Source: Zygnema circumcarinatum SAG 698-1b (Eukaryota > Plantae > Zygnematophyceae). Taken from it: a DNA stretch of 64,000 nucleotides. This document shows, piece after piece, positions 1 to 64,000 of the stretch (its first letter is position 1; the number at the start of each line of letters is the position of its first letter). The notes below the pieces were generated by a model. It was not told the origin of the DNA, ran no database searches, and saw only the letters and a list, made by a program, of their open reading frames with translations. The translations under genes and the position numbers were made by a program. The DNA is taken from the NCBI GenBank assembly GCA_037447605.1, contig CM074817.1, positions 1,612,001 to 1,676,000 on the forward strand, given 5' to 3'.

Positions 1-1456
1 GCGATTTTGGGCCTGCAGTCGATGGGTTACAATTGGTAGAGGATGACGAAGAGTATACGAGTGAGGATGAAAGCGAATGGCTAGAACAACGAATCAGTGA
101 TGCAGAAGCGATAGAAAGACTGGGCTTCCGCAGCCCCTTTCGTAGTCCAATCGATGTGACTGATGGTGAACATCGTTTGTTGGCAAATGGTGATGCTGAA
201 GGGAATTCTAGGCTTGTAGAAGATGGAGCTCAGGGAAGTGTAGAACTTAATGGTGAGGAGGCTGCTATGGCTGCAATAGCAAGAGGGAAGGCAGCAGTTG
301 GAGCAGGAACATTTGGAACTTCAACTGATCCTGATCGGCATGCCCGTAAGAAACGGGTGAATCTTAACTTTCCACCTGGCTATAGTGTTTCACGGAAGGA
401 CCTGAAACGACTGCAGGCCTTCTTGGACCTTCCATTTGTCTCACCTTATTCTGACGCTTCTGAAGTTCATCCGGCGTCCAAGGAAGCAGAGAAGCGTAGC
501 GTAGCCGTTCTGCATGAGATGCTGTCACTGACATTGGAAAAACGGCTGCTATGTGATCATTTCACACATTTTCGAAGAGATTACAGGTGAGTTTAGAAGG
601 AAGGGTTGGGAGAGTGTAATCGAAAACGGGTACGACATTGTAGTGTTTTCCTAAGCTATATAGATGGTGCATGATGCCGTATCATATCTCTCCCATGTGG
701 GCTTTGTCTGAAGAAGAGAGATGGTTCAAGTCTGTTCCCTTCGGAAGATGTTACAGCAGTTGGGGCAGCGTAGAAACTGACCACTGAATGATAGTGGATT
801 TGGCAGTGACAGTGATCATATTGAGCATCGTTTGTTTTCGAAGTCGATGTTGGTGTTTAACCATCGTTTGGCATTGTAAGCAGAGATTGGTGTATCGATC
901 TACAGTCAGTTCTAATGAGCATGTGGACATGTGCAGGTTGAGTCAGCGTCTTCGTGGGATGATCATTCGCCACCCTGAGCTCTTCTATGTCTCAGAAAAA
1001 GGCATGCGTGATTCAGTCTTTCTTCGAGAGGCTTACAATGGCCTGACTCTTGTCAAAAAGGACCCGCTTGTGCAAGTAACCGACGAACTGCGACAACTTG
1101 TGTGGTTGGGAAAGAAAACACAGAAAATAAGGTCACGTGGTGAAGGCGATGAAGATGAAGATGATGACAATGAGGACTATAGTGAGGATGATGAGGATGA
1201 TGATGACGATGATGATGATGATGATTATGAGGATGATGATGACGATGATGGGTGGGGGGAGAGTGATGATGAAGAAGAGATTTCCCGCGATGAAGATCGG
1301 CCCCCACGAGGGTATGCAAGAGGAGCACGCACCTATCCTCCTGTGCAAGGTCGGGTTTTACAAGTAGGGAGGCAGAAGGTGCCGGCATCAACCTGGAGAA
1401 GGCCGCAGCCTGAAAAGCAAGAGGCGGTTGGTGCACCGCCGAAAGAGAGATGGTGA
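1..1456 (+). CDS. WTF1: PORR (plant organelle RNA recognition) domain protein, WTF1-like; 5' end outside the window; exons <1-586 and 937-1456
   Basis: Splice CAG|GTGAGT at 587 and GCAG|G at 936 gives ...EKRSVAVLHEMLSLTLEKRLLCDHFTHFRRDYR-LSQRLRGMIIRHPELFYVSEKGMRDSVFLREAY..., the PORR C-terminal signature closely resembling WTF1. It is followed by a D/E-rich tail. The frame is open from position 3. Confidence 0.85.
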
Positions 1457-2351
1457 TTCTGTGTATACATTCTTTGTGGCCCTTGAAAGGGTCCAATTAT
1501 TCAAAAATAGATCCACGTGCTTATCAGTTGGTGGGAGGAGCCATTTGCGACGTGCCGGGCAGTGGGTGCGGTATGGGATGAGCCACTGGCGGATGGAAAA
1601 GAATTTGAAGTCATTTTGCTGTCTTGACATTCTCAGACATTCACCGGCCGTCTTTAAGTGTACAGTTGCAACTTATTTTTAGGGTTGGCATGGTTCCATA
1701 CATACCATGTTGATAAGGATGTGTCTTAGGTCAGCGAGGTCCGTGCGTTTGCTATCATGAAGTCAAGCCAATCATGACTCGCTTGGTACCTTTGTGGCCT
1801 CAAATGGCAACAAAATCACCTTCATTCCTACGACAAGACCAGCACTTTCTGGCCGCCCGACAATGTGGACGATAGCCCAAATAAAAAAATGGAACGTGTG
1901 GCAGCCCCCGCCATTGCCCCAAGTTGCCTGCACAGCATGAGCAATAACTTCTAATCTCAAATTCCGAACAATGATCACCGAGGAGACCGATATGCGGCGC
2001 CACGCATGAGGATGGCACGCTCACTGGTCCTCGTTTGGGGTCTGAATATGGTCCTCGTTCAGACCGTGTGAACGCAGAGCCTCAATCGTCGTTATGCATG
2101 CACGGGGAGCCGACGTGGCGCCGCCTCCCGCCGGCAGCCGCCCCTCCATGCAGAGGAGAGGGAGAGGGAGAGGGAGCGGGAGAGAGGGAGGGTAGGCGGC
2201 GAGGGTGGGAGGGAAGGTGGAGTCATACGGACGTGCTCCTGTGGTCATTTGCTAAAGGCAAAGCAATTTTTTGAAGAAGGGTTCTTCTGGAGGGGAAGTG
2301 GGGAAGGGCTTCTGATTTCGCATCTTCATTTCATTCCAGCAGAACTTTGCC

Positions 2352-3551
2352 ATGGCGTTGCTGAGGGCCAGTTCGCGTCTTTCGGAGGTATGTATGCATT
2401 CGTACGTAGAGCATTTTCTGAAGCGCTACTTATCACTGTTATTTCAAGCTTAATTTCATTACTTTAATTGTATTACGAAGCATATTTCTCGTTCAGGATA
2501 CCTCACGTGCTTCAGCTATGATGCAACATCTGAACTTCTAACTGATTCTTGCAGTCGCATCAGTTTTGATTTGAGGTATATTATCTGCATGCGTTTATTC
2601 GCTTTGTGCAGAGATCATCGTTATTCAGGGCACTGCATGGCTGCTCTGTTCACATGGCCGAGTCGAAGACACATCCTGCATTGGATCTCGCTGATACACA
2701 TATGATGAGCCATGCGGAGAAGGAGCGTCTCGGCATTCCAAAGAAAGGACCGGCAGATAAGCCGGGGTCGTTCATGCACCAGAGGGGCAGTCTTAGCGAA
2801 CCTGTGACAAGCGTCCCTCCCGGGAGGTCAGCACCACCCTGCCTCTGACCAACAGGAGGATAAAGACTTCCTTTCAGTCAAAAGGAGATGTAGAAGTCTT
2901 TACAGGAAGAGAAACAACATGCTATTAGCCGGATTTGAAATTACTTGTTTCAAACGAGGCATGGGATACTGCCACATTTTAGATTATTTTCTTCGTCTAT
3001 CAGCCTTCTGCTTAAGGAACGAGGAAGGGCAAGAAAATATTTCTTATCACAAACCAGTTTTGCAGATTCTACCTTATGTAGTTCGTTTATCTAATGCATG
3101 CACGAGCAGCGGCAATCAATCTCGTGCTGCGAAGAAATGGTAATGCGCAGATGTGCTTAGGCTCTATACTTCTCCGTTTTCCGAATAAAATTAACAACAT
3201 ACAACTGGTCCTGAGATTTGGACGCCGTTTTGAATCAATTACAGGTGGTGGCTAAGGAAGGAACTCTGGCCTCTTTGGCCTCTTTTTGGCATGGTGACTT
3301 TAGGCCTCACGTTAGCAACATTCACCGGTTTTTGGATTCTGTTCGAGCATCCGGAGGTATACCCCCGCAAGCGCCTCCGTGAAGAGTTTCCAGAACTGGA
3401 TAGGGCTGAGGAATGGGCGCATAAAGGAGAAGAGTTTGCCAAACAGAGTCCCTTTCGCCGCCTCGCCCATGCGGTAAGCAGAGATAGCATTGACGTTGAC
3501 CTTGGAGATAGCATTCCCTTAACAACCTACTTAAGTTACTTTTGCAAGTAA
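2352..3551 (+). CDS. B12D/NDUFA4-like mitochondrial membrane protein with N-terminal extension; exons 2352-2387, 2612-2826, 3245-3551 (185 aa)
   Basis: Three exons join in frame through GT-AG sites. The C-terminal exon reads RWWLRKELWPLWPLFGMVTLGLTLATFTGFWILFEHPEV...GEEFAKQSPFRR, which parallels the B12D pattern WLRPEVYPL-(TM)-NPEV...GEKY...LR. The N-terminus MALLRASSRLSERSSLFRAL is R/S/L-rich, like a presequence. Family call is by recalled motif similarity. Confidence 0.6.
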
Positions 3552-4705
3552 GTGGGACTGGTTCGTGCTTCGTAGTAGGCCAACTTCTTTGAGTCGAGTG
3601 TTTTTTTAGGGTTTGCATTCTAACGTGAGGGTCTGGTAGAGTTGGCTGCAGGGAGGTCCAATTGCTGTTCTGAGGCAAGTGTTCCACGAGCCTCCGCGCC
3701 TCCCTGGTGATGAAGATGTATTGACTGGGCGACCCGCTGGAAAGGGCTCGGGGCCTCCTCGGGGGGGCTCATACTGAACCTTTTCGAGACCACTTGAGCG
3801 ATCATTAGCTTCTTCTGTGATCCTGTGAAGGATTTTGCTTGTGGAGAGTGTCAGTCACTTTTACATTTCCGGGTGTGTGTGTACCAGTGTGTAAGAGAGC
3901 GAGAGCGAGAGGGGAGGGGGGTAGACACATTCAAAAGGTGTACAGAGGCAGGGAAGTGGGGCGCATAGCACGTGTGAAGTTGTCTTGAGGGTCGCGTAAT
4001 ATCATCCAAGAAACGGTTGTCACCTTTTGGACAGAACGAAGTCAACTTTGACAGAGTAGTGGTGAGGCAGTTCAGTTGAAATGTTGAGAAACCGTTTTGC
4101 TTTGACAGTGCCAGGGACAAGTTGCAGCTTACAGTTTCAATAAAAACTTTAATGCTCACTAACCGAATCTGTAATTTCTTCATATGTCGACAAGGCAAGT
4201 TCTTTTGTTTTCCAGTGCCCGTTAAATTGATTTTGACCAGTAGTTGCTGCAGCACTTGTCGAGGCAGGCAAGGTAATTCCATTGGGCACAGAGCGCCTCT
4301 AACATGAAGGGGAGGGTGAACTGTCATCTCCTGTGAAGGTACTGCCGCAACATGATCATGGTCAATGACAAAGTGGGGAGGTAGTGACCCCAGCATCGTT
4401 TTTAAAAGGAAAGAGAAGGGGAGGACATGGGGGAAGAAGGGAAGTCAAAAGGATACCGCAATCAAACCCGCTTGGCAATTCCGAATCACTTCCACTCCCA
4501 CAACACGTCCATAGCTCGAGCCATTGCAATGTGCAAATATAAGCCCACATAGTACAGCTTTGAGAGCTTGACTGTCAACCGACACAACAACAATAATACA
4601 GCATCGAAAAAAATGTCTGTCTCACAAAGTGCGCGCACATCACCTTAATCTATTTTGACTATTAAGTTCCTCCTACATCTCTCCTTTCACTATCGGTGCC
4701 TTGGC

Positions 4706-6620
4706 TTAGCAGATGACGCTCTCGGGCTCACCTTCCACCTCTGCCTCTGCAATGGAAATGAGGGGTCCGCCCTCAAAATCGTACTCCAAGTCCGCAAACT
4801 GCCGCTTCTTCTCCCTCCATGAGCGGAACATCTCTCGCCGCCTCACCTTCCTGCTGTCAGGGTTCTCCACCTTCTCCGTAAGATCGGGGTAGACGCTGAT
4901 CTGCACTCGATGAAAAAAACAAACAGCACATTCCATGAATGAGTGCCCCACTTGGCTAGATCGGGGTTCATTCGAGGCCTTTTTAAACAACCGGTGAATT
5001 AGTAAGACTGGACTGGAAAATTAGTAAGACATGAGTGAGAGACATTTCTATCTTGCTCCATTGTTGCTTCCCACTGTGACCTACATGAAAGCCATCAGCT
5101 TTGGCAGTACATGATGCTCCATAAGAGTCAGAACAGTCAGTATTTTGACAATCGATAATATCTTTACACAGAGTAGCTCCTATTACATAAGGTGCATAGC
5201 AAACCCTATAATCCTTGAGGTTCTTTAAAACCTATAGAGGAATTCTCGCCTCCCGAAAGCACATAAGTCAGTGATTTCTAGTGTATCGTCACGAATTCAA
5301 AGCATCAGTCGCCTCAAAAACTTATGACTAGTCCCATGAGAGGGCAAAGCAGTTGCCCACTCATAGGACGCCATGTCAGACAATACAAGGTGCTGCATAC
5401 TTTCAACGGACATCAGCCAAAACATAGTATCTGCATAAACAAAGGATTGCAGTAGTGTTCCCAATTCAACAAAAGAAGCTCATCATTGACTGTCAGAATT
5501 CACAAGAAGCAATGAGCACTCAGCATCTCTACATTTTTACGTCAAACAGTCAATAATCTAATCTTACATATTCGTGTTAAGCTCATCAGAGAAGGGCTAG
5601 GGACGTGCTGAGGAAAGAGAAAGGTAGACATCACTTGCAGAGGAGCGAAGAGGGCATGCAAATATGCTCTTAAGTTAGCCCTAAAATTAATGGAGCAGAA
5701 AGATGGTAGAGACTGCATACGAGAATCTCACCTTAGTCCTGTCGGGACCGAACTTCTCAAACTTGACAAGACCATCAATCAGCGAGAAGATTGTGTAGTC
5801 TTTTCCGATGCCCACATTGTTCCCTGGGTGCCACTGCACTCCCTCCGCGTCAAAGAAAAGCACAGAAGTAAGCCAGATAATTCCTCTACTCAGCTCGCAG
5901 TGTTCAACTCCAGAGACGTCGATGAGGGACTGCTAGCCCATCACTGAGTGTGCCAAAAATAGGTAAATTGTTGCAGAATGGAAACTGTTACAGAATGTTC
6001 ATTCAATGCAAAAAGATGTTCCGATTTGCAATACGGCAGATATGCCCCTGACCCCTTTTTTTGGGTCGTATTTTACAGCCGGATGCACGTGCAGAGCAAG
6101 GAACATAAGTTATCACGCAGAGTTCAATATCACTTCATAGAGAAGCAAACTTCCATCACCCTAATCAACACTCCCTATAATCACTCCCTCACAAACCCCA
6201 ATTGCAGAAACTAAATGTACCCAGAACATCATCTCACAACACACTTCCCACCCACCGCATGTGTTCCTTCATCTCCCATTTACAAACTAGCCCCACCGTA
6301 GCCTCCCTCTCCCACTCCTCTTTCACCTTTGTCCCCCTCTGTCTCACGATGATGCTCCCCGGTTTCGCCGTCTGATCGCCATAGACCTTCACGCCCATCC
6401 TCTTAGATACCGAATCTCTCCCATTCTTAGTACTTCCTGACCCCTTTTTGTGCGCTGCCTCAATAGTCAAACCGAAGGCTCCGCTCCTTCTCTCTATCTC
6501 TCCCGCGGCCGCGCGAGTGATCTCTCCCTCCCCAGAGAAGGCGGCGGAGGAGCGCAGGGACTCCACCTTCAATTTCCCGAACATTCCCGTAATAGCAGCA
6601 GCTCCTGCAAGCGCAGCCAT
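4706..6620 (-). CDS. RPL27: Plastid 50S ribosomal protein L27; exons 6620-6327, 5833-5732, 4900-4706
   Basis: Transit-peptide-like N-terminus, then [15 protein letters not shown]...[23 protein letters not shown]|[34 protein letters not shown]|ISVYP...[12 protein letters not shown]. All junctions are phase 0 GT-AG. Confidence 0.95.
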
Positions 6621-7149
6621 GGCTGCCGGCCGGAGTCGCTCTCTCTCCCTCTTCCTCGCCCACAGCTCCTTGAAAGAGACCAAGGAGGGGGACCCCAAAA
6701 GGCCACGTGGCAGCCCCACGGAAACCCGCCTCCCACTCCCGCGATGGCGCTGTTTGTGCGGCTCCGATTGCTCGCCAGGGCGAATTTGAGCCGTGCGATG
6801 TGGATTGCGTGCGGGCGCAGGGCACTGGAGCTTTTAGGGTTTTGGGGGCCTTTCCTCGCCCTCGCACTCAAGCGCTTCGTCTCGTTAAGGAGCCCGTCGG
6901 AAGGCTTTGCAAGCTTTTAGGGTTGTGAAGAAGAGTACCACGTGGCGCATTTCTGGAAGAGATTGCTGCGGCGGAGCGGCTCGACTTCGTTGTAGGGAAA
7001 GGTGGAGCAGTCCTGAGAAGGGAGAGAGGGGGGGAGGTAGGAGGAGGAGGGAGAGAGGAAGGGAGAGACCGTCGGAGAGTTCGCAAGGTGGATTTGGCAC
7101 CTTACTTGGGACGAATATATTGTGCGTTTTAAGTTGTATTTTTTAAGGA
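6621..7149. promoter_or_regulatory. Putative bidirectional promoter region of RPL27 and RBF1
   Basis: 529 bp lie between the divergent start codons. It contains telo-box-like TTAGGGTTT (6834-6842) and TTAGGGTT (6917-6924), and G-boxes CCACGTGG (6703-6710, 6938-6945). Confidence 0.55.
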
Positions 7150-9061
7150 ATGGCTGCAGTGTCTGGCAGATTATTTCTCCCTCCTGGAGGAGCTCAAATT
7201 CTCGCAGAGAATTCTCATTCCTCAGCATTCAGCAGGCAGCGGCCACCGTGGCCTTTTTTTGAGACCTGCAGTCTCTGTGGTTCGAGTGGGCGCTCACTCT
7301 CCAGCATGGAAACTGCTAGTGGGTTTGGAGCATCTTTTCGGGTTAGTTATTTATTCGGAAACAGGGCCTTTTTTAAGCCATTCGGGAAGGACACAACGAG
7401 GGAGGAGCAGGTACTTCGAATAGTATCAATGGCTCATCCGAGACGAGTGCAGATGGTTGGTCAGCAAATTAGGCGTGAGCTCAGTGAAATGTTGATCCAT
7501 GATAAGGTGCTCCGGGAGGCAGTCATTCCAGAAACTTCTATTGGGTCTGATCTCTTCTTATCCTGCGTGGCGTCTATCAGCGAGGTGGAAATGTCGGGTG
7601 ACTTACAGGTTTGATTCCCATCCTTAAAGCGCGAACATGTTTGGGATTGAGCAAGGCAAGGGAAGCAACCGTTTTCTGAGGAGCTTCGAAGAATAGTGGG
7701 AAGACAAAAGGGCTGCTTATGGTGCCAATTGGATGAATGGCTTTTCAATTTGCGATTGAGACTAGTACTCGTCTTGGTTTCTCGCCAATTGTTGACTTAC
7801 GTAGTATACGTTTATGGGGAAGAGGAGCTTCTTCTCGATATAAGAAATGGCGAAAGGGCGTCAATGGATTCCTGCTTCACACAGCTTGCTGTACTGAGCT
7901 TATGTTAGTTCCGAAAGAAGCCATGCTTGCCCTAATCATAAACACACAAAGTAATCTGCATAGTGTCTATGGTTTTCAAATTCCTTGGAGGAATATTCCG
8001 CTTGTTATGTGCAACAGGTAGCGAAGGTTTACGTTTCTGTTGTCGGAGACGAGCGAGGGAAAGAGATTGCCATGGCGGGTCTGAAGGCGAAGCAGGGCTA
8101 TGTTCGCTCTGGACTTGGAAAGAGAATGCGACTGCGAGTCACACCTGAAGTTCGATTCCTTTTCGACGACGCGCTCGAGAGAGGCAGTCGGGTGCGCTCT
8201 TTTGGCCCTTGCGCTGATGTTCACTACTTGGCTTTCTCGGAGTCAGTAAAACTGCATGCATGTAGATGCATGTAGATGCAAGAAAGTCAAGGTTGCTGGT
8301 TTTGTTTTGGGCTCTTCTTTAACATGCTTGATGATGTTTTTAAGTACATGGATCAGGCGTTCTTTTCAGGTTACTCTTTCCTTTCACGCTGTGCTTGCAT
8401 TTGCTTCTGCTTGAGGTTCCTGCATTGACTGAATAATTACGGAACAGCTGGATATATTGAAAATTTCTCCTTCACTTCTTTGTCTTCAAATATTCGAGTC
8501 GTGCCAGCACAGTGAGTTGTAGCTCATCATGCATGCATGCTCACAACTCCAAACAAACGTTGAGGTTGAACATCAATGAGTTGATGAAAGCCAACCGATG
8601 TTTACTATCCTAAGATCGACTCTCCTGGTTGGAAGCATGTGAGCATCTTTAAAGAAGGCCTTCCATTAGTTTCACAGTTTTTTTTGCCCTTCCATTAGTG
8701 ATCTTACTCTCTTAGTTTCGTCCATAGTTTCTCTGCCCTTATATCGAAAACTAAACTTTTTCTTCCTGTGATGAATCAGGTGCTCTCTCTTCTTTCAAAG
8801 CTGAAAGAAGAGAGGGAAAGGAGAGAGAAAGGAGAAGTCATTCTGCACAATGCGGACATGGAGGAGGAGGATGACTTTGATGGGCCAACGAAGGTGCCTG
8901 TCAGCAGAGATCGGAGAAAAGGAAAAAATGCGGAAGCTAAGAAGCCTACTCAGAAGCCAACCCCAAAATTTATATTGAGTGAAGAGGATAGTGAAGACAG
9001 TGACAAGGACGGAGATGGGCCCGAGTACGGTGAAGGCGAAAACATCATTTTTATTAAGTGA
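7150..9061 (+). CDS. RBF1: Plastid ribosome-binding factor A; exons 7150-7608, 8018-8191, 8780-9061
   Basis: MAHPRRVQMVGQQIRRELSEML...EVEMSGDLQ|VAKVYVSV...LKAKQGYVRSGLGKRMRLRVTPEVRFLFDDALERGSR|VLSLL is the RbfA signature. It has a transit-peptide-like N-terminus, an acidic tail and phase-0 GT-AG introns. Confidence 0.92.
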
Positions 9062-9994
9062 CGGAAAAATATGACATTCTCATTTGGGCAAGAGGGGGCG
9101 CCGTTTTTTTTAAAAGGAAAAATTAAGTTAACCTTTGTATATGGTGCACCTCTTGAAGCCTTGTCTCCTGTGGGGTGTTCAAATTATATAAAGGAAAAAT
9201 GTCAATGTTCTGATCAATATTTTTCTACGAGTCATTTGTACGGAGCTGAGAATTTCACCGCTTCAAATCTAACCTCCATCTAAGGGGCTTTTATAATTCT
9301 TCTTCAAAGGGGTGACTCATTGCAGACTCGTCATTGCCCATGAGCAAAAAAGAAAACCAATTCTCTTTTCATTGTTAAGAGATTTGAGTCAATAAAATGT
9401 ACAAAAGGTCCGAGCCGAGCCCGGTTCTCTTTTGGAGAACCCCACGGACCCAAACTATCCATAGACCTTTCTAGCCTAATTTGAGCAACCTTTGGTTTCC
9501 ACATGAGGCCTATTTCTACCACCCGGTTCAACTCAGTTTTCATAACTAGATTCGTCTACCTGAAACAGACCAAAGGTCGACTAACCGACCGCATATCCTC
9601 TATTTCGATTTACAAGCTACAAAACAAGCACGGATTCTAAACATGCAAAGCAAAAAATGGTAAAGTCTCGTCCTATGAGAGGACTCTATCAGACAAAATC
9701 TGACCTTAACATTATCTATTTCTTTCTTTTTTTCTAGAGGCTTTGCCCCACTGTCACAGTCACATCAAACACTAAGCGTTTGGGACTAGAGTTGGATTGG
9801 GAACATGAAGCAGCCAAAGTGGCTATAGGGAGGCTGACCTCCCTCTAACCAGGAGGGTAGGCCGTCTCTCTCAGCCACTCCCACTTCCTCTCCCTTCCCC
9901 GCCCCCTCACTCTCTCTCTCTCCCCCCCCCTCCCACCTCCATTCCCTTCCCCCTCCCCAACCCTTACCTCCTCTATCTAAAGTTAACCCGTTAG

Positions 9995-12088
9995 CTAGCC
10001 CAGATAGCCAACCAGCTCTCCGCCTGTCTGCGCGAGCCACGTGTCCTCTAGAAGCTCCGGCGCAGTGAGGCGGCTCGCCGGGTCCGCCACTAGGAGCTTC
10101 CGTACGAGGCGGCGCGCCGCGGGGGAGACTTCGCCCCAATGGCGGGCCGCGAACCGAACCTTCGCGGCGCGGATTCGCTCGAAAATGGCGGAATCCGAGT
10201 CGCCGAAGAAGGGGAGCATGCCGGAGAGGAGGACGTAGAGGACCACTCCGAGACTCCACATGTCGGCTTCTTTGCCGTACTTCCCTCCGTTTACGACTTC
10301 CGGAGCGAAGTAAAATCTGCAAGAAAAGAAAGTAACAGCGATCGGTTTGAGAATTCGTTTATTTTGTTAAGATGAGTTGAATCGTGGATTGTTTCGATGC
10401 CGTTTTTTTGAGGTGAATTGGAGGCGGAAGATGAGAGAGAAGAGAGAGAGAGAGCGAGGGGGAATAGAGGTGGGAGAGTGCGTACGGAGAGCCGGCAATT
10501 CCTCTTGTTCGTTGGCGCGGCTCGAGGTACACAGCGAGGCCGAAGTCGCAGAGTTTGACTCGAGTGCGGTGCGGCTCGCGGGGGTCCGGCGGGGCCACAA
10601 GGAGAATGTTCTCCGGCTTAAGGTCCCTGCCGGTCCATGCAGCCACAGGTTGGGAATTAGTTACAGATGAATCGTACAAGTTATTAGCAGCTTTCTTCCT
10701 TCGCCCGCCCTCCTACTCTCTCTCCTTCCTTTCTTTCCATCAATCCCATCCTCTTTCCCCCCCCCCTCCTTCCTTCCTCCCTCCCTCTTTTCGCCCTCCC
10801 TCCTCCCCGCCCTCCCGCTTTGCACGCCTTTCCTTCCTCCCTTCTCTTCCTCTCTCTCCCTATCCGCATCCCATTAACCCCTAACCATCTCCTCTCACTT
10901 CCACCCTCCCTTCCCCCCTTCCCCTTCCTCCACACTCAATCCTTTCTCCGCCGTCCCTGCCACCCCTCCCCCTTCCTCCCTGCCCCCCTCCCTCTCTCTC
11001 CCTTCCTCCCTGCCCCCCTCCCTCTCTCCTCCCTCCCTCCCTCCCTCCCTCCCTCCCTCCCTCCCTCACCTATGCATGACCCCCTGCGCGTGCATGTGCC
11101 TCACTCCCTCCGCAATCTGTCTGAACAGCCCCGCCGCCTCCTCCTCCGGGAACCGCTTCCTCCTCAGAATGTGTGAACTCAGGCTCCCTCCCGCGCAGAG
11201 CTCCATCAGCATGTGGACCACCCCCCCGTCCCGATACACGCCCTCCAGCGCGCAGATGTTCGGGTGCCCCCCCACCCTCCGCATCAGCGCTATCTCCCTC
11301 TCCACATCCGCCGCCGCCCGGGACCGCGCAACGCTTTTACATGCTCTCCGTTCGCCCGTCAAACGGTCCACCCACACCGTCACAACCCCAAAGTTGCCCC
11401 TCCCGAGGACGATGCCCGTCGCCTCATATCGGCCTCGCGACCTGCCCTGAACCCCACGGGGAGGGAGAGAGTCGGCGCGGAGGGAGTTTTCTACCAGCAC
11501 GCCTCCGCCTTCTTGGGCCTCTACGTCCCTGATCACAGCTATCTCCTCGCGCTGCCTATGACACCTGCTATTTGGGGCTCTCTCTCGCACTCGCACACGC
11601 TCTCTCTCTCTCTCTTTCTCTCTCCCCCCTCTCTCACATCTCTCCGGCTCCGTCTTCTCCTTGAACCCTCCCTCAGGAGTACCACATTTCCGGCTGCTCT
11701 CCCGCCGCCTCCTCCCTCCCTCTGCCTCCCTCCGCAGAAGCTTCAGCAAGTCCTCCTCCGACTCCGCCCGGCGGTGGCCCACACTCCCCCCCTTCAACTT
11801 TAGCCCCAAATCGACCAGCCGTACATTCTTTTCCAAAGCCTCTCCCGCGGTGTGAGTTTGTATTTCAGTAAAGGCGCAGTCCTCGGGAGAGGTTCTCGAG
11901 GTTCTCTCTCCCTCCCTCCCTCTCTCTCCCTCTCCCTCTCCCTCTCCCTCTTCCTCCTCCTCGTCCTCCCGGAGGCCTCCTCCTGCCGCGCACAGCCTCA
12001 GCCTCAGCCGCGCCCTCCGGAAGCTTCCCGGAACCTCCCGCGAGTCCTCGGGCGAGCCGGGCGCCACGCGGCCCACTCGGTTGCCCAT
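9995..12088 (-). CDS. CDPK-superfamily Ser/Thr kinase lacking EF-hands (PEPKR/CRK-like); exons 12088-11070, 10626-10486, 10316-9995 (493 aa)
   Basis: Motifs LGRGNFG, ACK, HPNI, MELCAGG, HR|DLKPEN, DFG, GSP|FYFAPE, DMWSLGVVLYVLLSGMLPF are present. A stop comes shortly after subdomain XI, so there is no calmodulin-like domain. The protein starts MGN. Confidence 0.85.
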
Positions 12089-12979
12089 CGCGGGGGGGGG
12101 CCCAAGCGCGCGGGAAAATTGAGAGAGAGAGAGAGTGAGAGAGAGAGAGAGGGCGAGAGGGAGAGAAAAAAGGTGAGAGGGAGTGAGAGAGGGCAAGAGG
12201 GGGGGAGAGAGGGGTGCGAGGAGAAGGCCGAGGGAGGGCGGTGTCGGCGCAGAGAGGGAGACCGGAAAGTGACAAACAGCCGGCTCCAGGTAAGTGGACG
12301 TGGGCGGGCGGCGGCACGAGCACTCGACACGTGTCGAGCGTTTTCCATCGTTCTGAGCCGCCAGGTACGGACGGTCGTGTCGGTGCCCACAGACGGCGCC
12401 CTGGGGCCGTGGGGCGCAGGACGGCCCCAGAAAACGACAGATCGATCGGCGTCCGCTCGTCGAATCTGAGCGTATCTATATTTGGCGCAATCGGTCCGTC
12501 CGAGATAGCCGTTATGGGAGGGCGCGCGAAAAGGACACTGCTGAAAGGTCGCCGTACATAGAATCTTAAATTTTGCCAGCTGGCTCAGATCCTCTCCCGA
12601 GATGTTTCCCTCCACGCGGCGTCTGTGGCGGAGCCATAACCGCGCCAGAGATCTTTTTGGGTCCCCTGCCAGCTGGCGATTGTCGGCCCGTAAATGCGCC
12701 AGATCCGCGGCGGGCCGAGGCGGCGGCGCATGGGACAGCCTTAGGGCCGCGGCCGGGCCCGCCCGGCGACCGGGCGGCAGGGGGAGGGAGGGGCCGGGAT
12801 AGGTCGGTGGGAGGGACCAGTATAGGTCGGTGTGCCGGCTGACGCGAGGCGTGTGCGAGGACGTCGAGGGACGAGGGGGCGTAAGCATGACGCCAGCATT
12901 AGTGGCTGTTTTGGAGGGTAGGGATTGGTCTGGTACTGTACGTAACGACAAATAACCGTACATATTGGGATGTGCCCCT

Positions 12980-13500
12980 TGTAGCACAAGATAAGTGGGG
13001 TTAAGAGAAGACTGCTGAGCTAGTTGCAGGTGCTGTACGGCCACTCGCGCGTCCGTGCTGAAACTAATGAAGGGTTGGGTTGGTGCTGTGGGTCTGCCTG
13101 CAGCATAGAGCCAGGATCCGGGAGATTCAGAGGTACGCGCAGCGGAAGACGTAGGGATCCCGAAGATGTTCCCACCGGCGGCTGGTCTCGATGTGCAAAG
13201 AGCCCTTCCTTGGGGGCTCTCTTCCCCTGTCCTCTCCTCGGCTATTCTCTTAGCTAGGCTTCTAGTTATCATCGGTCATTGGGATGAGCGTAAGGCAGAA
13301 TAGGACAAGATGGTAGCTTGGCATAGTGACAGCAAAGGGAAAACAGTACTCAACTTAGATAAAGGTTGTATTTTGGAAAGTCACCCCAGCCAGCGGTTGG
13401 CTGGGGATAGTCATTACAATGAAAGGATCTTCTCACTGAAATCTTTGTCTAGCTGGGCTGAATGGGACGTCTAAATGCTATCAGCAAGACGACTCTTTCT
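12980..13500. mobile_element. Truncated, diverged LTR of the same family as the LTRs at 15291 and 20283
   Basis: Starts TGTAGCACAAGATAA like 15291. Shares GAAACTAATGAAG, CTAGTTATCAT-GGTCATTGGG, the CCCCAGCCA hairpin and GCTGGGCTGAATGGGA-GTCTAAATGCTATCAGCAAGA in colinear order, then runs into the tandem array. Confidence 0.85.
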
Positions 13501-14209
13501 CTCTCTCTCTCTCTCTATCTATGGCATGGAACTCTCTCTCTCTCTCTCTCTATCTATGGCATGGAACTCTCTCTCTCTCTCTATCTATGGCATGGAACTC
13601 TCTCTCTCTCTCTATCTATGGCATGGAACTCTCTCTCTCTCTCTCTATCTATGGCATGGAACTCTCTCTCTCTCTCTATCTATGGCATGGAACTCTCTCT
13701 CTCTCTCTATCTATGGCATGGAACTCTCTCTCTCTCTCTATCTATGGCATGGAACTCTCTCTCTCTCTCTATCTATGGCATGGAACTCTCTCTCTCTCTC
13801 TATCTATGGCATGGAACTCTCTCTCTCTCTCTCTATCTATGGCATGGAACTCTCTCTCTCTCTCTCTATCTATGGCATGGAACTCTCTCTCTCTCTCTAT
13901 CTATGGCATGGAACTCTCTCTCTCTCTCTATCTATGGCATGGAACTCTCTCTCTCTCTCTCTCTCTCTATCTATGGCATGGAACTCTCTCTCTCTCTCTA
14001 TCTATGGCATGGAACTCTCTCTCTCTCTCTATCTATGGCATGGAACTCTCTCTCTCTCTCTATCTATGGCATGGAACTCTCTCTCTCTCTCTCTCTCTAT
14101 CTATGGCATGGAACTCTCTCTCTCTCTCTCTATCTATGGCATGGAACTCTCTCTCTCTCTCTATCTATGGCATGGAACTCTCTCTCTCTCTCTCTCTATC
14201 TATGGCATG

Positions 14210-14246
<37 letters not shown>

Positions 14247-14997
14247 GGCATGGAACTCTCTCTCTCTCTCTATCTATGGCATGGAACTCTCTCTCTCTCT
14301 CTATCTATGGCATGGAACTCTCTCTCTCTCTCTATCTATGGCATGGAACTCTCTCTCTCTCTCTATCTATGGCATGGAACTCTCTCTCTCTCTCTATCTA
14401 TGGCATGGAACTCTCTCTCTCTCTCTATCTATGGCATGGAACTCTCTCTCTCTCTCTATCTATGGCATGGAACTCTCTCTCTCTCTCTATCTATGGCATG
14501 GAACTCTCTCTCTCTCTCTATCTATGGCATGGAACTCTCTCTCTCTCTCTATCTATGGCATGGAACTCTCTCTCTCTCTCTCTATCTATGGCATGGAACT
14601 CTCTCTCTCTCTCTCTCTCTATCTATGGCATGGAACTCTCTCTCTCTCTCTATCTATGGCATGGAACTCTCTCTCTCTCTCTATCTATGGCATGGAACTC
14701 TCTCTCTCTCTCTATCTATGGCATGGAACTCTCTCTCTCTCTCTATCTATGGCATGGAACTCTCTCTCTCTCTCTATCTATGGCATGGAACTCTCTCTCT
14801 CTCTCTATCTATGGCATGGAACTCTCTCTCTCTCTCTCTATCTATGGCATGGAACTCTCTCTCTCTCTCTATCTATGGCATGGAACTCTCTCTCTCTCTC
14901 TATCTATGGCATGGAACTCTCTCTCTCTCTCTATCTATGGCATGGAACTCTCTCTCTCTCTCTATCTATGGCATGGAACTCTCTCTCTCTCTCTCTT
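13501..14997. repeat. Compound minisatellite: 46 copies of ATCTATGGCATGGAAC separated by (TC)n; unit 31 bp, with variants of 33-43 bp
   Basis: Counted by eye: of 45 inter-unit distances, 33 are 31 bp, six 33, two 35, two 37, one 39 and one 43. No substitution was seen in the core. Confidence 0.97.
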
Positions 14998-15000
14998 TAG

Positions 15001-15140
15001 CGGATGGTGTCTTGTTCAGTGGAGCGCAGCACATGGCGCGCCTTCATTCTCAGTGGCGACTCACGGATTCCGCTGATCCGTGACACGGAAGAGGCATATG
15101 TCAAGTACAACTGAACGGGCGCGGATCCGTTGAACGCAGC
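15001..15140. mobile_element. Diverged remnant of retroelement internal sequence homologous to 16140-16290
   Basis: Colinear shared blocks: TTCAGTGGAGCGC vs TTCCGTGGAGCGC, CTCACGGATT, GGCATATGTCAAGTACAA vs GGCATATATCAAGTACAA, and GATCCG. Confidence 0.6.
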
Positions 15141-15290
15141 TCCGTTGTGCTACACCCTCTTATTTTCGCTACCCAATATTTTTGCCCTGATTTTGCCAAA
15201 ACCACTTTTTTGTACGGCCAGTCTGTGTTATCCGTACTAGACGTACTCACCGTACTGATCGTACTGTACTAGCCGTACCAACCGTACTAG

Positions 15291-15964
15291 TGTAGCACAA
15301 GATAAAAATTAGGGTTAAGAGACTTCTTTGGTCACAAGTGAAGGTGTTATGCGGCAACTAGTGCATCTGCAATCACGAAACTAATGAAGGAGGTTAGTTA
15401 GGTACGTGGAATACGCTGCAGCATAGGAGCCAGGAACCGGGGATTGAGGCAATGCCTTGGCCCGAGAAAAACGCGTAAAGGATCACGAAGATGTTCCTGC
15501 GTCGGCAGCGGACTTGATGTAAAGAGCCTCTAGGGGTTCTCTCTTCTTGTTCTCTCTTGACTATTCTCTTTGTTAGGCTCCTAGTTATCATTGGTCATTG
15601 GGAGGAATGGAAGGCAGGCTACAGCAAGTTCAGAGCTTGGCATAGAGGCAGCAAAGGGAAGATAGGAATCAGCTTAGAAAAAGGGTGTGTCTTTGAAACT
15701 CACCCCAGCCAATCTGGCTGGGGATTCTCATTACAATATAAGTGTCTTCTCACTGAAATGCTTGTTTGGCTGGGCTGAATGGGATGTCTAAATGCTATCA
15801 GCAAGAACACTCTCTCTCTCTCTCTTTGCAGTGGAACTCTTTCTCTCTCTAACTAGCATTTGTTGCTGGAGCTTGAGAGGAAGAAAAGAAGAACAGGACA
15901 ACAAACCACACAGCAAATACAAATACTAAGCCCAGCACTAAAAGACAAACTAGCATAACTGACA
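15291..15964. repeat. LTR (674 bp) of the gypsy element
   Basis: TGTAGCA...AACTGACA termini; nearly identical to 20283-20663 over the shared part. Confidence 0.85.
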
Positions 15965-18900
15965 TCCAATCTATCTATCTCTGACGGCAAATCACGAGTC
16001 CTAGTAGTGGCAGGTCTCGATTGAAGCTCGCGACCCAGCGAGTGGCTTTGGTGACTATGTCGGGAGCCTTATGATAGGTCAACTAATAACTGCTCGGCCC
16101 GGCCGGTTTCTTTGCGCTCGAGTGCACTTAACTGGCTGGATGATGTGGCATTTCCGTGGAGCGCCAACCGCGTGAAATGCACCTTCGCGCATCCTCCGGG
16201 TTAGCGGCTCACGGATTACTGCTTGCGTCGTGACCTTTGAAAAGGCATATATCAAGTACAAGCCCGAGCGGCGAGATCCGCGTCGGCCAGCGGCTCGCTC
16301 GCTACATCGCCTTTTGCGAAAGCGCCGCGCCCGGCGAGCACCAATGAAAAGAAGAAAGAAAGGAAGTGGAGGTCCAATGGAGGGATGTGGGATAGCTGGA
16401 TGCAATGTAGAGGTCGGGGGAGGGAGGAGAGAGAGAGAAGAAAGGGCAGGGTGCCAGAGTGAGGATAACGAGCAGGAGTGAGGAAAAGTGGAGGAGACAG
16501 AATCCGAGAGGGAAGGAGGAAGTGGCGTAGACAATGATGATGGGGACGGAGGCAGCGGTGGGCGAGACGGTGGCCGTGGGGAGAAGCTCCCGCGTACATT
16601 GCCGTCAGCGAGGGGAGAGTGGCGCAGCCTTGCTATGGCAGCGCATAGGAGCCTGAAGGAGGAAATGCAGGTATCCCTAGCGGAAGGAGGTAGAACTAGA
16701 GGCTGCTTGAGAGAGGCGAAGCGTCGGAGTAGATGAGCGAGAAAGGGGAAGCGGTGGAAGTGGGGCAAGAGAGTGGATGGAAGGCGAGGGGGAGAGTTGT
16801 AGTGGGAGGAGAAGAGGAGAGCAACTGAGGTGGGGAGAGGAGGCTAGACTAAGGAATGCGGAGATTCAGAATTGATGCGATGTTGCAAGGATGGAAGGCT
16901 TGAAGTGAGAGGACAATCAGGGAGAAACTGAAAAAAAGGGGGGGGCAGAATAAGCAGGCTAGAATTTAGAACCGAATTGGGAGGGAGAGGAGCAAGAGCT
17001 GAGCTGGTGGGGTAGGGCACCGTGGCGAGTGGGAGAAAGTCCCGTGTAGTTTCTGTGATGGAGAGGCGTGTCATGGCCGCATCTGAAGAGGCTGCCGGGC
17101 TGACCTGGGTAGGTGGCACCCACGTGGAGGGGAAAGCTGGTGGATCCATGGTGGAGAAGTTGGGAGGAGCAAGAGGATGAGAATTAGGGTTAAGGGTCGA
17201 GGGGTCGTGGAACTGGGAGGAATCCGAAATCGAAAGGTACGACAGGCTGGCGAAATGTTGGCGAAGTGGCAAAAAGGGGCGGGAAGTAGAAATGGACCAA
17301 TAAGGAGTCGTCATGGCAGGGGGGGTACGGAGGAGACCGCGCTGTCGGTCGCAAACGGTCAGCCATCGCGGGGGGGAGGAACAGCTGACGTGGCGGCGCG
17401 AATGTCGATCCAGTGTGAACGCCAGCGCCGGGCGTTCCCACTAGAGTCAGGGCCTTCCGAAATGATGGCCCAGCCCGGAATGTCGGACGGACCGACACAA
17501 ATGAAAGGGCCCAACCAGGGAAAGGCCCGTTGAGTCGGTTTGGCGAGATTCCTGAGCCAAACAAGCTGACGTGGCGCGACCTGATTGGGCGGGAGAGCAG
17601 CGCGTCGGCGCCTCCCAAAGTCGGTGAGTTGGGCGTCACGTCTTGGCGTTAGAGTTGATGGGAAGCCATGGAATCTGGGGTTTGGGGCGTAGGGGCGGGG
17701 CGAGCTCTGCGCTACCGATCCGGGGCGCATCATAAAGTAGAAAGAGGTTTAGCGAGGGAGGTCAAGGGAATGCGGGGAACTTCGTCCATAGAGAGAGCTC
17801 GTAGGGAGAAGCGGTGGAGGAGTGAGCAGGCGTGTTGTAAGTGAAGGCGAGGATGCCCACCAGCGCCCGATCCGCCTCAACTCAGCGCAGCGCGAAACGC
17901 CGCAGCGTCGCTTTGGCGGGAAGTGCAGCATGAGTACGTTACGCAAGCCCATTGCGAGGGGAAGTAGGGGCTAGAGGTGCGGTGATGATGCGAAAGTCTT
18001 GCATGAGAGCAGCAACGCCCCCTTGTATTACGAGCCATTGTCGGAGTGAGCGAGTAAGGGAGAGTAGCCCATTGAATGATATACGTCGGGGAGGCGGCGA
18101 GTGGGCCCGAGTGCTTGGATTGGGATTTAAAACGAACTTCCACCTGACCCCGGGTGTATCTATCCTTGCTAAGAATACCTAATGTATCCGGATAGGTGCA
18201 GTACATGGAATAGAAAATGTGTCAATGTTCCAATCTTACGCAACACCATTATAGGGATCTCACCATCTCTAGGGTTGGCCGATTACGAGAGGCGGGCGTT
18301 TACAGCGTTGACAGCGTGTGCGGTTCGGCGATATCGGCTCACGGCGCCCGTGGGTCCGGGCGATAATACGCTGCTGACGCCGACATCTTCGCCGACGAGG
18401 TGGAATCCGCCGGGCTTTCGGCATCGTGGCGACATCGGAATCTCCATGCGCTCGTTGGGGAAAGGAACAGGAAGGCTGGAGGGGAGGTAGATAATCTGAC
18501 CATCATCATCAACAAAGAAGTTCCGAGCGCGGCGGAGCAGCCGAGCCCTCTCAGTATCCGTGATAAAAGGAGGCAATGTTCGAGTCATGACGTAACGCAG
18601 AAGAGAGGAGTCAGAATGAACATCATTGGCACTAGGGAAATGGGGAGGAAGAAAGGGAGCTTCGCCGTCGTCATCCATGAGGAGCTCCCAAGGATCCGCG
18701 TGAGGATGGCCGTGGGTGAAGTCAGAGTCCTGCCAGTGATGGAGGGTGGTGGCCGTGGCAGGAATATCAATCAGCCCATCCGCAAAGATGACATCATGCA
18801 GAGCTTGATCGGCAATGAAAATCTCGATGGGAAGANNNNNNNNNNCACGAATCGTGTGGCCGTGCGAAGACCTGTTTTGCAGCGATCAGCTTGCCGCAGA

Positions 18901-20282
18901 GGGATTTGCCAGAAGGACTTCTGCATATCCAGTGCAGAGAACCACTGGTCATCGGGAGAAACGCCATGGAGGATAAGGTCCACATCCGGCATTGTATATG
19001 GATCCCACTTCGTCACTACGTTCAATTTCCGATAGTCTCCACAGAAGCGAAGGGTGCCATCTGGCTTTGGTGGCAAAACAGCCGAACTGGCCCAAGGACC
19101 TTCTCCGGGTTCCGTCAATCCGGCAGCAACATTCTCATCAATTTGTCTTTCGACATCGGCTTGCTGAGCAGCGGAAAAGCAATAAGGGGTCATGGTCATC
19201 ACTGGAGGGGAATCCCCTGTATCGATGTGATGTTCAATCAGGTGGGTCTTTCCGATATCCAATGAATGGCGTGCAAAAACTAGGTGATTGCGATGCAAAA
19301 CTTGTCGCAATTGAGAATGCTTGATTGGGTCAGAGAGTACTGTTGGCCCCAATCGCATTTGACCCTCTATCTCCAGCCACTCTTCATCACTGATGGTCTC
19401 GTTGGCGAGAAAGCTGGGTGCAGCTATCACCGGCGGCAAAAGGTCTTCTGTCTGCGCACAGAGGGCTGGACCCGGAGGAGCAGGAGTGGGAGTCTCTTCC
19501 TCAGTATCAGAATTGGCAGAACCATAGGAAGAATGGGGACTGCCGGCAGCATGATACATGTTGACCTTTGGGTAGGATACCTGCGCCGTGGCGTGTCGTT
19601 TGGGGAAGGCGGAGGTGGCAAGGGACTCAAGTATGATGGGGAAGGAGCAATCGGTCCCTCCAGCAGATAAGTGCAGCTGACACGTAGAAAAGTCAATTTG
19701 TGCCCCCATTGCAATGAGCCAATCTGAGCCAAGCAGGATAGAATAATGCTCNNNNNNNNNNACTGCCCAAACCTTCATGCAGACTACCCTCAACCCCCAC
19801 ATATCTGGGGATGGGTTCGAGTGTCTTGTCCAACTTAACACCTGCAGCCTTCATCACTGGTTTAGACAGAACTGTGCGTATAGCTCCAGTGTCTATCATG
19901 GCCTTGCTAGGATGGCCATTCAGCCATACATTGACAATGATGCGCACGTTGGGCGTTGGGATCAGAGGGAGGACGTGAACCTGGCGAGGAGGCTGGCGGG
20001 GAGAGCGAACGGGGTCTGGAAGAGGCGCCGTGGCCATGTGGTGTATATCTGCAGGCGAGGGAATGCCCGGAGGAGGTGCCATGGGAACCGTGGGAGGCTG
20101 CAGAGTGGCCTCTGCACTGTCGGCCAGCTTACGAACTACAGCTGCAGCACCTGGAACCAGCTGCATCAACTGTGACAAGGTAATTCCGATCTTAGCCTTG
20201 TCCCCCATAAGCTGATGAACCATGCGTTCAATCAGGGATAGGCCATCTGTCGGGGGAGGTGGGCGGCGATCGNNNNNNNNNN

Positions 20283-20663
20283 CTTCTGTTCTCTCTTCAG
20301 CTATTCTCTTTGTTAGGCTCCTAGTTATCATTGGTCATTGGGAGGAATGGAAGGCAGGCTACAACAAGTTCAGAGCTTGGCATAGAGGCAGCAAAGGGAA
20401 GATAGGAATCAGCTTAGAAAAAGGGTGTGTCTTTGAAACTCACCCCAGCCAGCGATTGGCTGGGGATTCTCATTACAATATAAGTGTCTTCTCACTGAAA
20501 TGCTTGTTTGGCTGGGCTGAATGGGATGTCTAAATGCTATCAGCAAGAAGACTCTCTCTCTCTCTCTTTGCAGTGGAACTCTTTCTCTCACTAACTAGCA
20601 TCTGTTGCTGGAGCTTGAGAGGAAGAAAAGAAGAACAAGACAACAAACCACACAGCAAATACA
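20283..20663. repeat. Second LTR of the gypsy element, both ends in N gaps
   Basis: Colinear with about 15545-15925, with few substitutions and indels. Confidence 0.9.
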
Positions 20664-20673
20664 NNNNNNNNNN

Positions 20674-21244
20674 GGATGTACGGATGGTGATTTGAAATGT
20701 ACGAAGCGCGCGCGTCTACAAGGTATAAGGGCGCAACACCTGGAGCGACATGATTGGTCGCGGCAATATATGACGTGACAAGTATGTTTGGGACCGTGAC
20801 GTGACGAAACGAGACGCGACAAAAGTGGAGTCCGCGGACGGCAGTCGGAAATGGCGGGGATTAAAACTGACAGAAAAAGATAGGGCACATAACGTAGCGT
20901 GTTTCAGGAAAAATCTGTCAGTTTTAATTCCCGCCATTTCCGACTGCCGTCCGCGGACTCCACTTTTGTCGCGTCTCGTTTCGTCACGTCACGGTCCCAA
21001 ACATACTTGACACGTCATATGTTGTCCCGGCCAATCATGTCGCTCCACGTGTTGCGCCCTTATACCTTGTAGACGCGCGCGCTTCGTACATTTCAAATCA
21101 CCATCCGTACATCCGACGATAAAAGGTCAGTATCTTTTCTGAAAAGTGTGAAACAGCATTTTTCGGCAAAAAAAACCTTTTTTTGCTGCCCGGAGAAATC
21201 GTACACTACATTCAGAATCCGTACACTGTAAATAGTCGCCCCCC
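20674..21244. mobile_element. Foldback (long palindromic) MITE, left end lost in a gap; same family as 44886-45588
   Basis: Inverted arms surround the spacer AAAAGATAGGGCACATAACGTAGCGTGTTTCAGGAAAAA. The right end is TGTAAATAGTCGCCCCCC. Confidence 0.85.
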
Positions 21245-21786
21245 GAAAATATTGGGGGGGTCTACTGTACAAGGTATGTACGGAGAACGAGCTCGTTGGG
21301 GAGGGGAAGGAGTGGCCGTACGGTTACAAAGACGGTAAACTGCGGACATGGAGCGGACAGGGATGGCTGTGAAAATTTGGATGGGTGGAACTGATTGGGA
21401 TGTTGGAGGGGTGGAAACTTCGAGGCGGAGGGACGTGACTAACCTTTAGCCAGTAACTAATAACTAAAAAGATATTCCAAGCAGCGAACTAACAGCTGAA
21501 AGCGAAGTGAAATCTTTAGTCCACTTGGCTTACAGGATGACTCGCCATACACTAGTTAGTGGTAATTTTGTGAATCATTCCACTGTCAGTCACACATGTG
21601 AGTCACTTGCCATGTGTTAGCCAACGTACAGTTATCATAACATTACTTCTGTTAGTAATCGTTCAGTTAGAACATACCCTGCCTCTCTTTACCAATATGT
21701 TGATTAGTAACCGCGGCTACCTCCTAAGGGTGAATTGATGAGCCTAGGCGTAGTTTCCCGCTCATATCTTTTTCCTTCTGTGGTTA

Positions 21787-21880
21787 GGTCCTTTGCGACC
21801 AGTTCCTCGTGGTTCCCAACGATGATTTTGTCCATGTACATTTGATGGCGTCGCCATCATGATATCAATGCCACATCCCC
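21787..21880. repeat. Dispersed repeat of about 100 bp (GGTCCTTTGCGACCAG-TTCCTCGTGGTTCCC...CATTTGATGG); other copies at about 29901, 30074 and 50601
   Basis: The shared core is seen at four loci in the same orientation, with diverged flanks. Confidence 0.65.
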
Positions 21881-22147
21881 ACCTCTCCTTTGTAACTGCC
21901 TGCTACTAACTGACTAAAGTTAAAAATTCTTATTCAGCAATCAGATCTGGTTAGGAATGCTTCAGGAGTTCCGGTTGGAAACGATTTAGTTTGGAATTTT
22001 TTTATGCGACTTGTCCCTAAATTTGCCACCACTAATGGACAACGGCAGTCAGAATGGCATGAAGTTTGACCACGAGCTCCAACTTTATTCCTCATCCATC
22101 CTACACCAAATTATTGTACACTGATGACCCCAACGATGCCACTACCA

Positions 22148-25100
22148 CTATGCTCCCCTCTCCCCCCCGCCAATCTTCGCATACTCCTCCCATTGTCCTG
22201 CCAGCCCAACCCGCCAGAGACGCACAACCAAGTCTGCTCCGACTGCAGCCACCCGGAACCCCCCCATATCCCAATCCACCTGCCGAACCTGCAAGTCCAC
22301 ACATTTACCAGAAAAAACCCTGCTGTAAGTCGGCGAACGAAAGTTGAAGGATTAGCAAATGTACCACAGCAAATATACCGGAAGCAATCGGCTCCATAGC
22401 CAACACAAATGTGATGCACTAATGCAGACACCGAGCGGTCATCTGTGTTCTCCTTCAATCACTTGCTAAGCCTTCACCGTTACCCTTACCTTTACTTTAC
22501 TTTTACCTTTACCTTCACCTTTATCTTTACCTTTACCTGTACTCCTAAATATGGATAAGTAAAGTATGTTGTAATGTAAAAATGGAGGAGAAATATTTCC
22601 CACCTCTGCATCGTGGTTCAAGGTCGTCATCTTCTCGACATTTAGGAGGCCATCAGACCCGAGCTCATACTTGAGGCGCCACAGGAGCACTTGGTGCCCG
22701 GATGCAACTGCAAGAGCATCATAGGCCCTGAAGGCAGAGAACAGCGAGATTTTTGTCAGTCAGCAGACCCGTCCTTTTATTGAACTTCACTGGTTCAAGT
22801 TTCCTCCGTTTGCAGTTCTTTGCTGGAAACATTCAGGATTCGTATGAAAGAAGGCTGACGGGATTCTGGCAAGAACTATGCAGTGGTATAGGTACGCAAG
22901 GAGGGAAACCAGAGGTGATAAAACATTCAGGCAATCTCCAGGCTGCAGTTCCATGGTAAACATGACATGAGGGAGGGAGGGAGCGAGGNNNNNNNNNNGA
23001 GGGAGGGAGGGAGGGAGGGAGGGAGGAAGGGAGGGAGGGAGGTTTTGTTTACCTTCCCGCATTTTGAGCCCATGCAACATCGTTTATTGCCATTTTCTCA
23101 TTAGAGCCTCCGAGGAACGCCACCCTTTTCCATTTGTTGAACATCTCACTCTGCTGCCACACCTGCAACCCGTCTTCCTCCCTGAACATGACAGGAGTGG
23201 AGAAAACATCCTGACTTTGCGAAAAAAAAAAAAACAAATGCATCTTTCTTGTACAAGCTGTTGTACATCCCTAAAAAGTATATATATGTACAGTAGGGAA
23301 AGGGAAAAATGCCCTCATGCGGGTCACCTGCGCGGTATTGCTGCCAGTAGCGGTTCCTTTTGAGCCCAGGAGAAATGCAGGAGGCTGGCCAGGATCAGGG
23401 GACGGATTCCAACTGAGCGCCACCTGTGTGCAAATGGCTCTTTTACTGCCCATTTCTGCAGTCTGAATAAATGGAACCTCAGCCTGCAAGGGCATGCAAT
23501 GCAAAATATCAGTTTCCGGACATATGTTGATATGCTTGTATGAAGGCAAGTCTGACCTTTGACATGCATGTTTTGAGGTTCCAGAAATGCCGCTGCTTTA
23601 ACCATACTCATCTATCAACGTTTTTTATGCAGTAAAGATAAAGACGACCTAATGAACAACCCATGGGAAGGCATACAGACGAACGACAGAAGGGACAAGC
23701 ACCAACCTGTATCCGCCACTCCTTCAGTTCCAAAATGTCGTCCTCCTCAAAAACTCTCAACCACCCATCCCCGCTGGCTGCCACCTGTCAGACAAGGTAG
23801 GACGAATGGCACGAGACTTCAAGTCAGAATAATCCGTGAACCGCTTGACATTCGTGTTGGATACTTCTCTAACGGTTCTTTTAAATTGGTCTCATCTGAA
23901 CTTGGATGCAGTTCTCACCAGCAGGAGTCTGCCAGACGGGCTGGGCCCCATTGCCAGTGCAAGAGTTTGGCTGACGCGGCTAGGCAAGCGGGCACAGAGT
24001 CGCCATGTAGGCGAATTCGCAATCTCTGCAGGGTTGGCATTGAAACAAAAGGCGAGAGAGAGGGAGAGTGAGTGAAGGGTGGCGGAGAGATAGAGAGAAA
24101 GCGGAGAGAGAGAGAGAGCGGAGAGAGAGAGAGAGAGTGAGAGAGAGAGAAAGAGAAAAAGAGGGAGAGTGGATGGGGGGTGGCGTAGGGCAAAACTGCC
24201 TTAGAGAATCTAGACCAATACCAAGAACTCGATTTTAGGAACAAAAGAAAGTCTGCATAAATGCTATCAATTGCAAGGCATTTCAGATTTTGTGACTGCA
24301 AGAGTATTTAAATATAGCAAAAATTTGAAAATAAGATTCAAGGAGTCTGCATACATGCCATAATGTTATAATGAATTCAACATAGCTACTACCAAAGCCG
24401 CAGTAAACGAGCAAGAAGTCTCCCAGCCAAGGACTCCGCATTGGACAACGGTTGTTCATCGCTTTTGCCGTCAGTTTTCTTTTGAAGATCTTGATGAGAA
24501 ATGAAAGGTGTAAAACCCAAGCATATTGAAGTGCGGAGAGAGCACCTGACACAGGTGGTGCGGCCCATACAGAAACTCCGTTCACTGGAGAGCAAACAGC
24601 CAACTTGGTGCCAAACTGTGGCGGAGTCCAAAGCACCGCATGAATCCCACCGTTGTCTGCCTGTCAAAAGGGAGCCCCGAGCAAAACATTGCAGTTAGAG
24701 ACCATACATGGAGAAAAAAATGAGATGTAGGGAGAGATCTTGTGTTATTGAAAGGGATTCGCATACTGCGGTCCACGAAGGCTTCAAAAAAAATCCAGTT
24801 TAGATTTTATATTTTACTTTCTTCAAGCGAGAAGGACAAATCTCCTTCACGAATTCATTAAACCACTACCAAAGTTCAAAAACCAAAAAAAAAACTGCAA
24901 CATTTTAAGTCACATGATTCAGTGGAAGAAAAAACATTATTGAAATGTAGTGAGTACCTGCCACCTGCTTTGCAAAATCCAAGGCGAAAATCCTTCCTCC
25001 TCTGCCTTCCAGACCTCCACAATGCCGTTGGAATAAGCAGCAGCATACCGCCGCCTTGAACTGTCCCAAGCGCCTGCAGCAGCTCCAGCAGTCGGTGCTG

Positions 25101-25361
25101 CAGTTCTTACAACCTGGCGCTCACCAGCAGGCACGAGGAAAGCACGAAAATTGGAACCGTGATAAACTTGATTCGGAGGTCCTCATACAATGGACGAATA
25201 TTTCGAAGCAGACGAGAGTGGCCCTAAGATAAGGGTTCCTTCTTCAGCAACAAAAGTAGACAGCGCCTCGCGCTGCAGAAGAGGGTAGCAGAATGCCTGT
25301 GGAGGGAGGGCGTGCAGCTCACAAGGGGAGAGGACTGCAGAGCGGAGGGCTTCTCCGCCAT
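22148..25361 (-). CDS. SEH1: Nucleoporin SEH1 (WD40); exons about 25361-25323 (tentative), about 25113-24958, 24660-24546, 24025-23919, 23784-23707, 23483-23328, 23162-23053, 22727-22604, 22288-22148
   Basis: In-frame GT-AG joins give WRLCARL..SQTLALAMG, VAASGDGWLRVFEEDDILELKEWRIQ|AE, ALSWNP...PAFLLG, VWQ...NKWKRVA...DVAWAQNAGR|AYDALAVA, VRQVDWDMGG...LVVRLW...GQWEE. This is colinear with plant SEH1. The start exon is uncertain. Confidence 0.85.
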
Positions 25362-27174
25362 GGCCAGGAGCTTGCCCTGCAGTGTACCACAATGAGCGAA
25401 TTGTTGCTTTCCCTCTATCCCTCGTTTGCCTTTGTGAGCCTTTGTGGTGTGTCTTTGGCTTTGTTTCCCTGCTATTCCAGACCCGGGAATTGCTGCCTGC
25501 GCCGCTCTCTCTCCTGCAACAGCACTTTGTAATGGCTGCAAGCAAAAGAACTGCAAGGCGCGCGTGATGATTTGCAGGTCTCTCGTCTACAGTCAGGCAG
25601 TCTGCCGTACCGTGAGGTACCTCGATGCGATACGGTATGCATATCGTCATATCACCTCCGTATCGAAAACGATCGAAGAGTCTTGCCGGCGATGCGCTCT
25701 CCGCCGGCCGGCCGGCGACGACCCAGGCCTGGGCCCTCGCCACCTGGATTCGGGAAGGAGCTTACTGCCGTACCGTACTGGACCGTACTGAATATCTCGA
25801 TATAGTGGCGAGACGACGGAACGCCGGCACTCCCCTTCCCTCTCCCTATTAGGTTAGGTTTTACGTGCAGACTCTTCGCTTCTCTCTCCCTCTCCTCCCC
25901 TTCAGGAACCAGATAACGGAAATATGTATATATGTCGAGTATGTATACATGTACGCATGATTTTCTCGTATTTTTGCGCAGAGCCGGATCGCCTATCAAG
26001 CTCCCTCCCCCTCCCAGCACCCCCAAACACCCCATTTGCACCCCCCCAAATGCACGATAATGCGGGGGGGGGGGGGGGGGGGGGGGGGNNNNNNNNNNGG
26101 GGGGGGGGGGGGGGGGGGGAGAGAGAGTGAAAAGGGCCCACAACGTTCTAGCGATAACAAAAACAACAACACTAATTTTAGGAATAAAAAAAATAGCAAT
26201 GGCAATAAAATTAACGACAATAGTTCAAAGTCAGGGGGGCCCACACGGATCGAAGTTTCACGCATCATTGGGGGCCTCGACTGGTGAGTTTTCCATACAA
26301 AGATTTCACGTTACCGAATGTGAATCAAGCATGAATCCACAAGGAGAAGCGCAAATAAACAGAAAAGAAAATCTTTTCCTGCTTCGTCCTTCTCTTTCTT
26401 TCGCATGAAAAAGATGTAGTAGTGAATTCATTGTTTATTCTGATCAACTTAAAGCCTTGAAGCCTCATTGTTCCTGAAATATTCAACATTACACAGCCGC
26501 ATGGTCATGGTCTTCTTTCATCCTAACGTTGTTTCCTTGTCCCATTCTTGAAACATCTGATTTTTTTCAGCCAATCCGAACGAAGCTCCCCTGCATGGCC
26601 GACGGCGTTTTTGACGCATGCGGGACCTGCCCTGCACCGTGAGCGCAAAAAAATTGTGAATGGCCAAAACCTGCGGGGGGTCCACTTTTTTTTTTTTCTC
26701 GTCGTCACGTCTGTCACGTCACGCCGTCCCTCGGCCGGCCGGTAACCGTCTATTCTCCCGCGGGCCGGCCGTCATCGCGGCTCCGTCGATTGGGCGAGGA
26801 CGGCGCCAGTTGGCGCCTTCTGACTGGTCCTTGGCAACAACCTTTTCGTCGGCAGGTCCGTCCATTTTTGGCCGACAACTGCGCTAAGCTACAGAAGTGC
26901 CAGGATGGCAGACCCGGCGAGGCGTATCCTGTCGTCCGTACACTTTTGGATATTGGACAGGTGTGCGGCCGCGATTAGCCAGAGCAGGTACTTCCGAAAG
27001 GACGCTTGCCCGTCTTGCTTCCTCGACCGTCGATTAAGCCACGTGGTACACATCGCGCCGTCGGTTGTAGTTCATCCGTGCCATGTACCCATGTACCCAT
27101 GCGGCTGCCCCCGCCAGCGCCGCATGTCGCCCAGTCTGGGCTGGCTCGCTGGCTCTCCCTCACACCCCCACTCC

Positions 27175-27182
<8 letters not shown>

Positions 27183-27228
<46 letters not shown>
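27183..27228. repeat. (CT)n microsatellite just upstream of the SemiSWEET-like copy 1 start
   Basis: A pure CT run directly visible in the sequence. Confidence 0.9.
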
Positions 27229-27231
<3 letters not shown>

Positions 27232-27263
27232 GCTGCCCTCCTCTCGGCACGAGTGGAGGGAGG

Positions 27264-27851
27264 ATGGACGTGTACCAGGTGCTGGGGCTCATAGGGGGCT
27301 TCATGTTCCCTATCGCGACTGCCGCGCAAACGTGGAAGACGATTGCAACGCAGTCCGCAGAAGATATCAGCTACGGCTGGTAGGCCTCCTCCCTCCCTAA
27401 GCTGCTCAACATCGCAAAGGATCTCGAGACTCCGCCTTCAAGTTTGAGCTCAGAAGCTATCTTGGATTGGTGCATGAAATTGAGGGTAAGCAGGAGCTTC
27501 CATGACCTTCCTTCCGCACGTTTTGTTTTCCCAGCTTCCCGGTTCGCTCACCCTTATCCTTCCACTCTCCCCCCCTCCCTCCCTCCCCCCCTCCCCTCTT
27601 TTCTTTTCTTTTGGTGCTGCAGGCAATTCTTATATGCGATAGCGGAGTCTCTGTACATCATTTATTCGTGGCACTTTCGATTGTGGGCCTTCTTCATCCC
27701 GTGTGTGACGGAGCTCTCTTTTATGGTCGTCATGATTTTGGCGAAATTTTACTTTGAAAATGTGCGCCCCGCATTGTTAGGGAGAAAAGCAGAGCGCAAT
27801 ATCGCTCTCACATCGAGCGAGCCCTTGCATCCGCAAGAGACCCATCCCTAG
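27264..27851 (+). CDS. SemiSWEET/PQ-loop-like single-repeat (3-TM) membrane protein, copy 1; exons 27264-27379, 27623-27851 (114 aa)
   Basis: MDVYQVLGLIGGFMFPIATAAQTWKTIATQSAEDISYGW|QFLYAIAESLYIIYSWHFRLWAFFIPCVTELSFMVVMILAKFYFE. It has three hydrophobic segments and the KT..T.S..DIS loop typical of SemiSWEET/MtN3. Confidence 0.75.
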
Positions 27852-28608
27852 GGCCCCATCTTGCCTCGAAACATAGCGTCTTTATCCCCGACTTAGCATT
27901 TTTTTTTTCAAATTTATTATGTTAAGTAGACGGTATTACCTAGAACAGGAAAAACTTCGTTTGCAAGTCAAAAATATTTTATCCATGCATTCGTCGTTTC
28001 AATAAGCCACGGACCCCCGTGGAAACTCTTTGTTTCAAAGATTTCTCTGTTTGTTGCCTCCGTTTTTTTCATCTTCCTTATGAAGTCATCAGTTGGTTTG
28101 TTGCTTATTTGAGCCTGAGCCTGTCCTCCGATAAGTAAGTTTGACCCCTCCCGTAAGCACTCGTGTGAGGCTCAAAACTGAGATATGTTCTTCAAGCTTC
28201 CTCAAGCAGCTGAGTTTGGAAGGGTGTGAAAGGTTATAAATTAATCTGCGTTCTTTATAAATATGCAGGGGACAATCAAAATGTCATTTATTTACTCTAT
28301 GACAGCTTCTACAGTGGAAACTACGATGGAGTGGCCGCACCTTCCACTTCACTCCTACTTTCTCTGTCTCTCCCTTCTATCTCGTCTCCCTCTCTCCCTC
28401 TCTCCCTCTCTTCCACTCCAAGCTTTGTCTAAACATTTTTTTGCAAAATTACCTGATTTTTCAGCGCAAAACTATCACAAACTATCACCATCTCTAACAA
28501 ATTACAATGTGTAAAGTCAACAGCTCACCCTAATGCCGTAGAGCGCTTATTAAATAGGAAAAAAATGGTCGACAGAGCCCCCTCATGCAGCTAACTTGCA
28601 GCCTCTCT

Positions 28609-29393
28609 TCAGACGGATGAATTCTGCATGGTTTGAAGTTCTTTAACCGCCGCCATCTCATCCTTCTTCTCATCCGTCTTCTCAGTTTCTATGACTTCCA
28701 CGAACTCGGGCTTTTCTTCATCCTCTCCCTCCTCTCCTGGCGTTTCAGTTGCTGCGCTGGCCCTCAAACCATCGTATTTGATCTTCATAACTATGAGCAA
28801 ACTTAGTAGAATGCCATCAGCCAACATGGGAAACAAAATCGGCCACAGCCTGTACGCTATGCTGTATGTTACGATGAGACTGAGGCCAACAACAAATAAT
28901 GCTTGCCTGCAAGAACGAGCAGGAAAAAAACCATACATTAGGTCACAGGTACCGCCAGCGACAAAGATAATAATTAAAGCAATTCCTTCCGCTTCCCTAA
29001 AACGCGTCAAACAACATTCAGCATCGCTGTCCTAAAAAAAACAGGGGGCAACAGTATCTCGCAAGGACCCCCTGCTTAAGAAGTGAACAATTTGACCTTT
29101 TCATGTGCAGAAAAATCAAGAAAAAGGAGCAGCAAGAGCTCCGAAATTCCCTGTCGACTCACTCCCCTCCCTCCCCCCGACCCCAGAACCTCCAAACCTC
29201 CTTCCAACGTCCTTCAAGCCCTAAAAATTCCATGGAAGAAGCGGCCTCACCAGACATAGCTCAAATCTTTCGCGGACTTGGTGCGATACGTCTTGATGAC
29301 CTGCGGCACCGTCGACAATGGGAACACGATCCCTCCCAGCAGGCCGCATATGGAATAAAAATTGTTGAAATCCGACTCTTCTCCCACCGCCAT
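28609..29393 (-). CDS. SemiSWEET/PQ-loop-like single-repeat protein, copy 2; exons 29393-29251, 28906-28609 (146 aa)
   Basis: ...GLLGGIVFPLSTVPQVIKTYRTKSAKDLSYVW|QALFVVGLSLIVTYSIAYRLWPILFPMLADGILLSLLIVMKIKYD, followed by an acidic tail. It has a PQ motif and the same phase-2 intron inside the Trp codon as copy 1. Confidence 0.82.
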
Positions 29394-30869
29394 CTCCCCC
29401 TTCAGAGTCTCTACCTCCTCTCCCCTCCCCTCCCTCCTCTCCTCTCCTCCCCTCCCGCCACACAGCTCTCTCTCCCCTCTCACTCTTTCTCCTCTTTCTC
29501 CCTCTCTCTCCTCTCTCTCCTCTCCCTCTCTCCTCTCTTCCTTCCCCCCTCTCTATCTCCTCTCGTCTTCCCGCTCTCCAGTTAGGCGCCGTCCGTGATG
29601 GTGTCTGTACGTTTTTTTTTCCAAATTTGCACCATTTCCCGAGAAAAAAAAAAATCATTTGATTTGCTGTGTGCTCCCACCGCCATCCGCTAACAGCACA
29701 TTGCAGACGTCAGCGTAATCCCCGCAGCCAATCAGGAGGCCCCGCCCGTCTGCCGCCACTCCTGTCGTTTGAAGCCAAGCGGTGAGCCATCGTATCGCCA
29801 TATCGGTGACATATCATATCGTACCGTATCGGGTATTTGAGCTCAGCCTCGTCCCTGCCACGGAAACTACTACTGTACTGTACCCTTACTTTTGTGCTTC
29901 GGTCCTTTGGCCCAGTTAGTTCCTCGTGGTTCCCATGCTGATGTTGTCAATGTGCATTTGATGGCATCGCAATCGTGAGATCAATGCCACATACTTTCAC
30001 CGTGCTCAAAAGGAGACATGAAAGTTGAGCCTGGACGTACCTCTCCGCTCTTACCTTTTTTCTCTTGTCCTTGGGTCCTTTGCGACCAGTTAGTTCCTCG
30101 TGGTTCCCCCATGCTGATTTTGTCCATGCACATTTGATGGCATCATCGCCCGCCATGCGTGAGACCAATTCCCCACATCTCCCCGGCAATTTTGAAGGAG
30201 AAGCATTCCTATTGGCTTGGCGCTGCCCTCCAAGCCGCAAAGAGCCACACGAGCATGGACCAGGAACCACGAGGAGCCAGCCACTCCGCCGCCCGGTCCA
30301 GGGCGGGAGCCAAGAGACGAATGAGGGCAGTGTGCAGACAGACAGACCAATCAAAATTTGCCACGTGGACAGGTATGGACATCTGGCGAACCATCATTGG
30401 CTGACGGTCGCTGACGACCACTGACGAGAGGGAGAAGGAGAGGGAGGGAGAGGGAGAAGGAGAGAGAGGGAGAGGGAGAGGGAGAGGGCGAGGGAGAGGG
30501 AGAGGAGGAGAGCGGATCGCTGTGCTGAACGTGGAAGGGCGAGGCCGGGCGGTGCAGCGAATGGGACCGCGGGTCAAGTTGAGTGATGATTGAGAATATA
30601 AAGTTAGGGCTTGGATAAGTTTCTAGACTGAGTGGATGGAAGAGGGGGGGGGAGGGAGGGAGAGGAAGGGAGAGAGGGAGAGGGAAAATATAGGAATAAG
30701 GGGAGAAAGAAAGGATAGAGGGAGAGAGGGAAAGGATAGGAATACGGGGAGAAAGAAAGGATAGAGGGGGAGAGTGGGAGAGGGAAAGAGTGGGAGAGAG
30801 GAGCGAGAGCAAGGGAGGGAAAGAAAGTGGGAGAGTGAGGAGAGAGGGAGAGGAAAAGAGAGGAAGAGT

Positions 30870-31762
30870 TGTTGGGTAAAATAGGGGTATAGCCTAGAAT
30901 TGTACGCTGTACGGTCCTTAGCCTTTGTCGGCGGTCTTTAGGAGATTTGGTCACAGTCTGAACAGGGCGCTAGGGCGCTGTTCGTAGTGGGAACACGGAA
31001 AGTCTGAGTAGGACACGTGGAGGGCGGCGATAGGCCGCGCCAACACAGGAGTCAGAACTGGTAAGCATAGGTTAGACACGTGGCGCACAGCGATAAGCTG
31101 CGCGGTCAGCTTTGTATTGCTTATTGCTTTAGTGGTCGACCATACATTAGTCCGGTGCGTACGGACGATCGCTGGAGTGGCGCGCGCGTTGTTGAGGAAG
31201 CTTCTCGAAGGTAGGCAAGTCGGAGGAGGAGCTTTCTGTACGGACACTCCCCCTCCTGGCCATGGCGACCTGAGGAGTTACCGCGAGGAGAGGCGAGCGC
31301 CTGGAGATGTGGAGCGTCGCCAGCGACATGGAGGTGCGCGGTGGAACGCGGCGGCGTGCGGTGCAGCGCGGTGGCGAGACATGGCATGCATTAGAACGTG
31401 GAGGAGTAGTGCAGCGCTTAGTACTTAAGTAGAGTTAGGCTTAGGTAATAGTTATCTTAATACAGCTACAGCTTAGCTCGTGTTGCTAAGTGTAGTTGCC
31501 TGACTGTATGGTCAGCAGGAGGTCGGGAGTTAGTCAGAGCTGAAGTAGAAGCCTGAGGGCTGAAACTTGTGCTTGTTACTTCCTTTCTTTATTAAGGAGT
31601 TTTGAGGCCAGGGTGCTTTCTCCTTACTTTTCCTTACGGTGTTTTGCTCGTTTGAATTCAGTTATCTTTCAGTGTGTGCACTTGAGAGCTTTCCTTTGAT
31701 TCAAATTGCAAATATGGCAGTGAGTGAAGTGAGTGAGATGGACCGGGCCTTAATTAACAACA
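30870..31762. repeat. 5' LTR of the copia element (893 bp)
   Basis: Direct repeat of 35724-36623; about 9 substitutions and 2 small indels counted by eye. Confidence 0.95.
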
Positions 31763-31987
31763 GTGGTATCAGAGCGTTTTCCAATGACGAACCCAGGTAT
31801 AGGGTCCCGTTTTTCGAAGGGACAGATTACAGACATTAGAGGTGGAGGATGACGTACCTGTTGGAGAGCAAGGGCCTCTTCAAGTACGTAGACGGGAGCA
31901 CCCCGGAACCACTTTCTCCGGCCGACTCTGAGGGGACGGCGGACGTGAAGGCGTTTGACCTGTGGCAAGTGAAGAACNNNNNNNNNN

Positions 31988-33573
31988 TGCCCATCGTGCC
32001 ATGACCTTCACCGGGTCAGCCAATGGCCACCCAGCAGTTATACTGCTAGATATTGGGGCAGATGCTAACTTTGTTAGTTCTGCGTTCACCCAACGCTTTG
32101 GGTTGACCACTGATCCCCATTCTGAAAGTGTTACTTTCGGGGATGGACGCAAGGGCCAGATCTTTGGTAGCGTCACACTCAAGATCAAGCTCCAGTCCTA
32201 CTCCGGGGCAGTGAAATGTCTACTGACACAACTGGCTCCGGGTAACGATGTTATTTTAGGGAGTGCTTGGTTAACCATGGTCAAAGCCCAATTGGATTTT
32301 TTTCATCCCACACTGCATTCTGCACAGTGGGGATAGGCGCATCACACTGCACCCTGGCAAATCCACAGCCCCTGTTATCACGCCGGTTGATACTCCTTAT
32401 CTCTGCTCGGCTATGCAATTGGCCAAAGCAGTTAAGGAGGGTTGCACCTTGTTCATGGTGCATGTCATGGCAGCCACTGAGGATGTTCATGACGAAGATC
32501 AGGAATGGCAGATCACACCTACGGATGTGCTCTCGGCTGTTCCATCCCAAATCCAACCCTTGTTGGATGAGTTCAGGGATGTTTTCCCTGATGACCTCCC
32601 AAGAGGGTTGCCACCGTCTCGAGGAGTCGGGCACACGATCCCTCTTGAGCCTGAGCAAAAGCTGCCTTGGCGGCCGATTTATCGGTTAAGTCCGAAGGAA
32701 ACCGAGGAAATGCGACAGCAATTAACAACTTTACGAGAGAAAGGCTGGATAGAACCCAGTCAGAGCCCCTTTGGGGCGCCCATCTTGTTCGTTGGGAAGA
32801 AAGATGGCTCGTTGAGGATGTGCATTGATTATCGCGCACTCAACAAGATCACCGTAAAGAACCGTTTTGCTTTACCACGTATTGATGATCTGTTGGATCG
32901 TCTTCACGGCGCCAAGGTGTTTACATCACTTGATCTTGCTCAGGGGTACCATCAGATCCGCGTCACGGAAGCTGATGTGCCAAAAACTGCGTTCCGGACG
33001 CCGATTGGTCATTTCCAATATAAGGTGTTGCCCTTTGGATTGACTAATGCTCCGGCGACTTTCCAGGATGTAATGAACGAGATGTTCATCGGCATGGACG
33101 AGTTTGTTTTGGTTTACCTCGATGATATCCTTGTCTTCAGTAAGACAGAGGAGGAACATCTTGAACACGTTCGGAAAGTGTTTGAGACCCTAAGGAAACA
33201 CCAATTTTATGCCAAGAGGAAGAAGTGTCACTTCATGCAACGTGAGTTGCTTTATCTTGGGCAGATCTTGAATGATCAGGGCCTTCGGCCAGACCCTGCC
33301 AAGGTTTCTGCGGTAGAAACTTGGGCGCCACCGACTGACTTACATCAGTTGCGGTCATTCTTAGGATTTGCGAATTATTTCCGTAAATTCATCCAAGGGT
33401 TTAGTAAGTTGGTTACTCCCTTGACCAATTTGACACGTTCCGGTGTCCCCTTTGTATGGACCCCTGAGTGCCAGGAAGCATTCGAGGGTGTCCGCCATGC
33501 ACTTGTTACCGCACCCACTCTCCGTTTAGCGGACCCGTCCTAACCTTATGAAGTGGTTTGTGATGCTTCGAAT
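31988..33573 (+). mobile_element. Ty3/gypsy pol fragment (protease-RT-start of RNaseH), gap-bounded, inside the copia element
   Basis: ILLDIGADANFVS...ILGSAWL, then a frameshift, then KKDGSLRMCIDYRALN...LDLAQGYHQIR...PFGLTNAPATFQ...YLDDIL, then an in-frame stop before PYEVVCDAS. Confidence 0.9.
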
Positions 33574-35723
33574 NNNNNNNNNNGGGCGAGGGTGACTGTC
33601 GTCACCCAACCAACGTACCGGCATACGGTTGCACCCCTGCCCAGGGCTGCGCCACCCTCTGAAGCTCTCTCTCTCTCTCACTCGTTTTCTTGATTCAGAC
33701 GCTGAGTGCAGGCTGAGGGAGATTCCGCGCACGACCGAGGAGGGATTAGCCCCGCGGTCTGTTACAGAAACATTAACCAATTATATAGTAAAATTTGATA
33801 GCCTTATGCAGAGGTGTGTAGTGGCTAAGCAGCCGATTCCATTACCTAGCAAAATTCACCAATTTCTAGTAGGATTGCCAAGCAAATATGAGGGAATAGT
33901 GGAGTCATTGAGGACTCATCTTTCCAGTTTGCCCATGACCATGGAGCAAGTCAAAGGGAGGATAAGAGAGGCTGACTCACTGTTAGAAAAGGAGAGTTCA
34001 GGTGTAGACAATGTGTTGCTTATCCAGGCTAAGAAAAAGGGGAGGAATGATCGAAGACCCACCCCAACATGTTTTACTTGCGGCAAGCTTGGGCACGTGT
34101 CGACTGACTGCTACCAGAACAAGGGACGACCCGAGAGCTCGGACGAGCCTTCGAGTGAAGAAGAAATCACCGAGAGGTCCACCTTTCGAGGGACCTGCTT
34201 CAAGTGCGGGAAGAAGGGTCACAGAGCCGCTGTTTGTCGAGGCGGCGCTACCGAGATGAACCTAATGATGAGGTTGGGTGCACAGGGTGATTTTGAGAAG
34301 GACGAGTTCGTTGGAGGTGTCCGAGATGTGGAGGTCAAGCTGCCATGTCTCATTGATGCAGGTGCTTCAAAGCATAGGTGCTCTGACAAAACCTTTGGTG
34401 CAGAGCAAAGAAAGATGGTGGCGGCAAGATGTGCCAACGCAAAAACTGGAGAGGGGGTGTACGATTCCCGAGGAGGACGTGTGAAGTTGAAGATTCGAGA
34501 AGGGAAGATGAAGAGGACAATCATCATGGGAGATGTCCTACACACCCTGGGACTTCAACGTGCGTTCGTGGCAGAGGTAGAGTTTTGTACAGATTGCCTT
34601 GCTGGGAAAACTCATAGCCAGCTTTCAAGCCATGGGAGTGAAGAGGAGGGCCGAGCCAAGGAAAGGCTTGAGATGGTCCACACAGATATGTGCAGCCCCA
34701 ATTCTCTTGCTAATTTAGAAGGCTCACAGTTCTTTATTACTATTCTGAATGATTACTCTCGGAAAATTTGGGTCCGAATGCTGGAGAGCAAAGCTGAGTC
34801 CTTTGCTGCATTTAAAGAGTGGCAAGAGGTAGTGGAGCAAGAATCCGGGCTGCAGGTGAAGACTTTTCGATTGGACAGTGAAGGAAATTACATGTCTTAT
34901 GCCGCTCGTGTGTGGGGCTTGAGGTGCTTTGTAAGTGTGATGAAGCACGAGTTTGCAGAGAGGAGCAGAGACTTCGTGCTGCAGGAGAAACAAACAGAGA
35001 AAGGCGACAAGGATTTCGAGGAGAACTTTGAGCCGTGGCCCAATTTCGAAATTACTTTTGGAGCGGACGGTGGCGATTCGGCGATCCTTGGTGGAGAGCC
35101 TGCTTACTTCGAATCCATGGTGGAGATGAGCCGATTGGAGGCGACCGTCGATCAAGCGGACCTTGTGCCGTGTGATGTGATAGAGGAGGAGGAATCAGTG
35201 CCGTTGGATGTGAAGATGGAGTCCGATTCGGAGGGAGCGTCACCGGTCACGCCGTGCTTGACATCTGGACCGTTGATAGGGTTTGAGCCTGCGGCGCCTG
35301 GCGCCACGTCATTAGGTGAGGCCGGACCCTCGGCCGTACCATGTACCTCGGTGGCCGTACAGGAGGAAGGAGAAACCGGAACTGCAACTGACATGGAGGC
35401 TCCGTTGAACAAGGACGCTACTAGAGTCGTTCCATTCTTCGGGATCACGGGGGGACGTGAGCGGAACAATGACGGATGGACAATGAGGATGCCGAACGTG
35501 TCGGCTGACTTCGCTAGCATTGCTGCACTCATGATGGGTAGTGTTGCTGAACCCCAAAACCTGCTTGTAGTTTAAGAGGGGGCGGATGATAGCAATAGGG
35601 AGTAGCCTTGAGTAGTGAGCTGAGGAGTCTCATAGTACCAAGGAAAGATGGATTGCCGTAATAGTATCCTCATAGGCGTAGGAACTTTTGGTTGTTTTGG
35701 GTGGCTAGGACCGAGAGGGGGAA

Positions 35724-36623
35724 TGTTGGGTACAATAGGGGTATAGCCTAGAATTGTACGCTGTACGGTCCTTAGCCTTTGTCGGCGGTCTTTAGGAGAT
35801 TTGGTCACAGTCTGAACAGGGCGCTAGGGCGCTGTTCGTAGTGGGAACACGGGAAGTCTGAGTAGGACACGTGGAGGGCGGCGATAGGCCGCGCCACCAC
35901 AGGAGTCTACTTAGAACTGGTAAGCATAGGTTAGACACGTGGCGCACAGCGATAAGCTGCGCGGTCAGCTTTGTATTGCTTATTGCTTTAGTGGTCGACC
36001 GTACATTAGTCCGGTGCGTACGGACGATCGCTGGAGTGGCGCGCGCGTTGTCGAGGAAGCTTCTCGAAGGTAGGCAAGTCGGAGGAGGAGCTTTCTGTAC
36101 GGACACTCCCCCTCCTGGCCATGGCGACCTGAGGAGTTACCGCGAGGAGAGAGGCGAGCGCCTGGAGACGTGGAGCGTCGCCAGCGACATGGAGGTGCGC
36201 GGTGGAACGCGGCGGCGTGCGGTGCAGCGCGGTGGCGAGACATGGCATGCATTAGAACGTGGAGGAGTAGTGCAGCGCTTAGTACTTAAGTAGAGTTAGG
36301 CTTAGGTAATAGTTATCTTAATACAGCTACAGCTTAGCTCGTGTTGCTAAGTGTAGTTGCCTGACTGTATGGGCAGCAGGAGGTCGGGAGTTAGTCAGAG
36401 CTGAAGTAGAAGCCTGAGGGCTGAAACTTGTGCTTGTTACTTCCTTTCTTTATTAAGGAGTTTTGAGGCCGGGGTGCTTTCTCCTTACTTTTCCTTACGG
36501 TGTTTTGCTCGTTTGAATTCAGTTATCTTTCAGTGTGTGCACTTGAGAGCTTTCCTTTGATTCAGATTGCAAATATGGCAGTGAGTGAAGTGAGTGAGAT
36601 GGACCGGGCCTTAATTAACAACA
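35724..36623. repeat. 3' LTR of the copia element (900 bp)
   Basis: Preceded by the polypurine tract and followed by the TSD AGAGT. Confidence 0.95.
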
Positions 36624-37480
36624 AGAGTGAAGGAAGCAAGATGGGGGGAGGGAGAGGAGAAGATAGAGACTGGGAGGGAAGCGGGAGATAAAGAGTGGGA
36701 GAGAGAGAAATGGGGGAGAAAGGGAGAGAGAGGGACTTGCGTTTACAACGACAGAACTACTTTTTTTTAAAGATGTATAACGTACAACACATGACTTCCT
36801 CCCCAAAGTTCCTGCGGTGACAACGAGAAGGAAAGACTACACATTCTAGGTCTAAAAGAATAGCATGCATGCATGTTGCTTGCAGTAACTTCAACAGCTC
36901 CTCGAAAAATGTGACAAGCACCGCAAGCAGGCATACTGGGTGTCAAAACTGTAAGCCGTTAATTAAAGCGCCGTAAAAATGTTTAACAAAGACCTCTGAT
37001 TCAGTCAACCACTCTACACCAACTATCTGTTTCAGATAAGAAAAGCTTCACACGAGTGAGCTTTGCCTGGCTAGATTTAATGCCATCACTAGTTTGCATC
37101 GCCTTCCCCGCATCTGCCTTTGTCGAATTCGGTTCTTTCCCGGAGTTTAAGTGACCTCCTTCCACAGCTTTCAGAAGCCGCACTTCTTCCACATAAGACT
37201 CTTTGGGAGTTGTACGCGTGAAGCTCAAACCGTCCAATATTATTTTCCTCTCTCTCGCTTTTTGTACAAGCTCTCGCAGACCCTCCTAATATTTCAGTGA
37301 AAAATCACCACAGCTAAGCTCTTATCACAACTATCACTGGCGACAGGTTTGCCATATCAAACAAATTATAAACTGTTTAATCAGAAGCTCTCGCTAATGC
37401 CACCGATAGCTTTAAACAAAAAATTGGTCGAACACCGCCCCTCATGTAGCTAGCTTGCAGCCGGTCCCCATATCAGAATT

Positions 37481-38465
37481 TCACACGGGTGATTTCTGCA
37501 TGGCCTGACCTTCTTCGCTCGCCGCCATCGCCCCCCTCCCATCCGTCGTCTTCTTGTTTTTTTGTATGTTTTCAACGAATTCAAGCTTCACTTCATCTTC
37601 TGGTTTCGAATGCTCTTCTTTATCCTTCTCCTCCGCAGCAGCAGCAGCAGCAGATGGTCCAATTGGTCCATTTGGAGGCGTTTTGGTTGCTCTGGACCTA
37701 AAACCGTCATATCTGATTTTCATAATTATGAGCGAACTCATAAGAAAGACGTCAGCAATCATTGGAATCAGAACAGGCCACAGAGTGTAGGCGAGTCCGT
37801 ATATTGCGACGAGGGCGAAGCCGACAACAAAAAGTGCTTGCCTGCAAAAAACGAGCAGGACAATGCCATTCAGTAGACTTCAGATATCATCAAATGGCCC
37901 GGATCAAGACTAGCAGTTTTCTTCCTGGTTTGAACCATTCTATCCAGCACTTCTTCGCATTCAAGAGTGCTAGAGTAAGAGTACTTCAAATATTGTAAAT
38001 GTATATTTAGTAAGAAAGTTATCAAGCAGAAAATGATTTCCCGGCGTGTAATCCGCTTCACATTGCTCGTTTACGAAAAAAATATAGGCCACATATGACC
38101 TTCCTACGTCTGACTATTAATAGAAGTGAAAATTCCAGTATTATAAATTTTTCATACGCAGAAAAACAAGAAAAATGATTAGCAAGAGCCCCGAAATCCC
38201 ACATCGTACAACTGTCGACCCACTCCCTCCTTCCCCCCAACTTCAAGAACCTCCAAACCTTCTTCCAACCTCCTTCCAACGTCCTTCAAACCCTAAAACC
38301 TCCATAGAAGAATCGGCCTCACCAGACATAGCTCAAATCTTTCGCGGACTTGGTCCGATACGTCTTGATGACCTGCGGCACCGTCGACAATGGGAAGACG
38401 ATCCCTCCCAGCAGACCGCATATGGAATAAAAATTGTTGAAATCCGAAGCTTCTCCCACCGCCAT
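37481..38465 (-). CDS. SemiSWEET/PQ-loop-like single-repeat protein, copy 3; exons 38465-38323, 37841-37481 (167 aa)
   Basis: Exon 1 is almost identical to copy 2. Exon 2 reads QALFVVGFALVAIYGLAYTLWPVLIPMIADVFLMSSLIIMKIRYD plus a hydrophilic tail. The intron position is the same. Confidence 0.82.
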
Positions 38466-39145
38466 CTTCCCCTTCAGATTCCTTCCCTCCTCTCCCCTCC
38501 CTCTCCTCCCTCCTCTCTCTCTCCCTTCCCCTCCCCTCCCTCCCTCCCCTCNNNNNNNNNNTCAGAACAGAGCTTCTCTAGACGCTCTTTCTCCCTCTCA
38601 CCCGGTGGCTGACGGACGGACGGACGGACTGCACGATTGACCGTACACTCTCAGCCGTCCTTGCACATTTTCGTACGCGTATGTCACAGCCGTCGCCCTC
38701 GGTCCGTAACGCACCGACACTCCAATGACGTGTCACGCTGCGCATGCGCCACGTGGCTGAGGGCCACGCTGGCAAAGTCCATGGCGCGGCACCGCGGCCG
38801 GCGTGCAGGGCGGCCGCCGGCCAATGCCGTGCGGACCGGAGGGGCGACCGGCGAATCTGAGCACGCCACGTGACGTGGATACGCGGCGGTAGGGGATTGA
38901 AGTCAATGGCGCCCCCGGAGCCTGGACGTCACGTGGCAGCTGCTGGATGTGACGGTGAGGACTCGTGTCGCTTGCTGGTTCGCTGGGGCTTGCCTCGAAC
39001 TGTCCGTCAGCGGGCGACGCGGCGTGTCGTGTATGGGGAGCGAGGTCGTTTCAACCGTTCGCACGTGCGAAATTATGTTCACCACGTGAGCCTTCAACTA
39101 ATAAATATCTAAATGTATGAAGTGCTTGAAAAATCTGAAAATATT

Positions 39146-39361
39146 AGGAGAGGTCAGACATTGACCATGGCCGTACGAAATTCCCGAATTTAGTTCCTGT
39201 ACAGTACAGTACTAAAAGTCAAAGGTTCGTGTACGAATTCCGGATCGGGATCCGGGGCTCCGCCGTACCCAGCCGTACCGAACTGCGTACCTAGCAAATG
39301 CTTAATTCGCCCGACAGGCTTAGTAAATTGATTTGGCCATGGTCAATGTCTGACTCCCCCT
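39146..39361. mobile_element. MITE with 27-bp TIRs (AGGRGR.GTCAGACATTGACCATGGCC) and ATT target duplication
   Basis: The TIRs are seen directly. The paralogous empty site at about 46986-47000 reads CTGAAAATATTCTAT, against filled CTGAAAAT-ATT-[element]-ATT-CTAT. Confidence 0.88.
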
Positions 39362-39670
39362 ATTCTATATTCAAACATTCGAATATAGAATTTGAAAATT
39401 CGAAAAATTGTCTTGTACGGCCTGCGAGGCATCCCTTCAATGGGGTTCGCAGCTAGATAAAGGCTCCTTCAAAGGCTCCAGCATTTTCCCTCGGAAAAAT
39501 TCAGCATTTCCGCACAAGCACTGTGGTACAGAATTTTCAATATTTCTTAACACGAAATTCTTCCTATGTTCAAAACTCAGAAACTGACTTCTGCGCATTT
39601 TACAGGGTTCGAACCCTTTCCGCCACAACCACCGGAATCACGGCCCGTAGCACCGACCACGTCTTCCTTA

Positions 39671-40099
39671 CAGTACAGTACCCCCCACCCCTAATATTTT
39701 CCACCCGAGTACTTTCGTTACCCAAGAAATTCGCCCTGATTTTGAGCAAACCACTTTTAGAACGGTAAGTCTGTGTTGATGTATTAGGGGTATTAACCTT
39801 ACCTGACCTATTTTTCAACACAAAATGTGTTAATCAAAACGGATTTCGAACATGGGCCACGCTATTCCGTTGTACGGCAAACCCGGATAACATCTCTAAA
39901 TCATACGGTATATGTAAGGCACCAATAGGAGCTCGTGTAGTTAAATGTACGGCACCAATAGGAGCTCGTGACAGGGCCCGCCGGGCGACCATGCGCCTCC
40001 GTACAGAGAAGAAACAGTACGGCCGCACGCCGGTCTCTAAACATAATACCGCCCGCCTATTGCCGAACCCATCGCGAAAAATATTACTGGGGGGTCCTG
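39671..40099. mobile_element. Tc1/mariner-type MITE (CAG termini, TA target)
   Basis: TA|CAGTAC...CCCCC...AATATTTT versus AAAATATTACTGGGGGGTCCTG|TA. It is absent from the paralogous site at about 47296 (CCTTACAAAC). Confidence 0.72.
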
Positions 40100-40500
40100 T
40101 ACAAACGAAACGTAAGGACATCGAGTCACAGCTCTGACTTCTATCGCTGTTTCAACACGATTCGGTACAGGGCTCTTTTTCTTTGCAAGGGGACCACAGC
40201 CACCTCAGCGCGCCGCGAAGTACTAGTTTCGGATCCAACCGCAGGCCGTAACCGAGCGCCGCCCCGCCCCGTCTGTGTAAGTTCGTCAGTGCTCGTCGGC
40301 GGCCGCGGCCTCGCTGGCGCCCCTCACCTCGCTATCGTGTCTCTCCCTCCTTCTCCCTCCCCCCCTCCATTTAACCCCTCACCTCCCTCTCATCCGCTCC
40401 CCTCCCCTTCCCTCCCCTCCTTTTCCCTCCCTCCCTCCCTCCCCTCCCCTCCCACCGTCCCTTCCTTTTTTCCTCACTCGCCCGAAATTGCTAGCGCGTT

Positions 40501-43435
<2,935 letters not shown>

Positions 43436-43820
43436 AAACTGTTGGCGAAGCAAAGCCAGTAAGGGGGCCCTCACTTTTTGGGTCGTACCCATGTGAAGGA
43501 TTTGGGATGCATTTGTTTATTTTTATATTTGTCAGCAGTGCCAAAGGCAACCGCTATTGTAATCCTCCCTCCGCCTGTGAAACAATCCATGCAGTGACAT
43601 GTAGTTGGGGGAGGAGGAGGGTGCAACTTGAGGGGAGCTCACGTGTCACTTTTTTGCAGCTTGTAGGGAAATTTACCACTTTAGCCCTTTCCATTCATAG
43701 AACATTCACAGTGCGGAATAGCATCATTGCACAGGTCGAACCTTTGGATCAATCATTGGCAATGATTGCCAGCCATTGATTCACGACACAAGCAACCATT
43801 GCCAACGGATAGGGATTTTC

Positions 43821-43980
43821 TTATACCTTGTAGACGCGCGCGCTTCGTACATTCAAATCACCATCCGTACACCCGACGAAAAAAAGGTCTGTATCTATTC
43901 TGAAAAGTATGAAACAGCATTTTTCGCAAAAAAAATCCTTTGTACAAGCTGCCCGGTGAAAAAGTGACTACATTCAGAAA
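43821..43980. mobile_element. Truncated arm of the foldback MITE family
   Basis: TTATACCTTGTAGACGCGCGCGCTTCGTACATT...CTGAAAAGT.TGAAACAGC matches 21060-21215 and 45403-45560. Confidence 0.8.
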
Positions 43981-44589
43981 AAGGGCACTAGCACTTCCCT
44001 TTGCCAAAACCATGGCGAAAATATGAAGACCCACTACTAGGGGGTGTCAGACTTAACAAAATGTTACGAATATCGAGTTTTTAGTATTACGAGAATCGAG
44101 GTTACTAAGTACTAAAAATCATCGCGCCCTCGAACCTAAACCGAACTGAACGGAAGTCAACTGTGCTAAGTCAACGGGTCAACGTTGCGAAGATTGACCC
44201 GTGGGGTTTACTGAAAAGGGCACTTCTTCGCACGATTTTGTTCGCACCCAAAAGAGGCGCCGAAATGGACGTGCGAAGAAAATACTGGCGAAAATCGCGT
44301 CAACGTGACGTCATGGTTGTTTTCCCGGCTTCCCGGCCGCGCCCGCGCCCGCCCGTGACGCGCAACACGACACAACGACAAGCGGCCTCCGCGCGCCGCG
44401 CCGGCGCTGTTTCTAAGTCTGAGGGCCCCGCGCGAGGGCGAAGTTGCGAAGACGGCGTTTGGAGAAGTGCGAAGACGGCGATCGCGGAGTGCGAACAGGA
44501 CCGCGCCGCGAGTGCGAAAAACTACGCTCGAGAATTTTAGTTTTACTAACGTTGACTCGAAATGTTACGAATATCGAATTTTTAGTATT

Positions 44590-44868
44590 AGGGGGAGTCA
44601 GACCTTGACCAGCGCCAAACCAATTCCGCGAGCCCCTCGGGCCAATTCCGCGTTGTACGGCAGGCCTTTTTCGCCAAAAGTGGACGTTCGACAGGCTCGG
44701 GCGCCGAGCCTGTATCTCATTTTTGTAACCTATTTCGAAGTACGGACGGGACAGACAGGCTCGGGGGGAGCCGCGGTTTCCGACCCGAATTCTGCAATCG
44801 AAATCAATACCTTTCCGCCGGCGGAATCTTTCAATTCCGCGGGCGATGGTCAAGGTCTGACTCCCCCT
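44590..44868. mobile_element. 279-bp MITE, 22-bp perfect TIR AGGGGGAGTCAGACCTTGACCA, ATT TSD
   Basis: Filled site TTTTTAGT-ATT-[..]-ATT-ACGAGAAT versus the in-window empty site TTTTTAGTATTACGAGAAT at about 44078-44097. Confidence 0.92.
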
Positions 44869-44885
44869 ATTACGAGAATATTTTA

Positions 44886-45588
44886 AGGGGGGCGACTATT
44901 TACAGTGTACGTTTTCTGAATGTAGTGTACGTTTTCGGGGGGCAGCAAAAAAATCCTTTTTTTGGCTGCCCGGCGCTGTTTCATACTTTTCAGAATACAT
45001 ACAGACCTTTTTTCGTCGGATGTACGGATAGTGATTTGAAATGTACGAAGCGCGCGCGTCTACAAGGTATAAGGGCGCAACACGTGGAGCGACATGATTG
45101 GTCGCGGCAACATAAGACGTGACAAGTATGTTTGGGACCGTGACGTGACGAAACGAGACGCGACAAAAGTGGAGTCCGCGGACGGCAGTCGGAAATGGCG
45201 GGAATTAAAACTGACAGAAAAAGATAGGGCACATAACGTAGCGTGTTTCAGGAAAAATCTGTCAGTTTTTTTCCCGCCATTTCCGACTGCCGTCCGCGGA
45301 CTCCACTTTTGTCGCGTCTCGTTTCGTCACGTCACGGTCCCAAACATACTTGTCACGTCATATGTTGCCGCGACCAATCATGTCGCTCCACGTGTTGCGC
45401 CCTTATACCTTGTAGACGCGCAGGCGTCGTACATTTCAAATCACTATCCGTACATCCAACGAAAAAAGGTCTGTATGTATTCTGAAAAGTATGAAACAGC
45501 GCCGGGCAGCCAAAAAAAGGATTTTTTTGCTGCCCCCCGAACACGTATACTACATTCAGAAAACGTACACTGTAAATAGTCGCCCCCT
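44886..45588. mobile_element. Foldback MITE: near-perfect palindrome with arms of about 330 bp and a 39-bp spacer (45219-45257)
   Basis: The left arm is the reverse complement of the right arm along its whole length. Termini are AGGGGG(G)CGAC...GTCGCCCCCT. Confidence 0.92.
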
Positions 45589-45612
45589 ATTTTAAGTCTG
45601 ACACCCCCTAAT

Positions 45613-45891
45613 AGGGGGAGTCAGACCTTGACCATCGCCCCCGGAATTGGAAGATTCCGCCTGCGGAAAGGTATTGATTTCGATTGCAGAATTCGGGTCG
45701 GAAACCGTGGCTCCCCCCGAACCTGTCTGTCCCGTCCGTACTTCGAAATAGGTTACAAAAATGAGATACAGGCTCGGCGTCCGAGCCTGTCGAACGTCCA
45801 CTTTTGGCGAAAAAGGCCTGCCGTACAACGCGGAATTGGCCCGACGGCCTCGCGGAATTGGTTTGGCGCTGGTCAAGGTCTGACTCCCCCT
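45613..45891. mobile_element. 279-bp MITE, inverted copy of 44590-44868
   Basis: Same TIRs; the internal sequence is the reverse complement of 44590-44868. The flanks are AAT and ATT. Confidence 0.9.
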
Positions 45892-46500
45892 ATTCTCCCC
45901 GCACGTGCCGCCGTCAGTGGCGCTCGCTCTTCTCCCCTTCTTCTTGGCTTCGATACGATATGATACGGTACGATACAATACGAAACTCCCCGATACGGTA
46001 CTATCCGTACTAGCCGTACGAGCTGTAGTAGCCGTTACGGGCTCGAACTTAAACTCTCCGAATTTTCCCGCCCTTGCCGCCGCAAGAGGCCACGATAGTG
46101 TCAGTTGTCTCGATACGATACGGTACGATGCGGTACGATATACCAGCAAACGATACGATACGATACTAACGAACCTACATGAACTCTAACATGATTCCCC
46201 TCGTCTATTGGTAACACAGACCTAATATTTGCCAAAAACGATATTTTCGCCGGATATTCGCTATAACCAGGTGGAAAATATGATGGGGTCCTACTGTACT
46301 AGCAGTCACGGGCTTACGCAAAACTCACTTTATGACAACCTAGTACGGCCATGGTCAATGTCTGACCCCCCCTTAATGGCGTGCCGACGCCTGGAACGTC
46401 ACGTGGCAGCTGCTGGATGTGCGTGAAGGCACGTGTCGCTTGCCGGTTCGCTGAGGCTGCGTCAAAGTGTCCGTCAGCGGGCGGCAGGGCGTGTCGTGTA

Positions 46501-46879
46501 TAGGGATGGCCCGCTTTATAAAGTCCGATTACATTATATACTTTACAACGGGTTTAAAAGTAGTAATATAGTACAAAGTAAAACACTTTATTACATATAT
46601 TATACCCACTCGTTTTGAACAATTAACGACCGTACGACCGTACTCGTATGGTCGTACCGTACCAAAATTAGGTCGTTTTGGCGTTGGCGTTGCGAAATGC
46701 GTCCGTCTGGTTCACTCTGTCTGCTCGTGCATCCGTACCGCATAATACCGTACATTCGTACGACCGTACGACCGTACATATTGTAAAGGCGTTGTAAAGT
46801 ATTATATAACAGCCGTTATCTAGTCGTCACAGTTATATAATATAATATATATTATATAGTCGTAATTAAGCCATCCCTA
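46501..46879. mobile_element. hAT-type MITE (TIR TAGGGATGGC, 8-bp TSD GTCGTGTA)
   Basis: TSD copies at 46493-46500 and 46880-46887. The empty site lies in copy A (GGCGTGTCGTGTATGGGG, about 39020-39038). It carries internal CGTACGACCGTAC repeats. Confidence 0.9.
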
Positions 46880-47714
46880 GTCGTGTATAGGGAGCGAGCT
46901 CGTCCAACCGTTCGCCCGTGCGAAATGAAGTTCACCATTTGAGCAATCAACTAATGAATATCTAAATGTATGAAGTGTTTGAAAACTCTGAAAATATTCT
47001 ATATCAAACATTCGAATATAGAAATTGAAAATTCGAAAAATTGTCGTGTACGGCCTGCGAGCCATCCCTGATGTTCAGTGGGGTTCGTAGCAAGATAGAA
47101 GGCTTCTCCAGCATTTTCCCTCGGAAAATTTCAGCATTTCCGTACAAGCACTGTGGTACAGAATTTCCAATATTTCTTAATACGAAATTTTCCCATGTTC
47201 CAAACTCAGAAACGGATTTCAGCGCATTTTGCAGGGTTCGAACTCTGACCGCCACAACCACCGGAGTCACGGCCCGTAGCACCGACCACGACTTCCTTAC
47301 AAACAAACGTGTAAGGACATCGAGTCACAGCTTCCAGCTCTGACTTCTGGCGCTGTTTCAACACGATTCGGTACAGGCCTCTTTTACTTTGCTCCGGGAC
47401 CGCAGCTACCTCAGCGCGCCGCGAAGTACTCGTTTCGGGTCCAACCGCGGGCCGTCACTGTCCTCGACGACGAGCGCCGCCCCGCCCCGTCCGTAAGTCC
47501 GTGCTCGTCCGCGGCCGCGCCCACTCGCTGGCGACGTTCACCTCGCTGCCGTGTCTCTCCCTCCTTCTCCCTCCCCCCCTCCCTTTATCCCCTCACCTCC
47601 CTCTCCTTCCCGCTCCCCTCCCCTCCTCGCCCTTTCCCTCCCTCTTTCCCTCCCTGCCTCCCCGTACACCGTCCCATCCTTTTTTCCTCTCTCGCTCGAA
47701 ATTGCTAAAGCGTT

Positions 47715-50087
47715 ATGAATGCGGTAGGTGGAGAGCAAGATGCATTCAACGCCCCCGCATTGCTGACGGAGAAAGGAGGATACGAGAGTGAGAGGCGTGG
47801 TCTGTCTGTGGCGACGTCGAGGAGATGGGACCATCGGTGGGTAGTGACGCTAGCCGGCGCAATGGCAGCGTTGGCATTGCTGCTAGTCATCGCCCAGTAC
47901 TTCGTGGAAGTGGGGAAGGTGGCAACGGCGGCGGAGGTCTGGCAGCAGCTGGAGGGGGGAGGCCGCCTGCTGGAACTTTTGGGCAAAGCCGATAGGCAGC
48001 TGCCCGTCTTCGCCTTCTTCATTACAGGTGGGGTGGGGGCGGAGGGAGGAGAAGGGAAAGGGAGGAAAGAAAATTTTGAATAAATTTGAATTTGATTAAT
48101 TTTATCTGAATGAGTTGATTCGAACCCCCCCCAATGGGCACTCACCCCGCCTCCGCAGGCACCCAAGGCGAGGTGGCGAGCATGCAGCGGGTGCTGTACG
48201 CCGTGTACCACCCCCGCAACGAGTACCTCCTCCACTTCGACGGCTCTGCCCCCGCGGAGGAGCACGCGGCGGTCGCGCAGTTCGTGCGGGACGAGCGCGC
48301 GTTCGCGGAGGCGGAGAACGTGCGCGTCGTGACGCGGCCCAACGCGGTAACGTACAAGGGCGCGTCGATAACGGCCACGACCCTGCACGGCATCGCGCTG
48401 CTCCTGCGGCAGCGCGCGGACTGGGACTGGTTCGTTAACCTCAGCGCAACCGACTACCCGCTCGTCACGCCCGACGGTAGCCGCCCGCCGCTCTCTCTCT
48501 CTCTCCCACTCTCTCTCTCGCTCTCTCTTTCGCGCACGCGCTTTCTCCCACTCCCCGCTCCCACTTTGCCTCTCTCTCTCTCGTTCAGGCCCGCGCTTTC
48601 GCATTACCGCATTCTCGTTCGTGCCAAATTGTGATACGCAGATTTGTTGCAAGTCTTTTCCACTCTCCCGCGGCATCTCAATTTCGTGGCACACAGCGTT
48701 AACCAAACGAAGTTGATGTGCGACTCTTCCTCCTCTACCTCCTCCTCGAAAACTTTCAGTCTCCGCCTCCCTCTCTTCCTCAGCTCCATTGCCAAGCACT
48801 CGGAACACAGAGTGTATTTTAGCTGCACTGTCCCTATAAAGTTGACTGTTTCCGAGGATTAGTGACAGAAAAAATACTTTCAAAATTTGAGTCCCGTGTC
48901 TCATACAAGTCTTCCGAGGGATGGCGGAGCTTCACCTGCAGGCAACTTCGGGGAACCTTATGTTTGTGGATTCGGAATTTTCCAGCGGGGAGAAGGAACT
49001 TGTCCCTGTGAAGTACAACCGATCCATGCCCACTGCCTTCAATCAATATAAAGGTTACTCTCTTACCCTCCTTTCAGGATCCTTAATTTATGCTTGAGGG
49101 TTCCATTATCAAGATTTATGTTCCAGGATTCTAAACTTTATTCTCGTGCTTACACCCGCCGCGGCGTGCAGGCTCGGCGTGGGTGGTTCTGAGCCGCGCC
49201 TTTTCGGAGTACACGATTTTCGGATACGAAAATTTTCCTCGCACGCTTCTGCTGTACTTCGCCAACAGTCTGAGCTCGACGGAGCACTACTTCCAAACGC
49301 TCATCTGCAACTCGCGGGTCTTCAACTCCTCTGTGGTCAATATGGACCTGCACCACGTCAAGTGGGAAGGAGGGCAGGCAAGGGGGTGGCTGGCCCTCGT
49401 GGTTTCTCGTATGGGATTGATTTGATGGTTCGTATGTGTAATCTTTTTCTTGTGGGTATTTTTTTTGGAGGCTTCAAGGCTTGCATGCGATTGATTTGAA
49501 GTTTGTCCAGATACACGTCATTCATTTTTAAACATTTAAGCGTTTTTTTTTTTTCCTGACGGGATCGTGCTTCTGCAGCATCCGCTAACGCTCAATACTT
49601 CGCATTTCCCACTGTTTGCTAAACGGGGAATCCCTTTTGCGAGGAAATTCGGTAATGGCTCAGAAGAAGTTTTGGCGAAAATTGACCAGTGAGTCATCTA
49701 AAGCCAAGGATCTGTCTGTTCATGCGATGCGGAACTTTGACCAAACGAAGTGACTAATGAATGAGTGAATGAACTGGTTACTGATTAGTCAGCGCCTTGA
49801 AATGAGCATCTTATAATTGACCCGTTAGAAATCAAACTGATTCATTTTTATCTCTTGGGTGCAGGGAGCTTCTGTATCGAGGTCAGAGCCGGTTTGTTAG
49901 AGGGGGATGGTGCGTTGGGCCTCTCTCGGGGGGGAGGGACCCGTGCGATACAATAGGCGACTTATCGGTTTTGAATATCACAGACAATGTGAAGCGCTTC
50001 GAGCAACGCATTCATGACTTTTCAAATCCAAAGGTTTACCCAAAGTGCATGCAATTATTTAAATTGTTGGCGGAGCAAAGCCACTAG
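47715..50087 (+). pseudogene. GT14 glycosyltransferase copy B, probable pseudogene; exons 47715-48027, 48159-48476, 48642-48717, 48942-49053, 49172-49377, 49579-49688, 49865-50087
   Basis: The GT14 identity is clear. Exon 4 is 112 nt against 113 nt in copy A (CGGGGAAC vs CGGGGGAGA), which shifts the frame to a TGA in exon 4. A sequencing error in the G-run is possible. Confidence 0.62.
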
Positions 50088-51031
50088 TGGTCTCTCACTT
50101 TTAAGGTCGTACCCATGTAGGGAAATTGGGATATATTTGTTTATTTTTATATTTGTCAGCAGTGCCGAAGGTAACCGCTATTGTAATCCTCCCTCCGCCT
50201 GTGAAACAATCCATGCAGTGACATGTAGTTGGGGGAGGAGGAGGGTGCAACTTGAGGGTCACGTGTCGCTTTTTTGCAGCTTGTAGGGATATTTACCACT
50301 TTGGCCCTTTCCATTCATAGAACATTCACAGTGCGGAATAGCATCATTGCACAGGTCGAACCTTTGGATCAACCATTGGCAATGATTGCCAGTCATTGAT
50401 TCACGAAACAACCAACCATTGCCAATGGATAGGGATTTTCGTCATATATTTTGCTTTTCAGGTCCCCTTGCAACATATTTCTTAAAGCTCGGTGCTTCCT
50501 GTAACTAGACCGGGATTTAGTCTCACCCCTTGATCTCTCAAAGACCAGCCATCCAGCTTCCAACAGTGCCTCAGTCGTGAAAACCGCCGGTTCCTTGCAG
50601 ATCCTTTGTGGGCGATTTGTTTCTCGTGGTTCCCCATGTTGACTTTCTGCGTGTGCATGTCATTCGATAAGGGTCATGCGTCACGTCACGTCACATCACG
50701 TCTTGCCATATCGCGATCACGGCGAGTCGGGCGAACAGCATACCGCAGCAACGCAACACGTCGGCGCCACGTCGGCGCCACGTCGACACCACGTTGGCCT
50801 AAAGGAGACTGAGCACGCGACGGCGCGCACAGCGGTAAACCTCTCGTCCTAAACCGAGACGGCCACGTGGCGACACGTGATTGGACAATTTTCACATTAC
50901 GTACTGTACTGTAAAAGATGTTCCGTGCCGTACAGTACGGCTACACAACCATTTTTTCTGAGAAGCCCTGGGCTGGCCTGGCCTCTCCTGGAGCCCAGAG
51001 GGAGGGAAGGAGGAAAGTTGTAGGCTGCAGT

Positions 51032-54000
51032 ATGACTTCGGCGCAGGGGAAAGGTAGGCTTTCTCCTGGAAGCGAGAGAGATCGCGCTCCGTTCTCTGGA
51101 GAGCGGTTTGACGAGCTTAATGCCGCTTTCAGTCGTGGAAGAGGGGCCGGAGGGGTGGAGGAGTCGGACTCTTCGTCCTTGCTTGGCGCAGATGCGAGCA
51201 GGAGTGGGGAAACGGAGGGGAAGGATACGAGACGGAGTGGGGCTGGAGAGAGAGAGAAGGGCGATGTTAGGGCATTTGAGGTAGACGGTGAGGAGCCTTT
51301 GCAGCGTGATGCAAGCTGGAAGTTTTGGAATGGTGGCTTATTGAAGCAGTTACTCAGATGGTTGAGATGTTGGAAGTGCATATTAAATGCAGATAGAAAT
51401 ACAATATGGACTATAGCAGGGCCAGCATTGGCGCTGTTTGTCCTATTTTTTGGAAGCTCCATGTCAAGCAACAGGGAAGTGCCACGCATGCTGGCGGCTT
51501 TGTTGTGGATGGCCACGTGGTGGCTCACAGAGCCTCTTCCTATTGCGGTCACTTCCCTTCTCCCTCTCGCGCTCTTCCCTTTCTTAGAGCTAATGGAGGC
51601 GTCCGAAGTGGCGAAGTCTTATGTGAATGATACCATTGTTTTGTTCATAGGTTCCTTCATGCTGGCTCTTGCTGTTGAAAAATTCAACATACACAAGCGG
51701 TTGGCTCTTAAGGTCTTGCTGCTTTTAGGGCCAAGAGGGAGAACGCAGGGCATGGACCCACGCCTGCTTCTGTTAGGGTTTGTTCTCGGCCCCGGACTAA
51801 TTTCCATGTGGATAAACAACACTGCCACTGCCATTATGATGGTCCCTATGGCAGTTGGTGTACTTCATAAAGTTCAAGCAAGAATGTCTACTTCTGATGG
51901 CCAAATTCACTATGAAGCGAGCTGCCAGGCTCACCTGCAACCGGACGACGAGCTCCTCCGAGCTACTGAAGAAGCCAGGGGAATTTTCGCATCTTCTTCC
52001 GAGCTGCCAGTGCAGCGTGTGCCAGACGAAGCGGATACAAGCGAGACTGAAGCAAGACTCAATATGTCCCAAACTAGACGACCTGCATCTGCTGTAGCAG
52101 CCGCCAGGTCAGCGGAGACTGACCAGGAAGAATTGGGACTGGGCCGTCCTGACAAGGTTTCCAAAGTCCAATCTGTGGACCGTTTTCAGAATGTGTCTCC
52201 CAGTCTTGCCGCTGCTCAGGATCAAGTAGAGGAAACCACCATTCTTGTGAAAAATTCGTCTGGAAAAGAAGATCCTGAAGGCAGTGTGCAAGCCTCTTCA
52301 GACCACGTTCAGGAATTCAGCAAAGGTGTGGTGCTGGCAATTGCGTTTAGTGCATCGATTGGGGGAATAGCAACAGTCATTGGCACGGGGCCCAACCTCG
52401 TTCTCGCAGGGGTTTGGAGACACTTGTTCCCGGATGCGCCCCCCATCACATTCATGGACTGGTTCATGTTTGGCGCTCCGCTCTCGGGGGTGTTCCTTCT
52501 TGCTCTCTGGGGGCTACTCTGTGCTTGGTATTGCCCGCCGAAGGCAGTTCTCTCAATCTCAGCAGCTCTCGACTTGAGAGTGGTGGAGGATGAATATGCG
52601 CAGTTAGGTGAGGGGTCTGCTGCTTTTGCTTAAGTAGGGGTTGCAAGGTGGAGCAATGTTGGTAGCGCCTTTATGAAGTGACTTAAAGGTGTCTTGTGGA
52701 AGGTGTCTCTCTTAGGGAGAGATGTTTGTTGTTAGGACCACTTTTTGGGTCGGAAGTTCAAAAAGTGCATTCTGGGAATGGACAATAATCAGCTGGTAGG
52801 CGGTTGCAAATCACTGATATGCATGCACCACATATAGTACATTCCTATTGACACTATGTGCCCTCCGGCTCTCGCCCCAGCTAAATAGTAACAGTTGCTG
52901 AACCCCTTTTCTAGCGAAATTATGAATTTTGTAGGATGCAGAGGCGAAATTACATAAATGTGGAGATGGTTCTAGGGCTTAGGGCCATTTATGCACTTGC
53001 CATGTAGAACAAACACCTGTCACGAAATAGCCATTAAAGTTCATGATGTTGCAAAGTCAACATGAACTGCAAATTCTCTTCATTTCTTTTTTTACCTTTT
53101 TAACGTACTCACAGCATTCGATAACGAGCGAAGTCCATAGGAACAGTATACGTTAGGGAGGACGTTAAGTTAGAGTGGTTTGCTGTATGTAAATCTGCTG
53201 CCTGAGTTTTCTGTTGGCGTCATACCTTTTCCCTTCATGCAACTATATCCCATGCCTTATTTCAGACTGCAGCTCAAGGCGGACATACCTCTGTGTCTAT
53301 TGCAGGTCCCATCTCTTTTCCCGAGGGCGTTGTTCTGATTGACTTCGGGGTGAGTGTATGGGGCTGAGAGCCTCCGTTAGGGCCTGTTGCTGCGGACCAC
53401 TACTCTCTGCAGAGTCTCTCAGCTCCACTCTCACTTCCGCGTGCTCTCCTCTGCAAGTTCTGCCTGGGGTGGGCTCCGCCACAGCAATCCATGTAGACAT
53501 TGCACTGCATAGAATTTCAGTTCTATACTTGCCCTTAGAGTTCAAGCTGCTTATTTCAGCATGTCTTACTTCAAGCAGCTTCGACATATGCAGGAACGGA
53601 CGTTATTGCCATTGCGAAGCCTAACTGGGGTCTGGCGCATTGCTTAGGTGCTCATGCAGTTTCTCCTGCACTTCTATTGAGGTCGTTGGGTAACAGATGC
53701 AGATATATGTAGGTAGTTCGCATTGTAAACTAGTGTGATTTCTATCAACTTTCAGATATAGCATTCGAGGCATAGATGTTGTGTTCCTTCTGTAAGAGTT
53801 GCTTGTATGCATACGATCATGGCATACCGATCGATAGTCACAGGTTGCATGTTTGCTATTCTGGAATGGCAGGTCACACCCCTAATTTTGAACCTTCTTT
53901 TAAGTGATGTTTGGGCAGGTCCTTGCTTTGCTTTGGATGACACGCTCTCTCGGCACAGAAGAGGAGGACATTGGTGGTTGGGATGATATTTTCCACGATC

Positions 54001-55406
54001 GTGTTGATGATGGAACGGTTTCGGTAAGCGGTTTACTGGCTGAGCTGAGCTTGTATTGCAAACAGTTGTCCTTTTTGAAAATGGTAAAGAGTCTTTAAGC
54101 TCCAATCAAGCTCATTCATGTCATTGCAACACTTGCTAAATTTAACTCATTGCTGTCATAATGAAGAAACTTGTTTGGCATCTTTACAGTGGAAAAAAAG
54201 CCCAGAAAATAAATACAATTGAGTTAGTGGTGTTGGCGTCACTTCTCAGGAAAAACATGACTCTTGAAAAGTTCCATATTGCATCCCGATAATTATCCTT
54301 TTAATACTCCAATTATATCTACAGTTGCTTATGGGGGGTTCTGGGGTCCTATTGTGGTATAGATGGTAGCAGCACTTATCCTCTTTCTTATCCCAACTGG
54401 GAGGGCACCCGGTGAAAAGATTTTGGAGTGGAAAATGGTCGGGGATGTTCCGTGGAGCATTGTTCTGCTTCTGGGAGGTGGTGAGTTTGAGGGTTCTTTG
54501 CTGCCAGTTTCTCCTTCCCACTCTTTCCCATCCTGTCTGCTTCTCTTCTCCTTGTCAAAGTTACTTTTGCTGCCATCTTTGTTTCAGTAGTGATGGAAAA
54601 CAAAGTGTAGCAATATGCTTTCTCTTTCTTGTTTTTACGGATTGATACCATCATGTATTCTTCCGCAATTAGATGTATCCAAGGTATAAATTGAATCACT
54701 TAATCCCTTTTCCTTAGCAACATGAAAAATAGTGTCTACACCTTTGTTCGCCCTCCCGCAGGGTTTGCCCTCTCTGCTGCTGTAACTGAGAGTGGCCTCT
54801 CTGTATGGATCGGAGAACACTTGGCGGTCTTCCATTGGCTCCCTCCCACTCTCCTTGTACCCACTGTCGCCATCCTCGTGGTTTTCTGCACGGAATTCTC
54901 CTCCAATGCCGCCACTGCCACAGTGTTTCTGCCCCTTCTGGCGAATGTGGCGGTTTCTATGGGTCACCATCCCCTCCTCCTCATGCTGCCCGCCACATGC
55001 GCATGCTCCTTCGCCTTCATGTTGCCCATCGCCACCCCTCCCAATGCCATCGCCTACTCCACTGGATACCTCCGGATAAGGGACATGGCAATCCCGGGCT
55101 TCGTTCTAAACATTCTGGGCACTCTTCTTCTCTCAATAGCCGTGTTCACGTTGGGTGAGCCTCACGCCTCATGTCTTTTTAACTTCACGAGAACTGAAGG
55201 ATGTGGAAAAGAAGCGAAACGGCCTTTTGGACACCTTAGGGGTAAGTTGGAGAAGGTGTTTCTTTATCGCTCTGTGCACTTACGATCTTGTTTGTTCTTT
55301 GGGTGGCGGGAAAGGTACCGAAATTTGGGACCTTGATGCGAATGCAAAGGACCTTGTGTGGCTGCAAGGGCGGAATGACACTATGGTGCCTCCGCCGCCT
55401 CCTTAG
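51032..55406 (+). CDS. TDT: Tonoplast dicarboxylate transporter (SLC13/DASS); exons 51032-52607, 53306-53349, 53919-54023, 54363-54480, 54762-55154, 55315-55406 (last exon tentative)
   Basis: WMATWWLTEPLPIAVTSLLP, LAVEKFNIHKRLAL, SMWINNTATAIMMVP, ASIGGIATVIGTGPNL, LWMTR, PWSIVLLLGG|GFALS, TEFSSNAATA, AFMLPIATPPNAIAY. Exon phases are consistent. Confidence 0.92.
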
Positions 55407-56157
55407 GCCGGAAATGGGAAGGCAGGGGCCTGCCACGTGGAGGTCCCCAAACCATGGAAAATGGGCTCCATTAAGGAGCCTGAGGACTTAGGACGGCTCC
55501 ATGTAACAGTTACTGATTGAGAATTCTTTCATTTTTTTATTCCTATTTTGATCATTTCTCCAGTCGGTGTCGGTGTCCGCTATACATTTGTCTGTAAAGT
55601 AGAAACTGACATCGCTCGTTGTCAAAAGCCACTTGTCTCCTCGTGAGTATGACAATGCCACTTGGCTCCATCCCATGCGGCACCCTCTGCATGTACGTGT
55701 GCACAGACAACAGCACATTGCTAACGAGGGATTGTCCCTCAACCAGAAATGAATGTGTGAGAGGGAACGCCCGTTGTTCTTGTGCTTTTCGATGGCATGG
55801 GGTGTCTGACACTAGTACATTTCTGCTCATGTGAAGTGTTTGAGTACATCATCGTGTCACATGCAGTTTTCTATTTAGTACACCGTAGACGAACAAGCAA
55901 GCACAGCCTCGCAGCTGTAGGAGACGACCCTTTCCATGCAGAGCAATCCCAAAATAACTTCAAGTAACATGTAAAAGAAAACAAACTTACAAATTCGGAC
56001 CCGTATATAGAGTATGATTGTACATAACCTGACCCAACATGGTCCTGCGCTTCAGTTCTTCAGCGGACAGTTTTGTCCAAGGAAAATACAGAGCTCGCTA
56101 CTTTAGCGGCTCAGCACTGAGGTTAATGGCTAACCGGGAGCACCTTCCTTCCAGCCG

Positions 56158-58610
56158 CTACAGTAAAAGCCTCTCCACCACCATGGGCATGCCAAACTTG
56201 GGCTTCAAAGTAAGCGCTGTTGACGGACAGTGACGGTAATTTGGAGCCATCGTCCACTTGAAGCTCTGAAGAATGAGAGCCAAAATCATTTTCACTTCTG
56301 CCATTGCAAAGCTTTGCCCCACACAGCTCCTTGGTCCAGTACTGAACGGCAAATAGGCCATAGGATGCTTCACAGCACCACCCAACCCATCAGCAAACCT
56401 TTCGGGTCTAAAGTCGTCTGCATCCGGTCCCCAAACATCTCTCTTTCGATGGATTTGAATAAGCGGCAGAACGATCTCAGCCCCTTTCTTAACCCTCAAA
56501 CCCACAAGAGAGGCATCTCTCCCGCACTTCCTCGCAAGTACAGTCGCTGGTGGGTATATTCTTAGACACTCAAGAACAACCATGTCGAGATTCTTCAGTG
56601 CTTCTAATTGCTCAAGGGTAGGGAGTGGACCCCCCTCCTTTCCATCACAATCTTCTTTTCTGCAGACTCGTAAGACCTCTTCTCTGCTCTTCTCCTGCCA
56701 TTCCGGATGCTTGGCCATAAGAAACATCGCCCACATGAGAGTCCCAGCAACAGTCTCATGTCCAGCCACCACCATAGTGATGCATTCAAACATCAGTTGC
56801 TGGTCAGTCATTCGACCACCTTCAATTCCCACCTCCTTTGTTTTGGACTTTGAAGTGGTATTTGAATCGTTTGGGAAGCTCTCATCCTTTGCCTCAAGCA
56901 TGAACTCCAAAAGATCAGGAGAAGAAGGTTCTGAGGTCGCTCCATAGCTCGCTTCCACGAGTCTGCTTTCTTGAGCACTTCTCCTTCGGCTGATCAGTCC
57001 AAGGAGAAGTCTCTTAATGGTCGCTTCATCATCCATTAGCTGTCGATTCATTGCTGTCGGTAACCACCTGAAAACCGCATTCCACAGAAGATGATTGAGA
57101 TCAAGAATTCAGTTTAAGGTTCACTTACCTTCCTAGCAATCAGGATTACAGTTCGCTGTAGTGGGAGAATACACGTCTGAACGTCTTCTTGAACGTGATC
57201 TCACCTGTAAAACGGAAACTGGCCTCCATTTGCGAGCCAAGTTGGTACTAAGTCAAAATATCGGCCCAAAACTCTGACTGCTTCCCGTGATACTTCACGC
57301 ATTCCGGAAATGTCGGCACCGAAAGTTGCTCTTCCGATAGCTTCTAAGGAGAGCCGGGAGAGCTCTTTGTCCATATCAAGAACGACTGACCTCTCTAAAG
57401 TCATACGGTCCACCCACGAGCTCACTGCATCTTGTGCACACACTCCCACAGCTTCAACCAGATGCTGTACAAAACAACCACAGATCTAAACAAAGTAAGG
57501 AGCAGAGAATGAGGTAGAAAGAAGGGAGGAAAAACAGGTCAAAAAGGGTTTGGAAAAGCTGAAATCCAAACAGGGTCGTCCAAGTAGGTGTTTCATCCGA
57601 CCTTAATGTTTTCTTTCTTGAATATGGGGGCGATCATCCCCCTTTGCCGCTCCCAAAGCTCTCCTGAAGAAGAGGACAGTCCGTTTCCGAGCAGTCTGAA
57701 CCCCTCCCCCGCTTCTATCTTTGGAAAATCGTCGTTTTTGGCGACATAAATTTGGCGAATGAGGGCCGGATCGGAAGTTACAAGGCGGGGAGTGGAGCCG
57801 AAGCAGTATGTGTAGGTTGCACCAAACTTCTTCTCCATCATTTCAAGGAAAGGAATAGCCATTTTTACAGAAGGTCGTTCCTTTGCAGCCGCCCGTTTCA
57901 TCTGGAAAGAGAGATTTGTATAGAGAAAGACAGACATATATAGATATGAGGAAAAGCACAGTGAGATCTAATGCAAAAGGGAAGGCTATAAATGATGTAA
58001 GATCTGCGGCAAGGCAAGAGACACAGTAATGTATGTAGTGAAGCAAGTTGCTTTCGTTACGAGGTGAAGAAATGCAACAGAATTATAGGTCTGCCCGGAC
58101 AGGTTAAGTTAGCATCTCAGATGCACACGTTGCAGAAGGTAGAAGGGTGTTTCAGTCAGCAGTCGCTATCAAAACATAAGCAAGCTTAAGGGTCTATGCA
58201 ATGCCGGAATAACGACCGAGGAGTCATATGAGGGAGAAGGGGATCAAATCGCAATGTGAGCGCGTTCGGAAATGGCGGCAAGAAGAGAATATAACGAAAC
58301 TCCAGCAACTTCAAGAGGAAGAAAAAAAAAAAGCAAGGGGAAACCCAAAAACATGCCAAATAGATAAAAAATCGCTTCAGTCGCTGCAGACATTGTAAAG
58401 CTTTCAGAAAGTGCGGAAACGCACCTCTTGAATGTCTGGGATGTTTCCCACAAAGGGTCGAAAGTCGCAGCCGGGAATGCCCTGGCGACGGAAGCGGTCG
58501 ATCATCGCTTGTGGCCTGAGCCAGTAGCGGTGGTACAGCCACAACGCAACGAGCAGCACTAGGGGCACAGCCACTGTGGACACCCACCAGGAGGCAGGAA
58601 CTCCGGACAT
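56158..58610 (-). CDS. Cytochrome P450, CYP72 clan-like; exons 58610-58425, 57901-57602, 57464-57205, 57067-56158
   Basis: N-terminal anchor, LWLYHRYWLRP...RRQGIPG, GNGLSSSSGELWERQR, I-helix AGHET, K-helix ECLR, RPERF and the heme motif FSTGPRSCVG. Confidence 0.92.
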
Positions 58611-59661
58611 GCTGCAGGGCAGACTGCAGCTTGAGGGATAAAGAGTGCAGAAAGCAGCTTCGGCCTTGGGGAAAGTGGACTATGGAATGGCAAAGGAGAT
58701 GGCAGTGTTGAGAGTGGGATTTAGGGAAAGGCGGTGGTTGGCTTGGTTACAATAATGGAAGGAAAGGGCTGAAGGCCTGCTACTCCTGGAAAAACGACAG
58801 AATGAAAACCTTGAGACTTGATTGCATGTGTACGCCACTATGAATTACAGGCTGAAAATTAAAAAAAGCAGTTTGAGTTTGAGCTCATGCAAATGAAGCA
58901 ACAAATACAGCCTGGACCTTCCAACTTGATACTGACTCGTGATCTTTGCTCCACCAAGAAGGTACCTCGAAAGCAAATACGCAATTGGGATACATACATT
59001 CGGCGACATCATCACCAGAAAAGGACGCTCGACATTGAGAAGTCAAGTGTTTGAAACAACTTGGATATGCATTCTTAACAGTAAATGCAATACATAAATG
59101 ACGACACAGTTCGTCAAATTGCAAGAATGTTTCGAGATTGGAAGAATACCTTTACCCTGTACTCTAGCGAAACGAAAAGAATTAATTTGCACACAAACTC
59201 TGTTGCAAAGGTTTGCATAAAGACCCGTGCAGCACGTCCTGTTTTATTTTTTTTCTGGATATACATGGCATAACTCCGACATGGCATAGCTCAAGTTCTT
59301 CAAACGACTGCTCAGCCAACAAGCGAGCAACGAGCTCTCTTTCTAGAGACCAGCAATCTCAAGACTAGCGGCGCCGCTGTACAGATTTTTACGCACAATC
59401 CCTTCTTAACTCCCCCCAACTGCAGTCAATAGCTGCAGCTGAACCTGCATTCGGCCCTCACCTTAAAGAGCTGCAGCCGGGAGATGGTTTGCCCAAGACT
59501 CGGAGTTGTGCGAAGATCATTACAATATGAGGACGTGATGCTGTGAACGAGAGAGGAATCTTGCAAGAAAGCCTCCACAAAGAGGAGTCTCGTGGAAGAA
59601 AACAGAAAGTTCTGACGCCAAAAAGTTGAAACTCTAAAATCAGCGCTCTGCTCTGCCCGAG

Positions 59662-62600
59662 ATGGCGGGCCGCCTCTCAGCGCTGGCTGGATCGTTTGCG
59701 CCTTCCCTTATTGGAGAAATCTCGCTCCTTGCTGAGCGATGTGGAGCCATCAACCTCAGCGAAGGTATGGTTGCGCTTCATTTGAATTTAGGGCTTTTGA
59801 GGGTGTTTTGTGTCACTAAAAAATCTTGTTCTTTTCAGATCAAATGCATTAGGTTGCAGTCTTGGCGTTTTAGTATTCCCTAGAAAAGCTGACAGCTAAT
59901 TCTGGCAGTTAGCTGTTTTGGGTGATTTCCAAACCCTGGACTGCCGAATCTGTGACTCTCTTGCTTTTCCCAATTCAATCATTTTAGTGTGGGTTATCCG
60001 AGGTGTTTACTTGAATTTATTGTTTGCGAACGCTTGAAGTTCCGATAGCAAACGAGTCTCCTCTCAAGCGTCTCTGAAAGCTGCTCTTTGATGCCTGTTC
60101 CCCTACATTGTTCCACCAGCTGCAAAGTTGGAACACACTTCGTGCATGGCAAGGTTTGAAGTTTATGGGGTTCAGGATTTCCAAACTACCCTGCTCCTTC
60201 CTTTTTGAAGGATGCTGCTGTCGCTGCCATCACAGGAGACATCAATCAATACAGGTGAATCGACCAGCCATATTTGAAATGCCTCCCATGAATGGCACGT
60301 TTGGCCCATTTTCATTATTTTGAACAGCAAGTCATGGCGTGCATGCGAAAGTCTGTACAGCCTCGCAGTTGGCCTACTTGTTTAGTCACTACACCTTAGT
60401 TCGAATGAGCTGCTTTCCCCGCTCGTGGATTCATTCTAGACCCTCTCATACCCCTCATTTCCAACGATATAGATCATACCCCACAAGAAAGACTGGAGAC
60501 ATCCTTGACTCCTCGTTTACGCATTCATTTGTTCTTTTGTGTGTCTGTTGGCTCTCCTCCTGCGAACACAGCTATCGTCAAGAGCTGCTCGAAGCTATTG
60601 CAGGAAAGTACTCGGCGAGGTTAAGTATTCACGTGGATACGACGGAAGTTGCGATCACCTGCGGGCAGTCGGCCGCACTCGCATGTGCCCTCCTGGCAGG
60701 TCAGGACTCTCTGAGCTCCTATTGAAAGTAGTATTTCCGTGCTCGTTTTATTGCAGAGACAATACAGTTAGCACTACACAACATTGGGCAAGCTGAGCAT
60801 TATTTACTCACTTAAAAAGAGAGGAAGATAGGACGTGCTTGGTCCTGCAAGGCTTGGGCAAAGTCTCGATATCTCAAGAGGAAGGAGAACTCTTTTCGAG
60901 CCTTTTCACAACGAGCAATCCAACCGGCTCCTCACTTTGGCTTGACATTTGCATTGTATGTGGCATCCCGGCATCGGGTTCTGCATTAGGAATATCCGAT
61001 AAAGCCCTTTTGAGTGGTTAGAGAGTGAATACTCAATAGCTCTCCCTTGGGGAAGGGCCCTTGCAGTGCTGAACCCTGGGGATGAAGTCCTGATCCTTGA
61101 TCCTTCCTACGAAACCTACAAAGCATGTGTTTCAGTTGCCGGTGGAATACCAGTGAGTGCTACAAGCTGTCTCTCCTGCTTCTATATACCTGTGTATTAC
61201 CTTGTATTATTACCTGTGTGTTTGCACTACTTTTCAGCATCCTCTTCTTTAAATTATTTACTCTCGCTTTCTCTCCCCCCTCTCCCTCGCTCCTCGGCTA
61301 CTGCGCTTCCACCTTCGCTAAAGCCATCATTTGAAGGTCCACATCCACCTCAGCGCATTACATTTCCTTTCTCATGTTCCATACTATGATCCGTCACATG
61401 TACGGAGAGCAAGAGAGCAATAAACACGGGTTTCTTTGTTGGAAAGATTGAGTATATGATAGTATTCTTCATGGTTTTGAATCTCCTGCTTGATGCGTGG
61501 GGAAGGAGGACAATAATGGAAGTCACGTTCTAATGTCGCTGGAGGAGCTTAAGGGAGGGGATACATTTTTAGGTTGATGTGACGGCTTCTGGAGATACCG
61601 AGCAGCAATATGAAAGCCTCTTTGTCACTGTTGATTGAGTGGAACTATATGGTATTCGAAGAGAGGACGGGGCTTAATTAGTGATGATCTACATACAAAA
61701 CGTGGTGAACTTCAAGGAATTATGGCAAGAAATTGATGGAAATGTGTTCTCTGGGTCATTTTTGTGAGCAGAAATATGTACAGCTTCAGCCGCCTGACTG
61801 GAAGATCACACGGCCCTCATTGGAGGTTGCAATCAGCTCCAAAACATCTGCCATAATCATAAACAGGTATGCGTCCATTCCTAGGGAAGTCAATGTAAAG
61901 ATCTTTTATCTCCTCATTTGTACACATCTCACATACTGAGCTTCTGATCCTGATTCCGGGAAGCATGAAGCCCCTACCACCACTTTTGCAAGTCAAAATA
62001 CTCTTCAAACAATGCCGAGTGCATGATGTATAACCGGCTTCTTCTCTTGTTTTGTTCCAAACCTCGCATTCTTCCTCTCTCCCTCCCTCAACCCCATTCT
62101 CTGAACAGTCCGAACAATCCCACAGGGAGAGTTATTACCGAAGCCGAGCTCTCATTGGTTGCCGAGATCTGTACGGAGCATGACCTCATCGCGATCACTG
62201 ATGAGGTCTGCCCATTTATATTGAACTTACGGAGCCTTTATTAACATATGTTTGTGCTTTCGTGGCTGTTTGGCGTACAAGAAGATGACCCAGCTCAAAA
62301 GTTTGAAGTGAATTTAAACACATCAATGTTTTTCCAGTATTTTGTGTTTTTGGGTAGTGAAATTTATTGATTTTTGGAAGCTGTTTCAGAACTTTAGGGT
62401 TACAACTTTAGGGTTACACTTGTACCTTCCGCCCAACACTCCCCGCACGGGCTTTTCGGTTCAGTTTGGTTCAGTTTGGTTGGTTCAGTTTTTCGTCCTC
62501 TCTTCCTAATTTGCAGGTGTACGAGTATCTCGTCTTCGAAGGGGCTCGACACGTCAGCTTAATCTCATTGCCCGGAATGCGTGAAAGGACCATTCTGACT

Positions 62601-63771
62601 TCCTCCATTTCAAAAACTTTTTGTGTCACAGGTGAGGTCACCTCTAAGACCACGAAACTAAGGAATCAAGCTCTCGGATTTTGGTGAATTTTACCCAAGC
62701 AAAGGGTAAAATTAAAATGTAGACTTCAGGATGACCGAAAAACCAAAACAAAATGTTGATATAAAACAGGAGCTTAAAGTTTAAATTGAGGTGAACTTAG
62801 CTTGAAGCTGCTAATGCATGAGTGCCAAGAATTGCTTTGTTTTGAACGAGAAAGGAGAGGACCTATGTGTGTGTTGTTCCTTTCAGGGTGGAGAATAGGG
62901 TGGGCTATTGCCCCAAAGGAGATTGCAACTGCTATTGCCAAACTGCATTGTAAGCTCAACGACTCTCCGCCTGCGCCATTCCAAAAAGCGGCAGTGCTTG
63001 CCTTGGCCTCTCCCACGGAGTATTACGTCCGGCTAGTTGAGGTAGGTCAAACAGAAGAAAAGGGTCTAGGTTCAAACACAGCATATTGGGTGTTGAAAGG
63101 CTTTTGGGAATGGTCTTTTGAAGTTTAACTGCAGTACTGTGAGCTCTGAAAATCATTGAATTCACGGGACGGAAGCGGTGAAGTCTTGTAATTTGGGGGG
63201 TTTTGGGATGCCTTTCCTCCTCAGGAGTATGAGGAGAAGAGGGCGATGCTTTGTGCTGCAATAGAGAGCGGCGGTCTCAGCATTCCATCTCCGCCGCAGG
63301 GGGGAATGTTCGTTTTTGCCGAAATTCCACCTTCTTTTGAGGGGTCGGATGTGAGTGCGCTTCACACTTGCACCCACTTCCCTCCCCACTCGCTCCATCC
63401 TCGCCCTCCCTCTCCCCTCTCCCCTCTCCCTCACCTCTCGCTTCATTTGTCACTGTTTTCGCAATCGAAAACAACTGAAAACGCATCCTGAATGTGTATT
63501 GCTTCGTCTTCTGGGTCGCCTGTGATTTCAGTTTGATTTTGCGAAGGATCTTATCAAAAAAGCACGAGTGGCAGTTGTCCCCGGATCCAACTTCTTCCAT
63601 GCTGACGATGCGGAGACCATGGAAAGAGACAAACAGGAAAGAGGTGGGAGAGAGGTTGAGTCCAAAAGAAATAGGTACGTGCGAGTGGCTTTCTGCAAGG
63701 CCGAGCAGACCCTCAAAGAGGCAGCGGCAGCCTTCCGGCAGTTTGGCGAGGAATATCATGAAGATAAGTAA
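59662..63771 (+). CDS. Class I/II PLP-dependent aminotransferase (kynurenine/methionine aminotransferase-like); exons 59662-59764, 60176-60254, 60572-60699, 61067-61152, 61772-61866, 62109-62205, 62517-62631, 62887-63041, 63225-63350, 63532-63771
   Basis: AINLSEG|FPNYP, INQY, LNPGDEV..DPSYETY, N|SPNNPTG, ITDE|VYE, the PLP-lysine motif SISKTFCVT|GWRIGW, and YVRVAFCK. All ten exons join in frame. Confidence 0.9.
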
Positions 63772-64000
63772 TAGGGTTTCAAATTTTTAGGGTTCTTAGG
63801 AATTATAGGGCATTGAGGTTGAAGGGTTTCGAGATGAAGAGACGAGGAGTATTTCCTGGAGAGCCTCTGTAGAAAGAGCCCCAAGGAGTTGAGAACGTTC
63901 GAGGTGCTAGTTACATGTGTTGTATCAACGAGGTCTTTGGGCTTTCCAGGGTTTCAAAGGTTTTTAGTATTCTTAGGGAATTCATCTGTAATTATTAATG

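Follow-up and report, generated by a model that had tools for sequence, protein, structure and literature searches.

Half-size, intron-containing SemiSWEET-type genes in the streptophyte alga Zygnema circumcarinatum

Known half-size and fused transporters and the Zygnema genes

SemiSWEETs, the smallest transporters known, are regarded as essentially prokaryotic, with fused seven-helix forms in eukaryotes. In the 64 kb stretch of Zygnema circumcarinatum DNA analysed here (the window), we observed three genes, g1, g2 and g3, whose sequence and predicted protein fold are both of the SemiSWEET type. They fall into two subfamilies, A (g2 and g3) and B (g1). We compared their proteins with the bacterial SemiSWEET structures from Thermodesulfovibrio (4RNG), E. 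coli (4X5M/4X5N), Leptospira (4QNC) and Bradyrhizobium (9KAX). Like these, the window proteins consist of one three-helix bundle of ~85 residues that aligns without gaps and whose predicted fold superposes to within ~1 Å. Also shared are the P-Q hinge of helix 1 (in the A type only), a K-x3-T-K-S-x2-D/G-x-S loop, Gly46, Tyr53 and a K-x-x-Y end of helix 3. Unlike the bacterial genes, those of the window are eukaryotic and intron-containing, encode C-terminal tails and belong to a separate clade; in their proteins Trp50 and Asn66 are replaced, position 69 carries an acid and the B type lacks the hinge proline.

Two further groups of eukaryotic proteins offer a comparison. MPC1 and MPC2 are small proteins with a SemiSWEET-like fold that form a heterodimer of two diverged paralogues, and this likeness makes them our model for a pairing of A with B. 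However, they show no sequence match to the window proteins and resemble them less closely in structure (TM about 0.65-0.78, 10-18% identity). Cystinosin, PQLC2/Ypq and the SWEETs belong to the same superfamily and share the same PQ-loop Pfam model, and in some seven-helix PQ-loop/SWEET members acidic residues along the pathway handle protons or cations. In these proteins a linker helix joins two fused repeats; the window proteins have one repeat each. Single-repeat genes are also found in viruses of algae, where giant-virus semiSWEETs have been reported for ChrysoHV and co-PelV (10.1101/2025.06.17.660233, PMC12338748); in the phylogeny of the ChrysoHV authors, the closest relative of their gene is eukaryote-derived. 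These viral proteins are candidate members of the present clade.

Gene structure, family and fold

The sequence-only reading had proposed three half-size, two-exon genes, a phase-2 intron common to all three inside the Trp codon after S-Y-x, and one repeat per gene followed by a stop, and all of this held. Reading frames rebuilt by script gave spliced proteins of 114 (g1), 146 (g2) and 167 (g3) aa, each stop-terminated, and the splice models agree on a GT...AG intron that splits the Trp codon (Table 1). Hydropathy and AlphaFold models show three helices and, behind them, a hydrophilic tail (a short one in g1). A tblastn search with the three proteins against the whole 64 kb window returned only these genes and no further repeat unit. 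A longer g1 N-terminus, starting from an in-frame ATG at 27099 and adding 55 residues through a CT microsatellite, was set aside, as the orthologues begin where the ATG at 27264 lies. Exact-sequence look-ups of the spliced g1 and g2 proteins found no record.

Table 1 Features of the gene cluster, in positions of the window
Feature	Positions	Strand	Remarks
g1 exon 1	27264..27379	+	Subfamily B; start codon, helix 1 (A-Q instead of the P-Q hinge), cytosolic loop, first two bases of Trp39 codon
g1 intron	27380..27622	+	GT-AG, phase 2; position matches Closterium B gene L029
g1 exon 2	27623..27851	+	Helices 2 and 3 (Tyr50, Cys66, Glu69), Y-F-E-N juxtamembrane motif, short tail, stop
g2 exon 2	28609..28906	-	Subfamily A; helices 2 and 3 (Ile59, Met75, Asp78), acidic tail, stop
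g2 intron	28907..29250	-	GT-AG, phase 2 (splice model)
g2 exon 1	29251..29393	-	Subfamily A; start codon, P-Q hinge within helix 1, loop rich in K/R
LTR retrotransposon	30870..36448	+	Inserted between g2 and g3; two LTR copies, RT ORF, Gag-like ORF
LTR copies	30870-31587 and 35724-36448		Mutual identity 98-99%
Reverse transcriptase ORF	32413-33543		Of the LTR retrotransposon
Zinc-knuckle Gag-like ORF	33629-35575		Of the LTR retrotransposon
Assembly gaps	31978-31987 and 33574-33583		Both within the LTR retrotransposon separating g2 from g3
g3 exon 2	37481..37841	-	Subfamily A; helices 2 and 3 (Val59, Met75, Asp78), longer tail, stop
g3 intron	37842..38322	-	GT-AG, phase 2
g3 exon 1	38323..38465	-	DNA 96.5% identical to g2 exon 1
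Assembly gap	38552-38561		87 nt upstream of g3 start codon

The g1 and g2 genes converge tail to tail, and their stops are 757 bp apart. Within subfamily A, g2 and g3 form a tandem duplicate pair, with a dN/dS of 0.35-0.40 between them. No assembly gap falls in any exon or intron, so the uncertainty is confined to the g2-g3 spacing and the 5' flank of g3. The base composition of the cluster is unremarkable compared to the rest of the window. The three genes may be expressed, as suggested by sequence conservation and by one sequencing run of uncertain type, presumed to be RNA (X1), in which a fraction of 0.56 of the sampled words of 27200-29450 was present, whereas all 31 words sampled within the g2 intron (28915-29245) were absent.

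Spliced g2 scores 34 bits against the Pfam PQ-loop model (PF04193; gathering threshold 22 bits), and exon 1 alone reaches 27.5 bits for both g2 and g3. MtN3_slv (PF03083) was searched in g2 and did not match; of the PQ-loop/MtN3 repeat read from the letters, the PQ-loop half thus stands and the MtN3 half does not. The g1 exon pieces did not match the Pfam PQ-loop model and the g1 orthologues carry no precomputed Pfam domain. The family membership of g1 follows from its profile scores: it reaches 129.5 bits with the B profile, 76 with the A profile and 43 with a bacterial SemiSWEET profile. In g2, the NCBIfam model SemiSWEET_2 (NF037968) is covered over its whole length at E 2.8e-12, with 46.6 bits against a curated cut-off of 80.

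The family profile matches solved SemiSWEETs gaplessly (4RNG 1.8e-18, 9KAX 5.5e-14, 4X5M 3.7e-11). AlphaFold predicts the cores with a pLDDT of 94-97 for g2 and 91-98 for g1, and the best Foldseek matches are SemiSWEETs, with a TM of 0.93 to 4RNG for both models (rmsd 1.1 Å for g2 and 1.0 Å for g1). Together, the profile matches to bacterial structures and the predicted fold bear out the earlier view of a single-repeat, SemiSWEET-type family that sits in a eukaryote and has expanded locally. Seven-helix PQ-loop proteins were matched weakly (TIGR00951, E 0.004; cystinosin, TM 0.21 by target). Descent from a seven-helix SWEET was rejected on the basis of one bundle per gene and no second repeat in the window. 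The MPC family, to which a best match had been contemplated, is absent among the Pfam hits, and with the weaker fold resemblance described above, we rejected MPC membership as well.

Subfamilies, hinge and pocket

An exhaustive HMMER search found 731 relatives, nearly all of them single-repeat, with an identity of ~50% at best, while word-index protein searches with g2 exon 2 and with the 90-residue core returned no relatives. Closterium has both A and B, Mesotaenium has A and Coleochaete has B; Heterosigma, one MMETSP transcript and a giant-virus-like contig from a metagenome supply the other named relatives. g1 is 50-53% identical to the Closterium and Coleochaete B proteins. In our tree, a clade of eukaryote/virus type stands apart from the prokaryotic clade (support 99/97) and contains subfamily B (100/98) and subfamily A (82/89). 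The scores separate in the same manner, with 87-150 bits for the family and 75 or less for named bacterial SemiSWEETs.

The residues that line the sugar pocket and form the hinge of E. coli SemiSWEET are Trp50, Asn66 and Pro21 (Lee et al. 2015, PMC4309421). At the positions equivalent to Trp50 and Asn66 (E. coli numbering) we found Ile59/Met75 in g2, Val59/Met75 in g3 and Tyr50/Cys66 in g1, and the family consensus is Leu at both. One helical turn from the Asn66 position, helix 3 carries an acid (Asp78 in g2 and g3, Glu69 in g1); of the 153 aligned proteins, 116 have Glu and 6 have Asp at this place. The hinge motif is V-P-Q-V in g2 and g3, and A-A-Q or G-A-Q in g1 and all B orthologues, so that Ala replaces the hinge proline in every B protein (g1, Coleochaete and three Closterium strains). 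Also conserved in B are Ala for Gly46, Glu or His at 47, Tyr at 50 and a Y-F-[DE]-N motif.

We consider it likely that the three intact, spliced genes encode single triple-helix-bundle SemiSWEET/PQ-loop proteins that work as dimeric transporters, probably of a non-sugar small solute. Our analysis shows the structure of the genes, their family and fold, their place in the phylogeny and their residue pattern; from these we infer dimerisation, topology, transport and substrate class as follows. By analogy with the solved SemiSWEETs, two three-helix protomers would pair into a six-helix transporter, and helix 1 would bend at the P-Q hinge to switch between inward- and outward-open states. The positively charged loop between helices 1 and 2 and the C-terminal tail would lie on the cytosolic side. 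As the pocket Trp and Asn are replaced and the helix-3 acid is conserved, the cargo is probably something other than a sugar held in the canonical manner. Losing only the Trp would still be compatible with sugar as the cargo, since the W50A mutant of E. coli SemiSWEET still moves sucrose (PMC4309421). A cationic solute or proton coupling is our most economical guess from the residue pattern; the conserved acid could instead be structural rather than substrate-related.

Within this model, the A and B proteins might form an obligate heterodimer like MPC1/MPC2, in which B would be the hinge-less, asymmetric half and the convergent g1/g2 pair would be the partners. We regard this as plausible but rather unlikely. 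The Ala at the hinge and the other conserved changes in all B proteins point to such a division of roles, and in E. coli SemiSWEET the corresponding P21A mutation nearly abolishes transport (PMC4309421). A and B also occur together in the Zygnema genome and in Closterium, and the tail-to-tail arrangement of g1 and g2 places the two side by side. However, this linkage is not conserved, as the Closterium A and B genes sit on separate contigs, each lacking a partner within 10 kb, and co-occurrence is known from these two lineages only. A B homodimer with a different hinge could also work.

Less probable still is that the genes encode ordinary sugar-transporting SemiSWEET homodimers that happen to reside in a eukaryote. 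The overall fold and motifs do match those of sugar SemiSWEETs, and database labels on the relatives read 'MtN3 and saliva related' or SemiSWEET. But the pocket Trp and Asn are replaced in all three proteins and in the family consensus, g2 has no MtN3_slv match, and the family is set apart from the named bacterial SemiSWEETs in both score and tree.

Age and origin of the genes

Closterium is the only other genome that let us read gene structures of both subfamilies, and its A and B genes carry the same phase-2 intron in the Trp codon. A, B and their shared intron are therefore older than the split of Zygnema circumcarinatum from Closterium. Together with the orthologues in Closterium, Mesotaenium and Coleochaete, this makes the genes old residents of streptophyte algae and does not support a recent origin from a bacterium or giant virus with later intron gain and expansion. 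The sequence-only reading had raised acquisition from either source as one option, beside a retained ancestral half-transporter.

We hold such a recent acquisition to be very improbable, although several observations connect the family to viruses: one member lies on a giant-virus-like contig, an Atlas lead pointed to a Nucleocytoviricota-rich cluster, and giant-virus semiSWEET genes have been reported (see above). Against it stand the identical position and phase of the intron in Closterium, orthologues in several streptophyte algal classes with a B branching order that agrees with species relationships, closest relatives that are only ~50% identical, and the base composition of the cluster. 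Scanning viral contigs with single proteins gave no match, and scanning them with alignment A2 gave 23 loci; the translated matches that we inspected mostly lack the helix-3 acid of the family. Of five viral loci placed in a first tree, L027 grouped within the bacterial clade, and the others were unresolved or long-branched inside the large clade. An ancient transfer, or an exchange with giant viruses, may nevertheless have taken place, because one relative is found on the giant-virus-like metagenome contig.

Many eukaryotic '3-TM SemiSWEETs' may be partial models, as stated for two algal cases (PMC9520054), but that the Zygnema genes are artefacts of this kind, derived as fragments or pseudogenes from seven-helix genes of the SWEET or PQ-loop type, is scarcely credible given that a second repeat is found nowhere in the window, that the interval between the convergent g1 and g2 stops leaves no room for more exons, that the orthologues are single-repeat (including a Coleochaete transcript with a complete ORF) and that the frames are intact with a dN/dS below 1.

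By their sequence relationships, the genes belong to an old, undescribed branch of algae and giant viruses. The alternative of a well-known eukaryotic single-repeat family across streptophytes is half right: the family does span streptophyte algae, but our literature search found no paper describing it, and eukaryotic 3-TM SemiSWEETs are mentioned in passing only (PMC5742349). The gain in knowledge is moderate, as the fold and the principle are known and eukaryotic 3-TM SemiSWEETs already appear in surveys.

In conclusion, unfused half-transporters appear to have been kept for a very long time in streptophyte algae, as two differentiated groups of paralogues that share an intron, and the chemistry of their pocket, which lacks Trp/Asn and has a buried, conserved acid, suggests a cargo other than sugar. 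The genes offer a system for studying how half-transporters pair, whether gene fusion came after an asymmetric pair, and the cargo of the algal and giant-virus clade. The most far-reaching proposal, which we consider unlikely as a whole, is a free-standing two-gene SemiSWEET system of streptophyte algae, in which hinge-bearing A and hinge-less B subunits would form an asymmetric heterodimer with an acidic pocket for a cationic or proton-coupled substrate. If true, such a system would be a surviving case of the 'two different halves' stage that has been proposed to precede fusion into seven-helix SWEET/PQ-loop transporters, and would add to the SemiSWEET fold a new class of substrate that is shared with giant viruses of algae.

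Structure and neighbourhood of the three genes

We rebuilt the reading frames of the three two-exon genes, g1, g2 and g3, by script and observed that their introns are all GT...AG, phase 2 and located inside the Trp codon after S-Y-x. A stop codon terminates the frame in each gene. The hydrophobic segments fit three helices by hydropathy, and three helices are also seen in the AlphaFold models of g1 and g2; the hydrophilic tail that follows is short in g1 and longer and acidic in g2 and g3. Searching the whole window with the three proteins by tblastn returned these three genes only, and thus no second triple-helix repeat is available to splice. This confirmed, in position and structure, the three genes of the sequence-only reading, each with a phase-2 intron in a Trp codon and coding for one bundle, a tail and a stop.

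Features of the locus, with coordinates as positions in the window
Feature	Position	Strand	Remark
g1	exons 27264-27379, 27623-27851	+	114 aa
g2	exons 29393-29251, 28906-28609	-	146 aa
g3	exons 38465-38323, 37841-37481	-	167 aa
LTR retrotransposon	30870-36448		between g2 and g3; LTRs 30870-31587 and 35724-36448
Reverse transcriptase ORF	32413-33543		in retrotransposon
Zinc-knuckle Gag-like ORF	33629-35575		in retrotransposon
N run (gap)	31978-31987		inside retrotransposon
N run (gap)	33574-33583		inside retrotransposon
N run (gap)	38552-38561		87 nt upstream of g3 start codon
Long ORF, CitMHS/Na-sulfate-symporter-type transporter	50918-52633	+	
Long ORF, cytochrome P450	56158-57051	-	
Long ORF, protein kinase domain	11066-12196	-	

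The exons and introns of all three genes are free of the N runs listed for the window, and the uncertainty from gaps is limited to the g2-g3 distance and the 5' flank of g3. Long CT/GA-rich low-complexity tracts lie immediately 5' of all three start codons (27175-27235, 29400-29480 and 38470-38550) and may be a common promoter or 5'-UTR feature. The long transporter, cytochrome P450 and kinase ORFs are probably exons of adjacent genes. The stretch 13462-15083 holds three ORFs that each exceed 500 aa and overlap in different frames, as expected for a minisatellite.

The g1 and g2 genes are convergent, with 757 bp from stop to stop. g2 and g3 are direct tandem duplicates, now split by a young retrotransposon with LTR copies that are 98-99% identical. 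Their overall dN/dS is 0.35-0.40. Exon 1 shows 96.5% DNA identity and a dS of 0.11, compared to a dS of 0.65 for exon 2, and the introns are 65% identical. The likeness of exon 1 suggests gene conversion limited to this exon, or very strong constraint. In run X1, classed tentatively by software as RNA, a fraction of 0.56 of the words drawn from 27200-29450 was present, whereas all 31 drawn from within the g2 intron (28915-29245) were absent, a pattern weakly consistent with a spliced transcript. Several runs of unspecified type contained words of both 27200-29450 and the g2 intron. Intact frames, dN/dS <1 and N-termini that agree with those of orthologues support the view that g1, g2 and g3 are functional.

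Fold and relatives

The HMM searches bore out one half of the PQ-loop/MtN3 assignment that had been made from sequence: exon 1 of g2 and of g3 each matched Pfam PQ-loop (27.5 bits, cut-off 22), as did spliced g2 (34 bits), and spliced g2 gave no MtN3_slv match in the Pfam search. NCBIfam SemiSWEET_2 aligned to g2 over all 76 model positions (E 2.8e-12), at 46.6 bits versus a curated cut-off of 80. A 23-member family profile aligned gaplessly to solved SemiSWEETs (4RNG, 1.8e-18; 9KAX, 5.5e-14; 4QNC, 4.3e-13; 4X5M, 3.7e-11), and the Mesotaenium relative matched solved bacterial SemiSWEETs (4RNG, E 1e-8). AlphaFold models built with family alignments reached a pLDDT of 94-97 for the g2 core and a mean of 93 for g1. 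Foldseek ranked SemiSWEET structures at the top for both (4RNG: TM 0.93 by target, rmsd 1.0-1.1 Å), whereas MPC, cystinosin and SWEET ranked far lower. By profile and predicted fold, the identification as half-size SemiSWEET-like genes in a eukaryote was therefore right.

Word-index protein searches returned no relatives. Exhaustive HMMER with the g2 core gave 731 proteins at E <= 0.001, of which 69 reached E <= 1e-10; nearly all are single-repeat and 85-200 residues long, and the best are ~50% identical. Relatives with a named source are from Closterium strains, Mesotaenium endlicherianum, Coleochaete scutata (a transcript with its full ORF), the raphidophyte Heterosigma and one MMETSP transcript, and many others are marine and freshwater metagenome sequences. 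Among the matches listed there was no named land-plant match, which shows nothing firm. Two metagenome contigs with a family member (L003:8605-8979 and L004:4573-4947) look like giant viruses; small genes are densely packed on both strands and include DnaJ, RING, dual-specificity phosphatase, 5'-3' exonuclease and pyrophosphatase. An Atlas lead also points toward giant viruses. On a Logan contig (L005:8976-10891), a head-to-tail array of three or more single-repeat PQ-loop genes from the same family lies beside a gene for a 2242-residue EF-hand protein, and thus tandem arrays recur in this family.

Named bacterial SemiSWEETs scored at most 75 bits on the family profile versus 87-150 for the family itself, and a prokaryotic clade of bacteria, Gracilibacteria and Nanoarchaeota stood apart from the g1/g2/g3 clade in the tree (support 99/97). 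A green-algal study warned that two of its single-bundle proteins may be incomplete (PMC9520054). semiSWEET genes are also reported in two papers on giant viruses, and in one of these the closest relative is eukaryotic. Apart from one incidental co-mention, we found no paper linking SemiSWEET to streptophyte algae.

Two subfamilies and the age of the intron

The g1 protein is 50-53% identical to a B group from Closterium and Coleochaete and scored 129.5 bits on the B profile versus 76 on the A profile, which comprises Closterium, Mesotaenium and two transcript-derived sequences. g2 and g3 scored ~150 bits on A versus 85-90 on B. Tree support was 100/98 for B, 82/89 for A and 83/76 for A and B together with one environmental sequence; a single A+B clade was not rejected by the AU test (p = 0.45).

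Threading Closterium proteins onto their genomic loci showed that an A gene (L001) and a B gene (L029) are both interrupted by a phase-2 intron in the Trp codon that is split in g1, g2 and g3, whereas the Heterosigma relative has its intron at a different position. The shared intron is therefore older than the A/B duplication, and the duplication is older than the Zygnema-Closterium split. This rules out recent acquisition followed by intron gain, and the sequence-only reading was wrong as far as a recent foreign origin is concerned. The Closterium A and B genes lie on separate contigs, and the 10 kb around each contains no partner, so the A/B adjacency at the Zygnema locus is not conserved.

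Pocket and hinge residues

E. coli SemiSWEET numbering was carried over via the gapless alignments (g1 numbers are identical; g2 and g3 are E. coli + 9). In the E. coli protein, Pro21 is the hinge for the binder-clip motion, with transport almost nil in P21A, and Trp50 and Asn66 line the sugar pocket (Lee et al. 2015, PMC4309421). The hinge proline is kept in g2 and g3 and is Ala in g1, as in all B proteins. Trp50 corresponds to Ile59 in g2, Val59 in g3 and Tyr50 in g1, and Asn66 to Met75 in g2 and g3 and Cys66 in g1; the family consensus is Leu at both positions. Position 69, one helical turn from Asn66 and Thr in E. coli, is Asp78 in g2 and g3 and Glu69 in g1; across 153 aligned proteins, 116 carry Glu and 6 carry Asp there. 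A Gracilibacteria protein also carries the acid, which is thus not limited to eukaryotes. Other traits common to the B proteins are Ala in place of Gly46, Glu or His at position 47 and a Y-F-[DE]-N motif C-terminal to helix 3. Retention of B-specific residues across Coleochaete, Closterium and Zygnema supports the view that g1 is functional.

In our reading, these proteins would form dimers of SemiSWEET architecture, in which the K/R-rich loop and the tail point to the cytosol. The cargo would be a small solute, probably not a canonically bound sugar, and the buried acid suggests cation or proton coupling. Given a differentiated, hinge-less B subunit, an A/B heterodimer is an attractive possibility on sequence grounds.

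In conclusion, g1, g2 and g3 belong to a previously undescribed branch of the SemiSWEET fold that comprises eukaryotes and giant viruses and has altered pocket chemistry and two ancient paralogue types. The fold itself is known; the analysis adds the division into A and B, the intron that both share, the conserved acid and the loss of the hinge.
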